The notes under the pieces were generated by a model that saw nothing but the letters and a program-made list of their open reading frames with translations, ran no database searches and was not told the origin of the DNA. From Candidatus Heimdallarchaeota archaeon (lineage in GTDB: Archaea > Asgardarchaeota > Heimdallarchaeia > JABLTI01): DNA of 32,000 bases. How positions within the stretch are numbered: the stretch's first letter is position 1; the number at the start of each line of letters is the position of its first letter. The translations under genes and the position numbers were made by a program. Below, piece by piece: positions 1 to 32,000 of this stretch. The stretch is taken from positions 90,001 to 122,000 of the forward strand of contig JAUWKS010000002.1 of the NCBI GenBank assembly GCA_030614005.1. Reading direction: 5' to 3'.

Positions 1-468
1 TTTTTCAGTTGGAGATTACCAGTCATTTTTATTCTTATGTGGATCTTTTCTCTACTACTACCTTTGTTTATATGGTTAATAGGTAGCTTTGCAATTCGTA
101 CTGCAGCCCGACTTCTTGGCGGTAAAGCTTCAAAAAAACAGATTCGAGGAATAGTAGGTTATGGTATGCTTCCACCAACTTTAGCATCATTATTCAATGC
201 TATTTTGTATGTTATTGCTTTACCATGGAATAGAACAAACATCTATGATTTTACAGAGGTTTTTGCAACAATGACTCGATTTCGTAATTCCTTTGCAGGC
301 ATCTTAGGTTTAATTATTAATATTTTAGGATTTGTGGTTGCAGGAGTATTTATTGTCTTTATGCTAAAACCAGCAAGCAATTTTTCATGGATTGAAGCAA
401 CGGTCTCAACGGGATTGCCAGTGATCCTCTTTATTGCACTATTGCTTACGTATTACTTTGCAACATGA
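1..468 (+). CDS. Yip1-like membrane protein, 5'-partial
   Basis: Frame is open from base 1 (FFSWRLPVIFILM...). Several TM helices; the segment AARLLGGKASKKQIRGIVGYGMLP resembles Yip1-family motifs. Confidence 0.55.
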   Translation, partial: FFSWRLPVIFILMWIFSLLLPLFIWLIGSFAIRTAARLLGGKASKKQIRGIVGYGMLPPTLASLFNAILYVIALPWNRTNIYDFTEVFATMTRFRNSFAGILGLIINILGFVVAGVFIVFMLKPASNFSWIEATVSTGLPVILFIALLLTYYFAT

Positions 469-606
469 GAGAGATTCAGAGGCGAGTTTACAGAAAACTA
501 TTTTGGCACATTCCACTAGAATTATATAGGTAATATTTCTTGACTAATTATTTGTATAATAAAAACTTCAGCAAATGTTTCGAGAAAATCGAAAGAGGAT
601 TAAAAA

Positions 607-2520
607 ATGTCAAAAGAAGCATCCCAGACAGATGAAGAAGAATTAGAACTTGAACCTAAAAGTGATGTAAAACAAAGTGAGCCTAAAAAAGAGTTAACTC
701 CAGAGGAAAAACAGACTAGGAAAAAGAAGATAATTCAAACCTCTATTATTGCTGTTGTTATTATTGGTCTGTCAATCGGGGCTTCCTTTCTCGGTCCAAC
801 AAATATGGAACCAGGGTTGTATCAAGTTCAGTTGGATATAACTGACGGTACTAACTCTTATACTATTACTTTTAATATCACAATGGCCACCAGTGCAAAT
901 ACACAACGGGTGGAATATATCATTAATCTTGGTAGTAGTGGTAAATCCTGTATCATTCTAACCAATCAAGCATTCAAATCATCGACTCAAACGAAAATTG
1001 AGTATCGAGTTGGCATTTTAGATTCAAATAATAGTTCCATTGAGACACTTGCTTTAACGGACCTTAGCTCTCAAATTGTAGGAGAGGGAATGGATAGAAA
1101 AATCCGGGCTACGATAATTGAAGAGATTCATAGCAACGAATTAGGGACTTTGGTTACTGTTGGATACTTTACGATGGCAATTCCATTTAAAGCAGGTATT
1201 GCCATAGGTTTGTTGGTCATAGTTGCAGGTCTTTGGATTTCTGAAATCGTTCCTACCATTGTAGGTGCATTTCTCGTACCAACTGTTATGGTTATTACAG
1301 GCATATCAGATACTGCGGTTGCATTACAACCATTTTTTGATCCAGTAATAGCCTTATTCTTTGGTGGGTTCATTATCGCTGAAGCACTCAAAAAACATAA
1401 TATTGATCGTCGTTTGGCTTTAGGTATTATTGGAAATGCTACTGCTCGTCCCAATCTTTTACTGCTAATTCTAATGGGATTAGCTGCTTTCCTTTCAATG
1501 TGGATGAGTAATACTGCGAGTGCAGCAGTAATGATACCAATTGCTATTGCAATGGTCGATCAAATAAAAACTAGTGGTCGAGACAAAGATATTTCTGGAT
1601 TCAAAAAAGCGTTAGTGTTAGGTATAGGTTATGCTGCTTCCACAGGTGGGATTGCCTCTGTTATTGGAACACCAGCGAATCCTATTGCTATAGCCGGTTT
1701 GAGTAATATTGGTATAGAAATTTCATTCCTCGAATGGTTCGCTTTTGGACTGCCTTTTGTAGTGATTATGCTTATTATTATCTGGGGGTATCTCCTTCTT
1801 GTCTTTAAACCAAAAGTCTCGAGGGAAAGTTTAGCTGATGCTCAAATTGTTTTCAAAAAGGATTTGAAAAAGATGGGAAAAATGAGCAAGAAACAATGGG
1901 TAACAGTGATTATTTTCTTGTTCACCATTGCGCTCTGGCTTCTTGCAAAAAGAATTAGCATTTGGACAAATGGAGTAATATCTCTTAGTTCTGGTATAAT
2001 TGCACTTATTGCTGTTGTGCTTATTTTTGGAGGTAATATATTAGAACCAAAAGATGTTAAGAAGGTTAATTGGAACGCACTTTTCCTTTTTGGTGGAGGA
2101 TTAGCACTAGGCAATGCGTTAGTTATTACAGGCATTGGTGATTGGATTGCCTCGAATATGGGCATTATCGAAGGGAAACACTACATCATTATTGCATTAA
2201 TTGTGGGTGGAATTTCATTGTTAGTAACTGCTGTTGCCAGCAATACAGCGAGTGCAGCTATGCTTATTCCTCTTGTCATTCCAATAGCAGTTAGTTTGAA
2301 AATTGATCCTATTATGTTAGTAGTTATAGTTGCAATTGGCTCAAGTGTGGATTATGCGTTAGTATTTGGTACTCCACCTACAATGATCAGTTACTCAACG
2401 GGATATTTCAGTGTTAAGGAAATATTTCGAGTTGGTTTTGTACTAGATATTATAGGAATACTACTCCTCTCAACTGTTTCAGTAGTCTTATGGGTGCTAT
2501 TCGGCTTGGTGGAGGTGTAA
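607..2520 (+). CDS. DASS/SLC13 anion:sodium symporter with N-terminal extension
   Basis: FLSMWMSNTASAAVMIP, IGTPANPIA, LFGGGLALG, ASNTASAAMLIP and GTPPT motifs; many TM helices. Confidence 0.92.
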   Translation: MSKEASQTDEEELELEPKSDVKQSEPKKELTPEEKQTRKKKIIQTSIIAVVIIGLSIGASFLGPTNMEPGLYQVQLDITDGTNSYTITFNITMATSANTQRVEYIINLGSSGKSCIILTNQAFKSSTQTKIEYRVGILDSNNSSIETLALTDLSSQIVGEGMDRKIRATIIEEIHSNELGTLVTVGYFTMAIPFKAGIAIGLLVIVAGLWISEIVPTIVGAFLVPTVMVITGISDTAVALQPFFDPVIALFFGGFIIAEALKKHNIDRRLALGIIGNATARPNLLLLILMGLAAFLSMWMSNTASAAVMIPIAIAMVDQIKTSGRDKDISGFKKALVLGIGYAASTGGIASVIGTPANPIAIAGLSNIGIEISFLEWFAFGLPFVVIMLIIIWGYLLLVFKPKVSRESLADAQIVFKKDLKKMGKMSKKQWVTVIIFLFTIALWLLAKRISIWTNGVISLSSGIIALIAVVLIFGGNILEPKDVKKVNWNALFLFGGGLALGNALVITGIGDWIASNMGIIEGKHYIIIALIVGGISLLVTAVASNTASAAMLIPLVIPIAVSLKIDPIMLVVIVAIGSSVDYALVFGTPPTMISYSTGYFSVKEIFRVGFVLDIIGILLLSTVSVVLWVLFGLVEV

Positions 2521-2561
2521 ACCAAAACCATCTTTTCTCTTTTTTTTCAAAAAAAATTTAC

Positions 2562-3467
2562 TTATCTTATTATGGCATTTTCGTAATCGTTAGGATGGAA
2601 AATTTTTATCACCCTTTTTTCATCAATAAGAGCAATTTTCGCTTGTATGTACTCATAATATTCTTCAGATGTGAACACACTTAGAACTTTCTTGTCAAAG
2701 AAATATTTGTATCCATCAGAAAATGCTTCATGAGCTCTAACTATCATTTCTAAATTGTTCATTTGTAGAAAATTTTCTACAATCTCTAATCCGAAGTTGA
2801 AAATCCCTGCTCCTCTCAAACTATGCTCGTATTGTAAAATTTCATTCTTAGGGTCATTCCATAGGAATTGCTTGATAGTTTCGTTATTTAGCTGCATATC
2901 TCCTTTTGGAAGTTTATCTATATCTTCAAGTAAACAAGGTTTTATTGGAATACCGCCGTGAACATAGAATATTTTTTGTTTTTCATGGACGAGTGTTAAA
3001 GGAAGTTCGCCGAAAGCATAGTTATAAAGTAAATATAAATCCTCATCTGCACCAAATGCTTGAACCTCATCAGCAAAGCCATACCGAGAGTTTACAGTAA
3101 TTACTTCATGATTTCCTCGAAGAAGATGAACGTTTTCTGGTTGTGCAATAATTAGAGCAAAAATTAGATTCAAACAAGCAATTGATTGGGAGCCTCTATC
3201 CACAACGTCGCCAATGAAAATAATATGATCAATTTGCCTATCCTTTTGAAAAATTGAGATGACTTTTTTCAGCATATTGAAATCGCCATGTATGTCCCCT
3301 ACCGCTAATACAGACCCTGTTTTGATTCTCTTACAAAGAGGTTGCTTTTTTAGTAAATAACGGATTTTTGCTATTAGAGTTCTAATGTCGTCTTCTTTTA
3401 GCTTTATTGCATAATCATAATTCTTTAGAATTTTAGTTGACAAAATCTCTGCATTTTTGTTGGACAA
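2562..3467 (-). CDS. PPP-family Ser/Thr protein phosphatase
   Basis: GDIHG, GDVVDRG, LRGNHE, VHGG, LWNDP and RAHE motifs. Confidence 0.92.
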   Translation of the reverse strand: MSNKNAEILSTKILKNYDYAIKLKEDDIRTLIAKIRYLLKKQPLCKRIKTGSVLAVGDIHGDFNMLKKVISIFQKDRQIDHIIFIGDVVDRGSQSIACLNLIFALIIAQPENVHLLRGNHEVITVNSRYGFADEVQAFGADEDLYLLYNYAFGELPLTLVHEKQKIFYVHGGIPIKPCLLEDIDKLPKGDMQLNNETIKQFLWNDPKNEILQYEHSLRGAGIFNFGLEIVENFLQMNNLEMIVRAHEAFSDGYKYFFDKKVLSVFTSEEYYEYIQAKIALIDEKRVIKIFHPNDYENAIIR

Positions 3468-3521
3468 AATACCACAACCATCAGCATTGAAATAGAAATA
3501 ATAAATTTTTTAAAGTAATGG

Positions 3522-4805
3522 TTACTCGCCTTTTAAGTCAGCTGTCTTTAAACGTACATTGCAGCTTGGACAAACGCCACGTACTTTAACAAATTCGAGA
3601 AAGTGTGAATAATGAGCAGGTTTCTTACAATTGGGGCACGTAACATATGCATCCCCTTGACTGATTTGACGTTTACAAACAATACATTTGTCTGATAAGT
3701 CCTCTGCTGCAATAGATTCTCCTTTATATGGCTCTGAAGCAATTTGTGAACCTATTCTGCGCAGAGAATTTACATAACTTTGTCTTTTAATGGGATTATT
3801 TGTTGAATCTGCTGCTTTATCATAATAAGTAATGGCATCAGAGGTACGTTTGCTTTTTTCCAAAACAGAAGCGATTTCTGCATATAAATCAGAAATGGCA
3901 ATCCCAGGGAAACTGGAGGATATTGCATCAATCATATCTTCAGCATCATCTACTCGTCCTTTTGCTGCGTATTCTCTAAAACGATCAAGTAAATCGAATT
4001 TTTCTAAATGTTGTTCTACTCGTAAAGCATCTTTTGGATTATTAGATCCATCATAGGCCTTTACTGCTTTTTTAAATGCCGTTTTAGCAGCTTTAATGCG
4101 ACCTTCTGACAAAGCTATTTCACCCTGACGTTCTTGTGAAACACCAGCTAAATCTTGTCGTCCCACTGAGTTATAAATATCCGCTGCAACTTGTGGTCGC
4201 TCTATAGCTCCATATTCGTGAGCAGCTACTGCAAGGATAGCATCTGCTTCCTCGTCTAAGTTAATGGCTCGGAGAAGATCACCAGCGATGGTATACTTCC
4301 CTCTATTAAAAGCATATTGAGCTAATCTTCTTACAGTACCAGCTCGAAGATTAACGGGTATATTATTTGATACAATATTAATTGCTCGAGAAACGTCATC
4401 TGCATCAATATACATTTTCACAACATCAAAATATGCATTTGCAAGTAAAAAGGAAATTTGAGCTCTCGCGGGATTAGAGCGTTCAAATCGTCTCCCTGTT
4501 TTAATCCAAAAAAATTGAGCCCCTTGTTTTCCCAATTTTTGAACTATCATTGATTCATACATTGGTCTTTTTTCAGGAGGCATTTGAAAGTAGAGGTCAG
4601 CGACTTCAGTTTGTTTATTCTGTTTCAAATACAAGCTTCCAGCAGATTGAAAGTCACCATATTCAAGGTAAGTTTGAATTGTTTTTATTGGTGCTTTCTT
4701 ATCTTTTTTCTTCTTTCGTTTAAGGGAAGCAATAATAATAATCAATAGCGCAATGCCAAATATAATAACAAATATAATCCAAGGGTCCGTTTTTTATCCC
4801 GCCAT
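3522..4805 (-). CDS. Membrane-anchored TPR/alpha-solenoid protein with C-terminal RING-like Zn finger; in-frame TAA at codon 4
   Basis: C-terminus CIVC..CPNC..H..H..CPSC. ATG at 4805 is in frame with the listed ORF (MAG*KTDPWIIFVIIFGIALLIIII) and completes a TM anchor. Confidence 0.7.
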
Positions 4806-4934
4806 TTATCTCCAAAGCGATTTTCTTTCTGTATAAGATATTTGAGCAATGTAGTATTAATACCTTTATTTTAAATAAAGCATTGCCTTGCTTACAGAAT
4901 CATAGAAATTACACGTTAAGGTTTTTGTGTTCTT

Positions 4935-6752
4935 CTATTTGTGTGCAAGATTAACAAATATTTTGCTCTTTGTTGTTTTATCTACTCTTACAAAACCATA
5001 TCTCTCAAATTGTACTATGGTATCTGGTTTTAATTTTGCAACACCAGCTTCAGCATAACCAGTTTCTATTTTCAAACTATTTTCATTGAATGTATCATCA
5101 ATGAATAAGACACCAGGTACCTTTACCTCAACTACAACAGTTTGTTTAGCATCTGCTACTACCCATTGAATTTTAGGGCCAGGTTTTAATTCTTCACCAA
5201 AATATTTTCCAATGCAATGGATAGGGAATTTCTTCAGAAAAGGTTTCAATTCTTCACTGATTTTCAGAGAATCAATTTTATTGAGATTAATTTTCTTTTT
5301 AGTTAATTTGACATTAAAAAGATCTTTAAGTCTAAATTCATCATTTACTTTCATATTCTCATAATCAGATTTGTCTATTAAGAAAATATTATTTGGTTTA
5401 ATTTTCCTAAAACCTCTCTTAGCATCATCGGGATGTAAAGGCATTTTGCAGATTCTGTTTTCAGGAGCACCCTCAATATGGATAACAATTGGTTCAGAAA
5501 CGAAGAAATAGCGATCAGAAGCAGCATCGATTATTTTCCTATTTGTAGCTGTTAGGAGGCTCCAATCGATATTGGTTGGTTGAGTAGTCATTCCAACTTC
5601 TTTTATAACTTGTTTAATAGCTTCAGGAACAATACCTCTTTTCTTCATTCCTTTAATTGTTACTAAACGAATATCATCCCACCCCTCTACTTTTCCTTCT
5701 TCTACTAAAGGCTTAATTTTTCTCTTGGAAGCAGGGCTGCCTAAAACATTGAATCGCGCATAGTGGAAAATGTTAGGATGGGGTATTAAACCTAATAATT
5801 CACGTATTTTATTTTGCAATTCTATTCTGGTATCAAATTCAGCACTGCGTCCCACATGTGTTATTCCACACAAATTATCCTCAACTGCAACAGCAAAATC
5901 GTAAAGTGGCCATACTGAATATTTCTCTCCTTGGATACAATGATCTCCCTTTCTAATTGCGAATATAGCTGGGTCTCTCATAACTGCATTTTTATTCTCC
6001 ATATCGCCTCTTACACGTAAGACTATTTCACCTTCATTATAATCTCCTGTGAGCATTTTCTTCCAATCGTTCATTGTATCGGCCGAACTTTTCTTAGAGT
6101 GGTTGCAAGATTTCATTTCTCCACGCATTTCTCTCATTTTATCAACGGAACAGGTGCACGTGTATGCATAATTCTTTTCAATAAGTTCAACTGCTTTTTC
6201 GTAAAAAATCGGCATGTCATTTGAAACAATTACTTCTTTAGTTGGATCTAACCCCAACCATTGCAAATCTTCTCGATGAGCATCCATGTATTCTACTCGC
6301 TCTTGTTTTGGATTTGTATCTTCAAATCGCAAAACAAATGTTCCATGATATTTCTTCGCATAGTAATCGGCAAAGAAAGCAGTATAAGCATGACCTAAAT
6401 GCATCTCACCATTTGGTTCGGGGGCATAACGAGTTACTACTTTGCCATCTACTGCATCTTTTAATGGTGGTAACTCTCTTGATCTTTTTTGAGATTCCTT
6501 TTTTGTAAGTAATTCCGGTGCAATTTTAGAAAGACGTTTTTGTTGCTCTTCAACTGAAAGAGCATTGATTGTTGGAATTATTTCTTCAACGAGATCTCTA
6601 ATTTGTTTGGAAAGCTTTCTTAGTTCAACATGAGTAGCCATTATTTTTTGCATAACCGATTTCTCATTTGCAGAACCATCATGGTGAACAGCATTTTCCA
6701 AACCATATTTAGTAATTAAATGTCGAGCAGTTTCAATATCCTTATTTGACAA
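4935..6752 (-). CDS. gltX: Archaeal glutamyl-tRNA synthetase
   Basis: TRYAPEPNG, HLGH (HIGH), LRFEDTNP, WPLYDF, degenerate KMSKS (PASKR), QFERYGF. Confidence 0.96.
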   Translation of the reverse strand: MSNKDIETARHLITKYGLENAVHHDGSANEKSVMQKIMATHVELRKLSKQIRDLVEEIIPTINALSVEEQQKRLSKIAPELLTKKESQKRSRELPPLKDAVDGKVVTRYAPEPNGEMHLGHAYTAFFADYYAKKYHGTFVLRFEDTNPKQERVEYMDAHREDLQWLGLDPTKEVIVSNDMPIFYEKAVELIEKNYAYTCTCSVDKMREMRGEMKSCNHSKKSSADTMNDWKKMLTGDYNEGEIVLRVRGDMENKNAVMRDPAIFAIRKGDHCIQGEKYSVWPLYDFAVAVEDNLCGITHVGRSAEFDTRIELQNKIRELLGLIPHPNIFHYARFNVLGSPASKRKIKPLVEEGKVEGWDDIRLVTIKGMKKRGIVPEAIKQVIKEVGMTTQPTNIDWSLLTATNRKIIDAASDRYFFVSEPIVIHIEGAPENRICKMPLHPDDAKRGFRKIKPNNIFLIDKSDYENMKVNDEFRLKDLFNVKLTKKKINLNKIDSLKISEELKPFLKKFPIHCIGKYFGEELKPGPKIQWVVADAKQTVVVEVKVPGVLFIDDTFNENSLKIETGYAEAGVAKLKPDTIVQFERYGFVRVDKTTKSKIFVNLAHK

Positions 6753-6832
6753 TGGAAGAACACCTAGGATGAATTTTTGTCTAATTATGAATCGTAAACT
6801 TTGTGTAATCCTTTAAATATTTCCTCTCACTA

Positions 6833-6975
6833 GCTGTTTCTATCACCAAACAATTTCTATTTGTTTTTCTACTCTGCCTATGCTTCAAGCCTTCTCTTCT
6901 TCGAGGTGGTTGCCCTCTCCGAGTTAGCATTATCATGATCAGCGAAGGAATGCATCTCAGCATCCATAGCAGTAT
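6833..6975 (-). ncRNA. Predicted structured RNA overlapping the 3' end of the Cas5-HD gene (copy 1)
   Basis: Shares a 15-nt motif (6950-6964) and a 10-nt motif (6833-6842) with 31787-31909, and has similar predicted stems formed by different sequences. Confidence 0.6.
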
Positions 6976-8017
6976 CAAGCTCTTCTCTTTTACTTGCCGA
7001 TAATGAGATATTTCCATTTTCCATTATTAATCTCCCATCATAATAATCATTTATAGCCAAATTGACCATAATTAAGAGATGGTTTCGTAAAGAATTTTTT
7101 CCATAACGCATTGACTCAACTATTCGGTTCAATTCTTTTGAGTGATAGATATGGGTATATAACTTCAAATGATTGTCTTGACTTTCTTCAAGTTCCTTTT
7201 TTAATTTTTGGAAATTAATTGAACCATTTTGTTTATCATAACGATAAGAAGTCATAGATGGTTTTTTTCGGGTGATAGAAGAAGCAAGTTTATCATAATG
7301 CTTCAAAATTGGTAAGAAAGGATTTGTGCTTTCTTCTCCGTTGTGGTGGTTCTTACAGGCTTCTTTAATCTCCTCATCCTCAATATCTATCCGTTGATAG
7401 ATTTTGCTTTGATGTTTCTCGGTATGAACGAAATCGTGAAGCATGAGAGCAATGAGTAATTGTTGTAATTCCTCGGGATAATCTGCTCGTATACCAGCTC
7501 GAATCTTGAGTTTTTTGTAGGGCCAAGTTTGCTTGCAAGCAGTACATCGTTTGAGTTTAGAAACCTTATCGTAGATAACCGTTGTGTTTTTACATTGTGG
7601 ACATTTCTCAGATAAAGGAACAGTTACAGTAGGAAACGTTTTTGTAAAATGCTTAATTTCACATGATTCCCAAATGACTCTACCATGCCCTTCAGCAGTC
7701 TTTGAACCCAAAAATGATTTCTGGAGAAATGGTTCTATTTTCCTCTTTAATTGTTCTTCTGAAAAACCCACGCAACTGATTTTAACAAATCCTCGGAATC
7801 CTCGTAAGACAGTAGGATACTGATTCTTACCATAGACCAATTTACCTACAGTTGTAAAGAGAGGTTTGTTTTCCTTCTTTGGATCTCCGACCACTTTTAC
7901 CAGACACCCATACTTCCAATATGTTGATTGTGAAACAATAACAGGATTGATTATTCGACCTACTAAGGTAATAATTTTTTTTTGTTTTAGTTGTAAGCTT
8001 TCCATTCGTCTAAACAC
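6878..8017 (-). CDS. Cas5-like RAMP fused to Zn ribbon and Cas10-type HD nuclease domain
   Basis: RAMP Gly loop FLGSKTAEGHGRV; CPQC..CTAC; LMLHDFVH, NHH and YDKLASSITR. Overlaps the cas7-like stop; ATG at 8005 is a plausible start. Confidence 0.72.
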   Translation of the reverse strand: MFRRMESLQLKQKKIITLVGRIINPVIVSQSTYWKYGCLVKVVGDPKKENKPLFTTVGKLVYGKNQYPTVLRGFRGFVKISCVGFSEEQLKRKIEPFLQKSFLGSKTAEGHGRVIWESCEIKHFTKTFPTVTVPLSEKCPQCKNTTVIYDKVSKLKRCTACKQTWPYKKLKIRAGIRADYPEELQQLLIALMLHDFVHTEKHQSKIYQRIDIEDEEIKEACKNHHNGEESTNPFLPILKHYDKLASSITRKKPSMTSYRYDKQNGSINFQKLKKELEESQDNHLKLYTHIYHSKELNRIVESMRYGKNSLRNHLLIMVNLAINDYYDGRLIMENGNISLSASKREELDTAMDAEMHSFADHDNANSERATTSKKRRLEA

Positions 8018-8919
8018 TCCTGTAAGAGATGATTTTGATTCTCAATTTGTTCAACTTCGAGGATAGCGATTTTTCCGTTAATCTCTGTACCTAACTTTCG
8101 TTCTTGGAAAATGCGCTCAAAAGTTATGTCTTTTATTTCTAATCGACCATAACCACTATTTTCTCCTTTGCCTAAATGAGTGATACCAAAAATTCCCTTA
8201 ACTAATAATCCAAGCAACCACTCAGGTAATTCTTTGGTAAATTCTACATAAAATTGAAATTCACCAGAGAAATATTGTTCAGAGAAATCTTGTAATGATT
8301 TGCCGTCTCGTCTTGCAGAGTGACGATTCTCAGTAGAAACATGAACAAAAGAAAGTCCTTTTTGAGCAGTAATTTTGTTTAGTGATTTATCAGTTTGGAT
8401 AAGCACATCACTCCACACTTTGATTAAAGATTTTTCTCCGAGCATACCAAAGAGTCGTCGAATAGCACAGGGACTTTCTCCACACTTTCCCATAAGGTGT
8501 TCATTTTCAAGAAGTGTAGGCTCTCCAGTCCCTTTGAATTGTTCTTTCATAGTTGGAGAACAATAACTTATTCCTTTTCCATGTAGAATATTCATGATAC
8601 TATGTCTAAGAGCTCCTCGTATACCTTTCACTGCTCGAGAGTTTCCATACTCCTCTTTTAGAATTGATACTTGTATTTTCGCATCTTTCTTCTTCTCAGA
8701 AGCTTTGGCTCTTAGCTCTTCTAAATCATCAAGAACTATATCTTTGTTTAGAATGAGAAATTCTTCCAAGTCAGACACTTTAACGTTTGTCTTTCCTTGA
8801 AATTGGTAAGGTATCTCTCCACCCTTCATAAGAAATGAACTTGATCCACTACTACCGTTTAGTGTTTTTGTAAAGTATGCATAGACTCTTATTGTTAACC
8901 GATTAAATGTTTGTGTCAT
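7987..8919 (-). CDS. cas7: Cas7-family RAMP (Csm3/Csf2-like)
   Basis: VKGIRGALRH, C..C Zn motif CGESPCAIRRLFG, EQYFSGEF and Gly loop LGKGENSGYGRLEI. Start placed at ATG 8919 (MTQTF) because 8920-8973 looks like promoter. Confidence 0.82.
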   Translation of the reverse strand: MTQTFNRLTIRVYAYFTKTLNGSSGSSSFLMKGGEIPYQFQGKTNVKVSDLEEFLILNKDIVLDDLEELRAKASEKKKDAKIQVSILKEEYGNSRAVKGIRGALRHSIMNILHGKGISYCSPTMKEQFKGTGEPTLLENEHLMGKCGESPCAIRRLFGMLGEKSLIKVWSDVLIQTDKSLNKITAQKGLSFVHVSTENRHSARRDGKSLQDFSEQYFSGEFQFYVEFTKELPEWLLGLLVKGIFGITHLGKGENSGYGRLEIKDITFERIFQERKLGTEINGKIAILEVEQIENQNHLLQECLDEWKAYN

Positions 8920-8926
8920 GATAACT

Positions 8927-8962
8927 AACCAATTAACCATATAGTCAACCATATATTTAAGC
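8927..8962 (-). promoter_or_regulatory. TATA-like box and direct-repeat operator upstream of cas7-like gene
   Basis: Minus strand reads TTAAATATAT about 35-40 nt upstream of ATG 8919. Plus strand has AACCATATA at 8935 and 8947 and AACCAATTA at 8927. Confidence 0.5.
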
Positions 8963-9011
8963 ATTTTGTACATAAGAAAATTAAAGAATAATCAAAGATA
9001 CAGTTAATTAG

Positions 9012-9200
9012 ATGGTACAAATGGGTGAAGCAAAGAAACCGACTATAAAATTCAAACGAAAAATCGTTGGAAATACGGGTGTAACAAGAATAACAATACC
9101 TAAAGAAATTACAAACGCATTAGACATTCACTTAGGAGAATATTGGGAAGTTTATGCTGAGGATAATGATACGATAATAGTGAAAAGAATCAAAGAATGA
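9012..9200 (+). CDS. AbrB/MazE/SpoVT-family DNA-binding protein
   Basis: RKIVGNTGVTRITIPKEITNALDIHLGEYWEV...IIVKR matches the swapped-hairpin pattern. Confidence 0.85.
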   Translation: MVQMGEAKKPTIKFKRKIVGNTGVTRITIPKEITNALDIHLGEYWEVYAEDNDTIIVKRIKE

Positions 9201-9220
9201 TAATGTTAGGTTCTCAATAG

Positions 9221-9290
9221 TATCCCATGTGGAGCGTCGTGAATCACTGTAAGTGATGAACAGCGACTGCATGAGTCTGCTCCGAGCAAG
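9221..9290. ncRNA. GC-rich structured element downstream of abrB-like gene
   Basis: GGAGC/GCTCC closing stem (9231-9283) with inner hairpins ATCAC-TGTAA-GTGAT and GACT-GCATG-AGTC, in AT-rich intergenic DNA. Confidence 0.4.
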
Positions 9291-9344
9291 AGCATTGGTT
9301 TTCTTCTTTGTAAATATCAGAATTAAAAAAAATCTTTGTTGGCC

Positions 9345-9638
9345 TTAATCTTTCCCAGCGGTTCCGATAATAGTACCACAATTTGGACAATAAATAAGGA
9401 TAGCCTTAGACATCCCTCGTTTTATTGTATCTCGAAGCATATTATGTAATACCGCTGTTTTGAAACCCTCTTTTTCTATCTCAGCAATTTTTTTCAGATG
9501 TTCTCCAATAGAATTCTTTCCATTAAAATCAGTTTTTTCAAGAGCTTGCCTAAGAGTTGATTCATCTGCTACACCTTGATAAGCAAAAATAGTGTTCCCA
9601 CATTCCGGACATTTTGGATCTTTCATAATTCTCACCAA
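9345..9638 (-). CDS. Small split Zn-ribbon protein
   Basis: CPEC at the N-terminus and YCPNCG at the C-terminus. Confidence 0.65.
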   Translation of the reverse strand: MVRIMKDPKCPECGNTIFAYQGVADESTLRQALEKTDFNGKNSIGEHLKKIAEIEKEGFKTAVLHNMLRDTIKRGMSKAILIYCPNCGTIIGTAGKD

Positions 9639-9693
9639 TTTAAATTATAAGGAATAATTAGATTAATTCTCTCTAAAACATTTTCCTTTCCAT

Positions 9694-10595
9694 CTATGGT
9701 ATTAATCCAATGCCCCAACCAATAAAACCGCCTATAACTGACATGATTGCTCCAACAATTATTTGCTTAACAACAGGCTTTTGTCTCACCCACCAATTAA
9801 ATTTGTGAGGAGATGTTACCGCATCTACTCTCTCTTGTACCAGGTCTTTTTTAACTTCATTTAACACATGCTCATCAACTTTAACACTAATGTCTGTAAT
9901 ATTGAGGTTCCTTAAGGCAATGATTGATGCCATTGTAACTAATTGCTGTCTTCTCTAATACTAATATCCCTCAAACATTTAACAGCCATTTCTCCACCTA
10001 TTTGTCCTAAAGCAAAAGTTGCCCAAGCACGTACACGAATATTATTATCATAAACAGCCAGTATTTCAATACGTTTTACAGCTTTTTGTGCAGTTAGATC
10101 TCCTAATGTCCATATAGCTTCTTTTCGTTTTTTCACCCTTAAAGAATCAAGTTGCGAAATTGATTTATCTATACGCTCTTCTTTCTTAATTATTGGTAGT
10201 AGGTTAACATTAAAGAAATTTTGAAAATCATCATATCCTAATTTGTTACTTAAACTATCCAAAGAAATTATAACCATATCTTGAATAGCTTTGTCCGGAT
10301 CATCATCTTTCATTTCAAAAAGTTTGATGAAAAAAGATGTTTGATTTTTCACATCGAGATTGGTGCTTGCCAACACTGTTAAGGCAGTTTTTCGAATATT
10401 TGAATCCTCATTATCTAATCGGTTCAATAATTGATGTATTACCTCATCTTTTTCTTTTTCAGTTAGAGCTTCATTTTTTAATTTCTCGCCCAACATATAT
10501 GTCCCAGAATCTAAACTTGCAAATTCTCCTGCGGCTAAAAGTAATAAAAATCCAAGTCCAACTATTAAAATCGTTTCAAGCACCATAAAATACAC
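9694..10595 (-). CDS. HEAT-repeat membrane protein, split by a frameshift near 9940
   Basis: HEAT repeats (EDSNIRKTALTVL, DNNIRVRAWATFALGQI). Adding one T joins EDSN to LVTMASIIALRNL, a further HEAT repeat. Hydrophobic segments at both ends. Confidence 0.6.
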
Positions 10596-10862
10596 CTATT
10601 TCCATTTTAAATTTTAAATTAATAAAACCTAAAAATGTTTCCTTGAAGAGAATTAAACAAATATTAATCATTTTCTCTTTCTTCTTTTGTTTCTTACAGA
10701 AGAATTAGGAGGCACAAAAATTCTTTGTAAAAGTGATTAAATGACAGAATCACCTGAAGAATTCATGACAAAGAAAAAAACAAAGACGAAAAAATTATAG
10801 GGAACTTTAGAATTTATGCTGTCTTTTTATCTTAACCTTCTAACTCTTTAGTGTGATATTTT

Positions 10863-11081
10863 ATGAAAAAAAGATCTACTTTTCCACCCACAACCATACA
10901 AAGGATCATAAAAGAGATAACGGGTATGATGGTCTCACAAGAACTGGCAGAATACGAAGCAGAAGTACTACTGAGAATTCTAACAAAAAGAACACTAAAA
11001 CTATACGCAGAACAACACAAAAAGAAAATATTGAAAAAAAAGATGGCTCAATTACTCGACCAATTTGAACCACCATATTAA
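10863..11081 (+). CDS. Divergent archaeal histone-fold protein
   Basis: FPPTTIQRIIK..G..VSQE..AEVL..AEQHKKKIL aligns with the HMf-type pattern LP.API.RIIK..VS.DA..AKVL..AKHAGRKTI. Confidence 0.55.
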   Translation: MKKRSTFPPTTIQRIIKEITGMMVSQELAEYEAEVLLRILTKRTLKLYAEQHKKKILKKKMAQLLDQFEPPY

Positions 11082-11101
11082 ATCATTTTTTGTTTATCTA
11101 T

Positions 11102-12049
11102 TCACGTTGTCCGGTGATGATAGAAACCCATCTGTTCGCGAAGATCAGAAAGGGCAGTGAAATGAACGACTTGGCTAAGATTGAGAGATAGCTCGGGATG
11201 GGAAGGATCAGCCTTAGCACGAAGATTATATGCTTGAATGGCATGAAGAGCCTTGTCACGGTCACGCTTAAAGGGAACAAGGACAACATAACGACCGCGA
11301 CCACGCAACTCTTTTTCAGCGGTCAAGAGACGTTTGAGAAAATCGCTCTCATTATACGCTTTACTGCCGGTGTGAACCTCAAACCACCAAAGAGTGCTAC
11401 CACCGGTATGATCAACGCGAAGGCAATTATCAACAACAAAATCACCACTGCCGTCCCAATGGGGAAAACGCCAAAGATTATCAGAAGCATGAAAGAGACT
11501 GCCCTCAAGACCGGCGCGAAGAACACGAAAAGAGAGCTCGGCAAAAGCGTCGTGAGGGGGAAACCGCGCACGAAAATTGCGGGGAAGAAGGGGATAATGC
11601 TCACGAGGATAACCAAACCAATAGGCAAAACGAACACCAGTACAAGGCATGGGATAGGCACGAACAAGACCTAAGCGAAAGAGACGAAGAGAACCACCCA
11701 AACCAGAAAAATACTCTCTATCAGCATAGCACTCGCCAGTGGTCAAATGAATGCGAAGACTATCATCACAATAACGATCAAGAAAAGAGCCAAAAAATTT
11801 CCTGAGAAGAAAGAGAAAATCATTAATCGAGAAAAGGGGCTGAGGAGAACCAAAAGGATTGGGAGTAAGAGATTTCAAGAAACGGCGCTCGGACTTTTCT
11901 AAAAGATGGAAGGGAAGATTATCAAAATTAAGAGTGGAATGAGAAGGCCAACCGGAAGGAAGAACAGGGGGAAGAGAAGATTTGACACGCTTGACCAAGG
12001 AAAACAACAACAATAAAAAATGAAAAAGAAAATATAAAAAGACCAACAA
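11102..12049 (-). CDS. Replication-relaxation-like PD-(D/E)XK protein, likely MGE-derived; start uncertain
   Basis: PHD..AEL, GDFVVD and WWFEVHTGS motifs followed by YVVLV; visibly higher GC than the flanks. Confidence 0.5.
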   Translation of the reverse strand: MLVFLYFLFHFLLLLFSLVKRVKSSLPPVLPSGWPSHSTLNFDNLPFHLLEKSERRFLKSLTPNPFGSPQPLFSINDFLFLLRKFFGSFLDRYCDDSLRIHLTTGECYADREYFSGLGGSLRLFRLGLVRAYPMPCTGVRFAYWFGYPREHYPLLPRNFRARFPPHDAFAELSFRVLRAGLEGSLFHASDNLWRFPHWDGSGDFVVDNCLRVDHTGGSTLWWFEVHTGSKAYNESDFLKRLLTAEKELRGRGRYVVLVPFKRDRDKALHAIQAYNLRAKADPSHPELSLNLSQVVHFTALSDLREQMGFYHHRTT

Positions 12050-12200
12050 GTAGCTAAGAAAAAAAGACTCTAAGAAAAGAACTTCTTAGGGACATAGGAA
12101 CAGAAAGAAAAGGAAGGGAAAAAGACTGAAAAAAGGGTAAAAAAGAAGCTAAGAGAGAAGGAAAAAACTTAAAGGAAGGAATTAAGGAAAGGAAGAGATA
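12050..12200 (+). other. Strongly purine-skewed low-complexity tract
   Basis: Almost entirely A/G on the plus strand (e.g. GAAAGAAAAGGAAGGGAAAAAG). Confidence 0.7.
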
Positions 12201-12202
12201 AT

Positions 12203-13285
12203 ATGAAAGTTCTTTACGGCATCAATACAAATGGACAAGGACATATTAATCGATCAAGAGTCTTTGTTAATGAGTTAATGAATGATGGCCATGAAGTACA
12301 AGTTCTTTTTTCAGGCAAGAAACCTCCGAAATATGCATATGAAATTGCTCCTGTAGCTTTTTATCGCCTTGGTCCGATTGATATATATAAAGATAATAAG
12401 GTGGATGTCTATAAATCATTACAAGTAAATTTAGGGTCAATGGGTAAACTAACTAGAAATAGAAAAGACCTCTTAGAAATTGCCAATTCTGAGGAATATG
12501 ATGTAATCTTTACCGATTTTGAACCAACATCTTCAGTTGTAGGTAGAATTCTAAAAAAACCGGTTATCTGTATTGACCATCAACAATCAATTTTTCATCC
12601 AGCAAACGAAGAAGCTCCTGCAAAACCTATTATAAAATCATGGATGAAATTTGCTATACGAATAATGATACCATATTATTCCCATTGTTTTTCAATTGAT
12701 TTTGTCAATGAAATTAAAGTGGTTGATAATCATAGTCTTTATCCTTTAATCTGGAAATCCGAATTCAATGATCTTAAAATTACTTGCGAAAATCACTATC
12801 TAGTATATCTTGCAAGATATGACAAAGATGAGGTAATTAGAGTTTTATTAGCATTTCCAGATGAAATATTTTATGTTTACGGATTTAATACTGATGAAAA
12901 ACACAATAATATTATCTTCAAGAAAACATCTCGAGATGGGTTTCTTCAAGATCTGGTTTCATGTAAAGGTGTAATTAGTAATGCAGGATTTAACTTGGCG
13001 TGGGAAGCATGTATTGCAAAGAAAAACATTTGGATAATACCACATTCTAATAATTTTGAGCAGCTATCTAATGCTTTTAGATTGAAGAAACTTCAGAGAG
13101 CTTTTGTAACTGAATCATTGACAAAAAATGAGATGAGATATTTCTTAACTAAATCCAAGGAAAAGGATTTCAAACCTACTGTTGAAATACAGATACTCCA
13201 ACCGTCTATTCTAATGAAAGAAGTGTATAAGTTTCTGAATAACTATGAAGAACCAAAGAAAAAAAGTAGAAAAGGAAAGAATTGA
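12203..13285 (+). CDS. MJ1255-like GT-B glycosyltransferase
   Basis: MKVLYGINTNGQGHINRS, TDFEP, IDHQ, CKGVISNAGF and FEQLSNA motifs. Confidence 0.85.
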   Translation: MKVLYGINTNGQGHINRSRVFVNELMNDGHEVQVLFSGKKPPKYAYEIAPVAFYRLGPIDIYKDNKVDVYKSLQVNLGSMGKLTRNRKDLLEIANSEEYDVIFTDFEPTSSVVGRILKKPVICIDHQQSIFHPANEEAPAKPIIKSWMKFAIRIMIPYYSHCFSIDFVNEIKVVDNHSLYPLIWKSEFNDLKITCENHYLVYLARYDKDEVIRVLLAFPDEIFYVYGFNTDEKHNNIIFKKTSRDGFLQDLVSCKGVISNAGFNLAWEACIAKKNIWIIPHSNNFEQLSNAFRLKKLQRAFVTESLTKNEMRYFLTKSKEKDFKPTVEIQILQPSILMKEVYKFLNNYEEPKKKSRKGKN

Positions 13286-13288
13286 GAA

Positions 13289-13993
13289 TTACTTGAGTTC
13301 TTTTAGAATTATTCTCGCATCTACTCCGTATACCCCATCTTCATTAGCTATTACAGGATTTAAGTCAATTTCTTTGATATATTTGTCTAAATCAATAGCT
13401 AATTGGGATACTTGAACAATCATTTCAGCTAATGCATCTCTATCTACTGGAGGTAATCCTCTAAATCCATTGAGCAATTTTTGTGTTTTAATTTCACCTA
13501 TCAGACGCAAAGCACGTTCTTTTGTTGTTGGACACACTCTAAATGAAACATCACCTATTGCTTCAACTAAGATCCCTCCAATGCCAAATGCAACAACAGG
13601 ACCAAAAGTTGGGTCGATATTCATTCCGATAAGAATTTCGGTGCCTTTCTTCACTTGCTTTTCAACAAGAATACCAACTAAGTCATGTTTTTTCAAACGT
13701 GATTCCATATCATTAAATTGGTTTTTTAGAGCTTCGTCAGAATCTATGCCTATTATAACTGCTTTATAGTCTGATTTATGTAGAATTTTTGGTGACATTG
13801 CTTTAATTACAACAGGGTAACCAATTTTTTTTGCAAAGGTTACAGCTTCATCAACATTTTTCACTAGTTTATTCGGTGGGAAAATAACACCAATGCTTTC
13901 AAAAACTTTGAGTGCCTCATGCTCTAAAAGGAAATAACGTCCTTCGTTATAAGCTGTAGCAAAAGGTTCTGGTATTTTATTTGTATCTACCAT
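13289..13993 (-). CDS. acdB: ADP-forming acetyl-CoA synthetase beta subunit (ATP-grasp)
   Basis: GYPVVIKAMSPKILHKSD, DPTFGPVVAFGIGG, EIDLNPV, VDARI. Confidence 0.93.
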   Translation of the reverse strand: MVDTNKIPEPFATAYNEGRYFLLEHEALKVFESIGVIFPPNKLVKNVDEAVTFAKKIGYPVVIKAMSPKILHKSDYKAVIIGIDSDEALKNQFNDMESRLKKHDLVGILVEKQVKKGTEILIGMNIDPTFGPVVAFGIGGILVEAIGDVSFRVCPTTKERALRLIGEIKTQKLLNGFRGLPPVDRDALAEMIVQVSQLAIDLDKYIKEIDLNPVIANEDGVYGVDARIILKELK

Positions 13994-14007
13994 TTTTTTT
14001 CCTCCAA

Positions 14008-15435
14008 TTATTTTGGCGTCTCCCTAATTACTGGCAATTCTTGCCCATGTGTTCGCAGATAATCTGCGTATTCAGTTAATATACCAATTCCATAAACAGA
14101 TCGTGCCGGTGTTGGGTAAAATGGAAAATTCATTTGCTCCAATTCCTCTCGAATATAAAGAGCTTCTTCACCACCTATCGCACAGAAAGTAACCGTTTTA
14201 TTGATGCTCTTTGCATATGGTTTCAAACCTTCCATTAATTCCTTTACATTAATTGCGGGAGGAGTTGGTATGATAATGAAAGTAATTGAGTCAACCGCAG
14301 GGTCGTTTATTGTTTGTTCTAAAGCATAAAGATACTCTTTTGCCGTTGCACTTCCTGTTAAATCAATAGGATTTGCAACTGAGAAATATGGCGGTAAATC
14401 TTCCTTCATTTTCTTTTCAATTTCAGGGGATAAATCAGCCAGCTCTAAACCTAAAAGTCCAATAGCATCTGAAGCCATCACTCCTGCACCTCCTCCATCA
14501 GTAATCACAAGAACTTGATTTCCTTTTGGTAGCAATGTACTATTGAATGCTTTCATACAATCAAATAGATTATCCCAAGTATATGCTCTTATAATTCCTG
14601 CTTCTTTGAAAAGTGCCTCTGTAACATCATCATTAGCTGCTAGAGAAGCGGTATGACTGGCAACAGCTCGTGCTCCGGCTTCTGTTCTATTAGCTTTAAT
14701 TGCAATAATCGGTTTCTTTAGTGAAACTTTTCTTGCGGTTTCTATGAATCTTCGTCCATCTTTAAAACCTTCAAGGTAAATAAGAATAATCTTTGTTTCA
14801 GGGTCTTCGCCAAAATATTCTAGTATATCAGCCTCATTGATATCTGAGGCATTCCCAAAGCTAACAAATTTTGAGAGATAATTACCTTTCCCTAAAGAAC
14901 CCATAATATCTAGGAATGCAGATCCAAATGCTCCGCTTTGTGATAAAATTGATATCCCTCCTTCTGTAGGTCTTTTTAGTTTTTCTTCTGGCAAGAAAAC
15001 CATATCTAAACCTCTTTTTGGATAGAATAAACCAATACAATTTGGTCCTATAATTCTAATATCATGTTCTTTGGCAATTGTATCTATCTGTTGTTGTAAT
15101 TTTATTCCTTCTTCACCTATTTCCTTAAAACCACCGGATATTATCGTAACGGATTTTACTCCCTTTTTAGCGCAGTCTTCCATTGCAGCAGGAACATATT
15201 TTGCTGGAATGATAATTGTTGCAGCTTCTACAGGTCCCTCTACTTCTTCTAAGGTTTTGTAAACAGGTTGTCCTAGAATCTCTCCTCCTTTATGATTGAC
15301 TAAGATTGTTTTGCCATCAAAATTATTTATGAAATTTTCAGCAATAACAAAACCTGGTTTGTCCTTAGAAGCAGATGCACCAAAAATAGCCATACTCTTC
15401 GTTTGGAAAAATTTATGCAAAGGATTTTCAGTCAT
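14008..15435 (-). CDS. acdA: ADP-forming acetyl-CoA synthetase alpha subunit
   Basis: RIIGPNCIG, SQSGAFG, SFGNASD, ASHTASLA (phospho-His), NPIDLTG. Confidence 0.94.
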   Translation of the reverse strand: MTENPLHKFFQTKSMAIFGASASKDKPGFVIAENFINNFDGKTILVNHKGGEILGQPVYKTLEEVEGPVEAATIIIPAKYVPAAMEDCAKKGVKSVTIISGGFKEIGEEGIKLQQQIDTIAKEHDIRIIGPNCIGLFYPKRGLDMVFLPEEKLKRPTEGGISILSQSGAFGSAFLDIMGSLGKGNYLSKFVSFGNASDINEADILEYFGEDPETKIILIYLEGFKDGRRFIETARKVSLKKPIIAIKANRTEAGARAVASHTASLAANDDVTEALFKEAGIIRAYTWDNLFDCMKAFNSTLLPKGNQVLVITDGGGAGVMASDAIGLLGLELADLSPEIEKKMKEDLPPYFSVANPIDLTGSATAKEYLYALEQTINDPAVDSITFIIIPTPPAINVKELMEGLKPYAKSINKTVTFCAIGGEEALYIREELEQMNFPFYPTPARSVYGIGILTEYADYLRTHGQELPVIRETPK

Positions 15436-15672
15436 ATTTTAAACTACTTCCAAATGTATACTTCTTCGTTTTTTTTAACTGAGTTACAAGTGAACCCGAA
15501 ATTTAATTATAAACTTTCGCTCTTTTAAGATTTTTTAAGGACAAAAAAACGACTTTTAATGATGTAATTCTTTCAGTTACCTCTGTCCATCGTGAAACTT
15601 TTAAAAAAAGAGGAAACTTACATCTATTAAGAATTCAATTGATCGTTAAATAAAGATAAGGCTGTGTAAGAA

Positions 15673-16497
15673 ATGTCCCAAATTATAGCATTATTAGATA
15701 AAATAAAAGTCGAATCTAGTTCAAAAGATAAGCAAACAAGTGGAGTAATTTTAGGTGGAGAATGGATTGAATTTTCAAAAACAAAGATACGAAAATGTCT
15801 TATCGCAGCCCATTTAACACGAAAAGTTGTAGCTACTGCTGTGAAAGAAAAAGCAGAAATTATCATTACAATATACCCTCCCTCATTTACACAAACCGAT
15901 TCGAATGAAATACCTCCAACTAAAATGGAATTATTACAGAGACTTGTTCAGAACAAAATTGCCGTTTATTCTTTAGGCGAAAGCTGGCTATTATCAGAAC
16001 AAGGAGGGTTTGATTATTTCTTACGTATGCTTGATTTCGATTATCGGCATAAAATGAAGATTGATTTCATTGATGATTTACACAATAAAAGAACAGCTGT
16101 GTGTAGATATGGTGAAAGGAAAAACAAAATTCAATTAAAAGATTTGGTTCAACTTCTGTATCAATATTTGGAATGCCCCTTCAAATATTCTGGGTATAAT
16201 CAATCTTCAATTAAAGGAGTTGTGCTTTTCAATGAAATTATCAATAAGGACATTATCTGCAAAATCAAGGAAAATGCAAAAATTAATGCAGTAATTTTTG
16301 GTGATATTGATTACGAATCTTTACAGAGCTTACAATTAAACAGAATATCCTATATTCATCTCTCACGCAGAATTTTAGAAAATGCATTGTTGGGAAAAAT
16401 AAGAAGAAGACTAATGGAAGAAATATCTGTAGATCTCCCTGAATTAAAAATTCTCAAACAAGAAGAGTTTGGAACAATCTTCAATGGAAAAATCTAA
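15673..16497 (+). CDS. Degenerate NIF3/YbgI-like protein
   Basis: KIRKCLIAAHLTRKVVATAVKEKAEIIITIYPP aligns with the NIF3 segment ...LDAT..V..A....ADLIITHHP, but the HH pair is lost. Confidence 0.6.
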   Translation: MSQIIALLDKIKVESSSKDKQTSGVILGGEWIEFSKTKIRKCLIAAHLTRKVVATAVKEKAEIIITIYPPSFTQTDSNEIPPTKMELLQRLVQNKIAVYSLGESWLLSEQGGFDYFLRMLDFDYRHKMKIDFIDDLHNKRTAVCRYGERKNKIQLKDLVQLLYQYLECPFKYSGYNQSSIKGVVLFNEIINKDIICKIKENAKINAVIFGDIDYESLQSLQLNRISYIHLSRRILENALLGKIRRRLMEEISVDLPELKILKQEEFGTIFNGKI

Positions 16498-16503
16498 CTT
16501 TTC

Positions 16504-17418
16504 TTAATCCATAGATTTCCTCAACACTGCAACGATTTGATCAGATTCAATAAGCATTTGACCTAGTTTTGGCCGTTTCTTGCTTAAGCCAACAAAGGTA
16601 CACTTTCCATTTATTTTCTTAAATACAATGAAAGTATTCTTTTTCAGTTGTAATATTGTGGAACTTATTTCATCTCCAGCATCAAGTTCTTCAGCAATTC
16701 GCTCAACTGAACCCAAGATAACATTTGCAGAAAAGTCCACTAAGGGTGGAAGTTCTCCTACTTCATATATGGCCAATCCATCTTTAGAATAAACAGCAAG
16801 ACCACTATAACTGGAGTCTTTCACAAAGCGAGTTAGATATTGTTTAATCGAAACTTGATCATCCATTTCTTTCATCAGCATATCTTTAAATGCTAAATAA
16901 GTTGAAGCGTCAAAAATACTCGTTTCATGGATAAAGATATCTAAACCAGGAGTAATAAAGAGATTTTTTGTTGCACGAATAATATCAGAAGCATTATCAT
17001 TTTCAGCGAGTAAATCTACTTTGTTAAGGAGAAGAAATACCCGTGCATCTTTACTGAATTTATGCAAGTGTTGTACAAACACATCAAACCAATATTTAGC
17101 TATTGAGTAGCTTGATTGTTCGGTAACATCTAGTACAAAAACTAATGCTTGAACATGTTGATATATAGGGTCGCTATCACGATTGATTACGTCTTGGATA
17201 TTATTCTCGCCACCACACGGGAGAAACAGTACACGTTGTTGTAAAACATCTCGTAAAGTATTACCTATATCTAATCTTTCTATTGCAGCTTTCATCTCCT
17301 TGGGAGGATTATTATTAACAACAACAGCTTTGATTGTTTTTACACCTGCACCAGGTAGACCTGTTATTAAAATTTTTTTGGGATCGTCTTTAGAAACGGA
17401 CAAGGCATTCACCATCAA
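16504..17418 (-). CDS. Rag/Gtr-like small GTPase fused to C-terminal roadblock domain
   Basis: KILITGLPGAGVKT, PCGGE, LVFVLDV, NKVD and ETSIFD; C-terminal ~115 aa has the roadblock pattern (GLAVYSKDGL). Confidence 0.8.
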   Translation of the reverse strand: MMVNALSVSKDDPKKILITGLPGAGVKTIKAVVVNNNPPKEMKAAIERLDIGNTLRDVLQQRVLFLPCGGENNIQDVINRDSDPIYQHVQALVFVLDVTEQSSYSIAKYWFDVFVQHLHKFSKDARVFLLLNKVDLLAENDNASDIIRATKNLFITPGLDIFIHETSIFDASTYLAFKDMLMKEMDDQVSIKQYLTRFVKDSSYSGLAVYSKDGLAIYEVGELPPLVDFSANVILGSVERIAEELDAGDEISSTILQLKKNTFIVFKKINGKCTFVGLSKKRPKLGQMLIESDQIVAVLRKSMD

Positions 17419-17574
17419 TAAGCGGATAAATTATTCTTTAATCTCTTTATTTTAAGCTTCTTTCCTAAAAAAACATTATTACTGAGGTAAACAAAAACCA
17501 ACTTTATTTGACAAAAAATAAGGAAAATAGATGTTCAGCGTTAAAAAAGCTGAACAAAACAAAAAGTGAATGAA

Positions 17575-18186
17575 TTACGTTTCTTTTTCTTTGCGTAATT
17601 CTTCAATTTCTTTAGCTAATTCAGATGAGCGGATATCAGGAGTAGGCAATCCGGTTTCAGCACCCAATCCAATTTCAGTGCCTATTTCACCCATTATTTT
17701 GTCTACATCAGTTTCATCCACATCCAATGACATCATGTCCTCAAAACCTTCATCCATCATATCAGTGGTCATTTCAATTCCTTCAAAGGAGTTTTCTAAA
17801 TCACTAATTAAAGAAGAAATTTCAGGTGCATTTAGTGTAGCATTTACTTCACGAAGAGCTCCAGCCATTCCTTTCAGTTCACCAGCGAGTTGTTGAACAG
17901 AATCAGCTTGTTCTAATCTGAAAATTATTCCTTCAATACGGGTAGTTAAACGAGTGTAACTGTACACCCATTTACGATTTCTAGCTACATTAGAAGCATA
18001 AAGTCGTGCTTGATCCATTAATCCCTTACGCATAGCTTCACGTGTTTTACGTTGAATCTTAGCTTCATCATTTTCAAGTTTCCTTGATGTTCGGGATAGT
18101 CGCTTATTTACCATTTTCAAATCAATAATATAATCTCGAGTAGATTTACCGCCGCCTAACCAGCGAGCGAATTTTCCAAATACCAT
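17575..18186 (-). CDS. ESCRT-III protein, Vps2/24/46 class
   Basis: Snf7 helical pattern (LKMVNKRLSR..G.MDQARLYASNVARNR..RIEG..FRLEQA) with acidic tail; likely start MVFGKF at 18186. Confidence 0.88.
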   Translation of the reverse strand: MVFGKFARWLGGGKSTRDYIIDLKMVNKRLSRTSRKLENDEAKIQRKTREAMRKGLMDQARLYASNVARNRKWVYSYTRLTTRIEGIIFRLEQADSVQQLAGELKGMAGALREVNATLNAPEISSLISDLENSFEGIEMTTDMMDEGFEDMMSLDVDETDVDKIMGEIGTEIGLGAETGLPTPDIRSSELAKEIEELRKEKET

Positions 18187-18486
18187 AGTTTTTTCCAACC
18201 TTTTTTTCTGGTAACACATTATTTTACATTCACTAAAAAAAAGCTTTCTAAATAACAAAAATGCTTCTTTTTGGCAATCTTTACGTCTTTAAGATTCGCT
18301 TTAGCTATTATTAACATAATAACATATTTTTAACTTTTGATTTAGCACTAGTGAATTACCTTGAAAAACCAAGTCTTTGGAGTTCTAAGGAAGTTTATCA
18401 GAACTAAAATTTCTTTTTTTTCGAATGCAAACCTTTTTTAGTTTTTTTTACCTCCTTGTCTATATACTAACTATAGTTCGGAGCTG

Positions 18487-19299
18487 TTGATAAAAATGGT
18501 TAAACCCGGTTCAATTATCGGTGGATTTATTATTGCAATTTCAATTGCATTACAAGTAGTTACCCTGTTGGAAATTGCTCAATTTTGGTGGTTATTATTC
18601 ATCTGGGGATCTGGAATTATTGCAGGCGGATTTTATATTTGGGGTGGTACCGCTTTTAGCGAAAATGAAAAAATGGAGCACTTCACGATATCTGGTATTG
18701 GATTTGGTGCGATTATTTCTCTTACGATTTATTTCATACTCTTCCAATGGGATAATATTGTAGATAGCCTTGCACTTGCAAATGATAACTGGGTTATTGG
18801 TGCAGTAGGATTTTCCACCATAGCGGCAATTATGGCTGCGGCATCCTTCTTATTCATCATAACAGGCACAAACAAACAAATGAAAGGTGTAAAACCAGGT
18901 GCCATTATTGGTGGTATTTTAATTAGTCTTTCTTTGACCTTACAAATTGTTGTTGTAATACACATTAGAAAGGCATATTGGTTACTAGTATTCTGGTTTG
19001 TAGGATTAATTGGTGCTATTGCACTCAGCACAGGTGCTCGAGCACGCGGCTATAATAGTCCAACATCATTTGTTATCGCTGGAGTATTCATTGGCATACT
19101 GCTGTTTGGTGTACTGTATTGCACACTATCGAGCAATGCTATTAACGCAATAGATACAATGTCAGGGAACGCAGCTAGTGCACCATCGCATGATGGTTTG
19201 CCTACATGGTTGGCACCATTGCTTTCTTTTGTTTCAGGAGTAGTAGCTTTTATGGGAGTACTATTTTCTGCAGCATCCCTCCCAAAAAGAGGCTATTAA
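18487..19299 (+). CDS. Membrane protein with internal duplication
   Basis: About 8 hydrophobic helices; VKPGSIIGG..LQ..WWLL is repeated as VKPGAIIGG..LQ..YWLL. Confidence 0.7.
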   Translation: MIKMVKPGSIIGGFIIAISIALQVVTLLEIAQFWWLLFIWGSGIIAGGFYIWGGTAFSENEKMEHFTISGIGFGAIISLTIYFILFQWDNIVDSLALANDNWVIGAVGFSTIAAIMAAASFLFIITGTNKQMKGVKPGAIIGGILISLSLTLQIVVVIHIRKAYWLLVFWFVGLIGAIALSTGARARGYNSPTSFVIAGVFIGILLFGVLYCTLSSNAINAIDTMSGNAASAPSHDGLPTWLAPLLSFVSGVVAFMGVLFSAASLPKRGY

Positions 19300-19455
19300 G
19301 GAAGTTTCTCTTCCTTTTTTTCTTTTCTTTTTACATAGGAGAGGAAACAAAGAAATTAAATACACTTGAAGCTTTTTTGAACGCATAATGAATTGAAGTC
19401 AAGGATACTAAGATTAGATAGTATTCTCTAACATTACATACTGTGAGGAAATGAT

Positions 19456-19971
19456 TTGCCCAAAGCAAAAAGTTGTCATTTTAAATATGGATGCCTAGGA
19501 GGCACCTTTGATAGGTTACATGGTGGCCACAAACTTCTGCTGGAAGTTGCTTTTGAATTATCTGAGAAAGTACTCATTGGTATAACGAGTGATAAACTTG
19601 CACGAAGAGGGAAAGAGGTTCCAGAACTTATTTATCCATTCGACAAACGGGCAAGCGATGTAAGAGAGTATCTACATTCCTTAGGTATAGTTGACGATAG
19701 AATAGATATCAGAGAGTTATCCAAAGCAACACAATATGCAGATGATAACCCCAACTTAGAAGTTATTGTACTCAGCCCTGAAACGTATGGCAAGCTTCTC
19801 GAGATAAATAATCTAAGACGGGAGAATGAAATTAAAGAGCTTGTTGCAATTGCTATTCCGTATTATAGAGACGAAAGTGGAAAAATAGTTAGCTCAAAAA
19901 CTTTTAGGGAATTAGAGCTCCAACTAAAAAGACAAATAAAAATGAAAAATGATGATGCTGAGCTTTCTTAA
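19456..19971 (+). CDS. coaD: Archaeal phosphopantetheine adenylyltransferase
   Basis: GGTFDRLHGGHKLLL, IGITSD, IVLSPET, IN..R, IVSS. Confidence 0.88.
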   Translation: MPKAKSCHFKYGCLGGTFDRLHGGHKLLLEVAFELSEKVLIGITSDKLARRGKEVPELIYPFDKRASDVREYLHSLGIVDDRIDIRELSKATQYADDNPNLEVIVLSPETYGKLLEINNLRRENEIKELVAIAIPYYRDESGKIVSSKTFRELELQLKRQIKMKNDDAELS

Positions 19972-19974
19972 AAC

Positions 19975-22743
19975 TCAGAAGAAATCATCAAGAGATCTAA
20001 TGCCAATTATTTTTTCAAAGGAAACACCAACTGGTTCCAAAACTTGTTTTAGAGTTGATTCCATTTGAGCTAGATATTTATCAATAGCAATATCAGAAAT
20101 ATTGGCAAGTTCTATTGGTTTAACACCAAGTCCACCTGATGTTTTCACAAAAGAAATCAAATCGCCGGCACCCAACTCTTTACCAGTTGTTTCTAGTAAT
20201 ATTCTAGCAGCTTTAACATGTTGAGGTGTTGTTTTAATGTACTGCGCAAGAGATTTGTTTAACTGTACTCGAAATACAAGGTCTTCAATGGGTAATTTTC
20301 TATTTTTGAGGTCTTTGTAGCATTGTTGTACTCGTTCTTCTATTTCCGTTCTTGCACCCTCAATATCCTCTTCAACCTTTATTTCACTTAAAATCTGAAC
20401 GATATCATTAAAGACATCTTTGAGGAAAGTTGGAGTATTTCGTTTTTTGCCCAATAATCCTTTGACATCAACCTTTCCATCGTGATACACACCAAGATAG
20501 TTTTTCTTTCTATCAGATAATGCCAAGTATCGGTAATTCTTTTCGACATCAAGGTCAATTTTGAGATGTTCATCACTCCATTGGATGAGCTCTTTTATTT
20601 GATCTTTTGTGGGACTTTTTAGGAAGACAGAATCGGTATCACCATAAATAACAGGAATGCCCATTTCCGTACATTTCGCAATGGTATCAGTAATAGCCTT
20701 TCTACCAATGGCTGTTGTTGCTTCTGCTAGAGGTGGACAATAAAATGGAAAATGAGCAGCACCAAAAACACCATAGGAAGCGTTAATAACGACTTTTAAA
20801 GCAGATTGAATGACATTATAAAAATTCCTAGTATTTTCATCAAGTGATTTATCTTTGGTTTTAGGTTTAAACCAATCAACTCTTATATCTCTAATAAAGC
20901 CAATCAAAATTGCCATAAGTCCTTTATTTTTGGTACAGACCCAGTGGTCTGTGTCCGGTATCATTTTCTTATTCTTTTGGCAGCTTTCGTGCGTACAATT
21001 CATTGTTTCATAAGAGAGATTCCAGATTTTGATAATACTTGGATACAGGCTTGCAAAATCCAAAACGGTAACATCAAAATGAATACCTGGCGAAGGAGAA
21101 ACAACAATAGCCCCTTTGTATTTCTTTCCTTTAATCATCGCGCTCGTTGTTGAATCACCCCGAGAGCCAATAATCTCCTCAGGACGAGGTATGAGGTAAT
21201 TTCTATGACGATGTTCAGAGAAGAGCCAGTTTCGTATCCAAGTAGAAACTGCTTGGCGTGTTATGTCCTCAAAAGGCATGCCAGTTATACGCATAAGCAT
21301 AATTATTAAGCGCATTGTAAGGCTGTCATTAAAAGTAGTTAATTCGAGAGTAATTTTACTATCCCAATAATTATAGTAAGCAAGCTCATAACAATTTAAC
21401 AGACCGATGTCTTTATCCAATGTAACTTTGTGATTCTGAAGCAAAGCAGAGGTAATAGCATCTAAAGAACTAACATTATATTTACCACCATAGGCATACA
21501 CTTTGATTGCCGCTTGATTGAAAAATTTGTAAGCGTCAAAATGAATGGCATTCCGAATGGAATAGTAATCTCTATTTTCAATTAATGGATTATCTTTAGA
21601 GTCTATTTTCAAACGATTCGCTCGGTTCCGAAGATAAGGTAAATCAAAATTATCACCATTGAATGTTATAATAACAGGGTAGTCTTTCATTAACAGGAAC
21701 ATTTTCAGAAGAAGCTCTTTTTCATCGTCAAAGAATTCCACCTTAACATCAGGAGCAAGCTCCTTTGGACGAGTGCCACGAGAAACATCATCTCGTTGTA
21801 AAACAAGAACAAATTTAGCACCATCATTACCCACTAATGAAACGGAAATCACTTTTTCGAGGGCTTTTGTAGGATCAGCAATTCGATCCATGTTTTTAGT
21901 ATATACTTCAATATCAATTGCTGCGCGCTTGATGTGGGGGACTCGAGTTAAAAACAAAGGCAAATAAATAGGAATAAGCTCTTGCACTTCTTTGGGAGAA
22001 TCTTTGAATAACTCTTTGATTTGAGCTTCAACTTTTTTGTCTAACTTTTGAACAGCGGGCTCCAGATGACCATCTTTTAATTGATAAAACATTCCCGGAT
22101 AAAGCTTCAAATCATACAAGTAGTTCTTATGATAACGAATATTTGCTTCCCAAGCAGCAGGCAACTTTTCTCGGAGACTATCATATCTACCACCGATTGC
22201 TAAAGGGTCAGTAACGACTATTTTAGTCATATTTACATCTTTGTCAGTAAGTAGATTTTTCATTTGAACTTTCTTGTAGGCGACGATTTTCTTAAAATTC
22301 TTAACAGAAGAAATTTGTTGTAGTTGCTCTACGGTTAAATCTGTAAGCAAATAGGGTTTATGGCCAGTACTATCATAATAACCAATTAAGCGATTAGATC
22401 GCTCATCTAGTAAATAGAGAAATCCTTTGCCACTTTTTCCTTCATAGATAGACTGGAAAAGACAACTAGGGGGAGAATTTTTTGGACAGTACTCTACAGG
22501 AGCACCCTCATGGATAATCTCAACATCTGCATCAACACCCTCTTTCTCAAATTCAGAGATATCATCCGCCTCCTCTGAATCAACAATAGCTTTTGACGAA
22601 GCTGGTTCCTGATCTTTAGGGGAAGAGCTGCTAGGTTGTTTCTTTTCTTTTTTGAGAGATTCTTTTTTCTTCTTGTCCACTTTCGCTTCTTTTTTGGATG
22701 CTGCACCAAAAAATGAGTCCAAGGAAGGTTGTTCTTTTGACAT
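19975..22743 (-). CDS. polB1: Family B DNA polymerase, B1 type
   Basis: IDIEV, FNGDNFD, DFASLYPS, INASYG, YGDTDS and KKNY; WEANIRYHKNYLYDL..YPGMFY resembles crenarchaeal PolB1. Confidence 0.95.
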   Translation of the reverse strand: MSKEQPSLDSFFGAASKKEAKVDKKKKESLKKEKKQPSSSSPKDQEPASSKAIVDSEEADDISEFEKEGVDADVEIIHEGAPVEYCPKNSPPSCLFQSIYEGKSGKGFLYLLDERSNRLIGYYDSTGHKPYLLTDLTVEQLQQISSVKNFKKIVAYKKVQMKNLLTDKDVNMTKIVVTDPLAIGGRYDSLREKLPAAWEANIRYHKNYLYDLKLYPGMFYQLKDGHLEPAVQKLDKKVEAQIKELFKDSPKEVQELIPIYLPLFLTRVPHIKRAAIDIEVYTKNMDRIADPTKALEKVISVSLVGNDGAKFVLVLQRDDVSRGTRPKELAPDVKVEFFDDEKELLLKMFLLMKDYPVIITFNGDNFDLPYLRNRANRLKIDSKDNPLIENRDYYSIRNAIHFDAYKFFNQAAIKVYAYGGKYNVSSLDAITSALLQNHKVTLDKDIGLLNCYELAYYNYWDSKITLELTTFNDSLTMRLIIMLMRITGMPFEDITRQAVSTWIRNWLFSEHRHRNYLIPRPEEIIGSRGDSTTSAMIKGKKYKGAIVVSPSPGIHFDVTVLDFASLYPSIIKIWNLSYETMNCTHESCQKNKKMIPDTDHWVCTKNKGLMAILIGFIRDIRVDWFKPKTKDKSLDENTRNFYNVIQSALKVVINASYGVFGAAHFPFYCPPLAEATTAIGRKAITDTIAKCTEMGIPVIYGDTDSVFLKSPTKDQIKELIQWSDEHLKIDLDVEKNYRYLALSDRKKNYLGVYHDGKVDVKGLLGKKRNTPTFLKDVFNDIVQILSEIKVEEDIEGARTEIEERVQQCYKDLKNRKLPIEDLVFRVQLNKSLAQYIKTTPQHVKAARILLETTGKELGAGDLISFVKTSGGLGVKPIELANISDIAIDKYLAQMESTLKQVLEPVGVSFEKIIGIRSLDDFF

Positions 22744-22936
22744 TTATTCGCCTCTTCAATCTAGGAAGTACAATCTTATAATGACAATCCCATTTTACTG
22801 TAGAAATGAAATTAACTGTCTTATAGTTTAGTCTATCCCTTTTTAGATTTTTCACTAAAATGTTCTTGCGGAGTTATTTAGAGGACGCGTATTCGCTAAA
22901 AAGCGGTCTTTAAATTACTTTATCAATTATTCTAAG

Positions 22937-23392
22937 TTGAGAGAAATGAAAAACGACCAAAGCTCAGATTTAGGGTTTATTCTATTCTTGATTTTTGCAG
23001 GGATAATGCTTATACCGTTATATTTTGGTGTGAGGGATATCGCTGAATTAATACGAATAGGAAAAATAGCGCTCATCATAGTAGTAGTTTTGGCAGTTAT
23101 AATATGTGGTGTAATAGGTGGTTTCTACTTTCGACGGAAAATCAAAAATAGTAGACGAAAGAATTCGAAAGGGAAAACCAAAAATAAAAAAGAAGAAGAA
23201 TCATCGAAATTACATTTCAAGGGAAATGATAATGTGTCAATAATACGACCAACAATAGAAGATGAAGGATTCCTATTAGAAAATGACGAAATAATCGGAG
23301 AAACTATTGAAGAGATCATTCAGATAAATAATCATAAAGAAACAGAAGAAGATCGAAATTTAGAAAACCTTAATAGAAATTTCAATGGATAA
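22937..23392 (+). CDS. Two-TM hypothetical protein with charged tail
   Basis: Two hydrophobic helices followed by a basic then acidic region. Confidence 0.55.
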   Translation: MREMKNDQSSDLGFILFLIFAGIMLIPLYFGVRDIAELIRIGKIALIIVVVLAVIICGVIGGFYFRRKIKNSRRKNSKGKTKNKKEEESSKLHFKGNDNVSIIRPTIEDEGFLLENDEIIGETIEEIIQINNHKETEEDRNLENLNRNFNG

Positions 23393-23467
23393 AAAAATAG
23401 CTCTTATTCTTAATAAAAGAATTTTGTAGAGAAAAAAGCACAAGAAAAATACCTTAAAACATATACT

Positions 23468-24850
23468 TTGAGAAGATGGAAAATATATTTAATATGTAAT
23501 ACAATACAAAGTATCAGGGATTCGAAATTGGGATTGAGAAAACTAAATAGTACTGCAATAGTAGTAGTGATTGTATTAATTATCTTTTCAATAACTGGAA
23601 TAGCTATTTTCTTAGGGAATAGAAGTAAACCAATCACAATTATTGAAATAAATCATGTGAGCGATTTCTATCAAAGATATCATTTTCCTGGAAAAGGAAC
23701 GGAAGAAGAGCCTTACATAATTGAAGGATATAGATTGTCGGGTAATAAATACCATAACATCAAAATCTCATTAATAAAAGAGCATTTTATCATTCGAAAT
23801 TGTGTTGTGGAAAATTCAAATAAAGGAATTGAACTTATTGGATGTGAAAACGCAAAAATTATCAATAATACTATCAGAAACAATGATTTTGGAATTTGGA
23901 ACGGTGAGGGTATAATTAAAGGTAATTTGTTTAGTAATAATTTCAGTCCAATTGCCGGTTCTGTGTGTTGCAGAATACAATCAAATATCTTTAACAATAG
24001 CAAGTCAAATCCGAAGGGATGGAATGATGGAATCAGATTTTCTTCCTATGAAACAATAATTGAAGACAATATTTTCAATTCATTTGGCAAAGCGATAGTT
24101 TTGGATCGCGGAAGAGTAATTCAAGTAAAAAATAACTCGTTTAGGAATTGTGATTTTGGTGTTATTGTTAATGATGTTACGGACTGTAAACTAACATTTA
24201 ACACAGCGATAAATTGTACCACAGGGTTTACAATCATTCGAAGTGAAGAGATAGAATTATTACATAATAATTCAACAAAAAACAGAGAGAACGGATTCAA
24301 TATCGATACTGCTGAAAACTGCCTAATAGAAGGAAACAATGGATCAGGAAATGGAGACTATGGCATCTTGATGAAACGGATGACAAATGGGGATATACGA
24401 AATAATTACTTTGAGAGGAATAATGCAAGCGGTTTGTGTTTGTGGGTAGGGGATTATTATTCCATTAATAATAACTCTTGTAGCAATAACAACATAGGGA
24501 TAGAATTGAGCTGTGTAAATAATACTTCAATAAACTATAACAAAATTGAAACCAATAAAGAATACGGAATTGTAACAAGCGGTACAAATGCAACAATATG
24601 GAATAACAATTTCATAAACAACAATAATGACAATAACCCAACAATTACTTCGCAAGCGAAAGCAATAGTGAATGGAACAGGAATTTTTGATGAAAAATAT
24701 TATGGTTATCCTGAATGGTACAAGAAACAAGAAGAGAGAGGAAACTATTGGTCTGAATTAGTTTGGGCTATTGGAATAGAATATTTGATAGACCCAGGAA
24801 ATTGTACAGATAGCTATCCGCTTGAAAAACCAATAATGATAGATATATAA
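23468..24850 (+). CDS. Membrane-anchored right-handed beta-helix (NosD/CASH) protein, paralog 1
   Basis: N-terminal TM, G.GT...PYIIEG, Asn-rich parallel beta-helix repeats, GNYWSE..DSYPL; true start may be slightly downstream. Confidence 0.85.
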   Translation: MRRWKIYLICNTIQSIRDSKLGLRKLNSTAIVVVIVLIIFSITGIAIFLGNRSKPITIIEINHVSDFYQRYHFPGKGTEEEPYIIEGYRLSGNKYHNIKISLIKEHFIIRNCVVENSNKGIELIGCENAKIINNTIRNNDFGIWNGEGIIKGNLFSNNFSPIAGSVCCRIQSNIFNNSKSNPKGWNDGIRFSSYETIIEDNIFNSFGKAIVLDRGRVIQVKNNSFRNCDFGVIVNDVTDCKLTFNTAINCTTGFTIIRSEEIELLHNNSTKNRENGFNIDTAENCLIEGNNGSGNGDYGILMKRMTNGDIRNNYFERNNASGLCLWVGDYYSINNNSCSNNNIGIELSCVNNTSINYNKIETNKEYGIVTSGTNATIWNNNFINNNNDNNPTITSQAKAIVNGTGIFDEKYYGYPEWYKKQEERGNYWSELVWAIGIEYLIDPGNCTDSYPLEKPIMIDI

Positions 24851-25440
24851 AATCTCTATTATTTCATTAGTTTTTTTAGTAGATACTGTAAAAGTAAAGC
24901 TTCAAATGAACCACCTGTACAGTGACTTTTTTTTGTCAGTTATTTCAAATGAGTAACATAAGAATAAATTTCCTAAAAAAAGGAAACATTTATAACATAA
25001 TTTATGTACTTAATTATTGCTCTTTTTGAAAAGGAGCTGAGAGTTGGGAAATATGAAAAGACAAAAAAAACAGATAATTGTGGGATTATTACTTTCAATA
25101 ATCATTATTGGAATAATGAGTCCTTTAATTTCAAATGTTCGAGCAGCAAGTTATGCACTAGGTTACGTGAAAGATGATGGAACACGTGCAGGTATTGCTA
25201 GTGTTTATGTGACTGTTTATGGAAGATACGTGGATTCATATGGAAGGTTAAAATCCTTCTCAAGGAGTGGGTATACTAATTCATATGGTCGTTATTTGAT
25301 TACTCTCCCCAGTACAACCGTTTACACAAATGGATTAAGGGCTTCAAAAACAGGTTATGTTACTTACGATGGTAGTGTTGTAAATCCAGTTTATTTATCT
25401 GCGAAAGCTATCTCACTGCGCTTTACTGGTAAAGTTTTAG
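24780..25440 (+). repeat. Segmental duplication copy 1 (beta-helix 3' end, intergenic region, secreted-protein 5' end)
   Basis: Near-identical to about 28020-28690; boundaries approximate. Confidence 0.9.
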
Positions 25441-26668
25441 AAAAAACCGAAATCAATAATATTAAATATGTAAATTCAGGTACAAACACACTTACCTTAG
25501 ATTTACTCAATGATGGCCAAATAACAGGTTATTCCGATGTAATTACTGAGAAAATTATTTATGTAAGAATATATGATAAAAGCAACAATCTACTAAGGAC
25601 TGTATCATGCAATCAAGCAACAGGTTATTACGATACAGGTTCCTTCGGAGCACCAGCAGGAAATATAAAAGTCGTTATTACAGCAACACCCAGTGATATA
25701 AAACGATACAAAACAATAACCTACACTGAGGAATTTTTATCCACGAAAACAACTAATAAGAACTTCTATTTGGAGAGAGATTTAGGTGAAGTTTGGGCCT
25801 ATGGGGATGATGGAAGTTTTGATGATATTGATTATCATAAGCTAAAAGCCTATCATCCTAATAGTGGTGCCTTTTGGTTTGATGTAATGGACACGACCAT
25901 ACATACCAGTTGTCCTTCAACGATTGTTTATGAGCCTACTACAACAAAAACTACTTGGTCATGGTTAACAACATATTTTAATTGTAGAGGAACACAGCAA
26001 AACTTTATTGATAAAAGTCTAATTCGTGAAGCGAAAATACAGCTTTTTGTACAAAATAGATGGACAGATGATACTGATGTTATCAAAATGGGAAGAATTG
26101 ATAATCAACATAGTGAAGGATTTACAGCCGGTAACTTTGATTGGAATATTCAGGCATCATTGGGATATTCTGGATTGAATAATCCAATAGGCGGACAATT
26201 ACAACTATCGGGATCATATGAAGAGCCAGATGGAGTTATCCCTGATAGCAAGTCTATTGAACCAAAGGATAGAGTAAGAGAAGGAGATTGGACAGAAATT
26301 GGATGGATTACCATGGATTACACTAATCATAAGAAGTATCTTCAAAAATCATTACACACTCACTGGCAAATTGGTATTGATAATGAAAACTATTTGAATT
26401 TAAAAAATTGCGGTTCAAATATAAGATTCAAAGTAGTATATGGATTAAAATACAATCTTGCCAAGCGAATATATGGCAGAGTTGTTATGGCATACTTAGA
26501 TATGAACAAATTCTTGGTGATGATTGCGAATCTGGATTAACGTATACATGGCAAAATCTTTGGAATGATGGTGTGAAACTTGACTTTGTTGATGGTGATT
26601 ATACTGCTCAAGATTTTATGGTGAACTTATTAGCTGGTGAAGCATCAACAGTACCAATATCACAATGA
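25053..26668 (+). CDS. Secreted protein paralog S1, frameshifted near 26440
   Basis: Signal peptide ending VRA; carboxypeptidase-regulatory-like N-domain. The ORF at 26408-26668 supplies the C-terminus matching S2 (YEQILGD..VNLLAGE). Confidence 0.8.
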
Positions 26669-26780
26669 TGTACTTAATAGTTTGTTATATTTGATAGCAA
26701 ACTATTTTTTTCAATTTCACAAAAAAAAACAAATAAGATAAATTTTGGAAAGAGAATAACATTATATCTGAGGGATAGAA

Positions 26781-28091
26781 TTGAAAAACACAAAAAGAAA
26801 TAGATTATTTGCACTATTAGTTATCAGTCTTATTGTTACAGTTACAGGAACATCAATTTTTTTAGGAATTTGGTTTCGACCTATAAAAGTGATTGAAGTT
26901 TATGACAACAAAGATTTTTCACGGAAATATCATTTTCCAGGCAAAGGTTCGAAAGATAATCCATATGTCATTGAAGGATATACTTTATCTGGAAACAGTC
27001 ATCATAATATACTAATTCGAGATGTATCAAAATATTTCATAATTCGAAATTGTGTTTTAGAGGGATCCAACAAAGGAATTAATCTTCTAAATCTAGAAAA
27101 TGGTTTTGCGAGAATAGAAAACAATACAATTCAGAATAATGTTTATGGTATTCTTATAAAGTCATGTTCAAATTTTATAATAAAAGGAAATGATTTTGAG
27201 GATAATTCTAGAGGAATTGAATCTAGCTCAATTGGAAATGGACTTATAGAAGATAATGTATTTTCAAATTGTGGAAATCAAGGAATGTTCCTTGGTCCAG
27301 ATTATAACATAACAATTCAAAACAATATTTTTAATAATTGTCGTGATGGATTCATTATCTTAGATTCTAATTTAATTTCAATAAATGGAAATACATTCAA
27401 CAATTGTAGTAGAACAAGTTTTGAAGCTCAATATATCAATAACATCAATATTCAAGGTAATACTGCTGTGGATTGTGGAAGTGGTTTTAATGTTGTGTAC
27501 AGTGAAAATGTAATCTTTTTGAGGAATAATTTCACAAAAACCAAAGATTGTATATGGGCCAGCTATTCGGATACAGTAGTAATAGAACAAAATTATTGTA
27601 GGGCAAGTGACACAGAAGGAATAAGAGCATTTGGAATTTCTAATGGAAGAATCAGCAATAATACGTTAGTTTCGAATAACGAAGAGGGACTATACATCTG
27701 GGGTAGTTTACAAATAAAGGTAAATAACAATTCATGCTATAATAATACAATTGGATTGAAGGTATTTTGCTCGAATCTAATAGATATAACCAATAACACT
27801 TTCGAACATAATTTAGAATATGGGGTAGTAACCAAAGGAGCAAATGCTACAATATGGAATAACAATTTCATAAACAATGATTACACAAATATCACTACAA
27901 TAAACTCTCAAGCAAGAGTAGATGGAAATTGTACAGATTGGATAGGATTTCCTATTTGGTATAATGACGATGCCTTACAAGGAAATTATTGGTCGGAGTT
28001 AATATGGTATGAAGGAGTAGAATATTTAATCGACCCAGGAAATCACACAGATAGCTATCCGCTTGAAAATCCAATAATGATAAATATTTAA
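26781..28091 (+). CDS. Beta-helix (NosD/CASH) protein, paralog 2
   Basis: Same architecture and terminal motifs as paralog 1. Confidence 0.87.
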   Translation: MKNTKRNRLFALLVISLIVTVTGTSIFLGIWFRPIKVIEVYDNKDFSRKYHFPGKGSKDNPYVIEGYTLSGNSHHNILIRDVSKYFIIRNCVLEGSNKGINLLNLENGFARIENNTIQNNVYGILIKSCSNFIIKGNDFEDNSRGIESSSIGNGLIEDNVFSNCGNQGMFLGPDYNITIQNNIFNNCRDGFIILDSNLISINGNTFNNCSRTSFEAQYINNINIQGNTAVDCGSGFNVVYSENVIFLRNNFTKTKDCIWASYSDTVVIEQNYCRASDTEGIRAFGISNGRISNNTLVSNNEEGLYIWGSLQIKVNNNSCYNNTIGLKVFCSNLIDITNNTFEHNLEYGVVTKGANATIWNNNFINNDYTNITTINSQARVDGNCTDWIGFPIWYNDDALQGNYWSELIWYEGVEYLIDPGNHTDSYPLENPIMINI

Positions 28092-28690
28092 AATCTCTAT
28101 TATTTTCATCAGTTTTTTTAGTAGATACTGTAAAAGTAAAGCTTCAAATGAAGCACCTGTACAGTGACTTTTTTTTGTCAGTTATTTCAAATGAGTAACA
28201 TAAGAATAAATTTCCTAATAAAAGGAAATATTAATAACATAATATATATCATTGAATATGCTCTTTTTGAAAGGTGAAAGGAGTTGAGAGTTGGAAAAAA
28301 TGAAAAAACAAAAGAAGCAGATAATTGTGGGATTATTATTTTCAATAATCATTATTGGAATAATGAGTCCGTTAATTTCAAATGTTCGAGCAAAAAGCTA
28401 TGCACGAGGTTATGTGAAAGATGATGGAACACGTGCAGGTATTGCTAGTGTATATGTGACTGTTTACGGAAGATACGAGGATTCATATGGAAGGTTAAAA
28501 TCCTTCTCAAGGAGTGGGTATACTAACTCAAATGGTTATTATTCGATTACTCTACCAAGTACAACCGTTTACACAAATGGATTAAGGGCTATAAAAACAG
28601 GTTATGTTACTTATGATGGTAGTGTTGTAAATCCAGTTTATTTATCTGCAAAAAGTATATCACTGCGCTTTACTGGTAAAGTTTTAGAAG
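28020..28690 (+). repeat. Segmental duplication copy 2
   Basis: Near-identical to about 24780-25440. Confidence 0.9.
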
Positions 28691-29898
28691 ATCAAGTAAT
28701 TGACAATATAAAAGTTGTTAATGCCGAACAAGTTTCCCTGGACATTGCTAGTGGAGTTTCAGGTTACTCAAATATTCTAACAGATAAAGTTATTTATGTA
28801 AGAATATATGACAAATGTAACAACCTATTAAGGACAGTGTCATGCAATCAAGTAGAGGGTCATTACGATACAGGTTCTTTTGGTGCTCCTGCTGGAAACA
28901 TTAAATTTGAGATTACATCTTTACCTAGTGATATTCGAAAATATAAGACATTAATACATACAGAGGAAATTTTATCTTCTACAACTGCTAGTAGAAATTT
29001 CTATTTGCAAAGAGATCTTGGTGAAGTTTGGGTTAATGGTCACACCAATGGACCAGGGGCATTTGATGAAATTAATGATCATAAGGTAAATATAGAAGAC
29101 ACTGAAGGGTACGCTTTCATTGAAGGGCTCGATTTCTCTGTTGATGCTGAATGCCCTCCAACAATTGTATATAACCCATGGGGATCATTTGAAACTTATA
29201 CATTCCTAAGAACTAGCTTTGATATTACAGGAGCAACTTTTGGTGCAGCTAAGTGTCTTACACCAGGAGCTAGAGTAAGTTTATATGCAAGAAATCAGTG
29301 GTCTGATAATGTTGATATTCTGGACTTAACAGACATACATTATGATTCTAGCTCACAATATAGTTCAGCTAAGCTTGATTGGACCGTTCAAGCTTCCTTA
29401 GGTTATAGTGGATTAACAAGTGCTCTGGGTGGACAAATTCAGCTTTCCTCAACTTATACTCCACCGCAAGGAGTAAGCATAGATTATGATACAACAAAGT
29501 CACAAGATGGGGATTGGACTAGATTAGGATATATAGATGTAGATTACACAGATGATAAAGAAAATCTACAAAAAAAGATGGACTTAAAATGGGAAATACA
29601 GATAGATAACGGAGAAAACTATGGAGAACTATTTAGCCTTTATGAGTGTGGTTCAAATATTCAATTTAAAGTAGTACATGAATTCAATTTACAATGTGTG
29701 TCTTTAGGTTGTTGGGCTACATTTTATGGAAAAATAAAATTTGAACAAATACTTGGGGACAACACTGTGTCAGGGATAACGACAACACTTTTACCAGAGT
29801 GGGGTTCTTATCTATTAGTGGAAACATTTGGAAACTATGATGCCACCGATTATACTATTAATCTACTCAGAGGTGAATCTGCAATTTTATACATCTAA
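28300..29898 (+). CDS. Secreted protein paralog S2 (intact)
   Basis: First ~130 aa almost identical to S1; the remainder is alignable but diverged. Confidence 0.85.
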   Translation: MKKQKKQIIVGLLFSIIIIGIMSPLISNVRAKSYARGYVKDDGTRAGIASVYVTVYGRYEDSYGRLKSFSRSGYTNSNGYYSITLPSTTVYTNGLRAIKTGYVTYDGSVVNPVYLSAKSISLRFTGKVLEDQVIDNIKVVNAEQVSLDIASGVSGYSNILTDKVIYVRIYDKCNNLLRTVSCNQVEGHYDTGSFGAPAGNIKFEITSLPSDIRKYKTLIHTEEILSSTTASRNFYLQRDLGEVWVNGHTNGPGAFDEINDHKVNIEDTEGYAFIEGLDFSVDAECPPTIVYNPWGSFETYTFLRTSFDITGATFGAAKCLTPGARVSLYARNQWSDNVDILDLTDIHYDSSSQYSSAKLDWTVQASLGYSGLTSALGGQIQLSSTYTPPQGVSIDYDTTKSQDGDWTRLGYIDVDYTDDKENLQKKMDLKWEIQIDNGENYGELFSLYECGSNIQFKVVHEFNLQCVSLGCWATFYGKIKFEQILGDNTVSGITTTLLPEWGSYLLVETFGNYDATDYTINLLRGESAILYI

Positions 29899-30058
29899 TT
29901 AAGATTTTTTGCTAAATTTCTAGCAAAAACATTCTCTTTTTTTGGATTAGATGTGTGATTTAAGCATTAGTTTAAATAATGAAAATTTATAACAATCTGG
30001 AAAACATTGGGAATGAACTACCTTTGGATTTTTAACATATTATTATATAAAAACAGTA

Positions 30059-31411
30059 TTGAGTAGATATGGAAATAAAAATATGAGGAAACTGAGAATG
30101 GGATTAAAAAAAGTTGATAACAAAATTCTTACAATACTAATAATTGGACTAGTTATATCTATAACTGGAACAGCAATCTTTTTGGGAATATGGTTCAAAC
30201 CAATAAAAGTAATAGAAATATATGAGGATAAAGATTTTTCACGAAAGTATCACTTTCCCGGAAAGGGAACTAAAGGTGACCCTTATATTATTGATGGATA
30301 CAAATTATCAGGCAATAAATATCATAATATCAAAATATATGATGTTACGAAACATTTTATCATTCAAAATTGTGTTTTGGAACACTCTGATAAAGGTATT
30401 GATCTAAGAGGATTAGCTGATGGTATTGCAATGATAATCAACAATACCATACAAAATAATGATTGGGGGATAAGAGCAAATGCATGTGTTAATTGCTTCA
30501 TAAGTGGAAATAGTTTTTTTAACAATAATGTTGGGATTAGTGCAGGTTCAGGCAATGGTTATACTATACAAGCAAACACCTTTAGTAATAACTCTAATAC
30601 TGCAATGAATTTAATATGGAACTATAATACAAAGATACAAAATAATATTATTGAAACAGTAAATCAAGGGTTGAAAATTACTTATTCTGATTTAGTACTT
30701 ATAGAAGGAAACAACTTTAGCGAGTGTAGTGATATAAGTTTAACAGCACAATATTTAACTGAAACAACCATTGCAAACAACTCAGTAACAAATTGTGGAA
30801 TAGGATTTGCGATTGCTTTTACTGAAACAATCAATATAGATAGGAACAATTTTACAAATAATAACAACGGAGTATTAGTAAGTGTAACAAGCGATGGTTT
30901 AATAGAGCATAATTATTGTGCTAACAATAAATATTATGGAATAAGAGCTTACAATTTGATATATAGTAGTATAAGGAATAATAGACTGATTTCCAATAAT
31001 GGTAGTGGGTTAATAATCGAGCTATGTTTTGCCACAGAGATAAACAATAATACTTGCTACAATAATACTCAAGGATTGGAAATTTCTTGTTCAAGCATAT
31101 CAAAAATCAGCTATAATACATTGGAGCATAATTTAGTGTATGGTATAGTAATGCAAGGAGTAAATACAACTGTTTGGAATAATAATTTTATAGATAATAA
31201 CTATCAAAATAACCCTGAAATTACTTCACAAGCAAAAGTAGAAGGAAATTGTACAGATTGGGTAGGATTTCCAGAATGGTTCAATAATACAACAAAACAA
31301 GGAAACTATTGGTCAGACTTAGCGTGGACGATAGGAATAGAATACACCATCGATCCAGGAAATTATACGGATAGCTATCCACTAGAAGAACCGGTAATAA
31401 TCAATAGCTGA
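30059..31411 (+). CDS. Beta-helix (NosD/CASH) protein, paralog 3
   Basis: Same architecture; shares GNCTDWVGFP.W and GNYWSD..DSYPL with paralog 2. Confidence 0.87.
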   Translation: MSRYGNKNMRKLRMGLKKVDNKILTILIIGLVISITGTAIFLGIWFKPIKVIEIYEDKDFSRKYHFPGKGTKGDPYIIDGYKLSGNKYHNIKIYDVTKHFIIQNCVLEHSDKGIDLRGLADGIAMIINNTIQNNDWGIRANACVNCFISGNSFFNNNVGISAGSGNGYTIQANTFSNNSNTAMNLIWNYNTKIQNNIIETVNQGLKITYSDLVLIEGNNFSECSDISLTAQYLTETTIANNSVTNCGIGFAIAFTETINIDRNNFTNNNNGVLVSVTSDGLIEHNYCANNKYYGIRAYNLIYSSIRNNRLISNNGSGLIIELCFATEINNNTCYNNTQGLEISCSSISKISYNTLEHNLVYGIVMQGVNTTVWNNNFIDNNYQNNPEITSQAKVEGNCTDWVGFPEWFNNTTKQGNYWSDLAWTIGIEYTIDPGNYTDSYPLEEPVIINS

Positions 31412-31488
31412 AGCAAATAAAAAAACACCTTAAAACATAAGCTTAGAAAAGATTAAAAAGGAAAAAAGAACAGAAAAAAAGTAATTAC

Positions 31489-31635
31489 GCCCTGATAGTG
31501 TAGTACGGCTCATCATCTTCGGCTGTCAAAGCCAAGAAATGTGCACTGCAAGCTTTTGGCTGCAGAGCCCGATGGACATGAATGTGCAAAGAAAAACGCA
31601 TTCACCATTAACGGGTTCGAATCCCGTTCGGGGCG
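31489..31635 (+). tRNA. tRNA-Asp(GTC) with two BHB introns (31529-31567 and 31578-31610)
   Basis: Acceptor stem GCCCTGA/TCGGGGC, T arm ACGGG-TTCGAAT-CCCGT, anticodon GTC at 31525-31527. Removing both introns gives a 75-nt cloverleaf; no CCA encoded. Confidence 0.93.
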
Positions 31636-31719
31636 CTTTTTCCCCATTTCCCATAATACATAATTATATAATCAAATAGTTATTTTATAAAAAAGTTTTC
31701 TTTGTCAAGATTTTTCTAG

Positions 31720-31766
31720 ATAAAAAATAGAACAGATAAAAAAGGTAAAGACCTAATTTATCTGTT
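31720..31766 (-). terminator. Hairpin plus T-rich tract
   Basis: Perfect 10-bp inverted repeat AACAGATAAA/TTTATCTGTT (31731-31766) with an inner AGGT/ACCT stem, followed on the minus strand by CTATTTTTT. Confidence 0.6.
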
Positions 31767-31909
31767 ATCAGAATCCCATTCGGAGCGCTGTTTCTACTTC
31801 TTAACAGTTTCTTATTACTGTCTTAACTACTAGCTATGTTAACGCTTTTTTCTTTTCGCTACTCATGCTAGTAATTCGATGCATCTCAGCATCTCTGATA
31901 GTGTTAAGA
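31767..31909 (-). ncRNA. Predicted structured RNA, copy 2, with 20-nt variable 3' segment
   Basis: GATGCTGAGATGCAT at 31879-31893 and TAGAAACAGC at 31787-31796, as in copy 1. Confidence 0.6.
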
Positions 31910-32000
31910 TCTTCATCTTCTTCATCTATCGATGTTGAGACATTTCTTACTAGGTATACTTTTTCTCTGCTAATTTTCAACCATTGATTGTAGTAGCTAG
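31834..32000 (-). CDS. 3' end of a probable second Cas5-HD-like paralog (partial; not in the ORF track)
   Basis: My translation SYYNQWLKISREKVYLVRNVSTSIDEEDEDLNTIRDAEMHRITSMSSEKKKALT* aligns with DYYDGRLIMENGNISLSASKREELDTAMDAEMH of 6878-8017. Confidence 0.65.
   Translation of the reverse strand, partial: SYYNQWLKISREKVYLVRNVSTSIDEEDEDLNTIRDAEMHRITSMSSEKKKALT

What the first reader, a model, noticed from the sequence alone, without database searches (positions are those of the whole stretch)
6833..9200. Array-less two-gene RAMP system: Cas7-like plus Cas5-Zn-HD, with divergent AbrB regulator
Seen: two overlapping RAMP genes with Gly loops and an intact-looking HD nuclease. I found no cas1, cas2, cas6, cas8, cas10 or CRISPR array in the 32 kb. 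Established: derived array-less RAMP modules exist (haloarchaeal HRAMP; Asgard CRISPR-derived variants have been reported), so the proteins alone may not be new. Inference: a minimal class-1-like effector needing a non-CRISPR guide.
Basis: partly seen in the sequence, partly recalled or inferred. Interest (0 to 1): 0.82.

Follow-up and report, generated by a model that had tools for sequence, protein, structure and literature searches.

The report
Array-less Asgard Cas7/Cas5-HD module
This is one of seven copies, in a Heimdall-group Asgard archaeon, of the catalogued but untested 'ARAMP' CRISPR-derived gene pair (a Cas7-like protein plus a Cas5-like domain fused to a Cas10-type HD nuclease), and every copy ends in a conserved folded RNA-like element that could be the RNA partner this system was thought to lack.

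Summary
Window 7987-8919(-) encodes a Cas7-fold RAMP. Window 6878-8005(-) encodes a fusion of a single RAMP/RRM domain, a lineage-specific Zn ribbon and an HD domain whose best fold match is the HD domain of Cas10/Csm1. The 3.6-Mb assembly (90% complete) shows no Cas1, Cas2, Cas6 or Cas10 and no CRISPR array, yet holds seven paralogous copies of the pair. The pair matches the published description of ARAMP (Asgard RAMP; Makarova 2020, read here only through two later papers).

What the literature I could read does not mention is a ~180-nt element at the 3' end of gene 2 (window 6830-7011). It is conserved at nucleotide level (86-92% between paralogs, against 60-80% for the coding DNA). It is read in different frames or lies behind stop codons, it has compensatory hairpin changes and sense-strand G-U pairs, and it ends exactly at a 5.4-kb indel boundary. 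A different, repeated 123-nt structured element flanks gene 2 in another Asgard family.

Earlier agents of this scan reported companion RNAs of ARAMP on other DNA. No RNA run holds this sequence, so expression and binding are untested.

The parts
7987..8919 (-). Gene 1: Cas7-like RAMP (310 aa from ATG 8919; the longest ORF starts at 8973). Has a KGxRG motif, a Cys/His cluster (C138, H159, C164, C169 in 328-aa numbering) and the G-rich loop GxGxNSGYGR.
6878..8005 (-). Gene 2: RAMP/RRM domain (about 7631-7990), CxxC...CxxC Zn ribbon (about 7520-7609; subclade-specific insertion) and Cas10-type HD domain (about 6995-7477). The last ~45 codons are not conserved as protein.
6830..7011 (-). 3' element 'E'. 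An AUCUCA:UGAGAU helix encloses a variable hairpin, followed by the near-invariant core GAUGCUGAGAUGCAU, three short helices, a variable A-rich-loop hairpin and a terminal GGUGAUA. It overlaps the end of gene 2 and runs 37 nt past its stop (to 6841).
9012..9200 (+). AbrB/SpoVT/MazE-fold small protein, divergently transcribed 92 nt from gene 1. As an ORF it stands beside 2 of the 7 modules.
9202..9302 (.). Left element 'LE': a 75-nt core that is 88-95% identical between modules M1-M3, directly after the AbrB stop. A fourth copy sits beside another AbrB gene next to a TnpB gene on contig C7. The strand is not settled.
6841..12200 (.). 5.36-kb segment absent from two sister genomes, where the GluRS gene and the glycosyltransferase gene (window 12203) are direct divergent neighbours. 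Its left junction is the last base of element E.
31784..32000 (-). 3' end of gene 2 and the E element (31784-31943) of a second, short-RAMP module copy (M5) that continues beyond the window.

Best explanation
The locus is one copy of the ARAMP core, a type III-derived, array-less effector.

Shown here:
- Gene 1 has a Cas7 fold.
- Gene 2 joins a Cas5-like single RRM to an HD domain of the Cas10 kind, with all metal ligands invariant.
- The two genes are fixed neighbours in about 44 of 47 loci.
- The genome has no arrays and no Cas1, Cas2, Cas6 or Cas10.
- A structured nucleotide element is attached to the 3' end of gene 2 in every copy of this genus.

Inferred:
- Several Cas7 subunits and one Cas5-HD subunit assemble on an RNA, as Csm3 and Csm4-Cas10 do. 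The HD domain then acts as the nuclease (DNA or RNA) when the complex is engaged.
- With no crRNA source, the RNA is most likely locus-encoded. The best candidate is element E, co-transcribed with gene 2 and serving as scaffold, fixed guide or autoregulatory binding site.
- In the M1-M3 subclade the AbrB protein probably represses the divergent promoter.
- The biological role is most likely defence or conflict between mobile elements, not housekeeping.
For: Fold and sequence:
- Cas7: Foldseek E 1e-6 to type VII Cas7, and 44 hits at E<=1e-3 that are all CRISPR effector-complex entries, their lengths fitting Cas7-type chains. Csm3 profile hit at E 1.2e-4.
- HD domain: VIA Z 8.4, rmsd 3.7, 147 residues aligned, 20% identity to StCsm1 6ifk_A residues 2-231. 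Z 7.9 to 6mua_A.
- The motif order HD..H..HH..D..H is invariant.
- N-terminal domain: Z 7.7-8.3 to chains 9g9a_G and 7xfz_B, whose lengths fit Csm4 and Csf3.

Linkage: the two genes are adjacent in nearly all 47 loci, and all 7 own-genome copies are paired.

Binding model: ipSAE 0.52 against a best control of 0.00. This mark was reached by 51/78 solved complexes and 2/108 mismatches, but at <=0.60 only by 5/78 solved complexes and by all 4 passing mismatches. The runs agree in >=67% of contacts and the partner pLDDT is >=51. This is weak support, and likeness to solved Csm3-Csm4 complexes may explain it.

No CRISPR machinery was found.

Element E:
- 86-92% nucleotide identity between paralogs, against 60-80% for the rest of gene 2.
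- The core is read in frame 0, 1 or 2 in 19, 3 and 1 copies. A stop precedes it in 7 of 23 copies, and the gene-2 stop wanders over 180 nt.
- AF2 pLDDT is below 50 for the residues it encodes.
- Helices are 94-100% paired against 2-68% when slid, with compensatory changes and frequent G-U pairs on the sense strand.
- A terminal hairpin with unrelated stem sequences occurs in about 25 of 30 copies.
- It is found only in Heimdall-type DNA.
- It is co-distributed with gene 2 across 11 genomes of the genus.

Parallel case in family f20: a 123-nt element with 12 covarying pairs flanks gene 2, with 23 copies in one genome.
Against: - Nothing shows that E is transcribed as a separate RNA or is bound by the proteins.
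- E ends in a Shine-Dalgarno-like GGUGAUA that sits 5-9 nt before the start codons of diverse downstream genes. That also fits a cis-acting intercistronic mRNA element.
- E's last base is an indel junction, which fits a DNA-level boundary or recombination site.
- The covariance model of the f20 element does not find E or LE, and the E model does not find the f20 element. One common RNA partner for all ARAMP is therefore not established.
- Z 7.9-8.4 lies within the range that the tool says unmatched models often reach.
- No invariant acidic residue stands where Csm3 has its catalytic Asp, so target-RNA cleavage by Cas7 is doubtful.
- This copy lies among housekeeping genes, not in a defence island.
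Confidence: 0.5

Rival explanations
1. The module is cargo or machinery of a mobile element, and E (with LE) is a DNA-level end or recombination site, recognised for example by the LAGLIDADG-type or Cas1-like/PD-(D/E)xK proteins found beside other copies. It would not be an RNA partner.
For: - The genome holds seven copies in unrelated contexts.
- Many relatives carry truncated copies, while E stays intact beside them.
- Homology between paralogs M1-M3 ends sharply at LE and at the last base of E.
- A 5.36-kb presence/absence polymorphism has its junction exactly at the end of E.
- tRNA genes directly follow E in several loci.
- A LAGLIDADG_3+HTH gene is divergent in 17 of 47 loci. A cassette of a 672-aa protein, wHTH proteins and a PD-(D/E)xK nuclease is present in about 7.
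Against: - The 5.36-kb segment holds no recognisable integrase or transposase and carries unrelated genes.
- It has no clear terminal inverted repeats or target duplication.
- Outgroups do not fix the polarity of the indel.
- Abundant G-U pairs on one strand favour RNA.
- E is not part of the nearby IS200/IS605 element.
Confidence: 0.2
2. E is only a cis-acting part of the operon mRNA (3' stabiliser, processing site or translational coupler for the next gene), and the protein pair acts without any dedicated RNA, for instance as a guide-less abortive-infection nuclease.
For: - E ends in an SD-like motif 5-9 nt before the starts of diverse genes.
- In family f20 the elements flank gene 2 like UTRs.
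Against: - Cas7 and Cas5 folds are RNA-binding backbones in every characterised relative (established knowledge of class 1 effectors).
- In this window no gene follows E for 88 nt, yet E is fully conserved.
- Solo copies of E persist without a downstream partner.
Confidence: 0.15
3. Toxin-antitoxin-like pair: the HD nuclease is a toxin held in check by the AbrB/MazE-fold protein.
For: - The small protein matches both MazE_antitoxin (21.8 bits, below the cut-off) and AbrB.
- It stands directly beside the module.
- The same AbrB+LE unit stands beside a TnpB gene elsewhere.
Against: AbrB is found as an ORF at only 2 of 7 modules and is not among the recurrent neighbours in 47 loci. The Cas7 partner is unexplained.
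Confidence: 0.07
4. The complex uses crRNAs from CRISPR arrays that lie elsewhere or were not assembled.
For: The assembly is 90% complete, and repeats often fail to assemble (notices).
Against: No array and no Cas6, Cas1, Cas2 or Cas10 were found in 3.62 Mb. ARAMP loci are described as array-less in general.
Confidence: 0.05

Closest known systems
ARAMP (Asgard RAMP) systems, Makarova et al. 2020, CRISPR J 3:156. The original paper is not held; it was read only as summarised in PMC8730458 and PMC12669027.
   Same: Asgard host. Highly diverged Cas7 and Cas5 homologues derived from type III. No array and no standard adaptation module. Other copies in this genome sit near a PD-(D/E)xK nuclease and a large protein that earlier notes of this scan call a diverged Cas1.
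   Different: This copy has neither the Cas1-like nor the PD-(D/E)xK gene. Its nuclease is an HD domain fused to the Cas5-like domain, whereas the summaries name HNH and PD-(D/E)xK as the usual nucleases. The summaries mention no associated RNA and state that interaction with RNA is unknown.
HRAMP (haloarchaeal RAMP), Makarova et al. 2019
   Same: An array-less miniature type III derivative with Cas5 and Cas7 homologues plus nucleases.
   Different: Different host group. Described as only distantly related to ARAMP. Not compared by sequence here.
Type III-A Csm effector (Csm3, Csm4, Cas10/Csm1)
   Same: Gene 1 resembles Csm3 (Cys cluster, G-rich loop). The gene 2 N-terminus resembles Csm4-like RAMPs. 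The gene 2 C-terminus resembles the Cas10 HD domain, with 20% identity over 147 aligned residues.
   Different: No Palm/cyclase domains, Cas11, Csm5, Cas6 or array. The Cas5-like part is a single RRM of about 120 aa. There is no invariant Asp at the Csm3 catalytic loop.
Type IV-C (Csf1 with a Cas10-related HD domain)
   Same: A reduced type III derivative in which an HD domain of the Cas10 kind survives on a small 'large subunit'.
   Different: IV-C keeps separate Cas5, Cas11 and a large subunit. Here the HD domain is fused to the Cas5-like domain. Membership was not tested by sequence.
OMEGA systems (TnpB/IscB omega RNA): resemblance in layout only
   Same: A structured RNA-like element overlaps the 3' end of the nuclease gene and ends at the boundary of an inserted segment.
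   Different: The proteins are unrelated. E lies outside the IS200/IS605 copy nearby. No guide function has been shown.

Membership tests
ARAMP | Cas7-like RAMP protein | tested here: met
   PF03787 above the cut-off, Csm3 profile hit and Cas7 fold matches.
ARAMP | Cas5-like RAMP protein | tested here: inconclusive
   Residues 10-129 are a RAMP/RRM. The best rows are chains of Csm4/Csf3 length (Z 7.7-8.3), but Cas6, Cas7 and Cmr rows lie within 1-2 Z units.
ARAMP | No CRISPR array and no standard adaptation module (Cas1-Cas2) | tested here: met
   in a 90%-complete assembly.
ARAMP | Asgard archaeal host | tested here: met
   Named homologues and pattern hits are almost all Heimdallarchaeota/Asgard MAGs. 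The window carries Snf7 and Gtr1/RagA genes.
ARAMP | Associated nuclease, most often HNH or PD-(D/E)xK | tested here: inconclusive
   This locus has a fused HD domain instead. PD-(D/E)xK genes (PF12705) stand near three other copies.
ARAMP | Distinct diverged Cas1 in most loci | tested here: inconclusive
   Absent from this locus. The 672-aa proteins near copies M4-M6 give no Cas1 signal with Pfam, PDB phmmer or the Atlas.
Cas10 (type III large subunit) | N-terminal HD domain with permuted motif order | tested here: met
   Fold match to Csm1 residues 2-231. The invariant order is HD, H, HH, D, H.
Cas10 (type III large subunit) | Palm/cyclase domains with GGDD | tested here: not met
   The folded part ends at about residue 341. 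Nothing follows but the E-encoded tail. TIGR02578 finds nothing in the genome.
Csm3/Cmr4 (catalytic Cas7) | Conserved Asp in the loop after strand 1, which cleaves target RNA | tested here: inconclusive
   No invariant acidic residue lies in residues 37-60, and the region is deleted in the short-RAMP subfamily. No residue-level structural superposition was made.
Canonical CRISPR-Cas | Repeat-spacer array supplying crRNA | tested here: not met
Rfam RNA families (for elements E and LE) | Match to a curated covariance model | tested here: not met
   None at gathering score. Only a chance-level malK-II hit elsewhere at E 3.1.

The most novel reading that the evidence does not exclude
Element E, and the unrelated-looking 123-nt element of family f20, are the dedicated non-CRISPR RNAs of ARAMP. 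Each would be a locus-encoded scaffold whose adjoining variable flank, or the element itself, directs a Cas7/Cas5-HD nuclease. ARAMP would then be an RNA-guided system without arrays or adaptation. The 2025 classification paper says that such a system, if RNA-dependent, would merit its own CRISPR-Cas type.
Probability: 0.25. Interest if true: 0.85.

Novelty: new member of a known kind. Interest (0 to 1): 0.6.

Why it matters
ARAMP and HRAMP are the most reduced known descendants of type III CRISPR effectors. The 2025 classification states that it is unknown whether they bind RNA at all. This locus gives a compact test object of 2.5 kb: two proteins, an optional AbrB gene and two conserved non-coding elements. 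It also gives a precise candidate RNA (6830-7011, minus strand), so the open question can be settled with one co-expression and pull-down experiment. If the RNA is the partner, it would show how a class 1 backbone can work without arrays, and it would offer a very small Cas7-based programmable scaffold. If the element is instead a DNA boundary, it bears on the proposed link between Asgard Cas1 homologues and unknown mobile elements.

Tried and rejected
- **Expression:** no RNA holder is listed among public runs for 6700-9400. Only DNA metagenomes from cold-seep and marine sediment hold it, so expression could not be examined and read laying was not used.
- **Rfam:** nothing for the window.
- **Gene 2 by sequence:** the profile finds nothing in the PDB, and NCBIfam and PADLOC find nothing.
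- **One RNA family across lineages:** motif-level likeness was seen (pairwise z 1.8-4.3). However, the f20 covariance model finds neither E nor LE, even with filters off, and the E model finds no f20 copy. A motif scan found no such element in families f4 and f22. I do not claim homology.
- **E as part of an IS200/IS605 omega RNA:** rejected. The repeated IS end stops 35 nt after the TnpB stop, and E lies 425 nt after it.
- **E as a protein-coding C-terminal tail or a small ORF:** rejected on frames and stops. A 93-aa 'family' of ORFs is merely the translated f20 element.
- **The 672-aa neighbour of other copies as Cas1:** not verifiable with Pfam, PDB phmmer or the Atlas.
- **Single-sequence folding:** E and LE are no more stable than shuffles (z -0.5 to -1.5). 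Only comparative evidence supports structure.
- **Polarity of the 5.36-kb indel:** not resolved, because more distant relatives lack the GluRS-glycosyltransferase adjacency.
- **Original papers:** the ARAMP and HRAMP papers are not in the library.
Full report
**What is there.** Two genes lie on the minus strand. Homologue alignments put the start of gene 1 at ATG 8919 (310 aa) and that of gene 2 at ATG 8005 (375 aa, identical to cluster representative P0001), a 19-nt overlap. A 62-aa AbrB-family gene is transcribed divergently from 9012 (TIGR01439, 29.7 bits against a cut-off of 28.3). The rest of the window is ordinary Asgard chromosome: GluRS, family B DNA polymerase, Snf7, a Gtr1/RagA-type GTPase, glycosyltransferases and ADP-forming acyl-CoA synthetase subunits. 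It holds no cas gene, tRNA, Rfam family or tandem array.

**Gene 1.**
- It passes Pfam RAMPs (32.6 bits, cut-off 22.1) and weakly matches PADLOC Cmr1 and Csm3 models.
- A profile of 34 homologues hits M. jannaschii Csm3 (4qts_C, E 1.2e-4). The hit covers the Cys cluster followed by FG and the G-rich loop.
- The AF2 model (pLDDT 83.9, pTM 0.78) finds 44 PDB chains at E<=1e-3. All are entries of type VII, IV, I-A and III effector complexes or of Cas7-11, with chain lengths that fit Cas7-type subunits.
- No acidic residue is invariant where Csm3 carries its catalytic Asp, and that stretch is deleted in the short-RAMP paralogs.

**Gene 2.**
- No library model reaches its cut-off, and the family profile finds nothing in the PDB by sequence.
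- The AF2 model (pLDDT 82.4) resolves into two domains.
- Residues 181-346 align with the N-terminal HD domain of Cas10/Csm1: 6ifk_A Z 8.4, rmsd 3.7 A, 147 residues, 20% identity, chain residues 2-231; and 6mua_A Z 7.9.
- Residues 10-129 align with RAMP subunits. The best rows have the length of Csm4 (9g9a_G, Z 8.3) and Csf3 (7xfz_B, Z 7.7), with Cas6, Cmr and Cas7 chains close behind.
- These Z values are in the range the tool warns about. What adds weight is the invariant H194-D195, H202, H224-H225, D242 and H313 in 45 homologues, with the HD dyad at the start of the domain as in Cas10.
- The CxxC...CxxC ribbon (residues 137-166) is an insertion present only in the subclade of this copy.
- The protein has no Palm domains, and residues 342-379 are modelled with pLDDT below 50.

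**Family, copies and neighbours.**
- Both proteins have tens of homologue clusters. Nearly all named ones come from Heimdallarchaeota or 'Asgard group' MAGs.
- In a sample of 300 genomes of the phylum, 37 carry gene 2. They are concentrated in three families (8/10, 17/21 and 5/5), often with several copies and many truncated remnants.
- The window's own assembly (3.62 Mb, 126 contigs, 90% complete) has seven pairs. Four have a long RAMP (M1-M4) and three a short RAMP (M5-M7); M5 starts at the very end of the window.
- The order RAMP then gene 2 holds in about 44 of 47 loci from 20 genomes.
- Recurrent neighbours are a divergent 524-aa LAGLIDADG_3+HTH protein (17 loci) and a cassette of a ~672-aa protein, wHTH proteins and a PD-(D/E)xK nuclease (about 7 loci, including M4-M6). 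Otherwise the neighbours are housekeeping genes such as EF-2.
- AbrB stands as an ORF beside only M1 and M2.
- The genome yields no Cas1, Cas2, Cas6 or Csm1/Cas10, and a k-mer scan finds no array. The only PF03787 hits are the four long RAMPs.

**Comparison with the literature.** PMC8730458 and PMC12669027, with its supplement, describe ARAMP as follows. It comprises miniature, array-less, type III-derived modules of Asgard archaea with diverged Cas5 and Cas7. It is usually associated with nucleases (HNH, PD-(D/E)xK) and in most cases with a distinct Cas1. [quoted passage not shown] The present pair fits that description, so it is a member of a known kind. I could not read the original 2020 paper, so I cannot say whether the Cas5-HD fusion or any RNA is described there. 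A full-text search for ARAMP and HRAMP found no experimental work.

**The 3' element (E).**
- Paralog comparison showed that the last ~45 codons of gene 2, plus 37 nt beyond the stop, are far more alike than the rest: 86-92% against 60-80%.
- Among 23 distinct copies with an upstream protein anchor, the near-invariant core GATGCTGAGATGCAT is read in frame 0, 1 or 2 in 19, 3 and 1 copies.
- In 7 of those copies a stop codon precedes the core, and the gene-2 stop lies anywhere from 90 to 267 nt after the anchor. The conservation is therefore not at protein level.
- Exact-pattern scans of 185,579 species genomes and of the metagenome collection found the element only in 11 and 16 stretches. All named ones are Heimdall-type.
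- In a 27-sequence alignment the proposed helices are 94-100% paired, against 2-68% when the 3' partners are slid. Compensatory double changes occur in five helices, and G-U pairs that would be A-C on the other strand are frequent.
- A terminal hairpin with unrelated stem sequences and an A-rich loop is present in about 25 of 30 copies.
- A covariance model finds the element at the 3' end of gene 2 in all module types of the genus, including weak hits in the short-RAMP copies. Its counts per genome follow those of gene 2: 8 in this genome, 0 in the one genome that lacks gene 2. High-scoring copies survive beside truncated genes. Two solo copies exist in this genome.
- The element ends in GGUGAUA, a match to the anti-Shine-Dalgarno end of 16S rRNA (my own knowledge). 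In many loci a start codon of some unrelated gene, or a tRNA gene, follows within a few bases.

**Boundary evidence.** In the two closest relatives (GluRS 89-90% identical), GluRS and the glycosyltransferase of window 12203 are divergent neighbours about 105 nt apart. Homology with the window runs through the intergenic spacer and stops at window 6840, one base before the end of E. It resumes at about 12201. So 5.36 kb are present here and absent there: E, both RAMP genes, AbrB, LE, three small genes, a histone-like ORF, an odd 315-aa ORF and a purine-rich tract. Outgroups do not tell insertion from deletion. Homology between paralogs M1-M3 is shorter (2.46 kb, from LE to E) and equally sharp.

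**The left element (LE).** Directly after the AbrB stop lies a 75-nt core that is 88-95% identical in M1-M3 (window 9202-9302). A fourth copy sits next to another AbrB gene beside a TnpB gene on contig C7. Its fold is not significant on its own. An earlier follow-up of this scan reached the same description.

**A parallel in another family.** In genus g33 of family f20, a 123-nt element lies after gene 2 and, where the two genes do not overlap, also between them. One locus holds three tandem copies, and one 4.2-Mb genome holds 23 copies, mostly in pairs 1.1 kb apart. Its consensus structure has 25 pairs, 12 of them with compensatory changes and many with U-G on the sense strand. I saw shared short motifs with E, but covariance models do not cross-detect. 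I therefore treat them as two lineage-specific elements with the same linkage.

**Mechanism.** What is shown: the folds, intact HD ligands, obligate pairing of the genes, absence of CRISPR machinery, and a linked structured element. What is inferred: assembly of Cas7 subunits and one Cas5-HD on an RNA, by analogy with Csm. The complex prediction gives only weak support: 0.52 against controls of 0.00, a band in which passes are more often wrong than right unless likely beforehand, and likeness to solved Csm3-Csm4 complexes may explain it. Also inferred is the use of E as that RNA. The rivals are E as a DNA boundary of a mobile cassette, E as a mere mRNA element, AbrB-HD as toxin-antitoxin, and hidden arrays. 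They are listed with their evidence in the fields above. I put 0.5 on the effector-plus-locus-encoded-RNA picture as a whole, and about 0.25 on E being a true guide or scaffold.

**Relation to earlier notes of this scan.** First-stage notes on other windows of this genome described the same pairs and pointed me to the Cas1-like/Cas4-like cassette. I could confirm the PD-(D/E)xK gene but not the Cas1. After I had found E and the f20 element, a word search showed that follow-up agents had reported companion structured RNAs of ARAMP in other genomes and LE in this window. The scan has therefore seen this before on other DNA. Those notes are not independent evidence.

Noticed in passing
window 11100-12200: A purine-rich tract (GC 0.445, AT skew +0.37, against about 0.33 GC around it) overlaps a 315-aa minus-strand ORF. 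The N-terminal half of that ORF is low-complexity and its C-terminal half looks like a real domain. There is no Pfam hit. It forms the right end of the 5.36-kb segment that is absent from sister genomes.
   Followed up: partly
window 10863-11081 (+): A 72-aa ORF reads to me like an archaeal histone fold, but there is no Pfam hit at E<=1e-5, so this is unverified.
   Followed up: no
G000 C7:20754-20854 and flanks: A fourth copy of the LE element, with its own AbrB-like gene, stands next to a TnpB (IS200/IS605 orfB-like) gene instead of a RAMP module.
   Followed up: partly
L010:11711-13282, L011:10384-11958 and 13790-15361, L012:6216-7820: A multi-copy ~524-aa LAGLIDADG_3+HTH_3 protein family is the most frequent neighbour of the modules (17 of 47 loci) and is always divergent. 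Its role is unknown.
   Followed up: partly
L042, L048-L050, L053, L056, L059 (genomes G041, G058): A 123-nt structured element flanks gene 2 on both sides, with distinct 'upstream' and 'downstream' subtypes and up to three tandem copies spaced about 230 nt apart. Each copy is followed by about 100 nt of unique sequence that ends in a hairpin plus a T-run.
   Followed up: partly
L030/L073/L079, L031/L067, L028/L069: tRNA genes begin or end within a few bases of the 3' end of element E in several related loci.
   Followed up: no
window 16504-18258 and 3522-4745: Eukaryote-like signature genes: Gtr1/RagA-type GTPase, Snf7 (ESCRT-III), and a TPR protein with a prokaryotic RING finger.
   Followed up: no
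window 23468-31411: A run of paralogous secreted-looking proteins on one strand. Three of them carry beta-helix/NosD domains.
   Followed up: no
G000 contig ends (C5, C11, C35, C50, C79, C116, C117, C124): The last ~170 nt of an IS200/IS605-type tnpB gene plus 35 nt recur at many contig ends. This repeat breaks the assembly.
   Followed up: no

Follow-up and report, generated by a model that had tools for sequence, protein, structure and literature searches.

In type III CRISPR complexes, the crRNA is held by proteins of the Csm4, Csm3/Cmr1 and Cas10 types, and the array-less RAMP systems known as HRAMP and ARAMP are likewise predicted to be RNA-dependent. The latter are type III-derived modules without a CRISPR array, in which very diverged Cas5 and Cas7 homologues are accompanied by a nuclease (PMC8730458; PMC12669027). 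Most ARAMPs carry a distinct Cas1, the nucleases are mostly of the HNH or PD-(D/E)xK type, and no RNA component is described for ARAMP or HRAMP in these reviews (PMC8730458; PMC12669027). CreA/CreR, scaRNA and the natural single-guide tracrRNA, by comparison, are stand-alone RNAs located beside cas genes, which perform a fixed regulatory task through a Cas effector instead of serving adaptive immunity (PMC8730458).

The present analysis concerns an array-less RAMP locus in a 32,000-nucleotide stretch of DNA from a Candidatus Heimdallarchaeota archaeon (assembly GCA_030614005.1, contig JAUWKS010000002.1, positions 90,001 to 122,000), hereafter the window. An earlier note, made from the sequence, had described a conserved structured RNA overlapping the 3' end of a Cas5-HD-type gene and tied to a RAMP module. 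This description was upheld by covariation, by conservation independent of the reading frame and by the restriction of the RNA to genomes that carry the gene, here called X.

The RAMP module and its genome

Gene X (6878..8017, minus strand; 379 aa) encodes a Csm4/Cas5-like RAMP domain, a Zn ribbon and a Cas10-type HD domain. Its AlphaFold (AF2) model, with a pLDDT of 81.7, consists of two domains linked by the Zn ribbon: residues 9-126 form a RAMP fold nearest to Csm4-type subunits (9g9a_G, Z 8.2 in VIA-align), and residues 177-346 align with the HD region of Csm1/Cas10 (6ifk_A, Csm1 residues 2-353, Z 8.1, 20% identity), the C-terminal domain also aligning with 6mua_A (Z 7.0). Given these structural alignments, the label Cas5-HD originally attached to the gene is a reasonable one. 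The Palm/cyclase part of Cas10 is absent from X, which matches no Pfam family except for a Zn-ribbon-like hit.

Directly upstream of X, in 7/7 paralogous loci, is a Cas7-like RAMP gene (7987..8973, minus strand; 328 aa), which matches the Pfam RAMPs family PF03787 above its cut-off (E 1.4e-7) and, weakly, the PADLOC profiles for Cmr1 (7.6e-6) and Csm3 (2.5e-5). PADLOC returned nothing for X, and a sequence search of the PDB gave no matches for either protein. The genome carries seven such RAMP and X pairs, 35-78% identical to one another, together with tail-only remnants. One of the paralogues of X, p6, enters the window with its 3' end (31834..32000, minus strand) and runs past it, the full ORF being G000:C9:121834-122850. 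No CRISPR array came up when the 3.6-Mb genome was scanned by k-mers, an absence that is uncertain because the assembly is 90% complete, and a Pfam search for Cas1 gave no match in the genome, while controls did match.

Two further features accompany paralogues p1-p3 only. An AbrB/MazE-like gene of 62 aa (9012-9200, plus strand; Pfam MazE_antitoxin E 1.8e-4, below the cut-off) is divergent from the RAMP gene, and beyond it, at the other edge of the cassettes, there is a GC-rich element of ~85 nt (window 9223-9297, plus strand), which contains the word GTGATGA and recurs at G000:C9:65324-65407 and 157813-157896, as well as in one solo copy (C7:20763-20849). Pairing of the tail RNA with this GC-rich element (~9200-9310) was considered and rejected, as the duplex energies lay within the shuffle range.

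Extent and copies of the RNA element

The segment to which the earlier note had drawn attention, 6833-6975 on the minus strand, comprises the last ~32 codons of X and 45 nt past its UAG stop, and is the 3' two-thirds of a structured RNA element of ~175 nt. The proposed span thus fell inside a real element, the limits of which had to be moved: in aligned tails, conservation begins earlier than had been thought, at ATCTCAnnATCGGCA (window 7009), and ends at GGTGATAGAAA (6837). Copy 1 accordingly occupies 6837-7009 on the minus strand (173 nt; covariance model R1, 172.6 bits, E 3.8e-41) and includes the last ~44 codons of X; RNA positions are numbered below from window 7009 as position 1. The 3' edge of homology between paralogues is sharp and falls directly after GGTGAYA.

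A diverged second copy, belonging to paralogue p6, occupies 31791-31941 on the minus strand (R1, 75.6 bits, E 8.2e-17); its Domain I and P8 helix, defined below, are intact, and the P5/P6 portion of Domain II is replaced or missing. The two words reported as identical between the copies were found as described, GATGCTGAGATGCAT at 6950-6964(-) and 31879-31893(-) (2 matches versus 0.00 expected) and TAGAAACAGC at 6833-6842(-) and 31787-31796(-) (2 versus 0.09), and the order of features is that originally given for both copies. As a conserved word, TAGAAACAGC stood in part: TAGAAA(C) is retained across the family, within the consensus GGTGAYAGAAA, and its other bases are not conserved.

Searches with the covariance model, which was built from the eight-helix structure, gave 38 and later 53 copies, gathered from one Heimdallarchaeial family. 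They form a multi-copy family with many fragments; about one third lack an intact X and score as high as those that have one. No Rfam family matches the element: Rfam 15 gave no match at gathering score over the whole window, and a permissive search of 6700-7150 yielded best E-values of 3.4-5.4, far under the family cut-offs. The sequencing runs listed as containing the stretch are DNA metagenomes from cold seep and marine sediment, with no RNA run among them.

No promoter or terminator belonging to the element was identified. A TATA-like GCTATAAATGA ~50 nt upstream was considered as an internal promoter and set aside, being inseparable from coding constraint because the same bases are the conserved AINDY codons of X.

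Secondary structure and compensatory changes

From 5' to 3', the element consists of Domain I, a short linker, Domain II, a terminal hairpin and a GGUGAYA motif. Domain I (6954..7009, minus strand; RNA 1-56) contains P1 (AUCUCA/UGAGAU), P2 (AUC/GAU), P3 (GGCA/UGCU) and the short variable hairpin P4, the codons for ISLSA and DAEMH of X forming the opposing strands of P1-P3. The linker (RNA 57-71), which starts with a conserved GCAU, leads into Domain II (6877..6938, minus strand; RNA 72-133), made up of P5 (GCU..CUC/GAG..GGC), P6 (GAGG/CCUC, with the loop GCAACCA) and P7 ((Y)CAUG/CAU(A)GG), and the UAG stop of the X ORF lies inside the 3' strand of P7 (CAUAGG). The terminal hairpin P8 (6848..6866, minus strand; RNA 144-162) pairs AAACAA with UUGUUU around an A-rich loop and is followed by the 3' motif GGUGAUAGAAA (6837..6847, minus strand; RNA 163-173), the consensus of which, GGWGAYA..., is Shine-Dalgarno-like, and which takes in most of TAGAAACAGC.

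Compensatory changes, for which the earlier note had proposed a homologue-based covariance model, are present in most of the modelled pairs. RNAalifold applied to a plain MAFFT alignment recovered P1-P3 and P6. In the MAFFT alignment of 26 copies, made from sequence only, 84% of cells pair, compared with 32-40% in slid controls, double changes occur in 19 pairs, and 0/500 shuffles match the observed values. Among the 38 copies aligned by the model, 89.3% of cells pair (27-40% in slid controls) and the covariation score is 0.315, versus at most 0.069 in slid controls; this alignment is fitted to the model and so biased towards the structure, a bias of which the MAFFT alignment is free. Compensatory changes affect 29 of the 38 modelled pairs in the same alignment, a simple count that is inflated by kinship among the copies and that concerns helices defined on the same family, with 27 further copies found by the model in agreement.

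Changes on both sides were observed in 5/5 pairs of P7, 6/6 of P5 and 3/4 of P6. P3 occurs as GGCA/UGCU, GGUA/UACU, GACA/UGUU and GAUA/UAUC, its pair types being CG/UA/UG and GC/AU/GU; in P5, CUC/GAG is replaced by CUU/AAG in five copies; and in the p7 clade, P1 has passed from AUCUCA/UGAGAU to GUUUCA/UGAAAC by a double compensatory change. The hairpin with differing stems that had been noticed past the stop codon is real and corresponds to P8, in which the stems differ in nearly every copy yet remain complementary, with double changes in 6/6 pairs. G-U pairs are frequent (in the 26-copy alignment, GU 20 at pair 12/75 and UG 22 at pair 118/156), and it is therefore the sense strand that folds. 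Folded on its own, one sequence gains no stability over its shuffles (z = -0.07), so that thermodynamic stability of a single sequence is uninformative here.

Two of the helices initially proposed did not survive. The enclosing stem CTGCTATG/CATAGGCAG pairs in 71.5% of cells, and its covariation is equalled by 195-339 of 500 shuffles. The local GATGC/GCATY hairpin shows zero double changes; its bases are the 3' strands of P1 and P2, whose partner ATCTCAnnATC lies 50 nt upstream at 6999-7009. As these bases hardly vary, the hairpin may exist as an alternative conformer.

In the 26-copy set, the ACC of the P6 loop covaries with the GGU of the 3' motif, with pairs 135-225 (AU 18, UA 5), 136-224 (CG 21, UA 2) and 137-223 (CG 23), which tentatively suggests a pseudoknot between them. 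Over all 53 copies the support is weaker, 1-2 of 500 shuffles being as good and 61% pairing compared with 52% at slid -1, a weakening that arises once decayed copies enter the set.

Selection on the RNA and on the encoded peptide

The element is selected as a sense-strand RNA, not as protein. Across 38 copies, the stop of the X ORF ranges from element position 21 to 216, and homologues end in ...SKKRRLGT*, continue as ...KEKARNIGSS in the +1 frame, or have an ORF that stops earlier. In the p7 clade, the bases equivalent to DAEMH are read in another frame as KVLKRIY, and P1 is still kept. As had been pointed out from the two copies of the window, the wobble positions of the DAEMH codons are preserved, and they are nearly invariant columns in 26 copies. 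Between orthologous copies the RNA is 85-95% identical, versus 46-82% at third codon positions of the neighbouring gene; in decayed copies linked to S19e, Domain I is 94.6% identical compared with 76-81% for the X remnant, which at the S19e-linked pair is drifting at about the neutral rate. Copies persist after the X gene has decayed.

These data bear directly on the simplest alternative, according to which there is no RNA function and the conservation reflects a C-terminal peptide of X (ISLSA...DAEMH...SKKRRL) together with codon bias. The largest clade does read through in one frame, and peptide motifs recur in it. This explanation is nevertheless effectively excluded by conservation of the same bases in other frames and past stop codons, by the invariant wobble bases and the compensatory double changes (29/38 pairs), by the predicted disorder of the tail peptide (residues 338-375, pLDDT 26-31 in AF2), and by a covarying stem that follows the stop codon in the sister family f6.

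Some solo copies retain a short coding sequence. Those linked to the gene for RFC (L035:2557-2793 and L037:2518-2715) keep a mini-ORF of 65-78 aa that runs into the RNA and has as its first residue precisely the Met of LLMVNLAINDY, a conserved motif of X. Flanked by the genes for TFB and RFC, the mini-ORF shows 80% identity in two species, well over the third-codon identity of 53%.

Distribution, sister family and decay of the element

In the 82 genomes of the class that were searched, the RNA was found only in genomes that also carry X, namely in 10/11 of the other genomes of family f1, with one additional match in G010 and another in G047. The loci are old: their synteny extends across species, and a given site can be occupied in 3-5 genomes.

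In the sister family f6, a shorter X is accompanied by a related RNA, which lies essentially 3' of the stop codon of the gene. An 8-bp stem past the stop codon shows compensatory changes in 7/8 pairs, and its loop has GAGAAGGCUYGGA in common with Domain II. The position of the f6 RNA 3' of the stop, together with the common motif, identifies the RNA as a long-standing companion of the two genes, into which the ORF of family f1 simply grew. Further features were observed in the f6 genomes L043-L051 (e.g. L043:3339-3429), where the covarying stem is followed by a conserved AAAGGUUUCUGCU and a second GC-rich hairpin, AUCCUUAA stands just ahead of the next start codon, and a short hairpin spans the X stop codon.

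The site preceding the S19e gene displays every stage of decay among relatives, down to nothing. The S19e-linked copy is reduced to a ~60-nt relic or gone in 8 related genomes, and the element is therefore dispensable at this site. The exact insertion junction is not definable, since the SD-like GGTTA also occurs in unoccupied S19e sites and the G071 locus is remodelled.

TnpB-like and LAGLIDADG-like genes were seen at several loci. A TnpB/Cas12-like ORF of 546 aa (G000:C9:140933-142573, minus strand), with a C-terminal CxxC...CxxC Zn finger and RuvC-like motifs recognised by eye, adjoins a solo RNA copy (C9:140335-140510) and sits in place of the RAMP gene and X, the RNA tail alone remaining of the module. 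Genes of ~525 aa with two LAGLIDADG-like motifs (LAYLxGxxxGDG and WSGxxDADGS), 32-52% identical to one another, lie divergently upstream of RAMP modules at p4, p5, p6 (two copies) and x8 (G000:C67 ~40710-42281, C122 ~6216-7820, C9 ~124383-125957, ~127789-128832 and ~142745-144373).

Sequences flanking the copies

In many independent loci, the start codon of a co-oriented housekeeping gene is found 1-2 nt past the end of the model. The downstream genes include those for Rpo7 (five genomes), S19e (three), RFC (two), ABCE1 (three), EF-2 (p7 clade) and a PfkB kinase, among others. By its position, the GGWGAYA motif would act as SD for the following gene at most loci; its retention beside tRNA genes and where there is no ORF downstream accords with a structural role. 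Copy 1 is followed by gltX, encoding an archaeal Glu-tRNA synthetase (4935..6752, minus strand, co-oriented; Pfam tRNA-synt_1c E 1.3e-75), after a spacer of 85 nt that has an AGGTG of its own and a promoter-like TTTAAA-type box.

Other copies abut a tRNA gene; in L027, the 3' end of a tRNA-Gly is one base from the element. Copy 2 is followed by a degenerate tRNA 3' fragment and, 155 nt further, by a probable intron-containing tRNA (31489-31635, plus strand; Rfam tRNA 26.3 bits versus a 29-bit cut-off, none by ARAGORN). The fragment (31770-31787; GCGCTCCGAATGGGATTC on the minus strand), a degenerate copy of the 3' end of this probable tRNA, lies right after the RNA copy and is like an old att-type duplication.

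Copies adjoining tRNA 3' ends, the degenerate fragment after copy 2, the sharp 3' boundary and the abundance of fragments in a multi-copy family would all agree with a feature acting at the DNA level: one end of a mobile or integrative element with 5' UTRs and tRNA genes as its targets, consisting of a recombination site or single-stranded DNA hairpins and recognised by a recombinase or homing enzyme. LAGLIDADG-like genes near 4 loci and the TnpB-like ORF at one decayed locus point the same way, but such genes are present at some loci only. Abundant, strand-specific G-U pairs and helices spread across 175 nt within a coding region are not what such a feature would require, neither an inverted or direct terminal repeat nor a matching left end accompanies the copies, and these are ancient and syntenic instead of recently transposed. 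A role of this kind is very improbable.

The sequence beyond TAGAAACAGC had been read in the earlier note as unrelated between the copies and as a guide. Under a model of this kind, an omegaRNA-like scaffold would use its flank to direct the RAMP-HD proteins to matching nucleic acid, for instance an unoccupied allele. The variation of flanks among copies would suit this model, as would a scaffold that overlaps the 3' end of the effector gene and stops where paralogue homology ends, solo copies without an intact gene that resemble non-autonomous elements, and the presence of both empty and occupied S19e sites among relatives. The variable tail, however, is mostly the start codon of the next gene, within 1-2 nt, followed by its coding sequence, or else a tRNA gene, and because the flank is the next gene, a guide would match an essential gene of the cell itself. 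Unlike elements that have moved recently, the copies are old and syntenic; they show no consistent linkage to a transposase, no 3' end or terminator defines the length of a guide, and the GGUGAYA next to it looks structural or SD-acting. Taken together, these points make a flank-encoded guide decidedly unlikely.

A purely cis-acting mRNA element, independent of the RAMP proteins and affecting the stability or processing of the transcript, translational coupling or SD gating for the housekeeping gene, is possible if rather unlikely. Such an element would be expected directly before the SD and start codon of highly expressed genes, as is found at many independent loci; it could be retained after X decays, needs neither the promoter nor the terminator that were not seen, and might act through pairing of the P6 loop with the SD-like motif. 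Nonetheless, wherever the RNA was found, X or a remnant of it was nearby, the same housekeeping genes are devoid of it where the module is absent, and it is present where no ORF follows, as in the tRNA-adjacent copies and in copy 1 with its 85-nt spacer to gltX. A multi-domain fold of 175 nt, with invariant unpaired motifs common to f6, is also more than a coupling hairpin needs.

Discussion

We lean, if only slightly, towards the element being a fixed RNA ligand or cis platform of an array-less RAMP-HD module and not a programmable guide. A fixed ligand, whether it acts in cis or is processed into a stable RNA, is favoured over a guide because no free variable segment follows the element, which sits on the operon transcript at the ribosome-binding site of an essential gene. 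The RNA would be an integral third component of a type III-derived module, next to the Cas7-like RAMP protein and the Cas5-like RAMP::Zn-ribbon::Cas10-type HD protein, and would be made within the module's own transcript. The two RAMP proteins may then assemble on this fixed, non-programmable RNA, which would substitute for the crRNA handle; binding is proposed because homologues of the Csm4 and Csm3 types bind RNA in type III complexes, while linkage to X alone cannot separate an RNA that binds X from one that travels with it. The resulting complex may act in cis on the operon transcript, affecting the way in which the downstream gene is processed, stabilised or translated. Action in cis is suggested by the location of the element right before the SD and start codon and by the apparent pairing of its 3' motif with the P6 loop.

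A stronger version, which we consider unlikely, would have a CRISPR-independent RAMP-HD effector use the RNA as its built-in, non-repeat scaffold, with the RNA working on the transcript that contains it; the outcome would be a guide-free, cis-targeted growth-arrest or addiction switch. The RNA would recruit the Cas7-like and Cas5-HD proteins 5' of the ribosome-binding site of an essential gene (EF-2, Rpo7, RFC, S19e, ABCE1 or GluRS), and the recruited complex could gate or destroy the mRNA of that gene; in the variant put forward in the earlier note, 3' read-through would serve as a guide.

The element probably supplies the RNA partner that had been missing from these array-less modules, or else a control element for them. 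A type III-derived Cas7 and Cas5-HD pair with its own covariation-supported RNA, present in two archaeal families, offers a concrete RNA candidate for array-less systems. If the proteins bind this RNA, a CRISPR effector can outlive the loss of array and adaptation by adopting a fixed, gene-embedded RNA, which would be a class 1 parallel to TnpB and omegaRNA. The placement before core information-processing genes of Asgard archaea may add a new layer of control, or a genetic addiction, over them.

With type III CRISPR systems, the locus shares its proteins, X and its partner being remote homologues of Csm4, Csm3/Cmr1 and the HD domain of Cas10. The crRNA of type III systems comes from a repeat-spacer array, whereas the RNA described here is a single, highly structured unit of 175 nt embedded in a coding region. 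As the one likeness to the 8-nt repeat-derived 5' handle of a crRNA, Domain I of the p7 clade ends in ...GCUGAAAC, compared with the (A/G)UUGAAAC ends of CRISPR repeats in the class, an agreement of 6/8 bases in one clade only. An origin of Domain I from CRISPR repeats was set aside, the k-mer scan having found no array in the 90%-complete genome and only ...TGAAAC being in common between repeats elsewhere in the class and that one clade.

By their published descriptions, on which alone the comparison was made, ARAMP and HRAMP resemble the present module in combining diverged Cas5 and Cas7 homologues with the absence of a CRISPR array, and differ from it in that here a Cas10-type HD domain is fused to the Cas5-like protein and no Cas1 was found. 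CreA/CreR, scaRNA and the natural single-guide tracrRNA keep repeat-like and spacer-like parts and act by complementarity to a promoter or mRNA, and no complementarity or repeat of the CreR/scaRNA type was found in the element. Leaders of ribosomal-protein and translation-factor genes that sequester the SD are likewise placed directly upstream of the SD and start codon, and may share the pairing of an SD motif with an internal loop; the present element, in contrast, belongs to the upstream RAMP module, and the same genes lack it when the module is missing.

The closest likeness in layout is to the omegaRNA/reRNA of TnpB in IS200/IS605 elements, likewise a structured non-coding RNA of 100-250 nt that lies over the 3' end of the effector ORF and extends to the edge of the repeated unit; here, the overlap with the X ORF amounts to 21-216 nt, and the element extends as far as homology between paralogues does. 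Both include copies that lack an intact effector gene. The effector of omegaRNA is a RuvC nuclease (TnpB, IscB or IsrB), whereas here it is a RAMP/HD pair. OmegaRNA has a variable, flank-derived guide; in the present element none is evident, as the flanks do differ but consist of the next gene, from its start codon onwards, or of a tRNA gene. OMEGA systems, finally, belong to transposons with recent, near-identical copies, in contrast to the old, syntenic copies described here, which are associated with neither IS ends nor TnpA.

Follow-up and report, generated by a model that had tools for sequence, protein, structure and literature searches.

The window analysed here, a stretch of 32,000 nucleotides, ends in what is very probably one of seven paralogous ARAMP-type (Asgard RAMP) modules of a Heimdall-group Asgard archaeon, without a CRISPR array in the assembly. 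The nuclease gene of this module carries a tail that appears, from sequence comparison, to be a multi-helix element selected at the nucleotide level and not as a peptide, and selection probably acts on the nucleic acid of this tail as structured RNA. Such a tail may be the RNA partner that array-less systems were thought to lack. The best explanation of the data as a whole, held at slightly less than even confidence, is that the tail is the module's own RNA subunit in a fixed-RNA ribonucleoprotein.

The genes of the module are given below in coordinates of the window or of the overlapping locus L003 (G000:C9:121001-135000), in which a position equals the window position minus 31000.

31834 to 32000, minus strand: 3' part of a Cas5-like RAMP / Cas10-type HD fusion gene (translation, open reading frame list, identity to copy 1)
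L003 834 to 1838 (window-equivalent 31834 to 32838), minus strand: whole RAMP-HD gene, 334 aa (40% identical to copy 1, E 2e-81)
L003 1829 to 2608, minus strand: Cas7-fold RAMP gene, 259 aa (34% identical to its counterpart in copy 1, E 2e-30; Pfam RAMPs 2e-7)
L003 2709 to 2885, plus strand: divergent AbrB/MazE regulator gene, 58 aa (Pfam 1.2e-10)

The minus-strand frame at 31834-32000 reads through to NTIRDAEMHRITSMSSEKKKALT and the TAG stop codon at 31834-31836. The first-pass annotation had read this partial frame, ending DAEMH...TAG, as a second, diverged copy of a RAMP-HD module about 25 kb from the first. The frame is real, being the C-terminus of the 334-aa protein, and its distance from copy 1 is 24.9 kb. 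The gene of that copy (6878-8017, minus strand) encodes a protein ending in DAEMHSF...RRLEA. The next 3 kb upstream, in which RAMP-HD, RAMP and AbrB/MazE genes had been predicted, contained exactly these and no unrelated protein, thereby supporting the proposed identity. The AbrB/MazE-fold regulator gene diverges from a two-gene operon in which the RAMP and RAMP-HD genes overlap by 10 bases, and the open reading frame list held no other large gene in the module. This gene set matches the catalogued class of putative ARAMP systems.

No sequence profile in NCBIfam, Pfam or PADLOC matched the RAMP-HD protein. Its AlphaFold model (pLDDT 85.9) falls below 50 over residues 299-334, which are predicted to be disordered. 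Foldseek with the whole model reached no better than 1.2e-3, against a threshold of 1e-3, and listed RAMP proteins throughout; VIA-align was needed to resolve the individual domains. Residues 138-301 matched residues 2-233 of the Csm1/Cas10 HD domain 6ifk_A (Z 8.2, rmsd 3.8, 148 aligned, 22% identity), followed by 6mua_A (Z 8.0), Z values of 7-8 being middling by the tool's own calibration. Residues H151, D152, H159, H181, H182, D199 and H270, among them the HD ligands, are invariant across 47 homologues. In type III systems, the HD domain of the Cas10 kind is a single-stranded DNase. Residues 4-120 best matched the 302-residue Csm-complex chain 9g9a_G (Z 8.2, rmsd 2.9, 114 aligned), which we take to be Csm4, and also the type IV effector chains 8rc2_F and 7xfz_B (Z 7.3), presumably Csf3; the resulting Cas5-like assignment is to be read with a Z near 8 as middling and with Cmr, Cas6 and Cas7 RAMPs only about 1-2 Z units behind. 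The 334 residues of the HD-bearing protein are taken up by a RAMP and an HD domain plus the disordered tail, with no Cas10 Palm/cyclase domains. For the 259-aa protein, Foldseek against the PDB gave 182 matches at or below 1e-3, the best (E 1.2e-8) being Cas7 subunits of types VII, IV and III, and PADLOC assigned Csm3 (3e-5). A complex model of the two proteins reached an ipSAE of 0.72 (runs 0.72, 0.72 and 0.76; best control 0.00), a mark reached by 58 of 80 solved complexes and by 2 of 110 mismatched pairs, with between-run contact agreement of at least 82% and partner pLDDT of at least 75. The model suggests that the Cas7-like protein binds RAMP-HD through the RAMP domain, a pass that may reflect likeness to solved Csm3-Csm4 complexes.

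Seven such modules occur in the genome, with paralogue protein identities of about 35-70%. The module was present in 21 of 60 class-level relatives, and source-named homologues were almost all assigned to Candidatus Heimdallarchaeota or the Asgard group, with a few other bin labels. No exact 18-mer recurred three or more times at 45-100 base spacing in the 3.6-Mb assembly, a negative result for CRISPR arrays that applies to an assembly 90% complete and to a kind of locus that often fails to assemble. Multiple diverged copies per genome had been anticipated on the grounds that the system was mobile or multi-guide. A genome-wide count confirmed the copies, with seven modules and nine tail elements, but not that rationale: the paralogues are old, and a guide-like variable segment was not found.

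The tail element was searched for across the whole genome with R1, a covariance model built from 21 module tails, which located it in the present copy as follows.

31794 to 31943, minus strand: RNA-like structured tail, 150 bases long, a deletion variant of a 175-base family (R1 96 bits, E 2.4e-20 genome-wide)

The element spans codons 299-334 of the HD gene and 40 bases past the stop, and the region 31760-31960 folds with a minimum free energy of -47.6 kcal/mol (z -4.53 against 200 shuffles). It ends all seven modules and occurs in two further solo copies without genes, which score 141-153 bits and have no protein remnant nearby. Across relatives it is nearly confined to one family, being found in 10 of 11 genomes searched there and in 2 of 48 outside. 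At E up to 1, no Rfam family of relevance matched L003 1-6000 or window positions 6600-7200, nor the tail of this or a second Heimdall family; only chance-level rows appeared (a tmRNA model on the T-arm and one microRNA family). A hammerhead-like reading of CUGAGAU was also considered and dropped because the core does not fit. The claim that the present copy bears the same RNA motifs as copy 1 holds at the family level, by the R1 match, and fails for the second short motif. The first motif, probably AAGAAACTGTT, makes up the loop and 3' arm of the terminal P6 hairpin. Conservation across the family does not extend to the second, TAGAAACAGC, which is here a degenerate ribosome-binding-site remnant running into a relic of a tRNA 3' end.

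The helices of the present copy are the following.

31883 to 31941, minus strand: helices P1, P1b and P2 (RNAalifold on a MAFFT alignment)
31827 to 31874, minus strand: long helix P3, UUACUAGC-AUG ... CAU-A-GCUAGUAG, closed by the stem UAGCG/CGUUA around the purine loop AAAAGAAAAAAG
31803 to 31822, minus strand: terminal hairpin P6, GACAGU, loop AAUAAGAA, ACUGUU (-5.4 kcal/mol, z -4.3)

P1 pairs GUCUCA (31936-31941) with UGAGAU (31883-31888), its 3' strand being the DAEMH codons, P1b pairs CAUC (31931-31934) with GAUG (31890-31893), and P2 pairs GAUAG (31926-31930) with CUAUC (31897-31901). P2 is GGUAG/CUACU in the orthologue L053 and GGCA/UGCU in copy 1, and one P1b pair is U-G in 12 sequences and C-G in 19. 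Over 38 distinct sequences, 93.5% of the cells in P1, P2 and P4 pair, in an alignment fitted to the model, and 9 of the 18 pairs change on both sides. Slid controls paired at 18-51%, and none of 500 shuffles paired as well, a statistic that overstates significance because related tail sequences are not independent. Of the helices, RNAalifold found just P1, P2 and P4 in the MAFFT alignment, and a column-wise helix scan likewise missed P3 and P6. Both are misaligned there, and they were therefore tested by anchored strand extraction. In P3, whose 3' strand contains the stop codon of the HD gene, the variable part folds at -8.8 kcal/mol over 7 bp in the present copy; among 24 distinct variants, cognate strands averaged -6.0 against -2.9 for permuted partners, with none of 5000 permutations as low. 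The P6 stem varies in sequence in nearly every copy while retaining its pairing (30 variants, cognate -4.15 against permuted -1.55; 0 of 5000). Directly 3' of P6 lies a degenerate Shine-Dalgarno-like stretch, UAAGAAGUAG (31794-31802).

Across the end of the HD gene, the present copy keeps P1, P1b, P2, P3 and P6 in family order. It is without P4 (GAGN...NCUC) and the canonical P5 (CYRAG-AAGG-CUYRG), with about 27-32 bases deleted relative to the orthologues L053, L022 and L052, and the UAGCG/CGUUA stem with its purine loop replaces this region. Most likely, it is a natural minimal variant that lost P4 and the canonical P5 and kept the closed P3 stem. It could also be a decaying element, given that its tail score is the lowest among intact modules of A, B and D-G type and that P4 and P5 are missing. 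The arrangement or the shortened tail was unchanged in Logan DNA contigs of three studies, one run of which may be the source sample of the assembly.

The tail begins at codon 299, the point at which the predicted confidence of the protein model collapses. Among paralogues D-G it is the best-conserved stretch, at 85-92% against about 70% elsewhere. Its third codon positions are 84% identical, compared with 53% in the gene body, and identical residues use identical codons in 84% of cases, compared with 56%. Between copy D and copies E-G, the frame is locally shifted over similar nucleotides. Copy B and its orthologues have the greater part of the element beyond their stop codon. These data bear on a simpler explanation, namely that there is no independent element and that the similarity reflects a conserved C-terminal peptide (DAEMH) of the HD protein together with local gene conversion. 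DAEMH is indeed near-invariant at the protein level, and conversion tracts could account for the conservation among D-G. Against this, the peptide is predicted to be disordered, and the element extends 40-45 bases beyond the stop. Furthermore, the helices covary between species and not just among the paralogues of one genome, and conversion does not explain compensatory pairs. Conservation of the element where it is untranslated, as in copy B with its orthologues and in the two solos, largely refutes the peptide explanation, which we regard as very improbable.

A second Heimdall family, with shorter RAMP-HD genes, carries a different covarying element after those genes. A plain MAFFT alignment of this element shows 90.6% of cells paired, where slid controls reached 25-45%. 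Both partners vary in 11 of its 19 pairs, with a covariation score of 0.665 compared with 0.214. The corresponding model, R2, matched none of the first family's tails at E up to 1. We do not claim that the two elements are homologous, since this would rest only on the shared local motif AAGAGAAGGCUUGRA. Given this result and the confinement of the first element to one family, the data do not establish a universal ARAMP RNA subunit.

Under the RNA-subunit reading, the operon transcript would read through the tail, which would fold into P1-P3, a purine-loop hairpin and P6. The tail would then serve as the module's RNA subunit, with the Cas5-like domain binding a hairpin 'handle' and Cas7-like subunits coating the adjacent RNA. 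The resulting fixed-RNA ribonucleoprotein would position or gate the HD DNase, and AbrB would autoregulate the operon. Guidance by base pairing is unlikely, the alternative being that the RNA acts only as a scaffold or sensor; no variable, spacer-like segment was identified in the tail.

A different role for the same RNA would be that of a cis-acting mRNA element and not of a protein partner: as a structured 3' UTR or intercistronic segment, it would act in stabilising, terminating or processing the transcript of the module. We consider this a minority possibility, though one of real weight. In most copies, according to this explanation, a downstream housekeeping gene would also obtain a ribosome-binding site from the tail, possibly along with a promoter or 5' leader, and the module would be tolerated because expression of that gene is preserved. 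In 18 of 38 distinct tails, an open reading frame starts within about 25 bases of the tail end, and in about ten of these the ATG follows a GGUGAU-, GGAGA- or GGUUA-like motif by 4-7 bases. Judging from their N-termini, we take the downstream genes to be ABCE1-like, RFC small subunit-like, ribosomal protein S19e-like and EF-2-like. About half of the tails finish with a GGUGAU-like ribosome-binding site 4-7 bases ahead of a housekeeping gene's ATG, and solo tails persist in front of such genes after module loss, as at the S19e-like gene (C94); a cis role would account for this equally well. It is precisely where a copy faces a tRNA, and no open reading frame, that the ribosome-binding-site motif is degenerate. 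Those same tRNA-adjacent orthologues (L052, L022 and L053), however, have no downstream gene to serve and still retain P1-P6 at 140-166 bits, which suggests that the function of the element is tied to the module and not to the downstream gene. In addition, P1-P5 lie 60-170 bases upstream of the ribosome-binding site and are far more elaborate than such a role needs, and the element of the second family is likewise tied to the end of the RAMP-HD gene.

The junction beyond the tail, described in the first-pass annotation as convergent on and next to a tRNA-Asp gene, contains the following features.

31489 to 31636, plus strand: tRNA-Asp(GTC) gene, interrupted by intron(s) and convergent with the module (ARAGORN with introns allowed; same gene at L022, L052 and L053)
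31637 to 31767, no strand assigned: about 130 AT-rich bases separating the intact tRNA end from the relic, unique in the genome
31768 to 31788, plus strand: decayed direct copy of the tRNA-Asp 3' end, TCAGAATCCCATTCGGAGCGC against TTCGAATCCCGTTCGGGGCGC in the gene (alignment with L022, L052 and L053)

The tRNA gene is real and convergent; it is not adjacent, its 3' end lying 197 bases from the stop codon. Default ARAGORN missed it in the window and Rfam gave no tRNA match there; its anticodon stem is weak under a one-intron model, and the gene probably has a second intron. The orthologous tails of three other assemblies (L022, L052 and L053) abut the 3' end of the intron-bearing tRNA-Asp, and the relic, 21/24 identical both by local alignment and by BLAST, occupies the position of the intact tRNA end at those loci. 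This arrangement was unchanged in Logan contigs of runs X1 and X3, and a strain variant of the 130-base stretch with a 12-base deletion was found in run X2. The stretch holds a 10-bp inverted repeat, AACAGATAAA...TTTATCTGTT, at about 31730-31766; a MITE reading was rejected because no significant second copy exists in the genome.

The evidence for mobility is indirect, consisting of nearness to tRNA and housekeeping genes and the relic of the tRNA-end duplication. It feeds an explanation, in our view improbable, in which the conserved end is a DNA-level recombination or integration terminus of a mobile cassette and the helices are inverted repeats read as DNA. The proposed mover is the divergent Cas1 of ARAMP loci or an integrase, with tRNA 3' ends and sites just upstream of housekeeping genes as targets. 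Consistent with this, tails abut tRNA 3' ends (tRNA-Asp at L022, L052 and L053, with the 3'-end relic at the present junction), and the tail of L046 ends 4 bases from tRNA-Gly(TCC). The decayed 21-base tRNA-Asp-end duplicate flanking the 130-base insert resembles an att or target-site duplication, conservation stops abruptly at the GGUGAUAG end, and the locus is rearranged, with an orphan AbrB gene and a RAMP 5' fragment, the module being 71% and the flank 83% identical to L052. Moreover, the cassette directly after the L054 module has homologues 7-11 kb from the present one, namely a Cas1-like and a PD-(D/E)XK protein. The Cas1-like protein, of 674 aa (L003 9702-11726), is 8 kb from the module on the opposite strand, shows a weak PADLOC Cas1 match (E 5e-4, residues 488-602), and is 38% identical to the protein following the L054 module; it has no Pfam match, and a PDB sequence search gave a chance match only. 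The PD-(D/E)XK protein is encoded at L003 12438-13196 (Pfam 1.3e-9). On the other side, the age of the paralogues and the absence of near-identical copies speak against recent movement, and no terminal inverted repeats match the module's other end. An 84-base upstream element beyond abrB occurs only in copies E-G and is absent from the present copy. In every copy the element keeps one strand orientation with respect to the operon, and its compensatory changes retain G-U pairs, as expected for RNA and not for duplex DNA sites.

A broader form of the RNA-subunit reading, which is speculative and rather doubtful, takes the tail transcript to be the RNA subunit that the genome itself encodes for a Cas7/Cas5-HD ribonucleoprotein, an array-less class 1 effector working with a fixed, dedicated RNA. 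Its RNA gene would be embedded in the nuclease-gene end, with the present copy as the core, solos acting in trans and tRNA-end integration carried out by a divergent Cas1. The core would be the P3 stem, the AUGA motif and the purine-loop hairpin, a layout that the second Heimdall family's element also has. The solo tails would amount to additional RNA genes, and integration of the cassette, or of DNA captured beside it, would leave duplications like the 21-base tRNA-Asp relic.

To our knowledge, ARAMP and HRAMP (haloarchaeal RAMP) are the main CRISPR derivatives whose crRNA replacement nobody knows. A covarying RNA-like element on the nuclease gene, in two versions in two archaeal families, is a concrete candidate for that replacement. 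The naturally shortened element of the present copy points to parts that may be dispensable, and orthologues facing a tRNA instead of an open reading frame allow a module-linked role to be separated from a role in downstream-gene expression. The duplicated tRNA-end junction, in turn, bears on the insertion of cassettes or their neighbours. If the RNA is only a cis-regulatory tail, the finding amounts to an ordinary extra copy of a catalogued system.

Among known systems, tRNA-gene integration by archaeal integrative elements and casposons resembles the junction in having a boundary at a tRNA 3' end and a short direct tRNA-end duplicate, but here the repeats enclose only about 130 bases, with neither an integrase nor a casposase among them, and the instance is single. 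The omegaRNA/reRNA of IscB and TnpB (OMEGA) is alike in position only, as a structured RNA over a nuclease-gene 3' end and just past it, and in occurring in multiple copies per genome with occasional solos. The proteins, however, are unrelated, no transposon ends and no guide at the element boundary were identified in the present module, and the element is known here from DNA alone. Type III-A Csm systems (Csm3 = Cas7, Csm4 = Cas5, Csm1/Cas10 HD) supply the best structural matches for all three domains, and share the predicted Cas5-Cas7 contact through the RAMP domain and an HD of the Cas10 kind. The present module differs from them in having no Palm/cyclase domains, Cas11, Cas6 or crRNA source, in its single Cas7 gene, and in an HD fused to the Cas5-like subunit, not to a large subunit. 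HRAMP shares an array-less Cas5/Cas7 pair with extra nucleases and is, by description, set apart by another host group and other accessory genes; it is predicted to be a non-programmable defence, and the mechanism of both ARAMP and HRAMP has been called enigmatic (PMC8730458).

The closest known systems are the ARAMPs, array-less CRISPR derivatives of Asgard archaea (Makarova et al. 2020, CRISPR J 3:156, via PMC8730458, PMC12669027). These reviews name HNH and PD-(D/E)xK as the usual nucleases and do not mention an RNA component, and a literature search found no further work on an ARAMP RNA. Like ARAMPs, the present module comes from an Asgard archaeon, has no array, has a nuclease associated with it, and encodes much diverged homologues of Cas7 and, putatively, of Cas5 that are nearest to type III. 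Its neighbourhood also holds a PD-(D/E)XK gene and a candidate for a distinct Cas1-like gene; a distinct Cas1 is a trait of most ARAMPs. Relative to the descriptions given there, it is set apart by a Cas10-type HD fused to a Cas5-like RAMP and by an RNA-like element that ends every module.

The first-pass annotation had claimed a partial frame ending DAEMH...TAG at the end of the window and had predicted cas5-HD, cas7 and abrB genes upstream of it. Window 31834-32000 (- strand) indeed translates to ...SYYNQWLKISREKVYLVRNVSTSIDEEDEDLNTIRDAEMHRITSMSSEKKKALT and a stop codon, TAG at 31834-31836; the copy 1 gene (window 6878-8017, - strand) has the C-terminus ...DAEMHSFADHDNANSERATTSKKRRLEA, likewise followed by a stop. 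On reading the continuation sequence beyond the window, itself G000:C9:90001-122000 (L003, in which positions are window positions minus 31000), three genes in line with the prediction were found, the cas5 identity being putative, here as given by the ORF list:

L003 834-1838, - strand: RAMP-HD gene, 334 aa
L003 1829-2608, - strand: RAMP gene, 259 aa, overlapping the 334-aa ORF by 10 bases
L003 2709-2885, + strand: AbrB/MazE-fold gene, 58 aa, divergent

With the 379-aa protein of copy 1, the 334-aa protein shares 40% identity (E 2e-81); the 259-aa protein shares 34% with the copy 1 RAMP (E 2e-30), matches Pfam RAMPs (2e-7) and is assigned to Csm3 by PADLOC (3e-5). The 58-aa protein is of AbrB/MazE fold (Pfam 1.2e-10; NCBIfam AbrB domain 3e-7). 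Multiple diverged copies per genome had also been proposed, and the genome count bears this out, with seven modules and nine tail elements:

Module A: this copy
Module B: C122:8270-9915
Module C: C83:1920-3625
Module D: C67:37277-38895
Module E: copy 1
Module F: C9:63039-64756
Module G: C9:155525-157236

Small genes of eukaryote-like or unusual type lie around copy 1 (window 2562-4745 and 9345-10595); they encode a TPR/SNAP-like protein with a prokaryotic RING finger, a HEAT-repeat protein and a double zinc-ribbon protein. In addition, an 84-base sequence past the abrB 3' end is 88-94% conserved among copies E, F and G and one C7 site, and is absent from copies A (this copy), B, C and D:

Window 9187-9316 (C9:99187-99316): 84-base sequence
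C9:65324-65407: 84-base sequence
C9:157813-157896: 84-base sequence
C7:20763-20849: 84-base sequence

The predicted structure of the 259-aa protein (pLDDT 83.6) resembles the Cas7 subunits found in complexes of types VII, IV and III (best E 1.2e-8; 182 matches at or below 1e-3). The 334-aa model (pLDDT 85.9) has two domains, of which residues 4-120 form a RAMP domain whose top match is 9g9a_G (Z 8.2), a Csm-complex chain of 302 residues that we take to be Csm4; the domain also matches type IV effector chains (Z 7.3), presumably Csf3. The second domain, residues 138-301, resembles the HD domain at the N-terminus of Csm1/Cas10 (6ifk_A residues 2-233; Z 8.2, rmsd 3.8, 148 aligned, 22% identity), and the HD ligands H151, D152, H181, H182, D199 and H270 are invariant in 47 homologues. 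Furthermore, the predicted complex of the two proteins scored an ipSAE of 0.72 (runs 0.72, 0.72 and 0.76; best control 0.00), a mark that 58 of 80 solved complexes attained, as did 2 of 110 mismatched pairs, with contact agreement between runs of at least 82% and partner pLDDT of at least 75. This supports a predicted contact in which the RAMP domain joins the two proteins, a result that may mirror likeness more than independent evidence, since Csm3-Csm4 complexes have already been solved.

Each module ends in a structured, RNA-like tail element of about 175 bases, with the following helices:

P1/P1b: AUCUCA..CAUC paired with GAUG.UGAGAU, the 3' strand being the DAEMH codons; P1 in this copy GUCUCA/UGAGAU
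P2: short stem adjoining P1; in this copy GAUAG/CUAUC, compensatory relative to GGUAG/CUACU of the metagenome contig L053
P3: long bulged helix with the stop codon inside its 3' strand (CAU-A-GGCAGAG); in this copy perfect, UUACUAGC/GCUAGUAG
P4: GAGN...NCUC
P5: CYRAG-AAGG-CUYRG
P6: terminal hairpin with an A-rich loop; in this copy GACAGU/ACUGUU

These helices covary. Across 38 distinct sequences, in an alignment fitted to the model, 93.5% of cells pair in P1, P2 and P4 (slid controls 18-51%), both sides change in 9 of 18 pairs, and none of 500 shuffles was as good. The strands of P3 and P6 were taken by conserved anchors because MAFFT misaligned them; cognate strands pair at -6.0 versus -2.9 kcal/mol when permuted for P3 (24 variants) and at -4.15 versus -1.55 kcal/mol for P6 (30 variants), with 0 of 5000 permutations as low in either case. 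Kinship among the sequences inflates all these statistics; the stems themselves are diverse (CUCUG/CAGAG, CCCCG/CGGGG, UUCCG/CGGAA, UCCCU/AGGGA).

Constraint on the tail lies at the nucleotide level. Aligned module ends are conserved from about 125 bases before the stop codon to about 45 after it, where conservation ends abruptly, and in paralogues D-G no other part of the module is conserved as well as the tail (85-92% versus about 70%). Neither a conserved peptide nor gene conversion is a credible source of this likeness. At third codon positions, identity reaches 84% in the tail versus 53% in the gene body, and identical codons are used at identical residues in 84% versus 56% of cases. Moreover, in copy B and its orthologues the stop codon precedes most of the element, copy D carries a local frame shift over similar tail nucleotides, and in this copy the element starts at codon 299, the exact onset of pLDDT below 50 (residues 299-334). 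Altogether, these observations indicate that selection acts on nucleotides, not on the peptide.

R1, a covariance model based on 21 tails, found nine copies in the genome, seven at modules and two solo:

G000:C94:2258-2430 (L050): solo tail element, 141 bits
G000:C9:140338-140512 (L051): solo tail element, 153 bits

No protein-level remnant of a RAMP or RAMP-HD gene was found near either solo tail. The C94 tail is followed after 4 bases by the start codon (ATG) of an S19e-like gene, and the orthologous site in genome G006 still holds a partial HD gene. Within the family, 10 of 11 genomes carry the element, in up to 13 copies each; outside the family, only 2 of 48 genomes do. No Rfam family matches the element. 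The tail probably acts as an RNA. That the module's own proteins bind it is a tentative proposal, guiding by base pairing is unlikely, and a DNA recombination site is more improbable still.

A cis-regulatory element, a rather unlikely reading of the whole tail, draws on the genes that follow it. Of 38 distinct tails, 18 are followed by an ORF whose start is no more than about 25 bases away, and in about 10 of these an ATG comes 4-7 bases after a GGUGAU-like motif; judged by their N-termini, we take these genes to be ABCE1-like, RFC-like, S19e-like and EF-2-like. These neighbours favour a cis role for the final 15 bases. Yet orthologues that face a tRNA, in which the motif has decayed and no ORF follows, retain the complete element (140-166 bits), and P1-P6 are therefore not maintained for a neighbouring gene alone. 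In copy B (G000:C122:9900-10150) and its orthologues L024, L066 and L083, the downstream gene lacks an ATG, GTG or TTG where the spacing from the GGAGA motif would place its start; its N-terminus, KIYYVAEVRDTIRV, is presumably Rpo7-like, and an ATT start is possible.

In this copy the tail (window 31794-31943; fold z -4.53) scores 96 bits, the lowest of the intact A, B and D-G type modules, the remainder scoring 136-165. About 27-32 bases carrying P4 and canonical P5 are missing, and a UAGCG/CGUUA stem closing a purine loop stands at the site instead. The deletion is real: in Logan contigs from three studies the shortened tail, or the arrangement on the tRNA side, recurs unchanged, although one of the runs may be the source sample. 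A tRNA convergent on the tail had been noted, and it corresponds to this gene:

Window 31489-31636, + strand: intron-bearing tRNA-Asp(GTC), found by ARAGORN with introns allowed

Default ARAGORN and Rfam gave no match at this gene, which is interrupted by at least one long intron and, as read from the sequence, probably two (after the anticodon loop and before the T arm). The tRNA-Asp is real and on the opposite strand, but its intact end lies 150 bases beyond a tRNA-end relic. In the closest relatives, G010:C17 (L022) and metagenome contigs L052 and L053, where the split gene is conserved, the tail meets the 3' end of the same tRNA directly, 15-16 bases past P6. The equivalent position here, 31768-31788, holds TCAGAATCCCATTCGGAGCGC, a decayed copy of the tRNA end (21/24 identical), separated from the intact end by a unique AT-rich insert. 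Similarly, in L046 (1338-1413 and 1418-1589) a module tail lies 4 bases from a convergent tRNA-Gly(TCC) 3' end. Tails in L023 (after 2577) and L060 (after 1676) are followed by apparent tRNA 5' ends on the same strand, where ARAGORN is silent and introns are possible.

The rest of the locus beyond the module is rearranged, and a gene cassette lies further on:

L003 3383-4957 and 6789-8360: LAGLIDADG plus HTH paralogues, 523/524 aa
L003 5073-5457 (window-equivalent 36073-36457): orphan AbrB and RAMP fragment, adjoining a YokU/DUF4258 pair
L003 5281-5457: orphan AbrB/MazE gene, intact, 58 aa
L003 8954-13196: four-gene cassette, 261, 674, 241 and 252 aa

The RAMP fragment, 78 bases of the 5' end, is 88% identical to the RAMP start of this copy, and together with the orphan AbrB it is apparently what remains of an earlier module there; this flank is 83% identical to L052, the module itself only 71%. 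The LAGLIDADG-HTH paralogues (75% nucleotide identity over 864 bases) flank the YokU-like/DUF4258 pair, and one stands between the orphan AbrB and the live module. In the cassette, the 674-aa protein has a weak PADLOC Cas1 match (5e-4) and is 38% identical to a protein after a module in L054, and the 252-aa protein is a PD-(D/E)XK (Cas4-like) protein; a NERD-domain gene comes next.

A second Heimdall family (L030-L037, L039, L041, L047 and L048) has RAMP-HD homologues of about 270-295 aa, at 31-37% identity and without the disordered tail. Their stop codon is followed by a different element, about 110 bases long, which also persists beside broken copies of the gene; it comprises an outer helix, a 9-bp covarying helix, a 3-bp helix closing an invariant AGAAGG loop, and a CCCC/GGGG hairpin. 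In a plain MAFFT alignment of nine loci, 90.6% of cells pair (25-45% in slid controls), both sides change in 11 of 19 pairs, and the covariation score is 0.665 versus 0.214 (0/500 shuffles). Its model found three more loci of its own family and matched none of the first family's tails, so homology of the two elements is only a possibility, hinted at by the local motif AAGAGAAGGCUUGRA that both share and by the shortened P3/purine-loop hairpin of this copy, whose layout is similar.

Almost all homologues of named source are labelled Heimdallarchaeota or Asgard, and no CRISPR-like array was found across the whole assembly. Reviews describe ARAMP (Asgard RAMP) as a type III derivative of Asgard archaea that lacks an array and works by an unknown mechanism (PMC8730458, PMC12669027). 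Seven modules and no array fit ARAMP as these reviews describe it.
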